64,000 nt of DNA from Antedon mediterranea. Lineage: Eukaryota > Animalia > Echinodermata. The DNA is taken from NCBI RefSeq assembly GCF_964355755.1, contig NC_092678.1:8138422-8202421 (forward strand), written 5' to 3'. This document shows, in pieces, positions 1 through 64,000 of this stretch. How positions within the stretch are numbered: the stretch's first letter is position 1; each line of letters begins with the position of its first letter. A model generated the notes under the pieces. It ran no database searches and had not been told where the DNA came from. It was given only the letters and a program-made list of their open reading frames with translations. The position numbers were made by a program, and so were the translations under genes.

Positions 1-235
1 TTACGTTATAAGAGCACGTCAAAAGTGACAGGCTACGCACGTGTAACTTAAAAAAATATAAATGTTTTTAAACATTTCAACATTTTTAAACATGTTCAGT
101 AATTTCGGTCAGTATAGTTCACTATGTCGGTCGGTCCGTCTGTCTGTCGGTCTGTCTGTCTGTCGGTCTGTTTGTCTGTCGGTCCGGTATCACTATGCAT
201 TTATAGCACGCGACTTAATGGCTGTTGGCCTTGTT
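1..235 (+). mobile_element. 3' part of a putative non-autonomous Helentron/DINE-like element with a (GTCT/GTCG)n microsatellite, inserted into element A copy 1
   Basis: GTCT/GTCG tetranucleotide run at 126-186, then a short ...GGCCTTGTT end that abuts element A sequence at ~236. Confidence 0.4.
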
Positions 236-1274
236 TATAATGCATAAGGCCTAAATAAAATACTGCATGCAAAAAAACGATGCGCGATGACTGTTTAAAT
301 CCATATTTTTCAATTTAAAAAATAAAAGTTGAAAGAAAATTTAGAAAAATAGAGTTGGAGGTCCCGGAAATTGGACTTATTATACTTCAAAACATGAAAC
401 AAAATATATAAGTCCCTATCATGGTTGTGACTGAGCTAAGAAATGTTTGAAAAATAGAGATGTTAGGTCCCGGAAAATGCACTTCTTGTACTTCGAAATA
501 TGACCAGCTTTATTGTTGGGGCTGAGCTAAGAAAATGTTTAAAACTAGAGGCTGCAGGTCTTCAAAAAATTGCATTTTATACTTTGGAAACATCAGGCCT
601 AGAAGCTTAAAAAACGCAAGCGTAGACCTTTTTCAGTCGGGGAAATAAGTTTATTCCTCCCAAGTGTATGCGTGCGTACCATCTGGACCTCCGAGTGGTG
701 AGAAATTCATGACATACAGGACATTGTAATAACTTAGCTAAAATAAGATGTTGGCTAAGCGAAAATGGCATGTTTTTTTGTTTAGTAAATGGATGAAAAT
801 TTTATTTTAGGTGCCCCACGGTATTGTATATTATATTCCCCGACAAAAGTACCCGTGTTCCCTTCGGTATTTCCCTTCGGTAACCGTCGGTAAACTTTGC
901 CTGGAAAATAACTACATTACACATTTTGGTCCCTGGATGGAACTTGATATCACGCGTCTCGACCCAACGTTGAACGATTCGTACAAAGGGATACCGCCAG
1001 ACAAGTGCGTACCTAGCTAATGTTTAGTAGTAAGTTAGATCGCTGGCAATAATGAATGCATAAAAGTGCATAATAGCCCTCTGACGTACTGTCACGGTCA
1101 ATGGAACGTCGTGGTTTTCTAGGCGCTGAAGCTGTATGAAGTGAACGCGAACGTTTTTTACTGTATATTATATTCCCCGACAAAAAGTACCCGTGTTCCC
1201 CGACGGGGGGGCTAGGCTCCCCGACGAGAGGGCTAGAGCCCCCGTAGCCCCCCCCCCCCCCCGCGCCACCACTG
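236..1274 (+). mobile_element. Non-autonomous hAT-like element A, copy 1 (left end missing)
   Basis: Closely matches 45245-46582 and is the reverse complement of 3860-5155; ends in GCGCCACCACTG at 1274. Confidence 0.8.
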
Positions 1275-1349
1275 ATTGAGTCATGAGAAATATCATAAGA
1301 CCATACTTCATGGTCTTTGGATGAAATGTAAATAAAAATATTACTAAGC

Positions 1350-1700
1350 ACTAAATGTAAAAAGTGGTCTCCAGAAAAGGATGACCAGCTAGTGAAGGAG
1401 ATGATTATACTGGATCCTTTCCAGTACAGAGAAAGAACACAGCAACGTGGAAAAGTATGGAAAGACATTGCAAGCAATAATTCACCATCTTTTGACATCA
1501 ACTTAGATGGAACAAATGTGAGGGATCGGTGGAATATATTAAAGGAAAAGTTGAGGGCAAAATTCAATAATGAGATAAGGGGGTCTGATCCACCAGCATC
1601 AGAAACAACCATAGAAGATTTGCTAAGTTAATATAAGATGGATGGAGTGATGGAGCACAAGCTGCAAGTAAAGTGGTTCATTTCAGACTAAATCATTGTA
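1350..1700 (+). pseudogene. Inverted partial duplicate of the Harbinger-type Myb/SANT ORF
   Basis: ORF 1392-1631 (PFQYRERTQQRGKVWKDIA...VRDRWNILKEK) is highly similar to minus-strand ORF 2350-2649. Confidence 0.7.
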
Positions 1701-1736
1701 AAAACTGACAGAAAAACAGGCTTAAGAGGTAGAGCA

Positions 1737-2690
1737 TTACTTTTTTTCAATTATACGGAGCATGAGCTCCATTTGTTTATTCATTTGAACGTTTTGATTT
1801 TGTATCTGTTGACGAGTTAATTCCATTTGTTCTTTCAACATACTTGATTGCGTCTCTTCAGCTTTCTTCTTAGCAGCAGCATCACTCTCCATTTTCACTT
1901 TTAAAAATGCCATGGTACTACTTGCCCTGCTTTTTTTGGCATTTACCTCTCTGTTAATATATAAAAATAAAAATATATGTCCAAATAATAATATTGTGCA
2001 ATTCTTTTTCATGTAGGCCTACAATAAACTATGACTACTCATATTGGTATACTTAGTTTTGGGATAAAATAGACATGATATCATGTACATTATATAGACA
2101 GATAGAAATGGTTTTGTCTACGTACTGCTTACCATACATATTGTAGTATGAGATCAAGTTTTAATTACATCATCTCTGTCTACATTTTTGTCTTTGTATT
2201 GCTTTACTTTTAGTAAAAACATGTCAAATAAAACCGTTATGGATTAAATATGTCTTCAAGATCAATTTACCTTGATTTAGTCTGAAATGTCTCTAATGAG
2301 CGCTTCCGAACCTCTTCACCTGCAGCTCGTGCTGCGGCTGCATCACTACTCACTCTGATCTTATGTTTAAGGCATCTTTCTCCTGACTTAGCAAATCTTC
2401 TATTGCAGCTTCTGTTTCTGATAATGCTGGTGGAGCGATACCAGACCCTCTTATCTCATTATTCAATTTTGCCTTCAACTTGTCCTTTAATAGATTCCAT
2501 CTATCCCTTACATTTCTTCCATCTAAGTTAAAGTCGAAAGATGGTGAAAGATTGCCTGCAATGTCTTTCCATACTTTTCCGCGTTGCTGCGTTCTTTCTC
2601 TGTACTGGAAAGGACCCAATGTAATCATTTCCTTCACTAAACTGGTCATCCTTTTCTGGAGACCACTTCTTAGTTGGAGATATTTTTTTT
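1737..2690 (-). pseudogene. Myb/SANT(MADF)-like DNA-binding protein of PIF/Harbinger ORF2 type with a C-terminal coiled coil; disrupted
   Basis: KKWSPEKDD followed, after a frameshift, by LVKEM..PFQYRERTQQRGKVWKDIA..RNVRDRWNLL (Trp spacing of a Myb/SANT trihelix). A downstream segment at 1737-1950 encodes a Q/E/K/M-rich coiled coil. In-frame stop at 2350. Confidence 0.6.
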
Positions 2691-3557
2691 GCTAAAATAG
2701 GATAAAAAATGTATGTAATATCAATCAATAACACTACAGAATAAAAGTATTCTGTCATTGATGTTGTTTAATGTTATAGCTCAGTATATTATAGTAGGCT
2801 AGGCCTCAAACCAAGTCTAGGTATAACTATAACCAATGTAGACAGGTCTGGATGAAAAATGACTGGTATGACCTAGCCAGTCTCTAGAAGTAGAGTAGAA
2901 GTAGGATGGGTTGCGCCAAAAGCTAAATTTGTGTGTCTTGCTTGGGCCTACTAGCATATAGCTAGTACTACTACTAGGCCTAGCCTAGCTAGGGCCACTA
3001 GGCCTAGAACCTAGGTGGCCTAGCCTACCCTTAGAGGCTAGTCTAATGCTAGCCAGGCTAAACATATATATTCAACTTGTATTGCCACAAAAATATATAG
3101 GCCTAGGCTAGGCCTACCTATATTTAAAAAAAACAATTAGGCCTAGCCTAGCTAGGCCTAGGCCCAGGGGCCTAGGCCTACCTACGAACGAGCATGGCAT
3201 TATGAATAGGAGGTTAAAAAATAGGGGGCCTTCCCAGCCTAGCTAGGCCTAGACTAGTTAGTGACTTAGTATATGTAGGAGGACTAGGCATAGAATAGGC
3301 CGTAGTTTAGTTAGGCCTAGTAGCCTAGGCCTAGATAGTAATAGCTACTAGGCCTTGCCTAGGTGCGCCTACCTGCGGCCTATTCTTTCTATTCTAGGCC
3401 TAGGCCTAGCCTACTTTTTTAGGCAGCAAATGGCACTTTATTTTAAGTGATAAATTTATCTATTATTAAATTAGGTCATAAATCAGAACTCGATGCAAAC
3501 ATTATTTAGGATCCCATTATTTAATTGATGATCATTTTAAATATAAACACAACCAAA

Positions 3558-5594
3558 CAGGCCCGTATCCAGGGGGGGTGCGTTGGGTGCAGACGCACCC
3601 CCCCAAGTCCCAAAAGGTCCACTATTTCCTCGGTTGGTATTTTTTCTTGTCTTGTTTAACTAAAGACAATATCATTATATATATACAAAATTTACATTAT
3701 CAATGGTATACAAACAAAAATATGCTAATATAAAATGAAAAAATACCGGTAATTAAATTACGGAATCTGAACTGACTACAAACTCGATGTAAAACATGCG
3801 CAGTCGATCATGTGACGACAAGCAATAGCTTAGCGCTTCATGTACGCGGTACGCTGTATAATATACAGTAAAAACGTTCGCGTTCACTTCATATAGCTTC
3901 AGCGCCTAGAAAACCACGATGTTCCATTGACCGTGAGAGTACGTCAGAGGGCTAATATGCACTTTTATGCATTCATTATTGCCAGCGATCTAACTTACTA
4001 ATAAACATTAGCTAGGTACGCACTTGTCTGGCGGTATCCTTTTGTACGAATCGTTCAACGTTGGGTCGAGACGCGTGATATCAAGTTTCATCCAGGGACC
4101 AAAATGTGTAATGTAGTTATTTTCCAGGCGAAGTTTACCGACGGTTACCGAAGGGAACACGTGTACTTTTTGTCGGGGAATATAATATACAGTAAAAAGC
4201 GTTCGCGTTCACTTCGTAGCTAGCTTCAGCGCCTAGAAAACCGCGACGTTTCATTGACCGTGAGAGTACGTCAGAGTGATAATATGCACTTTATATGCAT
4301 TCATTATTGCCAGCGATCTAACTTACTACTAAACAATAGCTAGGTACGCACTTGTCTGGCGGTATCCCTTTGTACGAATCGTTCAACGTTGGGTCGAGAC
4401 GCGTGATATCAAGTTTCATCCAGGGACCAAAATGTGTAATGTGTTATTTTCCAGGCGAAGTTTACCGACGGTTACGTCGTGTACTGCGTCGACGTACGCT
4501 ACACTACAGCAAAAACGAATTATGTTAATTGTTCGTTTGTTCACCAATTTTTTAATTTACAAGTAACCTTCTGTACCGTGGGGCACCTAAAATAAATTTT
4601 TCATCTATTACTAAACAAAAAAACATGCCATTTTCGCTTAGCCAACATTATAGCTATAGTTATTACATTTTCAATATCCTGTATGTCATGAATTTCTCAC
4701 CACTCGGAAGTCCAGATGGTACGCATGCATACACCTGGGAGGAATAAACTTTTTTCCCCGACTGAAAAAGGTCTACGCTTGCGTTTTTTAAGCCTCTAGG
4801 CCTGATGTTTCCAAAGTATAAAATGCAATTTTTTGAAGACCTGCAGCTCTAGTTTTAAACATTTTCTTAGCTCAGCCCCAACAATAAAGCTGGTCATATT
4901 TCGAAGAACAAGAAGTACATTTTCCGAGACCTAGCATCTCTATTTTTCAAACATTTCTTAGCTCAGTCACAACCCATGATAGGGACTTATATATTTTTTT
5001 TCATGTTTTGAAGTATAATAAGTCCAATTTCCGGGACCTCCAACTCTATTTTTCTAAATTTTCTTTGAACTTTTATTTTTTAAATTGAAAAATATGGATT
5101 GAAACAGTCATCGCGCATCGTTTTTTTGCACGCAGTATTTTATTTATGCATTATAAAAAATGGAAAAAATGGCTACCCTAAATCTGATTAAAAAGACCTC
5201 AAATGACGCTAGAACGCGTTGCTTCCGGGGGCTTCGCCCCCCTGGACCCCACCGGGGGCTCTTGGCGGCCCCTGGCCCTCAGCCTAGTGATGCTCGCTTC
5301 GCTCGCATAGCCCCCTCATCGGGGAATGTAGCCCCCGCGTCGGGAAGATCCTGGCGCCACCCCTGCTGAGTTGGCCTCATCATGAAAGCGTTAAGTTCTG
5401 GTGTCCATCGTTCAACTAGCCCAAGCCACAACAGACAGTCTTACATCAGTCTTTAGAACGTCAAATAACGCAAATTTTTCCAGGGCCTTCGGCCCCTGGA
5501 CCCTGACCGGGGGCCCTTGGCGGCCCCCTGGCCCCCAGCCATTGTTGCTCGCTTCGCTCGCACCCCCCCATTATAAATGCTGCATACGGGCCTG
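3558..5594. mobile_element. Non-autonomous TIR element B (hAT-like termini) carrying nested element A
   Basis: TIRs CAGGCCCGTATCCAG / CTGCATACGGGCCTG; flanking direct repeat CCAAA at 3553-3557 and 5595-5599. Confidence 0.7.
3859..5365 (-). mobile_element. Element A, copy 2 (inverted, one end truncated, ~330-bp internal tandem duplication)
   Basis: Reverse complement of 45042-46520; terminus GGCGCCACCCCTG ends at 5365. Confidence 0.85.
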
Positions 5595-5805
5595 CCAAAT
5601 ATACATACTTTGGGCAGCTAATTGAGAAGTCATTGTTTGTGTTTTTTATTCGTGCACTGTGAACTGCATGCAAAACAGCAATTTTGCTGTTGTCTTCTTA
5701 ACTTCCAGAAGACGAGACGACAACTGGTGAAATTACTTACGCAGGCGCAGTGTCGCCAGTGGGCGTGGCTATCACTGTCAATCACTCGTTGTCTGAGCTC
5801 CCGTC

Positions 5806-8800
5806 GTGTTTCGTAAACTCTCTATTGATACGTATGTGGACAGGCTGGAACAATATTTTGTGGCATTAGATATCAATGACGGATGTAAGAAAAGAGCGAT
5901 ATTATTGAGTAGTTTAGGAGAGGCTGGATACACAACGATACGAGATTTGTGTTTTCCTGATAGGCCTAAACCAAGTACAAAATCGTACGATACGCTCACA
6001 ACCAAGCTCAAAGAGCATTACAAACCTACTCGAATAACGATTTCTGAACGATTTATATTCAGAAATGTAAAACAGACACCGGGGGGACAGACTATTTCTC
6101 AATTTGTATCACATCTAAAGAAAAAGGCGATACATTGTGGTTTTGAAGGAGAGGCATTGGAAAACGCACTGCGTGATCAGTTCGTATGTGGACTGATAAG
6201 TCAGAGCATCCAAAAGAAATTATTGACAACGAACCATACGTTCAAGGAAGCAACAGACATAGCCATAGCCTCGGAGGCAGCAACAGCGAATATGAAAAGT
6301 ATGTCGCACGATGTTGACAAGCCAATCAACCACGTTACGTCTAACAGCAGGAAGTCTACGAAAACTTATCAAGCGTCAAAACTAACACGAACGCAGAAAT
6401 GTGACCGCTGTGGTATGAACAATCATGCAAGAGATACGTGTAAATACAAAAACGCTACATGCTTTAAATGCAACAAACAAGGACACCTAAAATCAGAATG
6501 CAGGCAGTCGAGTAAATCAACAAAACAATATAAACCTAAATCCATCAAGCAAGTAGAAGCACCGGATTACGACGAAGGTAATGACGATTTTGTAGATACA
6601 ATGTTTTGCGTAGGCATTAAGCAGGACAATTCGGTACCACCAATAACGGTACAGATGCGAGTTGATGATATAGATATTGATTTTGAAGTAGATACGGGCG
6701 CAGCAGTATCGATAATTAGCTTTGACGATTACGAAAGCAAGCTTAGCCATCTACCATTAAAGTCAGTAAAACGTACACTTCACGCATACACAGGTACTAA
6801 GCTCGATATAGCAGGAGTAATTAAAGTCACCGTGAACTATAGGGGCCAGAGTAACGTTCTCCCACTGATAGTAGTGAGAACGCAGCGACGAAACTCACCA
6901 CCCTTGCTTGGAAGAACCTGGTTAGAAGTGATTAAGTTGGACTGGAAGTTATTATTTCCACCATCGCTTGCTCAGAATTCGGTAGAAATAGATAACGATG
7001 TCGGTCAGTCATTCAAACGGAAGTTCCCAGAAGTTTTTCGAACGGAATTAGGTACGGTTCAGGGACACAAAGCGACATTACATCTAAAAGTGAACGCAAT
7101 CCCAAAATTCTGCAAAGCTCGAAATGTTCCATTTGCGCTACGCTCCGCAGTTGAGGTAGTTAGACAGAATGCAAAACGAAGGAGTTATTTATCCGGTAGA
7201 CTTTAGTCAGTGGGCAACCCCATTGGTATGTATTCCAAAGGCCGATGGCAGGGTACGTGTCTGCGGAGATTATAAAGTAACAGTCAACCCGAGTTTAAAT
7301 TGCGACCAATATCCAATTCCGACCCCAGAGGAAGTTTTCACCAAATTGGGAGGTGGAAAGCGATTCTCTAAGATTGATTTGAAATGTGCGTACCAGCAGT
7401 TAGTACTGGAAGACGAGGCGCAAGAGTTGGTAACGATCAACACGCATACGGATTATATCGATACACGAGGTTACCGTTTGGTATTTCGTCCAGTCCAGCC
7501 ATATGGCAGCGATTCAGAGAACAGGTGATAGCAGGACTTAAAGGAACATGTGCGATCATGATGGACGATGTTCTTGTTACAGGTGCGTCTGATAAAGAGC
7601 ATATTAGTAATCTTGAGAAACTATTTGAGAGATTTAACAAGTATGGTCTCAGAGTGAAAGCTGAGAAATGCGCGTTTGTACAAAAGGAAGTAGTCTACAT
7701 GGGACGTAAGCTATCAGCAGCAGGAATTCAACCGACAAACGATAAAGTGAAAGCCATCAAGGATGCACGAGCACCACAGAATGCAACAGAACTAAGATCC
7801 TGGTTAGGACTAGTTAACTATCACGCGTCATTTATTCCACGATTATCGACGATGATACATCCTTCGAATGAGCTGTTGGGAAGCAAACCATGGTCATGGA
7901 CTGTCGACTGTAGTAAAGCGTTTAACGCGGTAAAGCGAATTATTAGCGAAGACATGATGTTGACGCATTATGACCCATTAAAACCACTGAAACTATACAC
8001 GGACGCATCACCATACGGAGTTGGCGCAGTCATTTGCCACGTAAACGAGAACAATATCAAAACACCGATCGCGTACGCATCGCGAAGCCTGCATAAACAC
8101 GAAAGGGGTTATGCACAACTAGACAAGGAAGCCCTAAGCATCATGTTTGGACTTCAAAGGTTTAGAACATACTTATACGGACGGAAATTCACGATAAGAA
8201 CTGATCATAAGCCACTTGAACGCATTCTAGGACCTAAATCAGCTATTCCGACACTGGCCACACAGAGATTACAGCGATGGGCAATCGTACTGTCAGCGTT
8301 CGAATACGATTTAAAGTTCATTCCTGGAAAACAGAACGTAATTGCCGACGCACTCTCACGTCTCCCAATACCAGACGAAGGACGGGAAGACGATGCAGTA
8401 TACAACATAGCGGGGCATACATTAGACAATTTGCCAGTCACGAGTACGAACGTACAACAGCATGCCAGGAAAGACCCGCTATTGAGCAAAGTGTTATACA
8501 TGGTACAGACAGGTTTATGGCAGTCAGAAAACGATGACGATCTAAAACCATTCCTACACCGAAGAGACGAATTGAGTGTAGAACAGGACTGTTTGCTGTG
8601 GGGATACAGGATAGTGATTCCATCGAAACTCAGAGGGGCAGTTCTGGAGGAGCTTCATTGTGCTCACCCCGGAATCGTGCGTATGAAAGAGATTGCGTGA
8701 AGTCATGTCTGGTGGCCCCAGATAGATTCCGACATAGAATGATTGGTGAAGCAATGTCAAGCATGTCACCAAACACAAAGTCGACCAAGCGTAGCACCAA

Positions 8801-10176
8801 TGATGCCCTGGATCTGGCCAAATCAGCCTTGGACACGAATACATATTGACTATGCGCAGAAAGATAAACGAGATTATCTAGTATAGTGGTTGACTCATAT
8901 TCGAAATGGCCAGAAGTCGTTCAGATGAACAGTACGACGAGTGCAGCGACCATCAAAGCGATGAGAGAGTTGTTCAGTAGATACGGATTGCCTGTTCACT
9001 TGTAAGCGATAATGGACCTCAATTTGTTAGCGACGAATTTGAATTCTTCTTAAAGCAAAACGGGGTGAAACATGTAAAGGTTGCACCTTATCACGCCGCA
9101 AGCAACGGAGCAGCAGAACGAATGGTTCAATCTTTCAAAAGATCGTTAGCGGCAAGCCGAGCGAATGGGAAGGATTTCCAACAATGTTTGGACAGATTTC
9201 TTTTATCGTATCGCACAACAAAACACGCAACTACGGGACAAACGCCAGCGAAGTTATTCATGGGCCGTGAGTTGAGAACGCGAGTATCACTTTTACATCC
9301 CAGTACAGAAAACAAGGTACTGAACAAGCAGAGTGATTAGAAGCTTCATCACGACAAAACGAAAGATCTACGAGAATTTTACCCAGGTGAAATGGTATTA
9401 GTGAAAGATTTCCGACAAGAGGGAAAGTGGTGGCCAGGTACCGTGATAGAACGTACCGCTCCAAAATCATACGTAATTAGTGTTGAGGATGGCCGAGTGT
9501 GGAAAAGACACATTGACCAGTTGAAAGCGACAGACGCGGACGCTTACGCGAGTAAAACCCCTACTTCACATAGCGAGTTGGAACACAAGATTAAACAGAC
9601 AGTACCAATAACGATTGCGAGCGAAACGATTGCGAACAAAGAGCAAACATCCACCAACCAACCGGTTGAAGAGGAACATAGATTGTCTTCATCGCCTGAG
9701 GTTATTCCACGACGCTCCACGCGACTTCGAAGGAAGCCAACGCGACTTATCGAAGAGATATAAAACTTGTGAACAATGTTATTATTATGAACGTTAAAGT
9801 TATGTTGTTCATGTTTTTACACAAAATTATAATGGTGAGAATTACTCACATTTGTTAATTATATGAGGAACCAAATAAGAACTATCTGGAACTATAGAAG
9901 CAGTAATTTAATCACGATGATTAACCTATTTGATTAACAAGATAATTAACGAAAGTTTATTGTGCTTATTGATATAATGTTAACGTTAAAATAAGAAAGG
10001 AGGAGTGTAGTATATGCACGCGCACATATATATATATGCGTACTGCGCATATGCTCTGGCGATAGGTTAGTTCATGACTACTAGTTGGTTTCATTAAACA
10101 CATTCATTGTTATTATACTCATCTCAACGTATGTTATTAATTTGTCTCGAACAAACTGGTACGACGATACACGACA
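5806..10176 (+). mobile_element. Degenerate Ty3/Gypsy LTR retrotransposon (gag-PR-RT-RH-IN), 5'-truncated
   Basis: Gag motif YVDRLEQYF; two CCHC knuckles (CDRCGMNNHARDTC, CFKCNKQGHLKSEC); protease VDTGA; RT RLPFG..MMDD; RNase H TDAS/TDHKPL; integrase HxxH..CxxC, SDNGPQF and NGAAERMV. Several frameshifts and stops (e.g. TGA at 8698). Confidence 0.95.
10006..10176 (+). repeat. Putative 3' LTR preceded by a polypurine tract
   Basis: PPT AAGAAAGGAGGAG ends at 10005, immediately followed by TG...; candidate CA end at 10176. No matching 5' LTR in the window, so the right boundary is uncertain. Confidence 0.55.
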
Positions 10177-11550
10177 GCAATGCCTAATAATATTATTAAT
10201 AATAACTAATAAATAATACGTACAGTATAATTGGCCTAGCTAACCTAGGCCTAAAAGGGCGTAGGAAAGCCAGGCCTAGCTGTGTAGCCTAGTTTAATAT
10301 AGGCCTAAGGCTTATTAAAATATTGGCCTAGCTAAGCCTATGCAGTATGCTTCGTACAGTACACCCACCATAGTTAATAATATATAATAGACTATAACTA
10401 GTTACTAGGCTACTACTAGTAGGGATAACGATGCAAAATTAGAAGTTGTTATTTTTCAACCAATTTAAACACTATGTTAGTATTTTGTTTCAATATTCCA
10501 ATAAAGAAAGAATTACGAAAATCTGACTTGTAGTTTTCGAAATATAAGGTCTAAAACATCTCCGAAAATGAGGGTGTGTCGAAAGCGAAGATCGAAGACC
10601 GAAGACCTCGAAAGCGAAGACCCTACGAAATGGTAGTGTGCACAAAATCCGACCAAAATCATAAAAAATCGTGATAACACCTTGAATTTACAGATTCTAA
10701 AAAAATATTTCGATTTTAATTGTTACGTTATCAAAAAACATGACTTTATCTATGAACAGGCTCACGCGTTTTCACCAATGGAGTTAATATGTGATATGGT
10801 TTTACGAACAAACACATCGCGCTATTTGCAAGGCGACGGACGCACAAGAAGGACCTCGCACAGAGCATTGAATTGAATGCAAAATTAAATGTCACTTTTG
10901 TTCCGATAACTTTGTAGCACACGTCGCCTGCAATTTAAACCCATAGCCAATTGTTTATAAGTATAGAAATAAACTACATAAAGTAAATTGTAAGAAGTAA
11001 AGGATGGCGGTAGGCTTTTTTTAGGCTTATTTTAGAGCCTATATATAAAAAGTGTCCGTATTTTGATTTTATATGTTGCTATGTGTTTTTTATCTATAAT
11101 ATTTGCCTATTGTTTATTATCTAAATGTATAAATAAATACAATAAGATATTCATTTTCCTGTATTGTATTTAAACTTTTACATTTTCCCATTGTATACTA
11201 TTGCTGTTTTACTTAATCGCCAGTTTCAAAATGTTTTCTAATGTATTCATAATAGACAAATAATATATCAGTATCAGAATATTTAGTGTGGTTGGTGAAA
11301 CGACAGTAGGCCTACTATGTAAAGAAAAATTTAAAAAGGAAAATAAATATTTCATTAACCAACGTATAAACCACTAACAAAAAAATACTGCCACAACGTA
11401 TCGTATTGATGCGCAACGTAAAGAGAATACTCATCTATCTATTTTGCATCCCCCCACGATCAAAAAGATCATTATGATGAACGTAAAGCAGAAACGGTGT
11501 GTTGAACACGTCGATTCCCACTTGTGATGACACGCAAGGTTATTTCCTTA

Positions 11551-11729
11551 AGCTTGGTTCCCACTAGAACGTAACGCAAGAACGTACACGCAACGCAAGC
11601 GTTTTAACCAATGACAAGCGAAGTTATAGACAGTTAGCAATCACAAGCGAATAAGCCATCGCTTGTGATTGGTCAATTCACTTGCGTTGCGTTACGTCCT
11701 TGTGTTGCGTCGCTAGTGGGAACCACGCA
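11551..11729 (+). mobile_element. PIF/Harbinger-type (Tourist-like) MITE
   Basis: TIR AGCTTGGTTCCCACTAG; TTA TSD. Relatives at 22041-22219 and 27863-28001, plus degenerate copies near 28850, 36700, 37300-37580 and 61730. Confidence 0.8.
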
Positions 11730-12689
11730 TTACGGCGCACTTTGCGTGGATAAGTTGCGTCGATCTGAAAACAAATTTCAGCTCTTAAAATATTTCCCGG
11801 GCCGCGATTTTTTTTTTCGTACATAAGTTGGGGACCCCCTCATGAAACGTCACAAAATAAACATGAATAATTCATCAGTTAAATTTTCTTGTTCCATGTG
11901 CACCCAAGCGTATAGCAACAAGAAGTGATTACACAAGTGCGGTACGATTCTAGGCCTATCTCCGCTGTTGTTGCGGCGTGCGATTTCATAGAAGAATAGC
12001 GGCGTTTTGTGTGGATTGTCGAAATAATCAGCCTTTAGTTTATGGTGTTTTTAATATAATTTTTTACTAAAGAATTACGTGTTAAAACTATAGTTTCTAT
12101 TAATACTATTAGGCCTAATTATTAGTCTCTAAACCCATGTCTATTCTAGTAGTAGCTGTGTGTGTGTGTGTGTGTGTGACGTGGGGTGTCACGAAACCTA
12201 AGACCACGAAAGCTAAGACCCCCTAAGACCTAAGATCACGAAAGCTAAGACCCAAGACCTAAGATTACAAATTCTAAGATATACTACAGCTTAAAAACAA
12301 TACTTGTTTATCCATACATAATTTTAAACACAGTAGGTTTCATTTATTACCATAAATATAATTTAATACTACCGCAAAACATAGATAAACTCACATTATT
12401 TTCGCCCGTTGAGTAAATGTATATTTTTCTTTACAACAAACAAACTTGACGGGTTGTTTGTTGGTATATATTTACTCCAATGTGTTGGTTCAGAGGATGT
12501 TTTTCTTACGCACCTGCCTTTCTTGTATTTTGACTCCAAATTTGTTGACTAACTTTATCCTGAATACCACACTTTAAAATTAGGACTTATAAGTACTTTC
12601 AGAAGGAGAAACACATAATAACAAATAAATAAATCCTTTAAATTTATGATTTTACAGACGTTTCTTTGTATACTGTAATGTAACTCCTC

Positions 12690-12988
12690 GAGCTCCCCAT
12701 GCTCAATGTTTTTGTTTCTATGGAGCGCCAAAAGAGCAACAATAATAGTACAAGTATAAAAACAGAACGAAAACGAAACAAAAAAACTTATCATGATTTT
12801 TAAGTTAAAATTTATTTTCCAGTATTTATTTCTTCGTACTTGCATGATTATACTATTATCATTACAATTTTAATTTTACATTGTTCCATCCACACTGTAG
12901 ATGGACTCCAACAGAGTTTTCAGCCCTCTATATAATTTTTGCTCTTTTGACGTTCCATAGAAACAAAAACATTGAACATGGGGAACTC
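12690..12988. mobile_element. Small MITE-like inverted repeat present only in the left arm of the inner element
   Basis: ~50-bp inverted ends GAGCTCCCCATGCTCAATGTTTTTGTTTCTATGGA; absent at the homologous right-arm site (~20015); no clear TSD. Confidence 0.55.
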
Positions 12989-13465
12989 GGAGCTATATTC
13001 GGACCATCAAAATGAAGACATGAACATGCTCATGGACATTGATTATTAACAACTTAGGGAGTTTTAAAGGAAGATGTGATTGGATATTGAGGGAGACCGT
13101 CATTTCGACAATCGAGCATTCTCTACTCTCTCCTAGTATCAAGTAGTGGAAACATGTTTTTTTTCCCTTCGTAATTGATAGTGTTTTATAGTAAAGTTTA
13201 AAGGGATCAGTGCTTATCAATTCAGTTACAGTATTATTTGTTTACATTTTCTGCAAAGTAGATGTGTTAATCCAATTCACTTCCATGATTTCCTCTAAAA
13301 GTTTTCTTTTGTATGAAGTGTAGAAACATTTCTTGAATTTGCGTTTTATTAATGTGTATCATTTTCATTTAGTTTTGTAGAACTTTTGTGAACCACTTTG
13401 GAAATCAATATATTTGTATTAATAAAGATTAAGTAAAATTAAGTAACCATAGCAAAATTAAAGTA

Positions 13466-14885
13466 CTGTGTTCCTGGGGTATCATTTTGGGTATATGGAA
13501 CACAATGCATTATATATGATGAATAAACCACTGTAATATGAGGCCGTTTTCCTATGTTAAAGCATTGTGTTCCTGGGGTATCATTTTGGGTATATGGAAC
13601 ACAATGCATTATATATAATGAATAACCCACTGTAATAAGCAATGAGGCCGTTTTCCTATGTTAAAGCATTGTGTTCCTGTGGTATCATTTTGGGTATATG
13701 GAACACAATGCATTATATATAATGAATAAACCACTGTAATAAGCAATGAGGCCGTTTTCCTATGTTAAAGCATTGTGTTCATGTGGTATCATTTTGGGTA
13801 TATGGAACACAATGCATTATATATGATGAATAAACCACTGTAATAAGCAATGAGGCCGTTTTCCTATGTTAAAGCATTGTGTTCCTGGGGTATCATTTTG
13901 GGTATATGGAACACAATGCATTATATATGATGAATAAACCACTGTAATAAGCAATGAGGCCGTTTTTCTATGTTAAAGCATTGTGTTCCTGTGGTATCAT
14001 TTTGGGTATATGGAACACAATGCATTATATATAATGAATAAACCACTGTAATAAGCAATGAGGCCGTTTTCCTATGTTAAAGCATTGTGTTCCTGTGGTA
14101 TCATTTTGGGTATATGGAACACAATGCATTATATATAATGAATAAACCACAATACGAGGCCGTTTTCCTATGTTAAAGCATTGTGTTCCTGGGGTATCAT
14201 TTTGGGTACATGGAACACATTGCATTATAATGAATAAACCACTGTAATAAGCAATGAGGCCGTTTTCCTATGTTAAAGTATTGTGTTCCTGGGGTATCAT
14301 TTTGGGTATATGGAACACAATGCATTATAGGCTAATGAATAAACCACTGTAATATGAGGCCGTTTTCCTATGTTAAAGCATTGTGTTCCTGGGGTATCAT
14401 TTTGGGTATATGGAACACAATGCATTATGTAATGAATAAACCACTGTAATATGAGGCCGTTTTCCTATGTTAAAGCATTGTGTTCCTGGGGTATCATTTT
14501 GGGTATATGGAACACAATGCATTATAGGCTAACGAATAAACCACTGTAATATGAGGCCGTTTTCCTATGTTAAAGCATTGTGTTCCTGGGGTATCATTTT
14601 GGGTATATGGAACACAATGCATTATATATGATGAATAAACCACTGTAATAAGCAATGAGGCCGTTTTCCTATGTTAAAGCATTGTGTTCCTGGGGTATCA
14701 TTTTGGGTATATGGAACACAATGCATTATATATAATGAATAAACCACTGTAATAAGCAATGAGGCCGTTTTCCTATGTTAAAGCATTGTGTTCCTGGGGT
14801 ATCATTTTGAGTATATGGAACACAATGCATTATATACAGTATAATGAATAAACCACTTCAATAAGCAAAAAGGCCGTTTTCCTAT
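13466..14885 (-). repeat. Tandem satellite, ~97-104-bp unit, about 14 copies
   Basis: Reverse complement of the unit ATAATGCATTGTGTTCCATATACCCAAAATGATACCCCAGGAACACAATGCTTTAACATAGGAAAACGGCCTCA(TTGCT)TATTACAGTGGTTTATTCATTATAT. Confidence 0.95.
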
Positions 14886-16879
14886 GCCTAATAATGCCAT
14901 ATTTAGAAACATAATTCATTGATTTCTGATATTCTGTACTTGTGTATGCATTACTAAAATAGTAGTTATTTTATTTCATTTATAATGTATGTATAAACAT
15001 TTATTCAGTTTTTTTTTTGTTTACATTTTTACATTTAAAAATTATAAAAATACCTATCTACCTTTCTGTTATTGTTACTATTATAATATTTTTTGAGGCA
15101 GATTGATTTCAATAAAAAAAATGTAAAACAATTAATTTGACTTATACTGTACTATGTTAGTTCAGGAGATGAAGTGTGTGTGGGCAGAATCTGGTGTATT
15201 TTTGTCACTTTAAGACCTAAATTAGATGTTTTCTGAAGAAAAGAAGTAAGCGGATAGGCTTTCAAACAACTCCAAGAAGATTCACACAAAAATAATTACT
15301 TCCCAATAAAATAGTATGTAACAGTGTATATACAACGAATTTAGGTTCAACGATTTGCCCCAAATAGGGGTGTTTTCCGATCGTGGTATACACTGTCTAA
15401 TGGATGTCCATCTTGAAAAATACCCGCCACAAAAATACGAGGAGGCTTCGCATTTTCCTATCTCCTCCTACGATAATTGTTTTTAATAGCTGAAAACTGG
15501 TTGAACAGCTAGAGTACAGCATCATAATGTTGAAGACAGGCCGATTTTCTTAAAAAAATACTATTTTGATAGATTTAATATACGATTATACAAATGTATT
15601 GATTTGCGATGAATGGAACATTCCAATCTCTGTTTCACAAGTGTCTATTCCCTCAGGCGTCGTAAAGGCAAGTACAGCACTGTATACTCGAAATTCGATC
15701 CATTTTTGTTTTCAATCTGTGCTGCAGAGGTTGGATATAATTTTTTTTTAAACGGATAATGAGCTAGCGTTTTCACTCGCCCTATATTATGTACAAATCT
15801 TTATTATTGCAGTTAAACCACCCACATCATCACCTTTCCCTCACTGGCATGAGTAGCGTTGTAAAACCAGTAGAGAATAGGCCTACGGTACATCACATGC
15901 CCTAAACGCAGAACAACTTTGGTGGGTAGGGTAGGAACCAACTTAAGTATGAATTGGCTCTAAGAAACAATTGAAAACCATTAGGCCTACTAATTAAGTT
16001 GAGTTAGATAATTTAATATTTATTGACGATTAAATCGAATTTATGATTTTCCCCGAATAGAGGTGGTTTTCACAAATTGTTTTACATTATATTATAAACA
16101 TATACACGTCGTAGTGATGTATCGTTACATGTGCTGTACTATTTCAATCGACTAGGACGGTGATAGTTTCAACAAAGTATTACATCGCAATGTTTTACTG
16201 TGTTTAGTGGTATATTATTTGTAAAACATGAAAGCAATTAATATTTCGTTACTAAATGGATAAAGAATATATTTTAACATTGTTCCTCTTTGCACCCATC
16301 CTCTTCCCCATCCCTCAACCCTAATGTTACATACAAAACACAAATTAAGTTTGTTTAAATTTGACTTAAACAATAGGTCTTATTTTGTGACAAGTTTATC
16401 TTTCGGAAGTAATAGAGTGCTAATTTTAGTTGAGTACATAAATCACAGTGTCTATTTATTCGTTCCTGTACACGACATGTATTATTGTCCTGCGGTACGT
16501 ACATTTGAAATCGCCAGTTTTTTAACGCTGAAATTATTATGTATTCGAGAACCATCTGTGGGCACGACCTAGTGGATAGAATTTTGCTTAAAAACATATA
16601 CAAAAAACATCGATAAAAAATACTTTTCGAATTTAAAAACATTTGAAACTTCTTTTATATGTTCAATATAGGTTGCTCTATTCACAGAAACAAAATTTCA
16701 TTCATGAACGTTTTTTGTTGGTTGTTCTTTTCAAAATCTTTATTAGGTTTAAAAAATGCTTTGGAATTGTATGGTCTTTCATAAGTGTACATTTTGTAAA
16801 AACGTAAATTTAAAAAATCAGTGATATGGCTCGATAGTTATTTTTTTTTTTGCAATATGGATGGAGCAACCTATATGGA

Positions 16880-19636
16880 ACATTTATATGGAACAAAATG
16901 CTTTAACATAGGAAAACGGCCTCATATTACAGTGGTTTATTTATTATATATAATGCATTGTGTTCCATATAACCAAAATGATACCCCAGGAACACAATGC
17001 TATAACATAGCAAAACGGCCTCATTGCTCTTTATTGTTATATAGTGGTTTAAACATTATATATAATGCATTGTGTTTCATATACCCAAAATGATACCCCA
17101 GGAACACAATGCTTTAACATAGAAAAACGGCCTCATATTACAGTGGTTTATTCATTATATATAATGCATTGTGTTCCATTAACCAAAATGATACCCCAGG
17201 AACACAATGCTATAATATAGGAAAACGGCCTCATTGCTTATTACAGTGGTTTATTCATCAAATATAATGCATTGTGTTCCATATACCCAAAATGATACCC
17301 CAGGAACACAATGCTTTAACATAGGAAAACGGCCTCATATTACAGTGGTTAATTCATTATCTATACTGCATTGTGTTCCATATACCCAAAATGATACCCC
17401 AGGAACACAATGCTTTAACATAGGAAAACTACCTCATTGCTTATTACAGTGGTTTATTTATCATATATAATGCATTGTGTTCCATATACCCAAAATGATA
17501 CCCCAGGAACACAATGCTTTAACATAGGAAAACGGCCTCATTGCTTATTACAGTGGTTTATTCATCATATATAATGCATTGTGTTCCATATACCCAACAT
17601 AATACCCCAGGAACACAATACTTTAACATAGGAAAACGGCCTCATATTACAGTGGTTTATTCATTATATAATGCATTGTGTTTCATATACCCAAAATGAT
17701 ACCCCAGGAACACAATGCTTTAACATAGAAAAACGGCCTCATATTACAGTGGTTTATTCATTATATATAATGCATTGTGTTCCATTAACCAAAATGATAC
17801 CCCAGGAACACAATGCTATAATATAGGAAAACGGCCTCATTGCTTATTACAGTGGTTTATTCATCAAATATAATGCATTGTGTTCCATATACCCAAAATG
17901 ATACCCCAGGAACACAATGCTTTAACATAGGAAAACGGCCTCATTGCTACAGTGGTTTATTCATTATATTATATAATGCATTGTGTTCCATATACCCAAA
18001 ATGATACCCCAGGAACACAATGCTTTAACATAGGAAAACGGCCTCATATTACAGTGGTTTATTCATTATATAATGCATTGTGTTCCATATACCCAAAATG
18101 ATACCCCAGGAACACAATGCTTTAACATAGGAAAACGGCCTCATATTACAGTGGTTTATTCATTATATAATGCATTGTGTTCCATATACCCAAAATGATA
18201 CCCCAGGAACACAATGCTTTAACATAGGAAAACGGCCTCATTGCTTATTACAGTGGTTTATTCATCATATATAATGCATTGTGTTCCATATACCCAACAT
18301 AATACCCCAGGAACACAATGCTTTAACATAGGAAAACGGCCTCATTGCTTATTACAGTGGTTAATTCATTATCTATACTGCATTGTGTTCCATATACCCA
18401 AAATGATACCCCAGGAACACAATGCTTTAACATAGGAAAACTACCTCATTGCTTATTACAGTGGTTTATTTATCATATATAATGCATTGTGTTCCATATA
18501 CCCAAAATGATACCCCAGGAACACAATGCTTTAACATAGGAAAACGGCCTCATTGCTTATTACAGTGGTTTATTCATCATATATAATGCATTGTGTTCCA
18601 TATACCCAACATAATACCCCAGGAACACAATACTTTAACATAGGAAAACGGCCTCATATTACAGTGGTTTATTCATTATATAATGCATTGTGTTCCATAT
18701 ACCCAAAATGATACCCCAGGAACACAATGCTTTAACATAGGAAAACGGCCTCATATTACAGTGGTTTATTCATTATTGTATAAATGCATTGTGTTCCATA
18801 TACCCAAAATGATACCCCAGGAACACAATGCTATAATATAGGAAAACGGCCTCATTGCTTATTACAGTGGTTTATTCATCAAATATAATGCATTGTGTTC
18901 CATATACCCAAAATGATACCCCAGGAACACAATGCTTTAACATAGGAAAACGGCCTCATATTACAGTGGTTAATTCATTATCTATACTGCATTGTGTTCC
19001 ATATACCCAAAATGATACCCCAGGAACACAATGCTTTAACATAGGAAAACTACCTCATTGCTTATTACAGTGGTTTATTTATCATATATAATGCATTGTG
19101 TTCCATATACCCAAAATGATACCCCAGGAACACAATGCTTTAACATAGGAAAACGGCCTCATTGCTTATTACAGTGGTTTATTTATCATATATAATGCAT
19201 TGTGTTCCATATACCCAAAATGATACCCCAGGAACACAATGCTTTAACATAGGAAAACGGCCCCATTGCTTATTACAGTGGTTTATTTATCATATATAAT
19301 GCATTGTGTTCCATATACCCAAAATGATACCCCAGGAACACAATGCTTTAACATAGGAAAACGGCCTCATTGCTTATTACAGTGGTTTATTCATTATATA
19401 TAATGCATTGTGTTCCATATACCCAAAATGATACCACATGAACACAATGCTTTAACATAGGAAAACGGCCTCATTGCTTATTACAGTGGTTTATTCATTA
19501 TATATAATGCATTGTGTTCCATATACCCAAAATGATACCACAGGAACACAATGCTTTAACATAGGAAAACGGCCTCATTGCTTATTACAGTGGGTTATTC
19601 ATTATATATAATGCATTGTGTTCCATATACCCAAAA
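16880..19636 (+). repeat. Same satellite in the opposite orientation, about 27 copies
   Basis: Same unit; variant blocks recur near 17260-17460, 18360-18480 and 18880-19080. Confidence 0.95.
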
Positions 19637-22040
19637 TTATGGTATATTTGGCTGCAAGTAACAAATATTCAGATACAAGTACTGTACATACACAAAATAA
19701 AAAATCTTTTATTAATTAGAAAAATATAATTACACAAAAAATACGGGATATTGAATGATAAAGACAATTACCATCCCATCGGCTTTTTACTGCAACGCAG
19801 GATTTACTTATTTTGAAATCTGTAGTGTCAGAGCGAAAGAAATGAAATTTTAAATCCGTTATTCTCTAAATAGAGAGTAGAGAATGATCGATCGTCGAAA
19901 TGACGCTCTCCCTCAATATCCAATCACATCTTCCTTTAAAACTCCCTAAGTTGTTAATAATCAATGTACATGAACATGCTCCTGTCTTCATTTTGGGGGT
20001 CCGAACATATCTGGAACTCGAGGAGTTACAGTACAGTATACTGCTACTAGTGTACTGTAGGCTAGTCATTTTGTGTGCGAGAAAAACGTCTGTAAAATCA
20101 TCAATTTAAAAATGTATTTGTTACTTTTTATGTGATTCTTTTTCATGAAAGTGCCAATTCTAAGGTGTGGTATTCAGAATAAATGTTGGGAGTTAAAATA
20201 CAAGGCAGGTGAGGTGCGAAAGATAAATATTTGTAATCTTAGGTGTTGGGTCTTAGCTTTCGTGATCTTAGGTCTTAGGGGGTCTGAGCTTTCGTGGTCT
20301 GAGCTTTCGTGACACCCGTGTGACGTGTGTGTGTGTTAGGTATGACCAAAGATAGTTACACTATAGTGTAACTATCTTTGGTATGACACAATCCGAGTAA
20401 TAAGTCAGCAAAATTAAACAATAAACATTACACAAAAATACATTTTTATTCTCGTGGGTCAAATCTTCCCATCTCATGTGTTCATATACGCGCATTTTTA
20501 AAGTTCCTTTGAGTACATGCATATTGTTTGATAATAAAATAGCAGAATTAAAAAAATACAGTACACAAATTATACACATTCTTTATTCTTGTGGGTCTAA
20601 GCTTTCTTTGGGCTATGTCCAATGAATTACTACTTAGTTTAATGTCTTGCCGTACTTGCCTAGCTGTCGATTAGCCTCGACTCGACACATTTTGTGTGAA
20701 GAGAAGAGTGCGCGAAGGCAATCACGTGAATTGACTTATAATCCTAGGCCTACTGTATGTAGAAAGTATCGTATCGCAGTTGTAATCACTTCTTGTTGCT
20801 ATACGCTTGGGTGCACACGGAACAACAAATTTAACTGATGAATTATTCATGTTTATTTTGTGACGTTTCATGAAGGGGTCCCCAACTTTATGTACGAAAA
20901 AAAAAATCGCTCCCGGGCCGATGACAGTTCGTCCCAATAGCTTACCGTGAACTAACGGAACTTTATTTTATATCTTTTTATTGTCAAAATCAAAAATTAT
21001 ACTGTATTCAAATTAATAGGCCTACTGTAGAACGAACGATAGGCATCACATTCTGAAGATTTTGCTCGATCGTTAACCCGTTATAATAGTATATAATTCT
21101 CTTAGATTTGTTTGTGTAGTGTCAATTCTATATTTAAATGGTCAGTATACAACCGGGTAACCTGTTTCTTCAATTTTTAAAAATGTATATTTTCTTTTGT
21201 TAATGGAGACTCATGGCAGGGATATGCAAACATTTAGAAGCGGGACGTCGACAATCTGTTGAAAATCGGGAGACTGTTGAATAGTCGTCTCATCCACAAG
21301 CCTGTGAGATAGAAAGTTGGGGGTTAGAGTGGTTAAGCCCGATAAAAAATCACCATCCTTAATAAAGACATGTGTAGAGAGTAATTCTTTTTTTTTGTAT
21401 TCACCACGAGCAATGCTTCAGAAGTCAGTTTTTTTACTTTGATGATGAGGACAATTGTGGTTGGCGGATCGAACTGGAACTTCATTAAACATGTCTTTTG
21501 ACAGTGTCGGTAAACGTAATACCGATATAAATAAACACCCGTTTTAATATCGTCACTAATCACATTGCAACCGTAACAAAATCGACAATTTTGGAGCGAA
21601 TATTTTTTATTTCAATCTTTGTTTTGAATGGCTTTTGTCTTTGTTAACGTTGACATAATGGCATAATTAAATGTTATTCTGAATTATGGAAGCCGTGAAA
21701 CAGATGATATGTCGCAGGAAACGATTGATTATAACCAAAATTTGCAGAACGCTGATTCCTATCGTTCGTTCTTTTTAGCTTTTTGTCAAATCATAATTTG
21801 AATATGTTCTGTCAAATTTGGCCTGGAAATATTTTAAGAGCTGGAATTAGTTTCCAGATCCACGCAAAGTGCGCATTAAAAACAAACTTGCGTGTCCTCA
21901 CAAGTGGGAACCGACGTGTTCAACACCGTTTATGCCTTACGTTCATCGTAATGATTCTCTCGTGAGGGGATGCAAAATAGAGTATTTTCTTATGTTGCGC
22001 GTCAATACGATACGTTGCGGCAGGATGTTTTTGTTAGTTA

Positions 22041-22219
22041 AGCGTGGTTTCCACTAGCGACGCAACGCAAGGACGTAACGCAACGCAAGTGAATTGACCA
22101 ATCACAAGCGATGGCTTATTCGCTTGTGATTGCTAACTGTCTATAACTTCGCTTGTCATTGGTTAAAACGCTTGCGTTGCGTTTACGTCCTTGCGTTACG
22201 TTCTAGTGGGAACCAAGCT
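22041..22219 (-). mobile_element. PIF/Harbinger-type MITE (same family as 11551-11729)
   Basis: Near-exact reverse complement of 11551-11729; TTA TSD on both sides. Confidence 0.85.
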
Positions 22220-23909
22220 TTAGTTAGTGGTTCATACGTTGGTTAATGAAATATTTATTTTACTTTTTACATTTTTCTTCTTTACATATTACTGTCGCTT
22301 CACCAATCACACTAACCGATACTGATAATATTATTTGTCCATTATTATTAGAAAAACATTTTTAAACTGGCGAATAATTAAATCAGCAATACTGCAGTAT
22401 AGGCTAAAATGGGGAAAATGTAAACGTTTAAAATACTATACAGAATAATTAAAGGAAAATAAATATCTTATTGTATTTATTCATACATTTTAGATAATAT
22501 GCAAATATTATAGATAATAAACATAATATCAACATATTTAAATGCAAAAAAAAAAGGATCTCTAAGTTGTATTCACGCGTATAACATTTTTTAAAACAAG
22601 TGTAAAATCTATGATACGGACACTTTTTATATAGGCTCTAAAATTAGCCTAAATAGGGCTATCGCCATCCTTTACTTCTTATAATTTACATATTGTAGTT
22701 TATTTCTATACTTTTCTATACAATTTGGCTATGGTTTTAAATTGTAGGCATTGCATTCAATTCAATGCTCTGTGCGATGTCCTTCTTGTGCGTCCGGCCT
22801 TGCAAATAGCGCGATGTGTTTGTTCGTAAAACCATATCACATATTAACTCCATTGGAGAATACACGTGAGCTTGTTAATAGATAAAGTCATGTTTTTTGA
22901 TAACATAACGATTAAAATCGAAATATTTTTTTAGAATCTGTAAATTCAAGGTGTTATCATCAGTTGTGTGTGATTTTGGTCCGATTTTGTGTACACTACC
23001 ATTTCGTAGGGTCTTCGCTTTCGAGGTCTTCGGTCTTCGATCTTCGCTTTCGAGGTCTTCGCTTTCGACACACCCCCGAAAATGATCGTTTTTGGCCACG
23101 AACGTTGTAAAAAAATTGCGCCCTCAGTCGACAATTGTATGAACCACACAGTTTTTCGCTAATATAATTACAAATAATTACGTTTTATAGTAATTTATTT
23201 TATATATCAACATTGGAAATATCAATAAAATATGTTATTAAATGTTTACAAATACTAGCTAGCTGAATCAGCTAGCTAGGCCCTAAGACTTAGGCTAAGT
23301 ATAGTAAGTACAGTCAGTAGTAGTACTAGTAGCCTGAAAATATTTACTACTAGGCCTAGGCCTAGGCTATTAATTTTTAGTGAAAAGTTCTACTATATTA
23401 CTTACTGTAAACAAATTTAAAAGTGGTGTGTTGAAAACGTCTCTTGTTGTTTCTACTTGTGTTCTCGCTGTCGCGAGTCGACTCGCGACGATCGAGAGAG
23501 CGATTGAAAAAATGTAGAAGCTAGATAAATGACGTCATGCAATCTCACCGAGAGCCGAATAAGTCCGAAACGAACCGATGGAGGAACTCTCGTACGGAAA
23601 AAAAAAATCGCGGCCTGCAGTGCAATGCTTCTATTTTTACTTTATTTGGGACTTAAGTATAAGTACAGTATCGGTATTATCCCTTACATTTTCCGGAAAT
23701 ATTTGGACTTTATATCCAGCAATTCTTATTGGTTCTTATTCTCTTTATATAAGCACGTGATGGCACGGTATTGTATATGATAGTTTTATTTTAAGGCGAT
23801 GACATCATTGGCTTGTTTATTACAAATTGGTTGTCTCTAGTAGTTCCAAGCACTTGTTGTTTTAACCTCACACAGACTTCTTTTACATCGAAGTTATAAA
23901 ACAATAGAT

Positions 23910-26900
23910 ATGAGATTTTATAGTTTTAACTTGTTCTTCGTCTTAATATCAACTGTAGGTAAGTTTGACGTATTATTTATGCTCGTTTAAGCTTAAGTAA
24001 TTGCTGTGTAGAAGGAATCAAAATATAGCATTAATTCCAGGCAAAACATGGATAAGAATAGAGTTCAGTGACAACTATGACTATTTATTAACTGGAAAGT
24101 GGAAATAAGTTATTTTCCAACACTGCCCATCGTAAATATTTTCAGGCTGTGGGCTTACCATTGATGGAGCTAAATCGACCATGGTAGACCAGCAACTACC
24201 TTCTACAATCTAATAAATTCGCATTTTATAAACATTAGGGATATTTCCGATCAAAATCAAATGACTGTTAAATACGCAATAGTACTACTGTTTCTAGAAA
24301 TCCAACTTGTGTCTTATAATTTAATGTAAATTAATTGTTTTATATAAAAGGCTAATGATGTTTAAATGTCTTTTCTGTCCAAAAGCTGCAAGTTATTGCT
24401 TCAAGAGCTACGCAGAGAAGAGTGGTGGTAACTCGCGATGTAAACAGCGATTAACAGGTCTAGGTAGTGAAACAAGCGAAAAGGATTGTTGCCAGCATTC
24501 TAGTGCCGCCGGATTTTCCAAACATCGGAAGGGTTCACGTTGCACGCCATGTAATAGGCCTAGCCCAACAGAGATAAGTTCAGGTTAGGTCATATGTTTT
24601 ATATTTATTAACTGCAAATAAACGTTTGTTTTAATATGATTAAAGGCATCACTACTGTGTATTCAATAGTATACAAATAATGAATGCTTATGAGTGTAAT
24701 GGTACAAATAATGGCATGAGGTGAATGATGAACCTTTACACATATATACATAGCCTATATCTCTCCAAAAATGTACTTTCATTGCGAAACCAGTCATAAC
24801 ATTCAATCTTCGCGGCGAAAGTACAAAATAGGTGGCGTACACGAAAAAAGTAGTATTAAACGATAGTTTAATAGTGCGTATTATATAACACCTATATAAA
24901 TTCCTGTCATTTGATTGGACGAATGTGGGTCACATGGCGTGCAATAGTACGCACTATTCAACGATCGTTAAATAGTACTTTTTGAAACATTTTTGTGTAC
25001 GAAAAAAAACGTCTAGATGTTATATAAAACAAATAATGAATGTTTTGTATTCGTGTAATGGTACAAATAATGGCACTTGGTGAATGATGAAAGGTTATAT
25101 CAACTCGGCTTTGCCTCGTTGATATAACCTTTCATCATTCACCTCGTGCCATTATTTGTACCATTGCACTCATAAACATTCATTATTTGTATACTATTGC
25201 ACGCCATGTGACCCACAATCGAATGACAGGAATTTATTTAGGTGTTATGTAATCTATCGATCGATACTGTATTGGACAATCAGAATTATTTTTATTCAAA
25301 ACTAAGACATAACAAATAGTACTATTACAATAATGACCAAAACGGAGTGTTTTTGGAAAATTGATAACCAATTAGGCCTAATCTGAACTTGGTGAGAAAC
25401 TTTCACTATCTAATAGTACAAAACCAACATGCTAAACTACACTGTATGACTGGCTGCGTGTTTGTTCGCATCGAAAAGGTTTCGAAGACTTTGAAGATAT
25501 CTTTTTATTTAAGAAGACCTTCTATTCACCACATTTGTTTCCTCAATAACTGTCTCTATTTTGTTTCTTTATTTTAGTTTGGACAGATTGGAGTGACTGG
25601 CGCCCGTGTAGTGTGACTTGTGGTAACGGAACTCAGCTTAGGTACCAAACGTGCCAATCGCATGCCTGTTCCGGAAATCCTGTTGATATTCGACCTTGCA
25701 ATGATCAAGACTGTCCAGGTAAATAAGTATTTCAAAAAGTTACAAGGCACAAGTTGAAAAGTCAATCTGAATTGTTGCTCCTGAGTTACCTTGCCGCGCC
25801 TAGAAATAAAAATCCAAGACAAAGCAAACGAAACAAAAAAAATTTGAATAGGACAAGCTCAGCTGTTTTTTACATCTTGTTCAGAAGATGTTGGTAGGGC
25901 GTGTAGGGGCGTGGTTGAAATGATTGCATGTTTGTCGTTTATCGCTGAATTCAAGAATTGATCCATTTTAATTAATCTATGTTTTTTGTTTGTCAGTGGC
26001 CGTAGATGGTGGATGGACACGTTGGAAAAGATGGAGCTCTTGCTCGGTGTCATGCGGGAAAGGTTATCAGTATCGTGTACGAACTTGTTCAAATCCACCG
26101 CCATTGTACGGGGGCCGTCAGTGTGTAGGCAAAGATAGTATCGTAAGATCATGTACAGTCCGAAAATCGTGTGCTGGTACGTTTCAATGAGTTTTGTTAA
26201 TGACAATTAGAGAATTAGTACACTATACAGGCAATATTACAGTATTTAGACACACTGTCAATAAATTAGATTCCCCTACTGTCTACAGGATGATACTTCC
26301 AACAGTCAAGGGAGTTATTTTTGTAGTGAGAAAACATCCACACAGCAGACAGCATATGACCCCATAACCCTGGAATTGGTAGTCATTTACACATAAGACA
26401 GGTTATACTGGACAATTCTGCTCTAACAAAATATATAAATAATTAGTCAATAGATCAAGCCAGAAAGTAAAAATAAACAAATCATGTTCCTTATATTGTT
26501 TCTGTTTGATACTACAGTTCATGGAGGTTGGAGCCTATGGAGCAGTTACTCGCAGTGTGATAAAACATGCGGTAACGACGGTATGAAAGTACGAACTCGT
26601 AGCTGTACCAATCCAGCTCCAGCGAATGGCGGTGATGACTGTCGTGGACTTGCTCTTGATAAATCTCCATGCACTGATCTTAAAGCATGCCCAGGTATTC
26701 AAGAGTATTACCTGTGTTCACACGCACTGAAGTTAATCGTGCATATAAACCACTTTAGCTGATCCGATCATATCATATCATCCGAGCATGGAGGTATTAT
26801 ACCTCCATGATTTGAGTTACACCCGACGCTGTTCGTGTGCTGCTCCGTAATTCTCTTCGTTTCATTAACTCTTACTTCCAATAACTCCGATAGGTTTTAG

Positions 26901-28784
26901 ATACATAAAATGTAACTTTTCCGATAGAGTTCATAATAAATGTAACGTTAGACAACTGATAGGATTTATAATGGAAGTATATCAGATTTAACCAGTGCGT
27001 TTGAACACAAAACAACTAAATAACATGCATTATTGTCTGTAGGATTTATCTCCGATCGAGAAAGGCATATTGATACAAGTGAGGTCATAGAAAAAGACAA
27101 TACTGACTGCCTGCTGCCCGATGTTTTTGACTTTCTGTTATCAGTACTATCTCTTTACAATCTAAATTTCATACCATTTTCATCTTACAGTTGATGGTTC
27201 CTGGTCTACTTGGTCGGCATGGTCTGGGTGTAGTGCAACGTGTGATACTGGCATTCGGATCAGGACAAGACTATGCAATTCTCCTCGTCCACAACATGGT
27301 GGTAAAGATTGTCCTTCGGAAAGCAGACAAACAAGAAACTGTACAGCGCATGTCAGGTGTCCAAGTAAGTCACAATTTGCAAAAACTAGTGGGATTCAAT
27401 ACCCTCCAAGACAGAGTAAAAACGCTTTGAATTTAAGTAGTTTGCCATTGATTCTTTCCTGAGTGGATTTCCACTAAATAGCCCAACTCTCCGCGTTTTG
27501 TGTAAATGGTCAAATAAAATAGATTAGGTTAGGCCTATATATATTTTTTCCGCTTACCGCGTCACCGCTCGTCTGTGTAAACTGGCCTATATGCGTATTA
27601 CTGTATCATTAAAATATATAGTAGAATTTTAGAACTAGGCCCTATCTGTGTTTTAAATTTCCAGTTGACGGAGGTCTGACAGAATGGTCATCGTGGAGCA
27701 ACTGTGGCGCTGCTCAATGTGGTGCAAAAGGTCATCGTTACCGCCGTCGACACTGCACAAATCCTGCTCCAAGATATGGTGGCAATCCTTGCTCAAATAA
27801 GAATGCAGTCATGAAAGAATCTTGTATCAAAGACTGCACAGGTCAGTGTGCTTTGTTGCTAAAGCTTGGTTCCCGTTAGGACGTACGCAATCAAATTTAC
27901 CAATGAAAAGCGACATTTCGAATAATCCATCGCATTATGATTGGTCAAATTAATCGCGTTGCGCGTATGTCTCTGCGGTAAGTCCTAGTGGGAGCCAAGC
28001 TTAACATGATTCTTAACTTGCATCAAATCATTAATGTTGCCACTAACAGTACAAATAAGTCCCCTATGTGGTGCAGTACTTTGAGTTTTTACACGGATGT
28101 GGCTTTTCCACGTATGGCACAGTTCCTATGTTTACGATATCTTAATTTGTTTTGTTTATTTTCTACGCAGCAACAAATGTAGCAGCAGTTCCTGTAAAGA
28201 AATGCAGACCTAAGGTTAAACCAACACAGAATGCCCCTGTGTCAGCTTCTTCATCAATTGGTGAATTATCATATCCCTCCTATGAAGATCCGGCGTCTTC
28301 CAGTACTAGTGCTGACGAAGAACCTTCATACATTGATCCCGGTTTCCCGCCAATGACACGCATGTTACAGAAAACAGCACAGCATGAAAAGAATTTACGC
28401 GTAGACCCACCTCTACCGGACGGATTTCTTTCGTATTCAGAATCCAGTAGTGTTTCTATTGATATACAGTTAAGTGACTTAAGTCTTGGGAAAGAGAAAC
28501 CTATCGAGAAAAGCACGAATCTTCAACAGAAGAAACCAACTGATACAGTATCTTTTTCGACTTCTATTTCTGTTTCGAGCGACGCCAGTCTTTTCCAAAA
28601 GAATGATGGAGACGTACATGCAGAGGTAATTACTCCTTCTCCTCCTGTAGATGAAGACCAACCATCGTTTAGTTTTAACGAGGAATTAGAAGACTGTGAA
28701 GAAATTGAAGAGGTTTTAGAAGTATCTTCTGTGTCAGAGTCATCTTCAGCTGATCAGCCGTCATTCAGTTCTAGTAGTAATTAG
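23910..28784 (+). CDS. Properdin-like secreted protein: signal peptide, TB/TSR0 domain, 5 thrombospondin type-1 repeats, Ser/Glu/Pro-rich tail (~569 aa, 8 exons)
   Basis: Exons 23910-23958, 24386-24583, 25578-25718, 25997-26176, 26518-26694, 27191-27364, 27665-27841, 28171-28784; all GT-AG, phase 1. Exon 2 CFKSYAEKSGGNSRCK...SEKDCC...CTPC resembles the properdin N-terminal TB domain. WxxWxxCSxTC and RxRxC TSP1 motifs occur in exons 3-7. Confidence 0.85.
24672..25250. repeat. Rearranged repeat with a long hairpin (possibly a Crypton-like non-autonomous element) in intron 2
   Basis: ~70-bp stem around the loop CTCGGCTTTGCCTCG (25030-25192); 24672-24735 is a further arm copy; 24880-24950 is inverted at 25193-25250. 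Confidence 0.5.
27863..28001. mobile_element. Harbinger-type MITE, diverged
   Basis: AGCTTGGTTCCC...GGGAGCCAAGCT with TAA TSD. Confidence 0.65.
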
Positions 28785-29720
28785 ATGCCCAAACAAACAT
28801 GAATATTTTATTTATGCTAATCGCAACTACTACCGGCAGGGTATGCAAGACGCGCTTGCGTTTGGCTAATATCCTTGCGTTGCGTCAAAGCTTAAGTATT
28901 TTGACCAATCACAATGCGATGGGTCATACGAATGTCGCCTATGATTGGTAAACTCACTTGCATAGTGCCTAGCGTCGTTGCGTTGCGTCCACATTGTAAA
29001 TATTTAGATAGCTACTTTTAGTGATATTCTTTCACAAGTTATCATTATCGAACGTTTCCGTACAACTGTTTCTTCGATTGAAATTTTCTGATAAATTTAA
29101 TAATATACTTATTTATGTAAAATAAAATTAAAAATATTCTAAAATATGTAAAACGACTCAGTTAGATTTTACTCAAACATGTTTATAATCGCACGACATG
29201 CATTATCGCAATAACAATAAGCAATAAGAGGCCAACAACGACTTCCTTCGCTTATGGTACAAAAGACAGTAAAATGCGATGTGAATTAGGTTAAGCATAA
29301 TATTCTACGCATCCATTATTATGAAATGAAGACTATAAAAATGCACACTGAATTATACCTTTATTTATTATGAATATACAATTTACACGGTAAACAGAAC
29401 AGTTTTATTTATTATACTACATGCGAAAAAGATTGTTAAGATCTTGGACTATCTGCAATATATTTTTTCAGGAATGCAACTATTCCGGACCTGGAGACTG
29501 AGACGACCAACGATAATTTACAAAGAAGATACAGGTGGCAAAATGGCAACTATACACACCCTACTAAAATGATATTTTGGAGGTACAATTCTATAAAGAT
29601 TTTTTTCCATTATATCTTCATAGAATCATTCGCATACATACAATGCTTATACTTGCCAATGCTATAAAGATTCTTATGTCTAAAAAATAAACTGCTCTGA
29701 ACAATATACAATTTTTATGA

Positions 29721-32700
29721 TTAGTTAGAGATTCCAAACTCACGTAACCAAGCTAAGTATTTTGATACTTTAGTGTAAACACCAAATTCTTTCGGCAGTC
29801 CACATTGGTCAGGACTTCCCCAACTTACTATTCCCTCTAAATACCAACTTTTCATTTCACCTGTCCCTCGTGAGAAAACCATTGGGCTACCGCTATCCCC
29901 GGTGCAACTGTCAACCCCGCCCTCTTCAAAGCCGGCACAAAACATGTTGCGTGTGACAAAAATGTTAATATTTTCAGGATAAGAATCTCGGTAATTTCGT
30001 TGACATCTCTGAAAAATAAAACAAACATTTTAATATTCTTGTTGATGTATGCCTGAGTTCATGGTTTTACATAGGCCCTAGAGTAGACATCCTACGACAT
30101 GATTAGTCATACAGCGCATGCGCGCGCTGGAAGACCACCGTCCTTTTACCGGTGGTGGAAACGGGGTGTAGGCTCTACACTTTATTTGACTCATTATTTA
30201 CAAACCTAAAGACATTTAATGTTGATACTACTACTAATGTTAATACATACCAGTCTTGAAACTACAGGAATTATAGCTTGCTGAAGAACTGTAGGTAGTC
30301 CTTCACCAGTTCTCCCCCAGCCTGTCAATACCCCTTCCTTACCGGGTCTTAAATTGCGTTTTGTACTCGATATGGACGGCAGACATACGGGTCGAACACG
30401 CGCCGTAAATTCTATCGGTGTCTCAAGTCTCAAGACAGCAATATCGCTGTCTAGTGTAGATGGGTTGTAATTGTGGTGTACAAAAAAGTCTGCAACCTAA
30501 ACACAGAAGAATTACAAGCTAAATCTATTTGTAGAAAAATCATCTTGTAAAAGGACAGTTTCTTCTGGGAATATACTCATCATGCATCTGCTTCGTATAG
30601 CTAGCTCCGCCCATTGCCGCCATTTTTTAAAATTCTAAAAATATCATGCGGATGTGAACTTTTTGCGAACTTTTTATATCGTTGTTGCCTTTATTGAAAC
30701 AAACCTTTGGAAATGAGTGAGTGTCATAAAAAGGTCAGCGAGACTTTGGTGTTCATCGTACAGGTTTGTCTGCAACCAACAAATAAAGCTACCTAGGCCT
30801 AGACTAGGACTACTACTAGTAGTAGTAAAAAAAAATGTTATTTATTCAACAATGGCATTATACAATAATATAATTATAGGTGTGTACATAAATGAAAACA
30901 TAGCAATAAGCCATCATTTGGGGTCTTCTCTAGAAGAAAACAAGTTTCTTGTCTCGAGAAAGACCCCAGTAGTAGTAGTACTAGTAGTAGTAGTGTAGTA
31001 GTAGAGCCGCATAGTAGGTAGTATAGCATGAACACATTTCATTTGTTCATGGTAGTATACTTAGCCTAGCCGTTGTAGTAGACATAGGGCCTACATCGGT
31101 CTTTAGTTCATTGTCTTGAACAGAAAATCGTGTAGGCCTAGGTCTACTTACATTTCTTGACTGAATCCACTCCTCATCTCTTTTGTGATGAGTCCGGTAA
31201 TACTTCCCTACTTCTACTTTAAATAAGTGGGTAAATCTAAAAAAAGAAAAGACAGATTATCAATAAATAATCTTAAATCATTCACATTAACAAAATAGAA
31301 ATTCAGTAGGCCAAAACATTAGTTCAAAACAAAAGGTTGCAAGTACCATAGCACAGTTTGATGAAATAACAGTATAAAGTATGAGAGAATAACATACAGT
31401 TCGAGAGTTTTTGGTAGTCTGATTTCACGAGAATCGGTCGAACCATTTTAGAAATGCTAAGCTCAATCTAGTTTCGTGATTAAGACTCTTACCTGTCTTT
31501 AACACAATGCGCCGCTGTTACAACTAATGTTTCAGTAAGGATTGAAGCGCCACAGATTAACCGTTTACTACCAGTGCCATTTTTGTACTTGTAAATTGCT
31601 ACATTCCAAGGCCACATGCCGCCTATCGTATCGTTTCCACCAACAACATATGCCTGTTTTTCACCACTAGCTTTTCCACAAACTTTGAAAGTAACGGAAA
31701 GGTGGATAGTTAGCGTGTTGTATAAGAATTGCCACGTGGTCAAGTAAAATAAAGTAGTCCCTGTAAAATAAAAATAATATTTTCTTGGTTTGAACACATC
31801 AATGCGTCATTTTGTTGTCATTTACCTACCTGGTTTGCATGTAGGAATGTGCCCTCTCCACTTTCCACCAGAACACGTAAGATGCGAAGATCCGTAGAGT
31901 TGATATAAGTTAGACTTGCAACTGTAGGCTAGCTGCGTCCCATGTGTAAAGTAACCTTCTGTGAGGTAGTTGTTTTGTTCCTGTTCTTGGTCTTCATCGG
32001 CCATAAATTCCTCCTCTATGCCAGACGTCGATATGCTATCACTACTAGAAGCGGAACTTTCGGATGAAGCCAATGATGAGCTTTGTACTATTCGTGTCCG
32101 ATCAAAGCTGCTTAATAACCAAACTGTATTGTTAGTAGATGTTTACAAAATGGAAATGGATTTCAGTTGTTTGCTCAGATCTGGATTCAAATCAGATCTG
32201 AAACACCATTCGTAGATACTAGTCTAATAAAAAAGGATACATTCCAATACCATGAAATTAACTGAAACAAATATGGCAAATACCTTCTAGTCTTTAAAGC
32301 AGGCTGTGAAACTTGACGGACGCTGTATTTTGGAATACCGGGATCGTGGCACGACGTTTCTGTAATGAATGCGAATCAATAATTGTTCATGTACTGTAGC
32401 ATACTTTATTTCTTTAATTCACTATGTTTGGCAGTGAATACATTGTTAACGAATTGAAAGTGAAAATCTCACCTTCAAGACAAACTGGTTGGTCACCACT
32501 CCAACTTCCGGTCGTCAAGCAAACCCTAGTTTCTTCTCCTTTAACCATTGTAAAGGTATTTCCACACGAGAAAGATAGGATGTCTCCGGCGTGAAATGTA
32601 TGTACACTAGCATCAGGAACCCGAACAATATTTGGTCCAACTCCCGGATCAGGGCACGATACGTCTTTAACTGCATAATGTGAAATATGTTATTTTAGAT

Positions 32701-35700
32701 GCTATAAAGTAGTGTTTGTAAAAGTTATTGAAGGATTGATTTCATTGGTCGGCTTGTCTGTCAAGACATTTTTTTTAAAGTAAAATCTGCGATCTGTCAC
32801 ATATCGACTACTGTTGTTCGCTTTGGGGTTCCAAAGGTAATTGCATATTCTCTCGTATCCAACATTTGCGGAACCGTGCTTTTCGAATCATTCTTAACTG
32901 CCATCCTCATATCCGTTCTTCTTTTCCACTCTTAACTTAATGTTTATAGCAGAATTTGTCTTCTACTTGGTTGTCTTGCTTTCAAAGCAGTCACTGGTTC
33001 TTCCTCAACCGTTTAAAAAACCCATATTACCCGTCAAAGTATGTGTACTCGATCAGTTACTATGGGCCATTTTTTTGTTCCTAAACCTGAACTTCAAAAT
33101 TTGTTTTTTATTACAGAGTCACTTTCTTTCTCAATTCTCTCCCCTTTAGTTACAATATATCTTATTTTGAAATTTTGATACTGTATGCATAAAAGACTTT
33201 TAATACATGTATGTACTACTAAAATGAAGGATTATAATAGGCCTACTCTTTGCTAAAATGTAACGACAAATGTCGATACAAGAAGACACCACTGATCTGA
33301 ACCTTGGTTTGAGAGAAACATGACAGGAAATTGTTGACGTTTTTAAAGGGTAAAATGAAAGAGAACGCATAACTTACTGCACTGAGGAGTATTGCCTGAC
33401 CATTCACCGTTGAATTTGCACAATCTTGATTTTACATCTGGCTTAGAAAAAATGTAATTCTCTTCACATGTATAAGATACAACACCTCCAAACGTAAAGT
33501 TGGTTGCATATAGAAAACCATGTTCTGGGATATCAGGTATTCCGCATTCGACAGGGTCTAATAAGGAAAGGCAAGAGAAAAATTTATTATGCATATTATT
33601 CTCTTTAATTTACATATCCGTCTATTTTTAAAGCTTTCTTACTAAATTAATGTTTTCCGTTAATTACCCGTATGGTACGCAAATAATATTGAATTTTGTT
33701 GGATTAAAAAGTTTGTATATGCTGCAGAAAAAAAAGCCTGTAACATTTTTTCTTAATTAATTTATTTTTATACAATTTATTTATTATGCCCAATTCTGGT
33801 GTTCCACGGCCAGTGAATAAAATAACCCCGGTATAATTACTTTAGGAATATACCATAACAAACTATGTATAATATTTTTCTATATTAGATTAAAGTTTAC
33901 AGATAAAAAGGGATATGGCTGGAATATAATATATATAATAAACCTAAATCAATTTTTATCCATTTATCAGTTACGTGTGCTCTAGTTCTTTTAAAATTTT
34001 CTCACGAAAGAACTCTAGTCCCAACGACTTATATAACGTCTGTTTATGACGTGTTCTTAAAGTGTGTATGTTTTTCTTTGATCACGTATAATATTAGAGG
34101 GCATTGACAGTTATTGAATTCCGTTTTGGAAATCTTTGGCAAAACGCCTAAAAAAGCATATATATGTTAATAATGGACATTGTATACCCACCGCATATTG
34201 GACTTGTTTGTGTCCACTGTCTATCGGGTCCGCATAGCCTCTCGCCAGGTCCTCTTAGGGTGTAACCTCTGTTACATGTGTAGGTGGCTCGAGATCCCTC
34301 TAGTTGTACCGCTTCATCGTCGTCTAAGGCAACGCTCCCGTATGTTGGACGTTTTGGCCTGTCACACTTTGCAACTAAAAGTATAGGCCTTATTTTTTTA
34401 TTTCTTACATTTGCACGGGATGGATGTCGACGACATTTTATTGACACGGAAGGTCGATCATAAATAAACTCTCGATAAAAAAAACTTACTATATTATATA
34501 TATACCAAGCTTATTATCTTGACATATTTACAAAACACATTTAGGCCTAAATGGGATCATAATTTTGTGTAATTTAATGTGGAATATATATAATTTGTTT
34601 AATATACAATAAACAAAAGTATTGTAAAAGAGTCAATAATTATATATTAATATATAGGGCCTAGATTTCCCCCCGTTTTTTTTACAAAAAAAAAAAAGAA
34701 AATGTGCAAATGTCAAAGATTTAAGAAAAGAAAATATAAATTGTAATATATATTTTTTACCACAAACGGGAGGAACTCCTGACCAGGTACCATCTTGTTT
34801 ACAATCGATTCTATCCAAGCCGCTTATTTGATACCCGTTCAAACAATCATACAAAATGCTTCTAACAACGGATGTTCCAGGAACTGACGTTACGATTGCT
34901 AGGCCGCCATTTGGTGTCTCTAATGCTTCACATATGGGCTCTACAATATAACAGGACAATAGCCTCAGTCTACTTGAAAGTTAACTCATTTGTTAAAAGT
35001 GAAACTAAGAAATTTTAGGCAAAATTCCCTCAAACTAGTTTCGAAACATATTTTCCAATGATTCATAGAAACAGTCGGGATAATATTGATAATTGATGAG
35101 AACAACATGAGAACATTATGGGATAATTTGTGACGTCTATGAAAGTGACCTACAGTTATATTGTAAAGTGTTATTCTCAGTAAGAGGGTATTTGCCTTTT
35201 ACTCCCAAAACTTCATGTTCTTCTCCATTTCAGTCAATATTAGTAATTTTTGACTCAATTAGTACTCGCGTACTGTAATGTAATTCAGTAATTCAATGAG
35301 GCATACAAAACAAGAAATAACTCAAAACAAGTATCAAGGCTAAAAAGACCACAACACATTAGACCTAATGTAATTCAATAGTTAAAGTGACAAATATCTA
35401 GAAAAGACATGATTATGAGGTCTTACCACATTTAGGAAGATCACCAATCCAGTCTCCATTAAAATCACAAAGAAGTCTGGAAGATCCAATCAATTGATAG
35501 TTCTGGTTACACATGATGGTCACAGAACTTCCACCGATGAATTGTTGCAGTGATTTTTCAAGCCTAGCATTTGGTGGCACAGAAGGATATGGGCAGTACA
35601 CTGTAAGCAAAAAGCGGTCAAGATCATCGTCAATTTCCAGCAATTTAAAGACAATGTTTAATTATCGCCGTTACAATAAATTGCCTTTGTCCACTTACCG

Positions 35701-37876
35701 CTGTCAGGCAGTACAATACAAATGTTTTATATTTATTATCATTAATTATCGTTTTATTGATTGTGTAGTATAATATGAGGAGTTCTGAGTTTTTCCATTT
35801 ACCTGGTTTTCGTCTTTCGCACTTATCACCTTCAAAACGATCTGAACACATGCAGGTTCCGTTACTATTGCACTCTCCATTGTTCTGGCAGTGACAAACT
35901 TTAGACATGAATTAAAATAAATAGTATAACATATTTTATTGTTGGTTAAAACTTGAATTTAGCTAAAACTTGTAATTTGAATCTATGGAACTCATTACAG
36001 TATTATAAACAATGAATAATTAATTATGAAAACAAAAATAAAAACAATGTGACCTTTCTTTCTTTCGTTCTTAAAAAATGAAGACCTACTTACTCATGTC
36101 ACACCACTTTCCATATCGATCGGAAGGACAACTGACACAACTATCAACGTTATTGTCGCAGGTTTGGCAGTATTGATACTGGGCGCATTGAGCGACAAAA
36201 TCTAAATCTTCGTTACATTCTTTGCAATATGGCCGCCAGCGATAAAAATACGTGCACCTGTTTGTTTCAGAAAAAAATATCGTTTGAAATAATATCGTAC
36301 GGTATTATATAATATAATATATAGCCCTATATAATATATAGGTGCAGGTGTTCTATATAATATAGAACACCTGCATTAAAACTGTTGAATATTACGGTGG
36401 CATTCCGCATGGATTTATTTTGTAGAAATCTAGATCTAGATTTGTCAACAATCTTCGAAACATAAATTTGATGTTTTTTAAACGTATGTAGCAGGTACAA
36501 CAGAGAATGATGAGATTCAAAGATAACTCTCCGAGTTGGATCGACATCATCACCTTCATCGATAATGTTGGGCCATTATTTTAATCGGTTCGGCTATTAT
36601 AGTTTAGTCTTATATGATGGGAACATTAGCCCCATAGCAGATGACTTGCGTGCATCTATTTTGTGTGTCTTTCAATCTGTTGATTTCATTGCGTTGCGTG
36701 TTAGTGGGAACTAAGTTTTAAACAACCAAGAGAAACAATATTGTAATCTAAATTATGTATTGTCCCCCAAAAACATGAAAAATTAAGATTAATATTTAAT
36801 AAAATCTGCAGAGCAGATGACTTGCGTGCATCTGTTTTGTGTATCTTTTCAATCAGTTTTGTTTGTATCTGAACATTAACATTAAAATTGTCATTTCTAT
36901 AACATATTTAATATACAAAATCCGATCATTTTGTGAACATTACTATATTTGGAAAAAGTTGGGTTTTTAAGAGTTTCAAAAAAGTTGTCACTGACAGTGA
37001 GCAAGTTGTTTTAGTAAGGTTAGTTTTGTTCATAATTGTAAAGAATTTTAAATAAGATAAATATAAGAAATTGTCTACCTTTCGTAACTCATAGAGAAAG
37101 TTCTTTCCGTTTCTCCGCACGTGCAGTAGTTTCTACCATCGTCGCATCCAGTAGGTATACCAATAGCCTGGATGCATTCCAATAACGCTACTACAACACA
37201 AACGGCAAACAGAGTTGCTGTTGGAAAAAATAATGCCAATACTATTTTTTTTCTCCAAAGAAACTTTAAAAACATCAGGTTTACATCAACATATGCTGAG
37301 TTCACACTAGAACGCAACGTAAAGATAGATGCAACTCAAGGATTAACCAGCGACGGATCAACAGTCAAGTTAAGGCCAACTCAGACAGCGTCGTATGACG
37401 AAAATTAAACAAGTTTCTCGTGACGACCTAAAAACTACGTCCGACGCTAGAGGCCCTATATCAAAACAACTCGTCTCGTCGGGATTCAACTCAGACAGTA
37501 CCGACGAGTCAAACTTGCAGAAGTTATGAGGGCTGTCTGAGTTGGCCTTTACTTGCGTTGCGTCCTAGTGGCAACCAAGTAATGTACAGTGGAAACAATA
37601 ACATGAGATTTTTTAGAAAAATATTAATAGATAGTTTTTCGACATACTCTAATCCAACTTTTAAGTTAGTATAGATAAAAAGTGCGCAGCAAAACTAACA
37701 ACCTGGCTGACAATTTGTTACCGACTTGGTCAAAGTGAATGTATATGTGACATTAAAATAGCATTTTAACAAAAGAATATTTTTTCGGGAGAATGCATCT
37801 GTGAAGATAAAAAAAAATGTGTTTTAAAAGAAGAAATTTAAATAGTTTTAGACATACCTCTAACTGCAAATTTCAT
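29721..37876 (-). CDS. Limulus clotting Factor C-like modular serine protease: signal peptide, Cys-rich domain, EGF, 6 CCP/sushi, trypsin-fold protease (~831 aa, 15 exons)
   Basis: Exons 37876-37858, 37217-37079, 36257-36094, 35898-35803, 35600-35427, 34940-34761, 34374-34192, 33557-33378, 32670-32473, 32359-32284, 32107-31830, 31682-31493, 31236-31152, 30496-30251, 30008-29721; phases are consistent. Exon 3 encodes CTYFYRWRPYCK...CVSCPSDRYGKWC. Catalytic triad TAAHC / DIAVL / GDSGS. Confidence 0.9.
37373..37548. mobile_element. Harbinger-type MITE nested in an older MITE (~37296-37580)
   Basis: TIR AGGCCAACTCAGACAGC; TTA TSD. Confidence 0.7.
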
Positions 37877-37933
37877 CGTTTGGTTTCGTTAATAAGTGCG
37901 CCAAAACAACAACCTGACAAATTTGTGACCGAC

Positions 37934-37942
37934 TTATATACT
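37934..37942 (-). promoter_or_regulatory. Candidate TATA box of the Factor C-like gene
   Basis: GTATATAAG on the minus strand, ~60 bp upstream of the ATG at 37876. Confidence 0.35.
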
Positions 37943-38210
37943 AACCACACAGTAAGTTAGTGTGTTATAAATTTAATCCGTACTTTCCACTCCAGTACTG
38001 AAGGAAGTTGTTCAGAATCAGAGAATAGAAGTGGGATAATATCATCCGGCGATTGTAAATATTTACATACCATGTTTCCTCAATTTGTGTGTGAAATAGC
38101 AACAGGTACAGACAGAAATTCCTCGTTTGAAACCTGTAAGCATAAGGATAAGTGTGAATATAGAGTATTTGTTTGGAAATGTATTGATTTATTTTTGATT
38201 TATAGTATTA

Positions 38211-38600
38211 AGGCCCATTACACTAGACGATAACGATCGACGATAAAATAAACAAATATGCCTTGTTCATACATACAACAGAAGAAATCTAACAAGTGTT
38301 TATTCTTGAACTATTTAGGAACGACATGCTTCCTTTTGATGAAAATGATATTTTCACACGTCCAATCAAATGACTTCAAGAGAAATAACATCGTGACAAT
38401 ACAACGATTTTTGTTTTGTTTTATTGATCATGGCGTCATTTGATTGGATTTTTAAAAATATTAGTTTTACCAAAAACAGCATAAATGAGTAATCTATAAT
38501 TCTAGAACAAAAACCTTTCTAAATTCTTTTGTTTTATGTAAGAAAAATGCATGCTTATCTATTTATCGTCGATCGTTATCGTCATAATGTAAATGGGCCT
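38211..38600. mobile_element. Harbinger-type MITE
   Basis: TIR AGGCCCATT..AC..TAGACGATAACGATCGACGATAAA; TTA TSD. Confidence 0.75.
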
Positions 38601-39370
38601 TTAAGTTGTGGACGGAAACCAGAAAAGAATCGAATAAAGATTCACAAAATAACCGTGCATGTTATGTGCAAACCTTTCCATAACCACCACCTCTGCATGG
38701 TTCAGTTTGGACAACAAGTATTTCATTCTCCATAATTATTGGGGAATTCGTTTTCAGTAGACCTATTGGTACGTCTGCACTGTAACTAAAGATTATAGGT
38801 ATATCTAGGATCTCCGAATCGGCTTGGAACCTCTTTTTATATAAAGTATAAAAAAGGTGGAAACCCATTTTATTGCGTCGGACAACACCGCGAACAACAC
38901 TCCCGAATGTGCCAAATGTACAGGGTCGTCTCCCGTAACTCTGACAATGTTCAGTTTTTGTAAGGCAGTAAACTGGTATTTCTAAGCCGTAGGCCTACTT
39001 ATCGATTTTAAAATCCGGACCACGCAAAGCCTGACGGGAAGAGTGGACAAAATATCGGTACAAATATGAACTATGATAAAAAATGATTTCCGATCAACTG
39101 GTTTGAAAAAAAAAACATGTCGGCAAACATTTGAATTATTCAGGTCCATACCTACGTCAGGACATCAGGACATTTCGTTATTTTATGGGGTGATGCTGAT
39201 TTATAGTTATTTAGTTAAAAACGAGGAATAATGGGTGTAATTATATTTCGAAAACATGAACCACAAGGTACGTCCCTGGTGCTTTAAATGCCAATACCTT
39301 TCTCTGGTCAATTAGGTTGCCTCTACTTATTCAGTTAGGCCTACATTAGTTTCGCTGATTGATCAATCTT

Positions 39371-39380
39371 GGGGTTTCCC
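39371..39380. promoter_or_regulatory. Candidate NF-kB site upstream of the Factor C-like gene
   Basis: GGGGTTTCCC fits GGGRNWYYCC, ~1.5 kb upstream of the ATG; could be a chance match. Confidence 0.25.
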
Positions 39381-39519
39381 CTTTATAACACACATGATGT
39401 CAAAGTTTAAAAAAGACGCAAGGAAGTAAGGAAATAGACAGACTACAATAATATAACGGTATCGGTTTCATTTAAAACAAATGGGGGTTTTATTGCTAAA
39501 ACCTTACTCGTGAACCTTA

Positions 39520-39810
39520 CATGGATTTGGCATGGATAAGGGCCCTGGTTCAATTCCAGTATGTTGGCTATCATTGCTATGTGTCGTTTTAAATTCAACA
39601 TTGTTAATATCCCTGTACACATCTGGCTCGTGCACTAAACAACCCAGTCCATCTTTTGGAACAGTAGTGGGTACTGGTCCAGTCAGCCAAGATGGAATGA
39701 GCTCTGTTTAGTGGCAGCACTCATATCATCGACACGAAGGGGAGAAGAAAGTTCTTGCGTGTCGTCCACACCTGTGCGCAAAGACATTATCCCCGCACAT
39801 TACAGGTGTA
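39520..39810 (+). mobile_element. Degenerate tRNA-derived SINE-like sequence
   Basis: B-box-like GGTTCAATTCC near 39547; a similar minus-strand remnant lies at ~47370-47505 (GGTTCAAGTCC). Confidence 0.35.
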
Positions 39811-39882
39811 CCACGTGTATTGTATATACATGCGGTTATTGTGTTATTTTGAGTGGAAAATATTAACGCTCAGGTACATTAA

Positions 39883-40425
39883 AGATGTATTGTCCCTTGA
39901 AACACAAACAATGAAGGTCAAAATATTCTAAATTTAAATTAGCCATATCAATGTAATGTTAAAGTTATTTACTTTAAGTCGAAAATTCGAGCCAAAAATA
40001 ATAAGTTGACGTAATTTACAGGTAAATTAATTTGATTACACTTCGTCTGGAAAATCGTCGCGAACGAAAGTAAACAAAGATTTCAAACCACGAGTATGCA
40101 TTATGCATGATGCTAATTAGTTTACAACTCGTCACGGTTAAGAAGGTGTTTTCACACAGATCGCGAGGAAGTTTTATGATTATGCATACAGAGTAGACAA
40201 ACAAGCGCGTTGCATTATGAGATATGTTTTGATCAAAAACTTTGACAGGAAGTAAAAGTTATTTTTTGAACAAAAAAACGTCTGTATTTCAGTTAAATGA
40301 TTTTTTTTCCCCGACTAATTTTTGGTGAAAGTTAATAACTATTATGATACTTCAAAATGACCCACTTTTTTTCGAAATATTTATTTTTTTATTTTTTTGG
40401 AATTAGTCAAAGAGACAATACATCT
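39883..40425. mobile_element. Kolobok-like non-autonomous element
   Basis: TIR AGATGTATTGTC flanked by TTAA on both sides. Confidence 0.7.
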
Positions 40426-41088
40426 TTAAGCTAAGCCAACAAAATACATATTAACTCATTTTTTTGATAGGCAGAAAATGTACAACTTCAGAGAGACCTG
40501 TGACCTACTCAAAAGAAATGGAAACAATATATCGATGATCTTGTTTATTAAACATCATAACAATAGAAGTATATAAATACAATTCTTAAATATATTTTGC
40601 ATTGCAATGTAAACTTATCACTTTCAATTTCTACTAACTGTACTTCCTTATTATCAATATCCTTTGTAGTGATTCTGTTCTACTGTATCTTGGCAAAATA
40701 CACAGTATCATGGACAAATTGTGTGTTACATTGTCACCTGTATCATAGGAACATCATCTAACACTGCATTTGATTCCCTTCCCTCAAACCAGGGAAAAGT
40801 AAAATTTAGTCTTCACCTCTTCTTACAAAATTGAGATGTGATGCTGTATTATGGAAATTGTCTAGGATACTGTGATAAAAATGGTCATATATCATAATAA
40901 AGTACAACTGGGATGAATTTATTGCAAGAATTAAAATGTAGTTAATCAGGCTATACTCACAGGAATGAGATTATACCCTGAGATTTGATGAAAGATCGTA
41001 AATATAATCAAACCAAGGTCTTTCATTATTATTTTTCACTGATATTAATCCATATTTAGTGCATTCTAAAATAAGCCGTGTCAAAGTG

Positions 41089-44000
41089 TTATAGTGAAGG
41101 TGCCGCCCAGTTGAGGAATTTCATGGCGCATTCAAATCCACAGAAACAAGCCTGCAAAAAATAAAAATACAAATTATGAGTTTGACCGATCTTTTCCCTA
41201 ATGGCCAACAAAATAGAGGGCGTTACAGCAATTTATCTTGATTGTTTTATCATAGAGATAACTTAATAGAGGATAAACTGTGTGACAGTCAATGATATTA
41301 TATAGCCGAAGGCTAGATGGCAAACTGCAATGTTATTGCATTTCAAAAAGTGATTCTCCATGGAGAGGGAACTAACAAGATGGCGGCTGCAATCAACCAA
41401 TCAGATATGAAAGTGAGCCAAGTTCTTTGTACAATTATGTGGTATTACAGTTTTATTTCAATAAAGTGTTTGGTACCATTGGAAAGTTTATTTCTATCTC
41501 ATTATTTGAGTGTATATTGCATGTTATTCTGATTACAAACACCTTTGCTATGAGCTTTGAAAAACAGGTAAATTTATCTAAAATGGCTGGCGGTGAGGGG
41601 TACTTCCTTTATTGAATGCCTGGCGGTGAAAGTGTTAATGTATTATATTATTATTTTTTATATTAAATGTTTTGGAACAAATTTATGGCCGCCATCTTGT
41701 TGGTTCCCTCTCCTGTTGGAATCACTTTTCAGTCTGGAGTGCGCCCTCTAGCTTTCGGCTTATTACATCTCTCTGGTGACAGTGGAGTGCAATTATTTGA
41801 AGATAGAGTAAAAATAGAGGGTGCTACAACTATTTTTTAACTTTACAAATTGTCTGATCATAGAGATAACATTGTTATCTCTAATAACATAACTTATTAC
41901 AGAGTAAAGTAGGCCACAGTGGAGTGCAATCATTTGAAGTAAAATAGTGGGGACTACAACAAACTTGATAGTTTGGCCATGAGATAAAGCCTGTCCTTTC
42001 CTGTTGATATTAAATCACTGAGAGTTACACTGAGTCAACAAGATTCAACGATTGACAGGAAAAGGACTAAAAATCAACACAGATATTATTGAAAATTTAA
42101 GCTGACCAATCAAATGCTTTACAAATGATGTCATCATACAATCATCCAATTAACAAATCGATTGGAAAAGGTGGACATTAGGCAATTCTAGGTGATTCTA
42201 TGTTGATATAAAGTTTGCAGTACACTATGTATATTAGTTCTAAAAAGAACTGTTGAGTTTCTCAACGTTTCGATCACTATGCTTTGATCGTCCTCAGGAG
42301 TGAGTCTACACAATATTTGTATTTGCGAAATTAAATAGTATTTGAAAAAACCAAAACGTAACTTACCGCATTAGCAGGGAATGCCCTCAACATGACAGGA
42401 GTAAAACCCTTGTATAATGACATCACACCCTCCTTAGCAACCAATTCTTTAAAAACGTCTCGTAGTCCATTTGGATATTGACCAGCAGGAGCTAAGCATG
42501 AAAAAAAAAATTCACAGGAAAATGAAATACTGTATTGAGAGAATTTAACACAAAATCTCGATATAACAATTAAAAATATAAATCAAACTATTTGGTGCTT
42601 TCACAACAAATCTTAGGCATTAGCCTATATTGAAAACAATGAGCATACACTTTATAGGCATGGCAAAGATGGTGAAAGCGTTAGACAACATATTTTCACC
42701 TTTATTTAACAAACTAGGGCCTTAGAGAGAACCTAAAATAATACGTTTCAGGATTTTTTCCAAGATAATCGAAATAGTTAGGTCTGTGTAAGAAGTATAC
42801 AATAGCAAAGCTTTGTTCCCAACAATATACACAACAGCAATTATGGATGTCTTGTATGCAATATAAGAGCCAATTTAACCTTGATGCAAAATAGTGAGAA
42901 TTCACGGCAGCCAAAAATAAACTTGTAAATAGACAATACAAAATGTCTATTAAAAGCCAAGTCCAAACTATTTAAAAAATATAATTTGACTAAATATGCT
43001 TGCAACTTAAGCACTGAGTTCATGAGCAGGCTAAATACGGTGACAACCACTACTATAGGTTGTACACTTACCTGTTTGTAGTCTAGATTTAAGTGTATCA
43101 GGTGGTATTGCAACTGCCCAATTAAATATACCGGCCATTCCACCAGCAAATAAAACTCGACCAACACTTAGACTAGATGGACTGAAAAATAGTGGAAATA
43201 AAAATAAGTTTAATGAAAATATATAATCACTCATTTTTTGTGACATAACATTTTTTTATTATGTATATTCAGAACCCCAGTACACAAGATAAGATAATAA
43301 GATTTATAGAGCGCACGTATCCACAAAGTGCACAAGGCGCTTGAACAAACAAGATGCTATTTGGGGTGAATCCAGGGAAGGCTAACATAATAATATTTAA
43401 TACAGCACCACCCTTATTAAAGGAGGACACCATTTGGACCTAACAAAGTGTTCCTTTAATGGGGTTGTCTTGTGACCCTGAATAGGGTTGTCCCAAATGA
43501 TAGGTCCTACTGTAAAGCTCAATATATTTGCGCCTTTATTTTCCCTACTTTTGCGATTGAACAACGATCACGAAAAAAGGGCGCGCGAAAATCCCAACAA
43601 TGTTAGTTACAGTCAATCAGGCCAAGGCTTAAAGGTAAATTTTTATGAAATGTATAGTGTACTTGCTTGACGAATCCTTTGTCCATTAAATCATATAAGT
43701 TGTAATGTGTCCATAAATTAATTATTCTACGTGCGTATCAAACGGCAAAAAAACCATCGCCATCCTTTCCATATTTCCATCAGGCCGGCATCGCGTCCAT
43801 TGTTGTGTAGAAACAACAATAATTTGGTAGTCGAGTACATTACTTATGGGGGTGTTCACTATCTAAGAGCCTATTAAATATGTGTCTCATCCACTGTGTA
43901 GCCAAAGCATTTATTTATTTACATCCCTAAATTTACAATCGCATATTCTGTAATTTACTGAGACTATTTAAATGTTGTTTGATGTTCATCGTGGAGGCGA

Positions 44001-47000
44001 AATACATTCGCCAATTTGGTTCAACAAATTAAACAAGAAACTCAATTCTCAAAAATAAAAGGTTGTGAAATAGATGAAAATGTAAAATCGCGAAAATTTA
44101 GGGCCGGGAAAATGTTGGGGCTTTACAGTATATCTTTTAAGGAGGAGTGATTAGTGGAACCCTCGTACCACGCCCTGGATCTTCCCCAGGCAATTTGACT
44201 TATTATAACACACCTAGCCTCCTTGCAATTTAATAGGTTAATTTTGTATTATATGGCGTTGGTCAGCTCGTGAAAATACTTACTCGGAATCTGCTGGGGT
44301 TATTGACCTTTTGATCAATTCATATGACATGAAGTAGATACCACTAGCAGGTATATCTGTATATAAACAAAATATTTACACATTTTATGCACATTATATT
44401 TAAATTTAATTATATGCAAATTATAATTAAACATGTAAATTATATCCATGCGACTGTAAAAACTTGGTGGGTTTATGGTAGCTCAACCATGTGTGTTCCC
44501 TGCTATTATTAATAGATACTTATGATTGCCAATTTTAGAGAGGATAATATGTATAGTATAATACAGCTAATTTTTATTATAAAAAATTTGGTATTTGCAT
44601 AGATACACTAAAATAATTTATAATATAATAAATGCCAATATTATAAACTTGAAATGTGGGTACCTGTACCAAAATCTAGGGCGGTTTTCAAATGCAGTTT
44701 AAAATCTTCCAGCCCAGTACAATTGCAGGCATTTTGGTACGCGATTATTTATGAACGCACCTAATAGCAAATATTTTTATAATGAACAAACATGGGAAAA
44801 TTGGGCCATTTAGACTCCATTTTGGCAGCTACATTTTTCAAAACTTTATATTGTTTAATTAATGCAGCTTATTCTTAATTGGTGTATCCCATTATAACTG
44901 TTTTGTTTTTAATTAATTTGTACTACTTAGTTTTGTATATTTTGGTATTTTATAATAATGATGGAGTAAGAGCAGTTTTCTGTTTGGGCTCATGCCTAAT
45001 ACTTGCTCCTGGCAAGATGATATGTAAAACGTACTTTTAAGCAGGGGTGGCGCCAGGATCTTCCCGACGCGAGGGCTACATTCCCCGATGAGGGGGCTAG
45101 GCGAGCATCACAAGGCTGGGGGGCCAGGGGGCCGCCAAGGGCCCCCGGTGGGGGTCGAGGGGGCGAAGCCCCCGGAAGCAACGCGTTCTAGCGTCATTTG
45201 AGGTCATTTTAATCAGATTTAGGGTAGCCATTTTTTCCATTTTTTATAATGCATAAATAAAATACTGCGTGCAAAAAAACGATGCGCGATGACTGTTTCA
45301 ATCCATATTTTTCAATTTAAAAAATAAAAGTTCAAAGAAAATTTAGAAAAATAGAGTGGGAGGTCCTGGAAATTGGACTTATTATACTTCATAACATGAA
45401 ACAAAATATATAAGTCTCTATCATGGTTGTGACTGAGCTAAGAAAAAAAATGTTTGAAAAATAGAGATGTTAGGTCCCGGAAAATTCACTTTTTGTACTT
45501 CGAAATATGACCAGCTTTATTGTTGGGGCTGAGCTAAGAAAATGTTTAAAACTAGAGCTGCAGGTCTTCAAAAAATTGCATTTTATACTTTGGAAACATC
45601 AGGCCCATAGGCTTAAAAAACGCAAGCGTAGACCTTTTTCAGTCGGGGAAATAAGTTTGTTCCTCCCAAGTGGTGAGAAATTCATGACATACAGGACATT
45701 GAAAATTATTTAATAACTTAGCTATAATAAGATGTTGGCTAAGCGAAAATGGCATGTTTTTTTGTTTAGTAATGGATGAAATATTTATTTTAGGTGCCCT
45801 ACGGTAAAGAAGGTTACTTGTAAATTAAAAAATTGGTGAACATACGAACAATTAACATAATTCGTTTTTGCTGTAGTGTAGCGTACGTCGACACAGTACA
45901 CGACGTAACCGTCGGTAAACTTCGCCTGGAAAATAACTACAGTACACATTTTGGTCCCTGGATGGAACATGATATCACGACCCAACGTTGAACGATTCGT
46001 ACAAAGGGATACCGCCAGACAAGTGCGTACCTAGCTAATGTTTAGTAGTAAGTTAGATCGCTGACAATAATGAATGCATATAAAGTGCATAATATCACTC
46101 TGACGTACTCTCACGGTCAATGAAACGTCGCGGTTTTCTAGGCGCTGAAGCTACCAAGTGAACGCGAACGTTTTTTACTGTATATTATATTCCCCGACAA
46201 AAAGTACCCGTGCTCCCTTCGGTAACCGTCGGTAAACTTCGCCTGGAAAATAACTAGGCCTACATTACACATTTTGGTCCCTGGATGGAACATGATATCA
46301 CGCGTCTCGACCCAACGGTGAACGATTTGTACAAAGGGATACCGCCAAACAAGTGCGTACTAGCTATTGTTTAGTAGTTAGATCTCTGGCAATAATGAAT
46401 GCATAAAAGTGCATAATAGCCCTCTCTGACGTACTCTCACGGTCAATGGAACGTCGTGGTTTTCTAGGCGCTGAAGCTATATGAAGTGAACGCGAACGTT
46501 TTTTACTGTATATTATATTCCCCGACAAAAAGTATCCGTGTTCCCCGACGGGGGCGGGGGGGGGGGGCTAGGCTCCCCACTGCTTTTAAGAACTTTTGCC
46601 GAATAAATATTAATATATTATTACTAAACCTTCCCAGTACAATTATGGTTATGTGCATAGGTACATGCAGTAGTAACATTTGTACAAATATAGTGTTTGT
46701 TTTACCCCTTAACAATGTTGCCACTGTGCCTTTATAGATGCCTCTAAATAGACCTGCTTCCCTGTATAGCTGCCTGGCACAATCCATAGGCCCAGCATAC
46801 TTTGGTTTACCCTGAGATGCTGCTTGGATCTACATATAATAAAAACATACATTGAGCTAATTAACTGAATAAATGCTACTGTATGTGTTTTTTTTTTTTT
46901 ATTAAACTTTGTCTTATCTTCCTCTTCTTTTGCGCAAATTGATGGTTCTAATAAACATACCGAGTATATTTTCAGCTAGGACAAAACTAAATTTATACTT

Positions 47001-50000
47001 GATTTTGCTGACACAAATAATTTAGTTGTACCTGTAGTAAACATTTAATCCTTTCGCCAGGAGCCATGATGGCAGTTGTGAAGACACCAGCCAGCATGCC
47101 AGCCTTAAACAGCTGTGTTGGTCTGAATAACAAAAGCAGAGATATACAAGATAACATTCATCATTATTCTGCTGGGCTATTCTTATGGTAATACTAATAG
47201 TCTATCTTCTTAAATTTAATCCTTTATTAAAAGGTAAAATATGGCTCATGTGCATGTTACAGTTTACCTGTTTTTTGCAATTTGTTTTTTTTTATATATT
47301 TAGGAAAATTGTCAAGGATAACCATAAGCGAATTCATTCAGTATCCTTCTAAATTAAAGGTGGCAGTCCTGTTCACACGACAACACAAGATTCTCTACAT
47401 AAACAAAGTCTTATTACAAGTCGTTGGGAGTGGAATCCTGACATATGACAGGACTTGAACCCAGGATCATTGGATAGGTAGCCAAGCATCATAACCACCA
47501 AGTCACAGTGCGTCATTGAGTAGGTTACTGTTTCCCAGTGTACTGTACAGCCCTATTCATTACCTAAACAAATCTCATGGAATAATCTACTTAACCTTTT
47601 ACTTAAATTATTATTATTAACTTTAAAGGCAATTTAGAGGATGGGTTTCAGGCTCTATCCTCAACTTTGTAAGTTGGAAAAAGAAAGAAAGGGCATCTAG
47701 GATATGTTCGACACCATCACATCCTCTTATTTGTCCTCCCCACCCAGGCTTATTCTCCTCATCATGCATTCTGGATCAACCTAATCACTCTGAATGAATC
47801 TGTTTTCTTACGAATATGAATTATTAGGTTCACTTGGAGTCTGTAGCTTCTTTCCAATTCCAAAGCCCAGGAAGCATACAGCATACATTGGTGTTACTCC
47901 CAATATGGGTGCTAACATGCCTTTGTACAAGCCTGTAAATCCCTATAAGAATAAATGAAGGAAATGTCATTTAAAAAAAACAAAACAATGATAATATTAA
48001 TAATGATGATGATTCTGCTGACGACAGACCTCTTCTCTTCTCCCAACAATTGGTTGAGTTTATCTCTTCTCTTAAGTCTCGCGATAATTGGCTGAGTCTT
48101 TATGTTTCAGTAATCATCATCTCACTCTAAATTAAGGTGGGGTAATTTCTGCCAATTGGTAAATTAAAAAAAAAAAGCGAAAAAAAAAAACCCCACTTCT
48201 AGGTCCTTGGGTTAAATAAAGAGAAAAATGTATCGGTAACGCATTTTTTTTATACCTTTTTGGGTAACAGAACACACAATATATATATAATAAACATATG
48301 CCATGCTTGGTTAGTGTCTGAGAAACTTATTACTTTTGATTATGTTTCGAGGTACAGTACAGTTTTATTTAATATAGAGCTCTATATGGTTTAGTCATGC
48401 TGCTGATATTTAATTTTTCTAAGTTAGGACCTCGGAGATGATGAGAATTGGGTTACAATAATCTACCTCTTTTGAAATAATCTTTTTTGCACAATCCAAT
48501 GTGCCATTGTACATCAAAGGCTGCCCAGCTGCCGGTGTAGGTTGGGTCTGCAGTCGCACCTTTATAATAAAATTTAAAAATACAAATTGATGAGTAAACA
48601 TGATGGCGAGTAATGCTGTCTTTAATGCACTCATTAAAACAGTCATGGTTACAGTATTTTATTTCTATTTTATTCAATCGAAACAGGTTTGATACAAACA
48701 AAGCCAGGACAGTTTAAAGCACCTTGATTGGTCCTAACAATAACATTGATCAAGGGCTTCTTTCGTCCAGGGGAAAGGCATGGGCCAATATGTCTGAGAC
48801 AGATACTAGATGTATTACTTCGTTCCAATCTATAATTTTATATAACCTTAACTTTAAACCTTAAGTTGTATTTTGATTATTAATTTTTGATATTAAATGG
48901 CAATGACTGTGGTGGTGAATTAGAACACTTCAATCTAACAACTTGACACTGAGATCGCTTTGCTAAGATATATTCCATGGTGCACAGAATGGGTGTGGAA
49001 CTGATCCGTGTCGCAGTCACAGATAAACCCTTTGATCCCTGAAGCTCAGCATCCTGTTGTTAATTGCCTTGATTGAAATACTGAAATAATCACACAGACT
49101 GAGGAGACCAAAGGAGAGATCCCATCTGACTACAGATACACAGGGGTATTTAAACGGTGTCAGATGAAATCGGTCGCGCTTGAAATCGGTCGCGTTTGAA
49201 ATCGGTCGCGATAAAATCAACTTCCGGTATTTTGTATGGAGTGCCGCTAGAGCTATACTTTTGATTATATCGGTCGCGTTTGAAATCGGTCGCGCTATTT
49301 TGTATGGATCGAGCGGGATGCATGCTAGAGCGGATATACATTTTTCGTTTATATATATTTAATTGATATTTTTTAGGAACTAGATTATTTATGTGGATAT
49401 TTTTTATTTGGTTAATAAATATTTATTGTCAATCATTACATTAATTTTTTTATTTCACAGGTCTCGGTGAAGGACTGTGTCGGTTAAAAATGGCCATTTC
49501 TAAACACGTTTAAATATTATATTAGGCATAATATTATATAAGGCATATAATAATTTACCTCTATTTATATGTACTGTAATTAATATATTATTATATAGAG
49601 AATATACGTCTGTCGTGTCTTTTATTATGCAAACAATTACGTATGGTTTTAGGATATTAATAAAATATATAGATAATATGCCGTTAAAAATCAATCTACC
49701 GGCCTACAGTAGGACTATGATGTACAATGATTGATGTGAGAATAATAATGTATGGATAATAAAGGTGGACACGATTCTCAAAGAGGTAATCTGCACTGAT
49801 ATTTAAACATTTAGATTTACGAACGGCGTATGAATGTGAGACACTGAGTTGCATTTGCATGTATTATAAATGATATAAACGATATTCAAATTAAAATCTA
49901 TAATATCGCCGACGTATATACGTACATTATATATAAATCATACAGTCAACTGTCATCTTTACCTCGCCATGGACAACGATCGTACGTGTTTTGTCCATGA

Positions 50001-51489
50001 GTTGACACACTAACAAGTGCGTGTTTTTTAAAAAGGGGAAACCCCGTCAGCAAAATAACGTATTGTTAGAGGAAACAGCTGCACGATCATAGAAGGCGCA
50101 TCTCCGATATGGCTTATGTGGAGGGTTATTTCAGTTACTCGCCTTTTAACCATCCGCATATAATGATCATTTTACTAAAAACTATTTTAAACATTAGAAA
50201 TAAAAATATACACATGATTTGCCTCAACAATAATCATTATACACTTAATATTATCTTACATAACGGATAGAAATAAAAATAGTATGTTGTTAACGACATG
50301 GATATGATATAATCTGCCACAGTATGCATAAGTATAAAAATGGATACGCTGGCTTTACGGGCTATAATTGTAAAAATTATTGTTTTTAAATAAATTGTTC
50401 TCTTTTACGTAATTGTTTGCATAACAAAAGACACGGCAGACGTATATTCTCTATATAATAATATATTAATTACAGTACATATAAATAGAGGTAAATTATT
50501 ATATGCCTAATATAACATTATGCCTAATATAATATTTAAAAGTGTTTAGAAATGGCCATTTAGAACAGACACAGTCCTTCTCCGAGACCTGTGAAATACA
50601 AAAAAAAAAAATTAATTTAGGCCTAATGATTGATAATAAATATTTATTAACCAAGTAAAAAATATCCACATAAATAATCTAGTTCCTAAAAAATATCAAT
50701 TAAATCTATATAAACGAAAAATGTTTATCCCGCTCTAGCATGCATCCCGCTCGATCCATACAAAATAGCGCGACCGATTTCATCAAAAGTATAGCTCTAG
50801 CGGCGCGCCATACAAAATACCGGAAGTTGATTTTATCGCGACCGATTTCAAACACGACCGATTTCAGACGCGACCGATTTCAGACGCGACCGATTTCATC
50901 GTAAACCATTTAAACTCCATTAACATTAATATAATTAACAACAACAATCAATCAATCCTTTTTTTTAATAGTATGACAGGTCAAAAAGGTGACCTTCTTT
51001 CTCTAGGCCTAGCTAGAGTCTAGTTTACTGGCTCATGTATGTGGTGAATTGTTTCGCATGCACTCTTTTTGTGGCCTAAAGTCAGTCCAGTGGTTAGTAA
51101 TTAGTTTAGCCGGGCGCCGATACTAAAGTGCCTAGCCTAGTAGTAGTACTAGTAGTAGTAGTTATGAATTCGAATAGCAGTAGACCTAGTAGTACAGTAG
51201 TAGAGGAAGAGCGGGAGCCGGTATTTCGTTAGCTAGCTAGCCTCTAGGCTAGTAGTAGTAGGCTAGTAGGGTTACCGCTAGTAAGTAGTAGTACTAGGCC
51301 TCTAGGTAGGACCGGTAACTAGCTAGGCCTAGGCTAGGCCTAGTCCTATAAAGGCTAAACTACGCTAGAGGCCTTCCCCAGTAGCCAATAACTAACCTTG
51401 ATGGTGTCTAATGGATGACCAGCAAACACTAAACATACTCCCCCAAAACCTCCAGCTAAAAAGTTTTTAACAGGACTTATTTCTGACAT
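41089..51489 (-). CDS. SLC25A20: Mitochondrial carnitine/acylcarnitine translocase (300 aa, 9 exons)
   Basis: Exons 51489-51397, 48559-48467, 47942-47812, 47122-47032, 46829-46706, 44356-44284, 43181-43072, 42491-42367, 41151-41089. Peptides [61 protein letters not shown] and RAFPANAACF. Confidence 0.95.
41290..41775. mobile_element. Old MITE (P- or hAT-like) with ~90-bp imperfect arms
   Basis: Arms 41290-41390 and 41686-41775; 8-bp TSD GTGACAGT at 41282-41289 and 41776-41783. Confidence 0.65.
42261..42300 (-). ncRNA. Minimal type-I hammerhead ribozyme motif (Penelope-like pLTR remnant)
   Basis: Minus strand reads CTC-CTGAGGA-C-GATCA-AAGCATAG-TGATC-GAAAC-GTT-GAG: conserved core boxes, stem II, palindromic stem III and a short stem I. 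Confidence 0.55.
43510..44128. mobile_element. Tc1/mariner-type MITE
   Basis: TA|CTGTAAAGC ... GCTTTACAG|TA. Confidence 0.6.
45042..46582 (+). mobile_element. Element A, copy 3: full-length non-autonomous hAT element in SLC25A20 intron 5
   Basis: Ends CAGGGGTGG / CCCCACTG; exact 8-bp TSD CTTTTAAG at 45034-45041 and 46583-46590. Confidence 0.9.
49156..50907. mobile_element. Foldback-type element (Merlin- or MULE-like) with ~500-bp arms in SLC25A20 intron 1
   Basis: GG...CC termini; tandem TGAAATCGGTCGCG subterminal repeats; 8-bp TSD ATTTAAAC at 49148-49155 and 50908-50915. Confidence 0.85.
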
Positions 51490-51791
51490 TTTATTTAATT
51501 ATTTTATATTATAAAAACACAAGAAGTCAACTCCTCATAACCGACGTCGTCGTGTGACAACTTCGCTACGCCTCAATGCCTGAAGGTCAATGGTTAAGTT
51601 GTTGTTCAACAGAGCAGAACGGCGCGTTATGCATAAATTAAAGGACAGCTAAGCAGAGCACGCTGGAATTTGCTCCAGCTAGGCATGGCATGTGCGATCA
51701 AAAGTTAAAAGAGGGAAGAAGGAGATATTGGTGGTCCAAGTCTTGTACTTAAAAACCGAGACAGGAACAAGGTCAACGTTTATTAAAAGTA
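51490..51791. promoter_or_regulatory. Probable bidirectional promoter shared by SLC25A20 and SENP8
   Basis: The divergent ATGs are only ~300 bp apart and the spacer is CpG-enriched. Confidence 0.7.
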
Positions 51792-54700
51792 ATGGCAGAA
51801 AGGGATAAAATTGTTCTAAGTTACCACGACAGCCTTCTACGCCAATCTGACCTTTGTCTTCTTCAGCAGGGACATTGGCTAAATGATAATGTTTTAAGCT
51901 TCGTATTTGAGTGAGTGGAACTTTTCTACTTTCCTTTACTACTAAACTAACTCTAGGGGCCTAGGCCTAGGCCTACTATTACTAGCTAGCGGGCCTAGTA
52001 GTAGGCCTAGCTAGCCTAGCCTATATAGTTCATGGGCTGGAGGGGGTTACCGTGCACCCCCCACATAGTTAAACTTCTTTGGTATCGTTTTCTTCCCACG
52101 GACATATATATATGCGGTGTCTGATCATTTCGGCCGCCAGTCATTTCGGCCGCCGGTTATGGAACGCCCAAAATCATGAAACGCCAAAAAAGACAAAATA
52201 TGTATTCATTTCCTATCGCCTGAATAGACGATTTATGACTTATGGAGGGATTAGTTTAGTAGTTTTAACTAAAGTATTTCTACACGACTTACTTTATTTC
52301 ATAGTGGTTGTTTTTTTTGGGGGGGGGGGGGAGGGGGGCGGAGGGGTTGTAGGGCCCAGGAAGAAGCCGGCGAATAATAGTAAAATATTGATAGCGCAGC
52401 TCCATGTAAACAAAATGTATGAACTATTAGTCCAGTAAAATATCACCTTCACCATTGCATAACGTTAGTAGTCAACGAGATTCTCACCGTAGGTTCTAAA
52501 CATTATGTAAAGATCATTTATTGATGTTGCGTCGCGTAAAAGTTGGGATTTGTAGAGAAAATGAAGTTTTTATACGCAGTTTTTGCTTCCTTTCGTCGTG
52601 GTTTGTTTTCATCGAAAAAATGACGTCATGGGGCATAAGTGAATGACACGCCATTGTCGACATTTGCGTTCGTATTAAAAAGTGAATTTTAAATGTACGA
52701 ATATGGTATTAATTATCTGTATTACATTGTATTATTATGTATCACATATATAACAAGTCATTTTGATAAAAAATAAGTCAAATAAATATGAAAAACAAAG
52801 GAAAATTGTGATTTTTGCATGTCATCTGAAGTGACCTTCCATACAATGTGATAGCGCCCTCTATAAGTATTGATACACTCTCACTTCAAACTGCAAGCTT
52901 TTTGTTGTTATATTCATTCATTCAGAAATACAATTTAAGGAAGGAATCGAATCAAGGGCACATTATTACTTGGTTTATTATATATTTATGATGTTTTCCT
53001 CAAAAATAATTACTAGTATGTACATTTTGCGAATTGTAGATGTACCGGCGGTATGAAATTAAAAAAAGCTGTTTACGCGATCTGTAGCCTAACGATATAA
53101 TAATAATTATATGTATAAAATAATTGTTACTTTTTTCTGATAAATCAGTATGAATATGTTTACTTAGCGCTGCTTTAAGCACCCTATTAAAAAAGAAAAG
53201 AAACAAATTGATTTAAGCCTATTTTTTGTCACGTTTTCGGTAATTAATTGTCTTCTTCGCTCTCACTATCTGATTCGTCACTGTTCTCATCATCCGAGTT
53301 AAAGGAGTCGTTCTCAGCAATCGCTCGTTCAATTCTGTTGGAAGAATCTCGCTTTCACACCACAAAGGCCCCAGCAAATCGTTATCGCCAACGCACCATC
53401 CGTTATTGTCTTGGGGTTTCGGCAACTCGTAAAATCGGTGTTAGTGCGAGCCTCCACAGATCCTGACTTGATAGTTCGATCATCGTGCGTTGTATATGTT
53501 GATGCAAGCATCTACGCGACGGTGGAAAGTTAGCTAATTTTTAAATCAATGTTTTTTTAACACTGATTATTCCGGGGTTTTTTTTCTTGCATTTCCTGCG
53601 AAAAAAGTCAAATCTAAGTTCATCGGTAGGCCTACGCCTTGCTTTCGAACGGAATCCATATAATAACAGGCACGTGAACTATTCCAGTTCCTGTCAGAAA
53701 ACATTAACTCTTCTTCTCCTTTCCAACTTTCTCCTACTTTCTTGAAAACCTCTTCAAATTTTGGATATTTTTCGACAAGTTTAATGGCCTTTAATTTTCC
53801 TTTTCCCTTGAAAGCGCTGGTCGTGCTGCACTTTGTGAACGCATGCAGCCCTAGAATGGCATTACATCGACTTGGGGTGATTTCAGTGGTGGCTAAACTG
53901 GTGAGATTGGTTATTCGTCGATTCCTGCCACTGCCTGTATCGAATAGGACTTTTGCAATAATGGACGCGTGACGAAACAAAATGTAACAATATAAAAAAA
54001 AAAAACATCGCTGTCTTATATGGATCCCGATCGAAAGCAAGGAGTACCGATGAACTTAGATTTTACTTTCTTCGCAGGAAATGCAAGGAAAAAGACGGAT
54101 AATCAGTGTTAAAAAACATTGATTTAGCTAACTTTCCACCGTCGCGTAGATACTTGCATCAACATATACGACGCACGATCGAACTATCAAGTCATGATCT
54201 GGAAGCTCGCACTCTAACACCGATTTAAGAGTTGCCGAAACCCTAAGACAATAACGGATGGTGCGTTGGCGATAACGATTTGCTGGGGCCTCTTCCAACA
54301 GAATCGGATGATGAGAACAGTGACGAATCAGATAGTGAGAGCGAAGAAGACGATTAATTACCGAAAACGTGACAAAAAGTAAGCTTAAATCAATTTGTTT
54401 CTTTTTTTTAAATATGGTGCTTAAAGCAGCGCTAAGTAAACATTATTATTCATACTGATTTATCAGAAAAAAGTAACAATTATTTTATACATATAATTAT
54501 TATATCGTTAGGCTACAGACCGCGTAAACAGCTTTTTTTAATTTCATACCGCCGGTACATCTACAATTCGCAAAATGTACATACTAGTAATTATTTTTGG
54601 GGAAAACATCATAAATATATAGTAAACCAAGTAATAATGCCCTTGATTCGATTCCTTCCTTAAATTGTATTTCTGAATGAATGAATTTATAAAACAACAA

Positions 54701-57700
54701 AAAGCTTGCAGTTTGAAGTGCGAGTGTATCAATACTTATAGAGGGCGCTATCACATTGTATGGAAGGTCACTTCAGATGACATGCAAAAATCACAATTTT
54801 CTTTGTTTTTCATATTTATTTGACTTATTTTTTATCAAAATGACTTGTTATATATGCGATACATAATAATACAATGTAATACAGATAATTAATACCATAT
54901 TCGTACATTTAAAATTCACTTTTTAATACGAACGCAAATGTCGACAATGGCGTGTCATTCACTTATGCCCCATGACGTCATTTTTCGATGAAAACAAACC
55001 ACGACGAAAGGAAGCAAAAACTGCGTATAAAAACTTCATTTTCTCCACAAATCCCAACTTTTACGCGACGCAACATCAATAAATGATCTTTACATAATGT
55101 TTAGAACCTACGGTGAGAATCTCGTTGACTACTAACGTTATGCAATGGTGAAGGTGATATTTTACTGGACTATATGATCGTTTTTGTTGATTGCTTGCTG
55201 TTTGAATACGCACGTCTATTCAGGCAATAGGCACATGTATATACACCCTTTTTTGACAATTAAGGCGTTCCATACATTAACAATATTGACGATTCTGGCG
55301 GCCGAAATGAACAATACATATTTTGTCCTTTTTGGTGTTTCATGATTTTGGGCGTTCCAAAACCGGCGGCCGAAATGACTGGCGGCCGATATGCACTGTG
55401 ACCGAGTGAAAAAAATCGATGTTAACAAGAAAAATATAGGGATGCATTGCACTTGCGTCATTTGTAATGATCATCAGTGTTTTATCTTCAAATATTTTTT
55501 GGGGTAGGGGGTAACATTTATCCTAATAACCCAAGAATCCAACATCTAATTAGTATTATCTTAGTAACATTGTGTAGCATACATCTTTTAAAATCTTTTA
55601 AAATTTAAATAAAATTAATCTGAAGATTATTAAGGTCAGTAGAGGTCAAAAGGTCATTGATCTTTTGCAAAATGCAAATTTTTCCCAAAATATAGATAAA
55701 TTTTAATATCGTATCTACAATTTTCAATATTTTTTATCTTAATTGTGTTTTACTTGTGCTTACTGACATATTGAATTAGAAAATATATGTTAACAAGATA
55801 AAAATTGCAGTTCATTATATACAAATTGTTATTTTTTATTCTAAATTATCTTCATCGTGTACTTTTAATATTAATGACCAGTCTCTAATACAATACTAAA
55901 GTAACTAACGCACACATTCGTACTGTATTCTTTTAATTAAGAAAGAACATTTTAAAGTTTTTTTTTTGATGCGACCCTCTCTCTGTTCAGGAATAATGCA
56001 CTTGTCAATTGTATGACCCACTATGCGACCCCCAGGAGAGGTGCGTCATTTGTCCGATGTGCGTCATACCATTGAATACCATGACTCACCCGTGCGTCAA
56101 AAATGTGACTTACCTTTAGGTGACCATGACGCACCCATTTTGACGCACTGTGACCATGTTGTTTATGATATGGTGGGTGGTAAAGTGACGGACATTGACA
56201 CACCTTGTTCATTGATGTGACGTACCATCTAGGTTTTTTGACGCACCCCTGCGTCAGTAATTATTTGAAAATGACGCACCCATGACGCACCTCTCCCGGG
56301 GGTCGTATAGTGGGTCATACAATTGACAAGTGCATAATACTGAATCATGTACTGAAATCTATTTTCGTTTATATGCTTGGCAAAAATTGTGTACTGAATT
56401 TTTAGCAAAGTCGGAGATGATGACCCTAAAGCCGGCCCATTGTTTGTTTTGGCATAGCGCCCTCGGTACTGTATCCGTAGACACAATGTTTTTTCATGCT
56501 GCTGCTCTAGCCAGCTACGTCTCATGAGGACTACTCATTCAGAAGCTAAAGCAAGCAGCAGTTATACTGTAGTATCTAAGACCGACAGTTTTTCGACTTT
56601 GTAAACTCGACTATAATTTATAGATCCCAGCTGCTGGACCCAAAAAACGTCTGGGAAAAGAGAGTCTATAAAGGCTCATGGTTGAACGATTTTTGATTCT
56701 CTTTGATTGGTTGATGCAAGAAGAATTTCTCACTTGTACTGACTGCCATGAAGTCACGTTGTCTCTGTATGTATTTTTGCGATTAAAGGACATCTTTTTA
56801 ATAATTAATCATAAATATCTAAAGAAAGAACATCGAGCAGCGTTTACCGTATATATTTCTTGTTTAAATAGTAAAATAATTATTAACTTACCACTTTTAT
56901 ATCTAAATACTGTACATTTGTTTTTAAATTTATAGATATTTTGAACATGAACAGTTTTGCAGTTTCATGGAGAAAGTGGCGTTCATAAGTCCTCAAGTCA
57001 CACAGTTTATAAAGTTTGCTAGTGGTCAGTTTTGTTTTTAATTAGTCCCTGTGTCATTTAAAAGCGCGACCAGTTTTAAATAAATTGTAAAAAATATAAA
57101 TGTTGAATTTTGTTAAATTATTTCTTTTGCCTATCGGGATATTGAAGTGTTTCTTCAAAATAACAGACTAAACATTTTGGCAATATCGTAAATCTCACGA
57201 TTGTTCTGAAATCATATGTATGTCCCTAATACGTTTTTAAAATATGGTACTTGATCTCAGTAAAGTTGTCCTTTAAGGAAACAGTGTTGGGTTTTGAGTG
57301 TCCCTTAAAGGGGGATTCTGGGTTTAAAATTGCTTTTAAATATCGTTTATTTATTAAATAAAAAATATTATAACAATATAGACATGTCAGAATGAAGAAG
57401 TAATAACGAGAAATTAAAAAAATTAAATTTCATATACATTTTAGGGTAAATTCATGGAAAGTCTGTTTTTCAGCAGCTTAGGGAAGTCATTAATATTCAT
57501 GAGATATTCACAAAATCACGTCATCAGGGTGGATTCCAAACTCGCGACGTCATGTACATTGTGTTTGTCAACTAAATTACATCTCTCTCCCCTGTCAAAC
57601 GACGACCACCCGATCATTGTGAAATACATTTTTTGTAGATTTTCTAAGTTAGGCCTATCTAAAGTGTAATAATAACAGTAGTAGCATATATTTATTTGAC

Positions 57701-60700
57701 ATTTAATGAAATACAAAATTTAGTACAGATTACGGAGTCATAAATTATACTATTTTTATACCTCGAATAGTACAGATCGTATTATCGGCTTAACGTACTA
57801 GGCTAGGCCTAGCCTAGATCATTTTTTTTTTCATGGGTGAGAGTCATTCTGACTAGGGATTCCATGCCACGATGGCTACGTTAAAACATTGGGGCCCATG
57901 GCATAATATCATGGGCCTCTAGCCTACTACTAAACGATTGGCCCATAAATAACAAAACTCAGTGGATTCCAAACCCATCCTATCAACCAAACTCCTAACA
58001 ATCTAAACCTAAAACGTTCTAAAAAATCGGCTGTAAATATGGAGGCAAAACAAGGTCCGACGATCGCCGTCCGCACGTATGGTGTCCCGATCGTCTAAAA
58101 GGCCTAACAATAACATAGCTAGGCCTAGTTTACTCTCCAAAAAAGCGGACTGCATCAAGCAAGTAGACCAGGTAGTAGGAAGGAGACCTAGCCGATCCGG
58201 CCCAGTTAAAAATTGAGCTAGCTAGTGTAGTAGACCCTATGCGAATTGATACTACCAGGCCTTTTACTATAGGCTACACTTGTTAAAATTAGCAATACTT
58301 ATGTTTACAAATATTCCAACTCTCTCATTCGAGCTATATTATCTATACCATTCCGATAGGTCGAGTCGACCTTCAATTAAATACTGTACATCGTTCATGT
58401 TGTAATTATAGACGGGGTATACTCGACCCGACCAGTTTGGTATTGTAAACTGTATCTGCTTATCACGTGACGATGCCAGGCATGGGCAGGTTGAGCACGT
58501 GTATCGTCGTCTCGCTCTCCTCGCTCAGCTCTAGCAGGAATGTATACGCTACGCTTCATTGATTTTGAAGGCTTTCCCTAAGTCAGTGCGAAAATCGCCA
58601 AACGTAAAGTGCAAACATATCTAATTTTTCACAGTTTTGATGAATTTTCATAGAAAATTGACTTTATAAATGGGAAGACCGACTAAAATTACCTCAGATA
58701 AGTATAATTTTACAAAAGTAATTGATATGGTTAATGATAACGAGTCGTCGGAAGATTGACCATTTCACGAATTTCCTATTCTGTAACCACAGTGTGATTT
58801 TGCCGTAGCTGCACTTGTAATCTGGCCTCATTTCACAGCCTTCGTTCTGCTTCACTGGGCGCTTATATAAATTGAAACTTTTACCGTTAAAGAGACAAAC
58901 AAATATATTTTACATTTTTTACTATTCATTTTAAACCCGGAACCCCCCTTTAATACCCGCAAATTGTATGTAAAAGTGTACAGTACAATTACCCTCCATA
59001 GAACATCATTTCATCAAACGCAACATGCATTTAATACTGTTATATACACAATTTTGTATATTGTATTACAGTACAACACATTTTATTTGTAGTAGAATTC
59101 ATTAATTGCCATGACCATGGAGTAAAGAATAAGAGGAGACACAACTTGAATAGTTCAGTCAGTTCATCGTGTTTACCGCTTGCTTAAGGCTATGCTTGTA
59201 ATGAGTATTTAAGGAGGTGCTAAACACTGCCGTTACGTAACCCAATTAGCAAAGAGTACAATGTTTACTGCCCGCGGTCAATTTTGGTGTTAGTACTGTA
59301 CACATGCGTATTAGGACGTCACAATACTCTTGCTAGGCGATGTGCGTTCAAGCGTGAAAGGTGTACTATATACTGTTTGTAGACCTATTGAACTTGTATT
59401 CCGACCTTGTTTATTAATTTTTATTAAAAAGCAGCGATATATATATTCTACTGGATATCTTTTATTAATAAATTAATAATACACGAGTTTTATACGGCAC
59501 CAATAAAGGAATTATATTTATATGGTTTACTGTGTACTAAATGTTGGTAATTTCTCCAGACAACTTATCATGAATCATGATGAATAAATGGGTTTAATAA
59601 GGACCACCAGTGGTGGTGCCAGCGGGGAGTTACGGGGCTGTATCCCCTCGTCGTCTTCCCCCCTCTTCCCCGTCTGGGAAACGCGAGTACTTTTCGTCGA
59701 GGAATATAATATACAGTAAAAATCATTCGCGTTCACTTCGTATAACTTCAGCGCCTAGAAAAACCGCGACGTTCCATTTTTTTTAGTACTGTACGTTGCT
59801 TGGTGGAGCGGAGAGCTATTGCACTTTGCATGCATTATTGCCAGCGATCTAATAAACAATGAATAGGTACGCACTTGTCTGGCGGTTCCCCTTTGTACGA
59901 ATTGTTTAACATTGGACCTGCTCCATTGCGGTTTACGTGTGATATCATGTTCCATCCAGGGACCAGAATGTGTACTGTACTAGTTACTTTCCAGGCGAAG
60001 TTTACAGCCGCATCAGTCGTGATCAACGTACGCAATACAGCAAAAGGGTACGAATAATGTTGGCGATCTATTGTTCGTATGTCCGATTTCTTAATTTTAC
60101 GATTAACTGCTGTGTACCGAACTGTACATAATCCTTTTAAACAATGGCTTATAATTACAAAAGAGCATAGACTATATTTGTAATTGAATTTTTAACCAAC
60201 ACATATCATTTGTAGTTGTTGTTACGGGTTGATACTAAACGAATATTCTCGTAGTACCGTACCATTTTATACCATATTATATAATATTATAATAACGACC
60301 AACCGAAAACTAAAACTAATTGATTAATTTCTTCTTTAATAAAATATTACTACTATTTGTTTTCTAACGTTATTACAATTATTAATATATTAATATAGAC
60401 CTACATAAAAAAAACCTATTATTATTATTGATATTGTTTATTGTTACTATAGGCGCGCCTATGCCTGAACCTATTAGGCCTACCGGTTACGGTATGCACT
60501 AAATATGTCCATCATTATGGGATTAAATATTATCCTTATTTAGGCTATTTATTAAATAATAATATATTACGAACTACTAGGCCTATGTGTAGCCACAAAT
60601 CGTTAAACGATATATAATTTAAGTCCTACAATTTCACTGAACTCTAAGTATGTGATCGTAAAAATCATATATTTTATGATATTAATATCATAAATAATTT

Positions 60701-63700
60701 AATTATACAATTTTAGACTAAAATAGAAGAATGTTAGTTTTGCTAAACAGTCATAATATAGACTGAAACATAAATTAAATGTCATATACAGTAATAAAAA
60801 TAAGAAATTGTGTCGTTGGAATTCTACTATACGTATATTTTTGAATATTCATGAGAACAAATTATATAATTTTTTTCATGCGCGCATTTGCGCGCACTAA
60901 AATGTGATTTTAAAATAAGTTGGAGTCTTTAATATGCTACAAAATGCACTAGGGTTCGTAAATTAAAAAGTTGCTTAAACGGTAAAATTTCGATTTACCA
61001 AATGATACGTCTATGGCTTGATAAAAAATATGATTAATTTGTTAGCTGGTATAAAAACTGCGATATCTCCGTGAAAATTTACTCGATTTTTAAACGGTTT
61101 TTTCGAGAAAAAAGCTCAAAGAACAATGAACAACTGCACAAAGGTCATGCTTCACTATGATGTATTAGAAACTACTGCGCAGCCTCTGTTTACTTTTTTT
61201 GTCATCGATGTCATGCCTGGCTTCTTCCTTAATTAGGGTGTTACGTAATCAGAGCCAACTCTGCAGCGAGCTGCACGGGTAAACAGGATGTTCTTCAAAG
61301 GATCGTTATGGGAAGTTTATTACCCTATGCTTAAGCACTACCGCACAGCGTGATACTAATTGGATTAACTGGATAGCTAGGCCGTGTTGTGCCTCCTCTT
61401 ATTCTTTACTCCATGCCATGACCTACAATTTACTGAACATTTTGATACAATTTTTGATATTGTGTTGTACTTGTTAAATATTTTTGGGGCATTCATTTGA
61501 TTATGTGACAAGGTATTTTTTTCAATAACAACGGACCGTAAATGAATTTGAACAAAAATCTATGACTAAATACTGTGATGATTTATTTATTTTGTAGTTG
61601 ATGACCTTGAAGTATTTCTAACGCCTTTAGACTTAAAATCCAAAGATTTTGTATTGTGTTTCATCAATAATAACCAAATAAGAACAGAGGCTGGTGGAAG
61701 TCATTGGTAAGTTAATATTAAAGTTTTGTTCCTACTAGGACGCAAAGTAAGCATGCATCAAGTAGTTTGACCAATCAAAACATGATGGGTCATCTGAACT
61801 GCCGCCTGTGATCCTTGCGTTTATGTTTCAGTATGTACCTGTCAGGGCATACTGTTGGTATAATCATTTCTGGAACAGTATTACAAAAATTTTACCTAAC
61901 GGAAGACTAGTTCACACTTACATAGACATACAAAGTGACTCACAAAGCTTGAAAAAGTTTCCCATGGAGCAACTTTAGCAAATTCACATTTAATGTGTTT
62001 GTTGGTTGGCTGCTTTGTAAAATGTAATGCTCAGTGTGCCTTTACAGGGATGTCACCAGCTTTTTGGAGTGCTGGTCGGAAAATTTCCCGGGGGGGGGGG
62101 GGGGGGGGGGGGTATCCCCCCCCCGGGGGGTTTGTCGTTATTTTAGCGAAACATAAAGAATTATGAAAATAAATAACAACAAATTGCGTCAGGTCTAGGC
62201 CTAACCTTGCACCACCGGGGAGTCGCCGTTATTATTCGCGAAAACAAAAAAACGCTTACGAAATGAATAGCAATAGATCGCGTCAGGCTTAGGCCTAGCC
62301 TTGTAGACACTACGACCACTAGGCCTAGCCAAGGCTTAGATAGATGCCCCAAAATCTGAATTCCACAAAAACAGGCGCTTCCTTATTTAGGCCTAATCCC
62401 TAATCAAATACTGTAGATAAATTATTAGCCTAGACCTTACTACTTGTTGCTCGATATAATGTTGTGTTCTTTTGCGCGAGAGTTTTTTAGCGTATTCGCG
62501 AATTCCGGATTTTTTGTTTCACAACTGTGCGGCAAGCATGTAGTGCATGGCCGGCAAGAACAGACACGTGTTTATGGGTTAACTGAAGTTCAGCAACCTG
62601 AAGTTGTCCCAGGGACGTGTAATTATTGTACCATGCTCGGCGATCATAAACGAACGAACTTGCCCGGTCTCACTGAACCATGCGCATGTTTTTTTATTTT
62701 TTTTAATAGTTCGTAGAGTACAAAAATGTAAAACTAGTAACATAATATAATTAAAGCAGGGTGACAAAACATTCAGCAATTAAAAATGATTTTGTTTGGG
62801 TCTATGTAGTTGTACATTTTTAATTACTGCGTACTTGTTTGTATTTTTAATCTGTGCAAAATAAAACGCTTGAATGGTCGCTATGTGAACTTTAAACTTG
62901 TAGTTGTACACTGTGCTGTGTAGCACGTTGTTCGCCATGACTCACAAGCTGTAACAATGAATACCAGGGCAGGGTAGGCCTGGTATTGTGTTACAAATAA
63001 AGTAACGTACGTAACCACGGAAACATTTGCTGTAGTCTTTTGTCTTATCTATATGAGGCTAGCTTGTCTGTTATTAACGATGTGCTAGGTAAAATGTTTT
63101 AGTACGAATTTTAGTTAGGCCTAAGGCCTAATATAAATATCGTAAATGATTAAAATAGTGGTGGTCGGCAGCCTGTAAATCCTGGTCGGAAATGTTGAGT
63201 GCTGGTCGGGGCCGACCAGCGCCGACCAGCGTGGTGACATCCCTGCCTTTAGAAATCTTTATCTATTGTAACCTCAATCTTCTAATCTTAGTCAAATTAT
63301 TGAGCGGCTTATTTTCGAATGTTCTTTACAAGATGTTATACAGTAATTGACACATTTTAGAATCTTGCATTCAGTAGGCCTTCAATTTCTCATCCAACTG
63401 ACAAGATAGTAAAATTTCATTGAATTATTGTTACTATTTTTGTAGGAGCGTAATGCTCTTTCACCGTGAACTTCAACAATTCTTACATTATGATTCAATG
63501 TGCAACATGAATGCAGGCGTCGCCAAACAAGTTTCTACAAAACTTCTTCCATATATTGGAGGTAAGTGATTATTTTCCTTCACTATTGTTGTAATGAGTA
63601 AGTGGCCAAAAAGTTAATTAAGACAGTGGAACCGTAATATGTAGAGCGGCAAACGTAGGCCCAGTGTAGACATCTAGCTCGTGTGCACTAATGTATCTTT

Positions 63701-63866
63701 GTAGAGGAGTAGGGCTTGCACACTCAGCAACTGTCACAAACAGCCACGGTACTCATCAAGTGGTATCCGAGTATAATAAATAATAAATTGTGCCATTTAA
63801 AATATCTTTTTTTAGTTGAAGAACAAACAGCATTTGTAAATGAAGAGTGCCCTCAACAACAAAACA
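51792..63866 (+). CDS. SENP8: NEDD8-specific protease (DEN1/NEDP1), first 5 exons; the gene continues beyond the window
   Basis: Exons 51792-51910 (MAERDKIVLSYHDSLLRQSD..WLNDNVLSFVFE), 56936-57024 (YFEHEQF..ISPQVTQFIK), 61598-61706 (..INNN..AGGSHW), 63446-63561 (SVMLF..FLHYDS), 63816-63866 (CPQQQN); phases are consistent. Confidence 0.9.
52428..55172. mobile_element. Palindromic non-autonomous Academ element
   Basis: TAG...CTA termini; 3-bp TSD TAT; ~1.2-kb arms (52428-53650 and 54030-55172); contains a transposase remnant. Confidence 0.85.
53245..53975 (-). pseudogene. Academ transposase C-terminal fragment (XPG-like region), frameshifted
   Basis: AILGLHAFTKCSTTSAFKGKGK (compare the consensus HAxTGCDTTSAFxGKGK), then PPSRRCLHQH..YQV..NNGW..LGPLW and an acidic tail. 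Confidence 0.8.
55994..56337. mobile_element. MITE-like element with ~55-bp inverted ends and internal TGACGCAC repeats
   Basis: TAATGCACTTGTCAATTGTATGACCCACTA / TAGTGGGTCATACAATTGACAAGTGCATAA; family uncertain. Confidence 0.65.
57309..58949. mobile_element. Kolobok-like non-autonomous element
   Basis: TIR AGGGGGATTCTGGGTTTAAAAT versus AGGGGGGTTCCGGGTTTAAAAT; TTAA on both sides. Confidence 0.7.
59116..61415. mobile_element. P-superfamily-like non-autonomous element
   Basis: TIR CATGGAGTAAAGAATAAGAGGAG(A/G)CACAAC; 7-bp TSD CCATGAC at 59109-59115 and 61416-61422. Confidence 0.75.
59608..60120 (-). mobile_element. Diverged fragment of element A nested in the P-like element
   Basis: Starts CAGTGGTGGTGCC; shares GGTACGCACTTGTCTGGCGG and TTCCAGGCGAAGTTTAC with the other copies. 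Confidence 0.7.
62045..63245. mobile_element. hAT-like non-autonomous element with a 6-bp TSD
   Basis: TIR CAGGGATGTCACCA; GCTGGTCGG subterminal repeats; CCTTTA at 62039-62044 and 63246-63251. Confidence 0.75.
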
Positions 63867-64000
63867 GTAAGTTCCAAAACTAATAATAAAATGTTTCATG
63901 ATTTTAATATTAAACTACAATTTTCATGGACAAAAGAACACTATTTGCATAAGCAGTGAGATCAAACTATTATCCAACGAGCGTTCCTATGCTAAGCCAC

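What the first reader, a model, noticed from the sequence alone, without database searches (positions are those of the whole stretch)
23910..37876. Factor C-like LPS sensor and properdin-like gene in a tail-to-tail pair: candidate ancestral LPS-triggered complement locus
Seen: two intact secreted-protein genes converge, with stop codons only ~940 bp apart. Known: horseshoe-crab Factor C is an LPS-activated zymogen also reported to act as a C3 convertase, and vertebrate properdin (TB domain + TSP1 repeats) stabilises the alternative-pathway C3 convertase. Inference: linkage of a convertase-like sensor with a convertase stabiliser suggests a co-regulated invertebrate complement-initiation module. 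I am not aware of this pairing being described, but could not search.
Basis: partly seen in the sequence, partly recalled or inferred. Interest (0 to 1): 0.9.

Follow-up and report, generated by a model that had tools for sequence, protein, structure and literature searches.

The report
Feather star Factor C–properdin gene pair
A feather star carries, tail to tail, a gene for a horseshoe-crab-type protease that likely senses bacterial endotoxin and a properdin-family gene that lacks the two loops vertebrate properdin uses to stabilise complement enzymes, so the pair is real and appears kept in a second feather star but is probably not a sensor-plus-stabiliser unit.

Summary
Two intact, spliced genes for secreted proteins converge with stop codons 936 bp apart. 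The window is from the feather star Antedon mediterranea, and RefSeq already names them clotting factor C-like and properdin-like. Both names survive testing. The protease has the Factor C Cys-rich domain with the RWR LPS-binding motif, an Arg-Ser site, an aromatic activation site and a full catalytic triad, but no LCCL or lectin domain and probably no N-terminal Arg. The TSP1 protein has properdin's TB domain and aligns colinearly with human properdin through TSR4. The orthologues in Anneissia japonica share one scaffold and have consecutive accessions, so the adjacency is probably conserved in comatulid crinoids; it could not be tested further out. The stabiliser idea fails. Both crinoid properdins lack the TSR5 thumb loop and all of TSR6, which human properdin needs to hold C3b and Bb together, and Factor C works without Bb. 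Most likely these are an LPS-triggered protease and a surface-binding properdin variant kept as neighbours; co-regulation and ancestry are not shown.

The parts
23910..28784 (+). Properdin-family gene, 8 exons, 563-569 aa: signal peptide, TB domain, TSR1-5, acidic Ser/Pro-rich tail; no TSR6
   Evidence: Models equal RefSeq isoforms X1-X3; 7 of 7 introns spliced in run X1
23910..23958 (+). Exon 1, hydrophobic signal-peptide-like segment
24386..24583 (+). TB-like domain exon (six Cys, properdin N-terminal type)
   Evidence: Pfam PF18487 E 9.4e-5, 23 bits, just under the 25-bit cut-off; only PDB hits are properdin, E 0.003-0.005
25578..25718 (+). TSR1, short form; among the six properdin repeats it matches TSR1 best
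   Evidence: 26.7 bits to properdin TSR1, 7-22 bits to TSR2-6; thrombospondin-1 repeat 1 scores higher (33.1)
25997..27364 (+). TSR2, TSR3 and TSR4 exons (25997-26176, 26518-26694, 27191-27364), all phase 1-1
   Evidence: Pfam TSP_1 E 1.8e-11 to 5.6e-15; colinear with human properdin
27665..27841 (+). Fifth TSP1 repeat, generic type: 4 residues between the first two Cys, no properdin thumb loop
28171..28784 (+). Last exon (acceptors 28171, 28186, 28189): acidic Ser/Pro/Glu-rich tail, pI about 4.3, no Pfam match
   Evidence: 40% identical to the Anneissia tail
28785..29720 (.). 936-bp gap between the stop codons, largely covered by transcript contigs (A side to 29396, B side from 29467)
   Evidence: contigs show neither strand nor transcript ends
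29721..37876 (-). Factor C orthologue, 15 exons, 831 aa: signal peptide, Cys-rich domain, EGF, 6 CCP, trypsin-type protease
   Evidence: Model equals RefSeq isoform X2, P0001; 14 of 14 introns spliced in run X1
36094..36257 (-). Core exon of the Cys-rich domain with Arg59-Trp60-Arg61 (codons 36241-36233)
   Evidence: profile search
35803..35898 (-). EGF-like exon
   Evidence: Pfam EGF_2 E 1.4e-4
32473..35600 (-). CCP1-5, one exon each
   Evidence: Pfam Sushi E 2.5e-9 to 8e-12
31830..32359 (-). Split CCP6 with a long Ser/Glu-rich insert carrying Arg469-Ser470, the candidate heavy/light chain cut
   Evidence: insert has pLDDT under 50 in the model
29721..31682 (-). Protease domain: predicted activation bond Tyr573-Val574, His621, Asp672, Ser775, S1 Asp769

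Best explanation
These are two genuine, transcribed crinoid genes lying tail to tail: a Factor C orthologue that likely binds LPS, activates itself and cuts C3 on its own, and a properdin-family protein that lacks the convertase-gripping loops and so probably acts as a surface-binding protein rather than a stabiliser. Factor C would bind lipid A through RWR in its Cys-rich domain, be cut at Arg469-Ser470 and at Tyr573-Val574, and cleave an Arg-X bond in C3 (motifs shown; activity inferred from horseshoe crab). The properdin variant would bind anionic microbial or host surfaces with its basic TB-TSR arm (net +23, pI about 9), with the acidic tail as a flexible spacer (inferred). The adjacency is most likely one rearrangement inherited by comatulid feather stars as ordinary microsynteny, with at most loose co-expression.
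For: Gene structure and splicing shown. A profile of the Cys-rich domain gives 18 hits among 1.84 billion representatives: the query, one low-complexity repeat protein, and 16 proteins with the domain. Of 15 hits looked up, 8 are named clotting factor C (hemichordate, amphioxus, brachiopod, chiton, centipede, millipede, spider, horseshoe crab) and one clusters with Ixodes factor C. RWR is exact in both crinoids and Ptychodera. RWR, an Arg-Ser site, an aromatic activation site and the active Ser are the sites used to call canonical Factor C in PMC11836539; all four have counterparts here. [quoted passage not shown] Properdin kinship. Loss of the binding site: the TSR5 loop has 4 residues against 9 in human properdin, no TSR6 remnant lies between 27842 and 29720 on the + strand, and Anneissia has the same layout. 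The fifth repeat matches thrombospondin-1 better than properdin, and its best properdin match is TSR2. Only 1 of 7 hydrophobic TB-TSR4 interface residues listed in PMC6736995 is clearly kept, one more is ambiguous.
Against: No activity was measured. The predicted mature N-terminus is Ile, not Arg (cleavage site judged by eye), and a paper title states that the N-terminal Arg is essential for Factor C autoactivation (title only, reference lists). LPS-triggered activation may therefore differ or be lost. LCCL and lectin domains are absent. The canonical horseshoe crab sequence was not among my hits; the Tachypleus hit lacks RWR. Crinoid C3 was not examined. Two complement-type genes being neighbours is uncommon by chance (0.4-1.9%), both are spliced in one run, and transcript contigs nearly fill the gap between them, which all leave room for selected linkage. 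I recall, without a call, a report that amphioxus properdin binds C3 and LPS through TSR1-3; if so, the crinoid protein could still bind C3.
Confidence: 0.6

Rival explanations
1. Selected, co-regulated initiation module: the TSR6-less properdin binds LPS-bearing surfaces and C3 with its N-terminal repeats and brings C3 to activated Factor C, giving factor B-independent opsonisation; the linkage is kept for joint expression.
For: Adjacency in two crinoid genera. Both spliced in one run. Low chance of adjacency. LPS and glycans are suggested properdin ligands, with a sulfate site at TSR3 (PMC10087229). A properdin-like contig is listed with C3 and C2 among differentially expressed complement genes in sea star coelomocytes (PMC4503460). 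Factor C pre-binds C3 in Tachypleus.
Against: Tail-to-tail genes share no promoter; no kB-like site lies near the properdin gene. One run of unrecorded tissue does not show co-regulation. The two species are both comatulids with 55-68% protein identity, a distance at which neighbours are often simply retained (general knowledge). No binding data.
Confidence: 0.2
2. One reading: the properdin-like protein stabilises a C3 convertase as vertebrate properdin does, either Factor C itself or a crinoid C3b-Bb complex downstream of it.
For: True properdin kinship from TB to TSR4. Factor B/C2 and C3 are documented in echinoderms. A fifth TSR is present, is basic (net +5) and is 63% identical between the two crinoids.
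Against: The thumb loop and the whole of TSR6 are missing in both species. Cleaving the thumb or mutating Tyr414 at the base of the TSR6 loop abolishes function in human properdin. Factor C has no vWA/MIDAS domain, which is the contact properdin steadies.
Confidence: 0.06
3. The protease is a Factor C relative that no longer triggers complement through LPS and serves wound clotting or matrix remodelling; the properdin-like protein is a matrix or adhesion protein; the pairing has no immune meaning.
For: No predicted N-terminal Arg; no LCCL or lectin domain; a long branch to the crinoid protease domains (1.71 changes per column); Gly replaced by Ser two residues after the catalytic Ser in Antedon only. 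A 'limulus clotting factor C' annotation appears among adhesion and matrix markers of sea cucumber carotenocytes (orthology unchecked).
Against: The Cys-rich domain is the best-conserved part compared between the two crinoids (79% against 72% for the protease and 66% for EGF), and RWR is exact.
Confidence: 0.14

Closest known systems
Horseshoe crab Factor C (Tachypleus, Limulus, Carcinoscorpius)
   Same: Cys-rich domain with RWR at nearly the same mature position (35-37 against 36-38), EGF, CCP array, split last CCP with an Arg-Ser site, aromatic residue before the activation bond, S1 Asp, catalytic triad.
   Different: Six CCPs, no LCCL or C-type lectin domain, predicted N-terminus Ile rather than Arg, Tyr-Val rather than Phe-Ile activation bond; activity untested.
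Factor C-like proteins of Ptychodera, Branchiostoma, Lingula, Liolophura and a centipede (database annotations)
   Same: Cys-rich domain, CCPs and a protease domain; Ptychodera, Lingula, Liolophura and the centipede protein also lack LCCL and lectin domains; 34-40% identity over the alignment for those four.
   Different: CCP number varies; RWK in most, RWR in Ptychodera; neighbouring genes unknown.
Vertebrate properdin (CFP)
   Same: N-terminal six-Cys TB domain, short TSR1, colinear TSR2-4 (one stretch, residues 20-320, E 2.8e-55), basic charge.
   Different: No TSR5 thumb loop, no TSR6 (so no index finger and no TSR1-TSR6 contact), most TB-TSR4 core residues changed, acidic tail of about 200 residues added.
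Coadhesin, hemicentin and SCO-spondin-like TSP1 arrays of invertebrates
   Same: Tandem TSP1 repeats, 33-46% identity in local alignments.
   Different: None of those held carries the TB domain; Antedon's own coadhesin-like gene is on another chromosome-sized contig.
MASP-1/2/3 catalytic regions
   Same: CCP-CCP-protease fold; top Foldseek matches.
   Different: No CUB-EGF-CUB head; the Cys-rich RWR domain is specific to the Factor C family.

Membership tests
Factor C | N-terminal Cys-rich domain followed by EGF | tested here: met
Factor C | Basic-aromatic-basic LPS motif (RWR) | tested here: met
   Arg59-Trp60-Arg61 in Antedon, same in Anneissia; motif from PMC10672452 and PMC11836539
Factor C | Tandem CCP modules and a trypsin-type protease with intact triad and S1 Asp | tested here: met
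   Six Sushi matches; His621, Asp672, Ser775, Asp769
Factor C | Arg-Ser heavy/light chain site and aromatic residue before the activation bond | tested here: met
   Arg469-Ser470 in the CCP6 insert; Tyr573-Val574 aligned with Phe-Ile. Cleavage itself not tested
Factor C (horseshoe crab form) | LCCL and C-type lectin domains | tested here: not met
   Absent in both crinoids; LCCL found in 5 of the 17 other hits scanned
Factor C (horseshoe crab form) | Mature N-terminal Arg needed for autoactivation | tested here: inconclusive
   Likely cleavage after Ala24 leaves Ile (judged by eye); requirement known from a paper title only
Factor C | LPS-dependent autoactivation and C3 cleavage | not testable with these tools
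   Needs recombinant protein and crinoid C3
Properdin | N-terminal TB domain with six Cys | tested here: met
   Pfam score 23 bits is just under the cut-off of 25
Properdin | Colinear TSR1-4 after TB | tested here: met
Properdin | TSR5 thumb loop (residues 328-336) | tested here: not met
   4 residues between the Cys pair in both crinoids against 9; repeat 5 matches generic TSP1 best
Properdin | TSR6 with index-finger hairpin | tested here: not met
   Replaced by an acidic tail in both species; no WxxW on the + strand from 27842 to 29720
Properdin | Head-to-tail oligomers through TB-TSR4 and TSR1-TSR6 contacts | tested here: inconclusive
   TSR1-TSR6 contact cannot form; 1 of 7 TB-TSR4 core residues clearly kept; no usable structure model
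Properdin | Phylogenetic grouping with vertebrate CFP | not tested
   No vertebrate properdin sequence was held as a protein id; kinship rests on domain and alignment evidence
Ancestral linked complement locus | Adjacency in a second species | tested here: met
   Anneissia: same scaffold length, consecutive accessions; gene coordinates and orientation not seen
Ancestral linked complement locus | Adjacency outside crinoids | not testable with these tools
   No animal genomes searchable; properdin orthologues of Ptychodera or Branchiostoma were not among the 120 of 469 hits listed
Ancestral linked complement locus | Co-induction by LPS in the same cells | not testable with these tools
   One contig-only run of unrecorded tissue holds both spliced transcripts

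The most novel reading that the evidence does not exclude
The pair is a surviving piece of an early deuterostome, factor B-independent complement trigger. Factor C senses LPS and cuts C3, while a pre-vertebrate properdin made only of TB and five TSRs binds the same surface and presents C3. The TSR5 thumb and TSR6 finger that stabilise C3bBb would then be later additions, and properdin's first job would be pattern recognition beside Factor C.
Probability: 0.12. Interest if true: 0.8.

Novelty: new variant of a known kind. Interest (0 to 1): 0.42.

Why it matters
Factor C is usually presented as a horseshoe crab protein (one 2023 review calls it unique to them, PMC10672452), yet intact versions with the LPS motif occur in crinoids, a hemichordate, amphioxus, a brachiopod and a chiton. 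The compact crinoid form allows a direct test of whether LPS-triggered C3 cleavage is an old bilaterian pathway and whether the N-terminal Arg, LCCL and lectin domains are dispensable. A properdin conserved in two crinoids without its convertase-binding half is a natural test of the debated pattern-recognition role of properdin. The linkage itself would matter only if it reaches beyond comatulid crinoids.

Tried and rejected
No whole genome was held, so neighbours, C3 and factor B could not be searched in Antedon or other animals. A hidden TSR6 exon was sought and not found. My first exon models used two acceptors (37295 for gene B exon 2, 28171 for gene A exon 8) that differ from the spliced contigs (37217, 28189); 28171 matches RefSeq isoform X1, 37295 matches neither RefSeq isoform held. 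The AlphaFold model of the properdin-like protein from 2 sequences failed (mean pLDDT 29.5) and was not used. The Factor C model was good for CCPs and protease (mean 72) but under or near 50 over most of residues 16-77, including RWR. The protease tree of 13 sequences resolved only the crinoid pair (1 of 10 inner branches starred) and had no outgroup. The Atlas search with the Factor C N-terminus gave no hit above 0.80. The metagenome scan gave one chance bacterial match. No run is on record as RNA; X1 is treated as RNA only because its contigs are spliced, and depths were not used to rank the genes. kB-like sites are not clearly enriched (7 matches at 4 places, 5 of 100 shuffles reach 7). Five look-ups of earlier findings gave nothing on this locus. 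Literature: 10 searches; none of the listed papers describes this pairing or a crinoid Factor C or properdin. The library omits most subscription journals, and the two key mechanism papers (PMC4162196, PMC6065167) were not held. No supplements were read.
Full report
What is there. The region holds two multi-exon animal genes on opposite strands. Gene A (+, 23910-28784) has 8 exons and gene B (-, 37876-29721) has 15; all introns are GT-AG and the stop codons are 936 bp apart. Single-exon searches returned proteins identical to the window from the feather star Antedon mediterranea, named properdin-like and clotting factor C-like by RefSeq. The spliced models equal these proteins exactly. One public run (X1) has contigs that skip 7 of 7 introns of A and 14 of 14 of B, so both genes are transcribed and spliced in one sample whose tissue is not on record. 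Contigs reach 29396 from the A side and start at 29467 on the B side, so the 3' UTRs may meet; contigs cannot show strand or ends.

Gene B is a Factor C orthologue. Pfam gives EGF, six Sushi modules and a trypsin domain. A two-sequence profile of the Cys-rich N-terminal domain, run over 1.84 billion representatives, gave 18 hits at E up to 0.001: the query, one low-complexity repeat protein, and 16 proteins with the domain. I looked up 15 of the 17 non-self hits. Eight are named clotting factor C (Ptychodera, Branchiostoma, Lingula, Liolophura, Hemiscolopendra, Epanerchodus, Araneus, Tachypleus), one clusters with Ixodes factor C, three are unnamed, two are hypothetical arachnid proteins and one is an amphioxus chimera. 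None of the named hits is from another echinoderm class, which is weak evidence because of clustering and sensitivity. PMC11836539 (passages) marks canonical Factor C by RWR, an Arg-Ser chain cut, a Phe-Ile activation bond and the active Ser. The crinoid protein has Arg59-Trp60-Arg61, Arg469-Ser470 inside a split last CCP, Tyr573-Val574, His621/Asp672/Ser775 and an S1 Asp. RWR is the LPS-binding tripeptide at 36-38 in Tachypleus (PMC10672452, passages); here it would sit at mature 35-37. It lacks LCCL and lectin domains, as do the Ptychodera, Lingula, chiton and centipede proteins. The likely mature N-terminus is Ile, whereas a paper seen only as a title in reference lists (Kobayashi 2014) says the N-terminal Arg is essential for autoactivation. 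The canonical horseshoe crab sequence was not among the hits, so that comparison rests on the papers.

Gene A is properdin-family. Its second exon matches Pfam PF18487 (E 9.4e-5, just below the cut-off) and in the PDB hits only properdin (3 of 3). The whole protein aligns to human properdin in one stretch from TB to the start of TSR5 (E 2.8e-55). The top three Atlas clusters for TB+TSR1 are properdins (0.92, 0.91, 0.88). A TB profile finds only the four crinoid properdin sequences among 164 proteins held, which include the coadhesin-, hemicentin- and spondin-like hits (120 of 469 hits were listed). No tree with vertebrate properdin was built.

It lacks the convertase-binding half. In human properdin a nine-residue thumb in TSR5 and an index-finger hairpin in TSR6 embrace the C3b C-terminus next to the Bb vWA domain; cleavage of the thumb or the Tyr414Asp change abolishes function (PMC6736995 and PMC6713926, passages). 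In both crinoids the thumb position has 4 residues and TSR6 is replaced by an acidic tail. The fifth repeat resembles thrombospondin-1 more than properdin TSR5. Of seven hydrophobic residues at the TB-TSR4 oligomer interface, one is clearly kept. Factor C has no vWA domain and deposits C3b on Gram-negative bacteria without factor B (PMC3351276, passages). The known properdin mechanism therefore has neither the binding surface nor a target in Factor C.

The linkage. The Anneissia japonica orthologues (68% and 55% identical) lie on one 2,465,996-nt scaffold with consecutive accessions XP_033127295 and XP_033127296, just as the Antedon pair runs XP_071960712-716. Adjacency in Anneissia is thus likely, though coordinates were not seen. 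Under random order a neighbour pair among 10-20 complement-type genes has a chance of about 0.4-1.9%, so the pairing is somewhat unusual, but it is one event shared by two comatulids. Nothing could be tested in other classes or phyla. The promoters are at the far ends; one kB-like site lies at 39371, about 1.5 kb upstream of gene B, and none near gene A. The other neighbours seen are a mitochondrial carrier gene and a retrotransposon.

How it most likely works. Shown: both genes are intact, spliced and carry the motifs above. Inferred from horseshoe crab biochemistry: the protease binds lipid A through RWR, is cut at the aromatic activation bond and cleaves C3; echinoderms have C3 and factor B (passages). 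Inferred from structure: the properdin variant cannot stabilise C3bBb in the vertebrate way and more likely binds anionic surfaces with its basic arm (net +23 in Antedon but only +5 in Anneissia); LPS and glycans are suggested, disputed ligands of human properdin (PMC10087229, passages). I put this at 0.6, a selected co-regulated module with properdin as scaffold at 0.2, a non-immune role at 0.14 and the stabiliser model at 0.06.

Novelty. Both genes are already annotated under these names. A properdin-like transcript was reported in sea star coelomocytes (PMC4503460, passages), and I recall, without a call, a functional study of amphioxus properdin. Ten literature searches (listings and abstract starts) showed no paper on this pairing, on crinoid Factor C or on a TSR6-less properdin; the library lacks most subscription journals. 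PMC10381214, PMC10179214, PMC5302069 and PMC10090249 were seen as passages and added only domain descriptions or references. The result is a new variant of two known families in a modestly conserved arrangement, interest about 0.4.

Noticed in passing
Proteins P0137 (Branchiostoma floridae XP_035658799), P0150 (B. lanceolatum XP_066269403), P0151 (B. lanceolatum CAH1248138); not in the window: Signal peptide, Factor C Cys-rich domain (LPS motif reads KWE; Arg at the likely mature N-terminus), EGF, two TSP1 repeats, a transmembrane-like segment and a TIR domain (TIR_2 E 1.6e-7 to 2.6e-7). It looks like a TIR receptor built on a Factor C head, annotated three times in two species. Worth its own follow-up.
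   Followed up: partly
window 28785-29720: Transcript contigs cover nearly the whole gap between the two stop codons (to 29396 and from 29467), with AATAAA signals on the minus strand at 29360-29413; the two 3' UTRs may abut or overlap.
   Followed up: partly
window 28171, 28186, 28189 (+): Three alternative acceptors for the last exon of the properdin-like gene give RefSeq isoforms X1-X3; run X1 uses 28189.
   Followed up: yes
window about 29890 (-), P0001 residue 777: Antedon has Ser two residues after the catalytic Ser where Anneissia and the other Factor C-like proteins listed have Gly.
   Followed up: no
window about 42330-48660 (-): Exons of a mitochondrial carrier gene (Pfam Mito_carr), by recalled similarity a carnitine/acylcarnitine carrier; the next gene upstream of Factor C and a useful synteny control.
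   Followed up: partly
window 5797-9763 (+): LTR-type retrotransposon coding region with zinc knuckle, protease, reverse transcriptase, RNase H and integrase matches, broken over several frames.
   Followed up: partly
window 13458-14886 and 16931-19637: Tandem arrays of a 104-bp unit, 14 and about 25 copies.
   Followed up: no
window about 1013-2770 (-): Repeated Myb/SANT-like (MADF) fragments, typical of a transposon-associated gene.
   Followed up: no
one search hit list: No named sea urchin, sea star or sea cucumber protein carried the Factor C Cys-rich domain among the 15 hits looked up; Factor C may be retained in crinoids and lost or diverged in other echinoderms. Weak evidence.
   Followed up: no

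Follow-up and report, generated by a model that had tools for sequence, protein, structure and literature searches.

A factor C-like gene of the crinoid Antedon mediterranea that retains the Arg-Trp-Arg tripeptide and encodes a candidate lipopolysaccharide-sensing zymogen

Horseshoe-crab Factor C is the lipopolysaccharide (LPS)-activated zymogen of the LAL/rFC test, and endotoxin tests drive horseshoe-crab harvesting. Its N-terminal Arg is reportedly essential for autoactivation. According to PMC10672452, in T. tridentatus Factor C the LPS site is Arg36-Trp37-Arg38 in the Cys-rich region, mutation of which abolishes the binding of LPS and bacteria, and the lectin-like and CCP4 domains also contribute to this binding of LPS. 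PMC11836539 describes canonical horseshoe-crab copies that retain RWR, both cleavage sites (RS and FI) and the active Ser, as well as diverged duplicates that lose RWR. Factor C also acts as an LPS-sensitive C3 convertase (PMC7962413). By published description, the horseshoe-crab protein consists of the Cys-rich RWR region, an EGF module, three sushi modules, LCCL and C-type lectin domains, later sushi modules of which the last is interrupted, and a trypsin-like domain. MASP, C1r and C1s also have sushi modules directly before a trypsin-like domain; these zymogens, which become active on a recognition surface, begin with a CUB-EGF-CUB front and have an Arg-Ile activation bond.

The canonical protein is that of Tachypleus, Limulus and Carcinoscorpius, whereas the gene analyzed here belongs to a deuterostome. 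In a 64,000-nt stretch of the genome of the crinoid Antedon mediterranea (the window), a 15-exon gene lies at positions 29721-37876 on the minus strand. The scripted join of the 15 exons is exactly the NCBI model P0001 ("clotting factor C-like isoform X2", Antedon mediterranea, 831 aa), identical at 831/831 residues. The gene itself is not a discovery, since NCBI already gives it this name. By tblastn, residues 7-831 of P0001 map to 37218-29724. The features are as follows, with the evidence in brackets; X1 is a public sequencing run from another study.

37858..37876, minus strand: exon 1, ATG plus MKFAVR(A), start of the signal peptide (pattern search, X1 joint, spliced CDS equal to P0001)
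37079..37217, minus strand: exon 2, remaining signal peptide, then the three Cys that open the Cys-rich region, GCDDGRNYCTCGETERTFSMSYE (tblastn, X1 contig)
36094..36257, minus strand: exon 3, a further nine Cys of the Cys-rich region, CTYFYRWRPYCKEC...YGKWCDM (100% to P0001, X1 contig)
36233..36241, minus strand: RWR codons CGC TGG CGG, which encode Arg59-Trp60-Arg61 in precursor numbering and 35-37 in that of the predicted mature chain
35803..35898, minus strand: exon 4, EGF-like module (Pfam EGF_laminin 1.4e-5; six invariant Cys columns)
35427..35600, minus strand: exon 5, sushi 1 (Pfam Sushi 8.2e-9; X1 contig)
34761..34940, minus strand: exon 6, sushi 2 (Pfam Sushi 7e-9; X1 contig)
34192..34374, minus strand: exon 7, sushi 3 (Pfam Sushi 4.7e-11; X1 contig)
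33378..33557, minus strand: exon 8, sushi 4, at the place of the LCCL and lectin-like stretch of LCCL-bearing forms (Pfam Sushi 3.8e-10; BLASTP)
32473..32670, minus strand: exon 9, sushi 5 (Pfam Sushi 4.2e-9; X1 contig)
32284..32359, minus strand: exon 10, start of the last sushi, which is split, CHDPGIPKYSVRQVSQPALKTR (tblastn, X1 contig, family alignment)
31830..32107, minus strand: exon 11, Ser/acidic insert that forms the linker, then the remainder of the last sushi (Pfam Sushi 1.6e-5, covering only profile positions 11-56)
31493..31682, minus strand: exon 12, activation site ...KQAY/VVGG (Tyr574-Val575), start of the protease, catalytic His621 in TAAHC (Pfam Trypsin)
31152..31236, minus strand: exon 13, protease, GKYYR... 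stretch (tblastn, X1 contig; GT/AG after a +2 shift)
30251..30496, minus strand: exon 14, protease, catalytic Asp672 in DSDIAVL (Pfam Trypsin 1.4e-19)
29721..30008, minus strand: exon 15, end of the protease, S1 Asp769, catalytic Ser775 in GDSGSP, stop TAA (Pfam Trypsin 3.1e-19; the 3' UTR continues below 29700)

The gene is expressed and spliced as modelled. A spliced 2757-nt contig of run X1 (depth 104) joins all 15 exons, and 14/14 of its joints, including 36255(+2) to 37077, 35898 to 36094 and 37217 to 37858, end in CT..AC, which is GT..AG on the minus strand. None of these exon joints (0/14) was found in a DNA-like run, X2. No listed run containing the sequence is recorded as RNA; the type of X1 is a guess ("RNA?"), and the reading of expression rests on the spliced contig, not on the run label. 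The sole coding difference checked between the contig and the genome is synonymous and lies in the codon of the catalytic Ser; on the 3' UTR side, the contig runs 229 nt past 29700. Exon 2 follows the acceptor ...ccaacag/CAACTCTG, reads ...IGIPTGCDDGRNYCTCGETERTFSMSYE and ends in a phase-2 donor (AAAG/gtagac); exon 3 finishes the split Arg codon, reads CTYFYRWRPYCKECNEDLDFVAQCAQYQYCQTCDNNVDSCVSCPSDRYGKWCDM and has the donor A/gtaagt. The in-frame ATG of the exon-2 open reading frame (MFLKFLW...) was considered as the start and rejected, as exon 2 is joined to the upstream exon 1 in the transcript contig as well as in the NCBI model. The original prediction placed a Factor C Cys-rich domain at 36094-37217, and its peptides were recovered there on the minus strand; the interval runs from the 3' end of exon 3 (36094) to the 5' end of exon 2 (37217) and comprises both exons and the intron between them. 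As it had stated, exon 3 is missed by the start-codon-dependent list of open reading frames (at least 40 aa), and it is open in the stop-to-stop list. The EGF exon expected after the Cys-rich exons is exon 4.

The protein, predicted to be secreted, starts with a signal peptide, followed in order by a 12-Cys region containing CTYFYRWRPYCK, an EGF module, six sushi modules, of which the last is divided by an insert that is acidic and Ser-rich, and a trypsin-like protease (Pfam Trypsin on P0001, 1.7e-58). The sushi modules are arranged as three, one at the place of LCCL and lectin, and two, so that the crinoid has six where horseshoe-crab Factor C has five (3 + 2) together with LCCL and C-type lectin domains. 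No LCCL match was found by Pfam in any exon open reading frame or in P0001, whereas P0014, P0015 and P0027 score 1.4e-17 to 5.8e-21. The Pfam test alone is weak for the lectin, since Lectin_C was unreported (E<=1e-4) even in LCCL-bearing forms. However, BLASTP against spider P0027 ("Limulus clotting factor C-like") gave two colinear blocks (crinoid residues 7-327, E 4e-40; 384-827, E 1e-92), and the gap between them places crinoid 328-383 opposite spider 327-553. As only these 56 residues lie between the blocks, and they form one sushi module, there is no room in the crinoid protein for LCCL and lectin, and the C-type lectin-like domain is absent at this place. Pfam detected neither CUB nor vWA in the exon open reading frames or in P0001.

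To find relatives of the Cys-rich region, exon 3 (54 aa) was compared by HMMER, exhaustively, with 1.84 billion representative proteins at E<=1e-3. The 14 matches were exon 3 itself, four unrelated repeat proteins and nine proteins with a single N-terminal stretch (E 7.7e-10 to 7.8e-4), a likeness that greatly exceeds what chance would give. These nine carry the 12-Cys region N-terminally, in sushi-trypsin proteins or fragments thereof; three are unnamed and the others are called Limulus clotting factor C or factor C-like, in Hemiscolopendra, Ptychodera, Liolophura, Lingula, Branchiostoma and Araneus. Sea urchins, sea stars, brittle stars and sea cucumbers were not among the 14 matches obtained with 50% clustering and this E cut-off. 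A homolog search with exon 3 gave two matches, both crinoids (100% identity to P0001 and 81% to an Anneissia japonica protein), and residues 1-160 of P0001 gave the same two of 45 candidates; identity to the Anneissia ortholog is 68-81%. P0014, which bears LCCL, gave 10 matches, namely nine named spider proteins and P0014 itself. No protein named as horseshoe-crab Factor C appeared among the homologs of exon 3, P0001 1-160 or P0014, or among the HMMER matches, which we ascribe to word indexing and 50% clustering and do not take for a true absence. No paper searched contained the peptide words of the window, and PMC11312191 does not deal with Factor C.

The alignment of 115 N-terminal residues from 10 sequences has 24 invariant columns, of which 18 are Cys (12 of the Cys-rich region and six of EGF). 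The aligned partners include a hemichordate, an amphioxus, a chiton, a brachiopod, a centipede and a spider-like LCCL-bearing form, and identity to the other phyla is 37-46%. An alignment of this length with 18 invariant Cys columns shows that the crinoid protein is a true member of the Factor C family and not a coincidence of motif. Thus, the likeness does not fail outside the short motif, as the colinearity with the spider protein at both ends also indicates, and the owner is, as had been supposed, outside chelicerates. In the tree, the crinoids and the hemichordate group together (82/86), as expected for vertical descent, and the branch of the crinoid protease is long (1.39). LCCL was found in 3/11 scanned rows, all of the chelicerate type and forming one clade (96/93).

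Arachnid Factor C orthologs (spider P0027-P0035; tick IrFC as described in PMC7962413) have colinear ends, the same 12 + 6 Cys and a basic-aromatic-basic tripeptide; they have LCCL and RWK, whereas the crinoid protein lacks LCCL, has RWR and is approximately 170 residues shorter. The short factor C-like proteins of Anneissia japonica, Ptychodera flava, Branchiostoma floridae, Lingula anatina, Liolophura sinensis and Hemiscolopendra marginata, known as database models, have the same LCCL-free architecture and N-terminal domain and share the split last sushi and the activation region with Antedon; they have 3 to 7 Pfam sushi stretches, and most have RWK. The insert-split last sushi directly before the protease is common to 13 aligned family members; the aromatic P1 and the C-terminal signatures are also family features.

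Around the tripeptide, alignment columns F33, Y34, R35, W36, Y39 and K41 are nearly invariant. Among the 27 motif-bearing proteins collected, many of which are isoforms or close kin, 26 have a basic-aromatic-basic tripeptide (RWR in five and RWK in 21) and one has QFK; within this set, the exact RWR occurs only in crinoids and the hemichordate. RWR lies at 35-37 of the predicted mature chain, compared with 36-38 in T. tridentatus (PMC10672452). In an AF2 model of the N-terminal fragment (pLDDT 85.3), it falls between two strands (29-34 and 37-42, fragment numbering), and thus at the tip of a predicted beta-hairpin. Exon 3 had no match in a PDB sequence search (E<=10), Foldseek with the N-terminal model gave no PDB match at E<=1e-3 and only weak EGF-repeat rows, and a search of the ESM Atlas with residues 26-108 gave a best score of 0.83, under the lead level of 0.9. 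A wide VIA-align search found nine of 48161 chains at Z of at least 2, the best (Z 4.5) covering residues 55-115 with the EGF repeats of SCARF1; residues 5-55, which include RWR, gave only rows at Z of about 2, and this is not evidence for a new fold.

The protease has the intact triad His621/Asp672/Ser775 and S1 Asp769 (TAAHC at 618, DSDIAV at 670, DSC at 769 and GDSGSP at 773), the active-site Ser being present in both the crinoid protein and horseshoe-crab Factor C. GDSGSP replaces the GDSGGP of the 12 other aligned rows, including that of Anneissia. The activation bond, Tyr574-Val575, has an aromatic P1, as in 11/13 aligned family rows (Val and Thr in the other two), and the relatives mostly have Phe-Ile/Val; YV and the FI of horseshoe-crab Factor C (PMC11836539) are both aromatic-aliphatic, alike in kind and different in residues. 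The same source gives Arg-Ser in the horseshoe-crab linker as the site between heavy and light chains; the crinoid protein has an Arg-Ser pair (KTR/SF, residues 469-470) at the start of the insert, a possible counterpart. The crinoid linker is acidic and Ser-rich, whereas a Pro-rich region is found in horseshoe-crab Factor C (PMC10090249). The mature horseshoe-crab chain reportedly has an N-terminal Arg (title of Kobayashi 2014), whereas the predicted crinoid start is Ile-Gly-Ile-Pro (IGIPTGC, cleavage at ...IQA/IGIP, placed by eye with the -3/-1 rule), with no Arg nearby.

Retention of the RWR tripeptide suggests that the crinoid protein likely senses bacterial LPS. The reading that we prefer, and regard as probable, is that it is a Factor C-family zymogen whose RWR-bearing Cys-rich domain binds LPS, which would trigger self-cleavage. 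The tip of the RWR hairpin would touch lipid A, its basic side chains meeting the phosphates and its Trp the acyl part, and zymogens crowded on an LPS surface might then cut one another at Tyr574-Val575. The resulting two-chain enzyme, held by a disulfide, would cut a downstream substrate after Arg or Lys; in an echinoderm, a C3-type complement protein or another protease appears more likely as this substrate than coagulogen. The absence of LCCL and lectin, the predicted non-Arg N-terminus, GDSGSP and the long branch count against this reading, as does the fact that residue-level homology to the LPS-tested horseshoe-crab protein appears to run through spider and centipede intermediates. Furthermore, the near-invariant FYRW..Y.K stretch could be conserved for folding and not for a ligand, which would also weigh against LPS sensing; RWR seems dispensable for folding, because the duplicates thought to be LPS-blind have lost it (PMC11836539).

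One possible alternative, which we consider rather unlikely, is that the protein is a true Factor C-family protease in which the R-W-R/K hairpin serves another ligand, such as a membrane, a partner protein or a different polyanion of microbial or host origin, or serves the fold only; the switch would then be an upstream protease or a lectin, and LPS sensing would have arisen as a specialisation of chelicerates, together with LCCL, the lectin modules and the N-terminal Arg. The restriction of LCCL, among the 11 rows scanned, to a single chelicerate-type clade is consistent with such an origin, as are the contribution of the lectin-like and CCP4 domains to LPS binding described above and the distribution of the predicted N-terminal Arg, absent in Antedon, Anneissia and Ptychodera and present in chiton P0007. 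Moreover, the literature searched gave no data on LPS binding or activation for the crinoid protein or any non-chelicerate relative. However, the tripeptide of the LPS site is exact in crinoids and the hemichordate and of the same kind in 26/27 proteins, the duplicates that are thought not to sense LPS are those that lost RWR (PMC11836539), and the aromatic P1, an unusual feature of the self-cleavage site, is retained as well.

Two further explanations concern the identity and the state of the gene. It is very improbable that the product is a generic sushi-trypsin protease of the complement type (MASP, C1r or factor-B-like) with an automatic name and a coincidental motif. The name "limulus clotting factor C-like" is indeed given to many animal proteins, and complement receptors, factor H and MASP-1/2 head the whole-protein PDB matches, although these lead because of the sushi and protease domains; MASP, C1r and C1s are also the best solved-structure matches for the protease part. 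Against this, the 12-Cys region is specific, with only nine other representatives in 1.84 billion, the protein is colinear with spider Factor C at both ends, and it has the Factor C 12-Cys region and Tyr-Val in place of CUB-EGF-CUB and Arg-Ile. With neither CUB nor vWA present, a MASP-type protease was rejected for lack of CUB. That the locus is a decaying or silent copy, with open exons as leftovers, is extremely unlikely. GDSGSP and the long crinoid branch might be taken as signs of decay, but all 15 exons are open with 14/14 GT..AG introns, the only coding difference of the contig that was checked is synonymous, no residue of the triad, the S1 Asp or the 18 N-terminal Cys is lost, and the Anneissia ortholog shows 68-81% identity. 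The full-length spliced contig and the intact sites thus contradict a pseudogene.

The main interest of the locus is that it places putative sensors of the Factor C type in deuterostomes; the gain is limited in that the gene was already annotated automatically and the LPS function is predicted. Since the domain and tripeptide are kept in a crinoid, a hemichordate, an amphioxus, a chiton, a brachiopod and a centipede, two questions become directly testable: whether protease activation by LPS was already present in the bilaterian ancestor, LCCL and lectin being later additions of chelicerates, and whether a smaller non-chelicerate Factor C could serve as an assay reagent. A broader proposal, which we put forward tentatively and regard as rather unlikely, is that Factor C is an ancestral bilaterian endotoxin sensor and no chelicerate invention, that the short form (12-Cys RWR domain, EGF, sushi modules and protease) is the original one, and that it is still triggered by LPS to activate itself in ambulacrarians, where it would feed C3/Bf complement in echinoderms and be usable as crab-free reagents. 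If the LPS function is real, echinoderm complement would gain a candidate microbe-sensing initiator, and the crinoid and hemichordate enzymes, the sole sharers of the exact RWR, might be used as endotoxin reagents that need no horseshoe crabs. Ptychodera and Anneissia have Tyr at P1 together with the exact RWR, as in Antedon.

The minus-strand open reading frames between 29.7 and 37.9 kb correspond, in order, to the Cys-rich exons and an EGF module, then to five complete sushi modules, a split sixth one and four trypsin exons. The sixth sushi module is spread over two exons, with an insert rich in Ser and Asp/Glu interrupting it. NCBI already has a name for the gene, and exon 3 matches the NCBI model P0001 (831 aa, "clotting factor C-like isoform X2 [Antedon mediterranea]") at 100% identity. 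Residues 7-831 of P0001 were placed on 37218-29724 by tblastn, and 15 exons spliced in silico reproduce P0001 letter for letter, with GT..AG borders in all 14 introns and a TAA stop at 29721-29723. The original prediction had placed a Factor C Cys-rich domain with the RWR tripeptide, followed by an EGF exon, at 36094-37217. These limits are exact, 37217 being the 5' end of exon 2 and 36094 the 3' end of exon 3, and both the tripeptide and the EGF exon were found as described:

37876, minus strand: ATG of exon 1 (MKFAVR), 640 bases upstream of exon 2
37079-37217, minus strand: exon 2, signal-peptide end and GCDDGRNYCTCGETERTFSMSYE; acceptor ccaacag followed by CAACTCTG
36094-36257, minus strand: exon 3, which completes an Arg codon and continues with CTYFYRWRPYCKECNEDLDFVAQCAQYQYCQTCDNNVDSCVSCPSDRYGKWCDM; donor A/gtaagt
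36233-36241, minus strand: RWR codons CGC TGG CGG
35803-35898, minus strand: EGF exon (Pfam EGF_laminin, 1.4e-5)

Exon 3 had also been said to be missed by the ORF track; indeed, it is absent from the start-codon-dependent list and present in the stop-to-stop list.

Five public sequencing runs contain the stretch. Run X1 differs in study and year from the four DNA-like runs, and its RNA label is a guess; it contains 26% of the sampled words, approximately the exon share. From this run a single 2757-nt contig (depth 104) was obtained, in which each of the 14 exon-exon joints is present; read on the plus strand, the joints have CT..AC ends. In the DNA-like run X2, the introns are covered and none of the 14 joints was found. 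Since every intron is removed at its GT..AG borders in the run X1 contig, this contig is a processed transcript, whatever the label of the run. The one difference between contig and window that was examined is a synonymous change in the codon of the catalytic Ser. Our results show an expressed gene for a mosaic zymogen with a Factor C-type recognition domain and an intact protease.

Exon 3 alone (54 aa) was compared by phmmer with 1.84 billion representative proteins (E<=1e-3), giving 14 matches: P0001 itself, four repeat proteins and nine single matches. The four were rejected as unrelated, with 5-16 scattered matching stretches each and neither sushi nor trypsin domains. The nine match once, over nearly the whole query, within target residues 47-118. 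Exact look-up put names on six of them: "Limulus clotting factor C" of the centipede Hemiscolopendra marginata and, as a fragment, of the spider Araneus ventricosus; "clotting factor C-like" of the hemichordate Ptychodera flava and of Branchiostoma floridae; and "limulus clotting factor C-like" of the chiton Liolophura sinensis and the brachiopod Lingula anatina. An LCCL domain is present in two of the three unnamed targets, P0014 and P0015, the former sharing 80% identity with a spider protein. Neither these matches nor the other homologs retrieved included a horseshoe-crab sequence. The expectation that the gene occurs outside chelicerates is borne out, as Antedon and Anneissia japonica, whose "limulus clotting factor C-like" protein is 81% identical to exon 3, are both crinoid echinoderms. 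In the older amphioxus model P0020 (B. floridae, 1075 aa), the Cys-rich domain begins at residue 412, behind an HLH match and without the EGF module; the Pfam scan likewise showed additional N-terminal matter, and fusion or mis-splicing of the gene model is the probable cause. A more recent amphioxus model, P0012 (332 aa), begins at the signal peptide.

The homology extends well beyond the short motif, so the alignment failure named in the original prediction as a refutation was not seen against these relatives. In an N-terminal alignment of ten proteins (114-122 residues), 24 columns are invariant, among them 18 Cys columns (12 from the Cys-rich region, six from the EGF module); F33, Y34, R35, W36, Y39 and K41 are nearly invariant. 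The N-terminal identity between the crinoid and the other phyla is 37-46%. By BLASTP, P0001 and a protein of the spider Hasarius (P0027) share two colinear blocks, crinoid 7-327 with spider 4-326 (E 4e-40) and crinoid 384-827 with spider 554-995 (E 1e-92).

According to PMC10672452, the LPS site of T. tridentatus Factor C is in the Cys-rich region and contains Arg36-Trp37-Arg38; mutation of this site abolished binding to LPS and Gram-negative bacteria, and the assumed mechanism places the basic residues on the lipid A phosphates and the aromatic residue on the hydrophobic part. If the signal peptide is cleaved after ...IQA, as the -3/-1 rule suggests, the crinoid RWR occupies residues 35-37 of the mature chain. 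The motif C-x3-[YH]-x-[WF]-x was present in 27 of the 35 proteins collected. RWR occurs in five of them (two Ptychodera isoforms and three entries from crinoids), RWK in 21 and QFK in one; isoforms and spider orthologs account for many of these, so that the counts are not independent. In an AlphaFold2 model of a 115-residue fragment (ten-sequence alignment, mean pLDDT 85.3), strands 29-34 and 37-42 flank RWR, which is predicted to form the tip of a hairpin belonging to a four-stranded sheet. Exon 3 had no sequence match among solved structures in the PDB, and Foldseek found none for the N-terminal model at E<=1e-3. By VIA-align, only residues 55-115 matched, to EGF repeats of SCARF1 (Z 4.5) and Tie2 (Z 3.2). 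Thus, no solved relative was found by these searches for the hairpin-bearing first half, which by itself proves nothing.

The gap between the BLASTP blocks is 227 residues in the spider, whereas in the crinoid it is 56 residues, corresponding to one sushi module. The spider stretch includes an LCCL domain (residues 337-417 of P0027, Pfam), and in the T. gigas domain map LCCL is followed by a C-type lectin-like domain. Pfam detected LCCL in three of the 11 family members scanned (P0014, P0015 and P0027); for the crinoids, hemichordate, centipede, chiton, brachiopod and the unnamed P0006, it gave only sushi and trypsin domains, without LCCL. In an unrooted tree built for 14 members from their last 330 residues, the LCCL-bearing rows form one clade (96/93). 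From this small sample and unrooted tree, we infer an older short form, into which LCCL and the lectin domain were inserted in chelicerates.

The active-site residues of P0001 are in TAAHC (His621), DSDIAV (Asp672) and GDSGSP (Ser775), and this triad, together with Asp769 at S1, predicts trypsin-like specificity. In GDSGSP (29883-29900, minus strand), Antedon has AGC (Ser) in place of the second Gly of GDSGGP in the 12 other aligned rows, including Anneissia, and this codon shows no letter difference in the run X1 transcript contig. The bond ahead of VVGG is Tyr574-Val575. At the aligned activation site, P1 is Tyr in the other crinoid and the hemichordate; Phe in the centipede, brachiopod, amphioxus and six LCCL-bearing rows (four named spiders, P0014 and P0015); Val in the chiton; and Thr in P0006. 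PMC11836539 lists RWR, the RS heavy/light site, the FI A-B site and the active Ser as marks of canonical horseshoe-crab Factor C, and describes diverged horseshoe-crab duplicates from which RWR has been lost. Compared with these published marks (the chelicerate sequences compared were those of spiders), RWR is exact in the crinoid and the unusual aromatic P1 is kept in kind. An Arg-Ser pair is present at the linker start of the crinoid protein. At the same place, NCBI isoforms X1 and X2 differ by one extra Ser (exon 10/11 junction, 32107/32284, KTR/S(S)F), which looks like alternative choice of adjacent splice sites; the difference coincides with this pair, which might match a chain-cleavage site.

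The proposed mechanism is that the zymogen is secreted and the RWR hairpin binds lipid A; zymogens crowded on LPS surfaces would then cut one another at Tyr574-Val575. Both chains would stay joined by the usual Cys pair (Cys564 of PVCGK and Cys692 of PVCLP), and the enzyme would cut a downstream protein after Arg or Lys. Echinoderms have C3 and factor B homologs, and no coagulogen is known from them. According to PMC7962413, the Factor C of horseshoe crabs additionally acts as an LPS-sensitive C3 convertase; taken together, a complement-type substrate seems likelier than a clotting cascade. However, PMC10672452 reports a contribution of the lectin-like and CCP4 domains to LPS binding. The absence of the LCCL and lectin modules in the crinoid weighs against LPS sensing, as does the long crinoid protease branch in the tree of the last 330 residues. 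Furthermore, the N-terminal Arg of Factor C is reportedly essential for autoactivation, going by the title of a paper, and the predicted mature N-terminus here is Ile, which also weighs against LPS sensing.

In a literature search with few subscription journals in its scope, no analysis of the Factor C Cys-rich domain or RWR outside chelicerates was found; a prior mention is possible in such journals (e.g. Dev Comp Immunol), where invertebrate complement surveys appear. In a 2026 bioRxiv preprint, a marker auto-annotated as "limulus clotting factor C" is listed for one sea-cucumber coelomocyte type. What appears new is the reading of the gene as a deuterostome ortholog that is expressed and retains an intact LPS tripeptide, and as a member of a short-form family spread across Bilateria.

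Intron 2 has two 40-nt copies (36633 and 36809, 93% alike, 176 bases apart) and a perfect 16-nt palindrome (36343-36375). The intron stretches 36550-36823, 37372-37645 and 30796-31069, in which contig depth is tens to approximately 2000 times that of the neighbours in both runs X1 and X2, are high-copy interspersed repeats. Elsewhere in the window, the following features were found:

25550-27876, plus strand: five exon-sized ORFs, each one thrombospondin type 1 repeat (Pfam TSP_1, 2.3e-14 to 4.6e-6)
5797-8697, plus strand: retrotransposon gag-pol frame with zinc knuckle, reverse transcriptase and RNase H (Pfam)
13458-14886 (14 copies) and 17043-19637 (25.5 copies), opposite orientations: two arrays of a 104-bp satellite (92-93% matches)

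The ORFs inside the satellite arrays are repeat artefacts, and at least one break (between 7203 and 7378) interrupts the gag-pol frame. The TSP_1 gene is convergent with the 3' end of the Factor C-like gene, and three of its five ORFs gave weak scores, below the cut-off, with the properdin-type TSP1 model.
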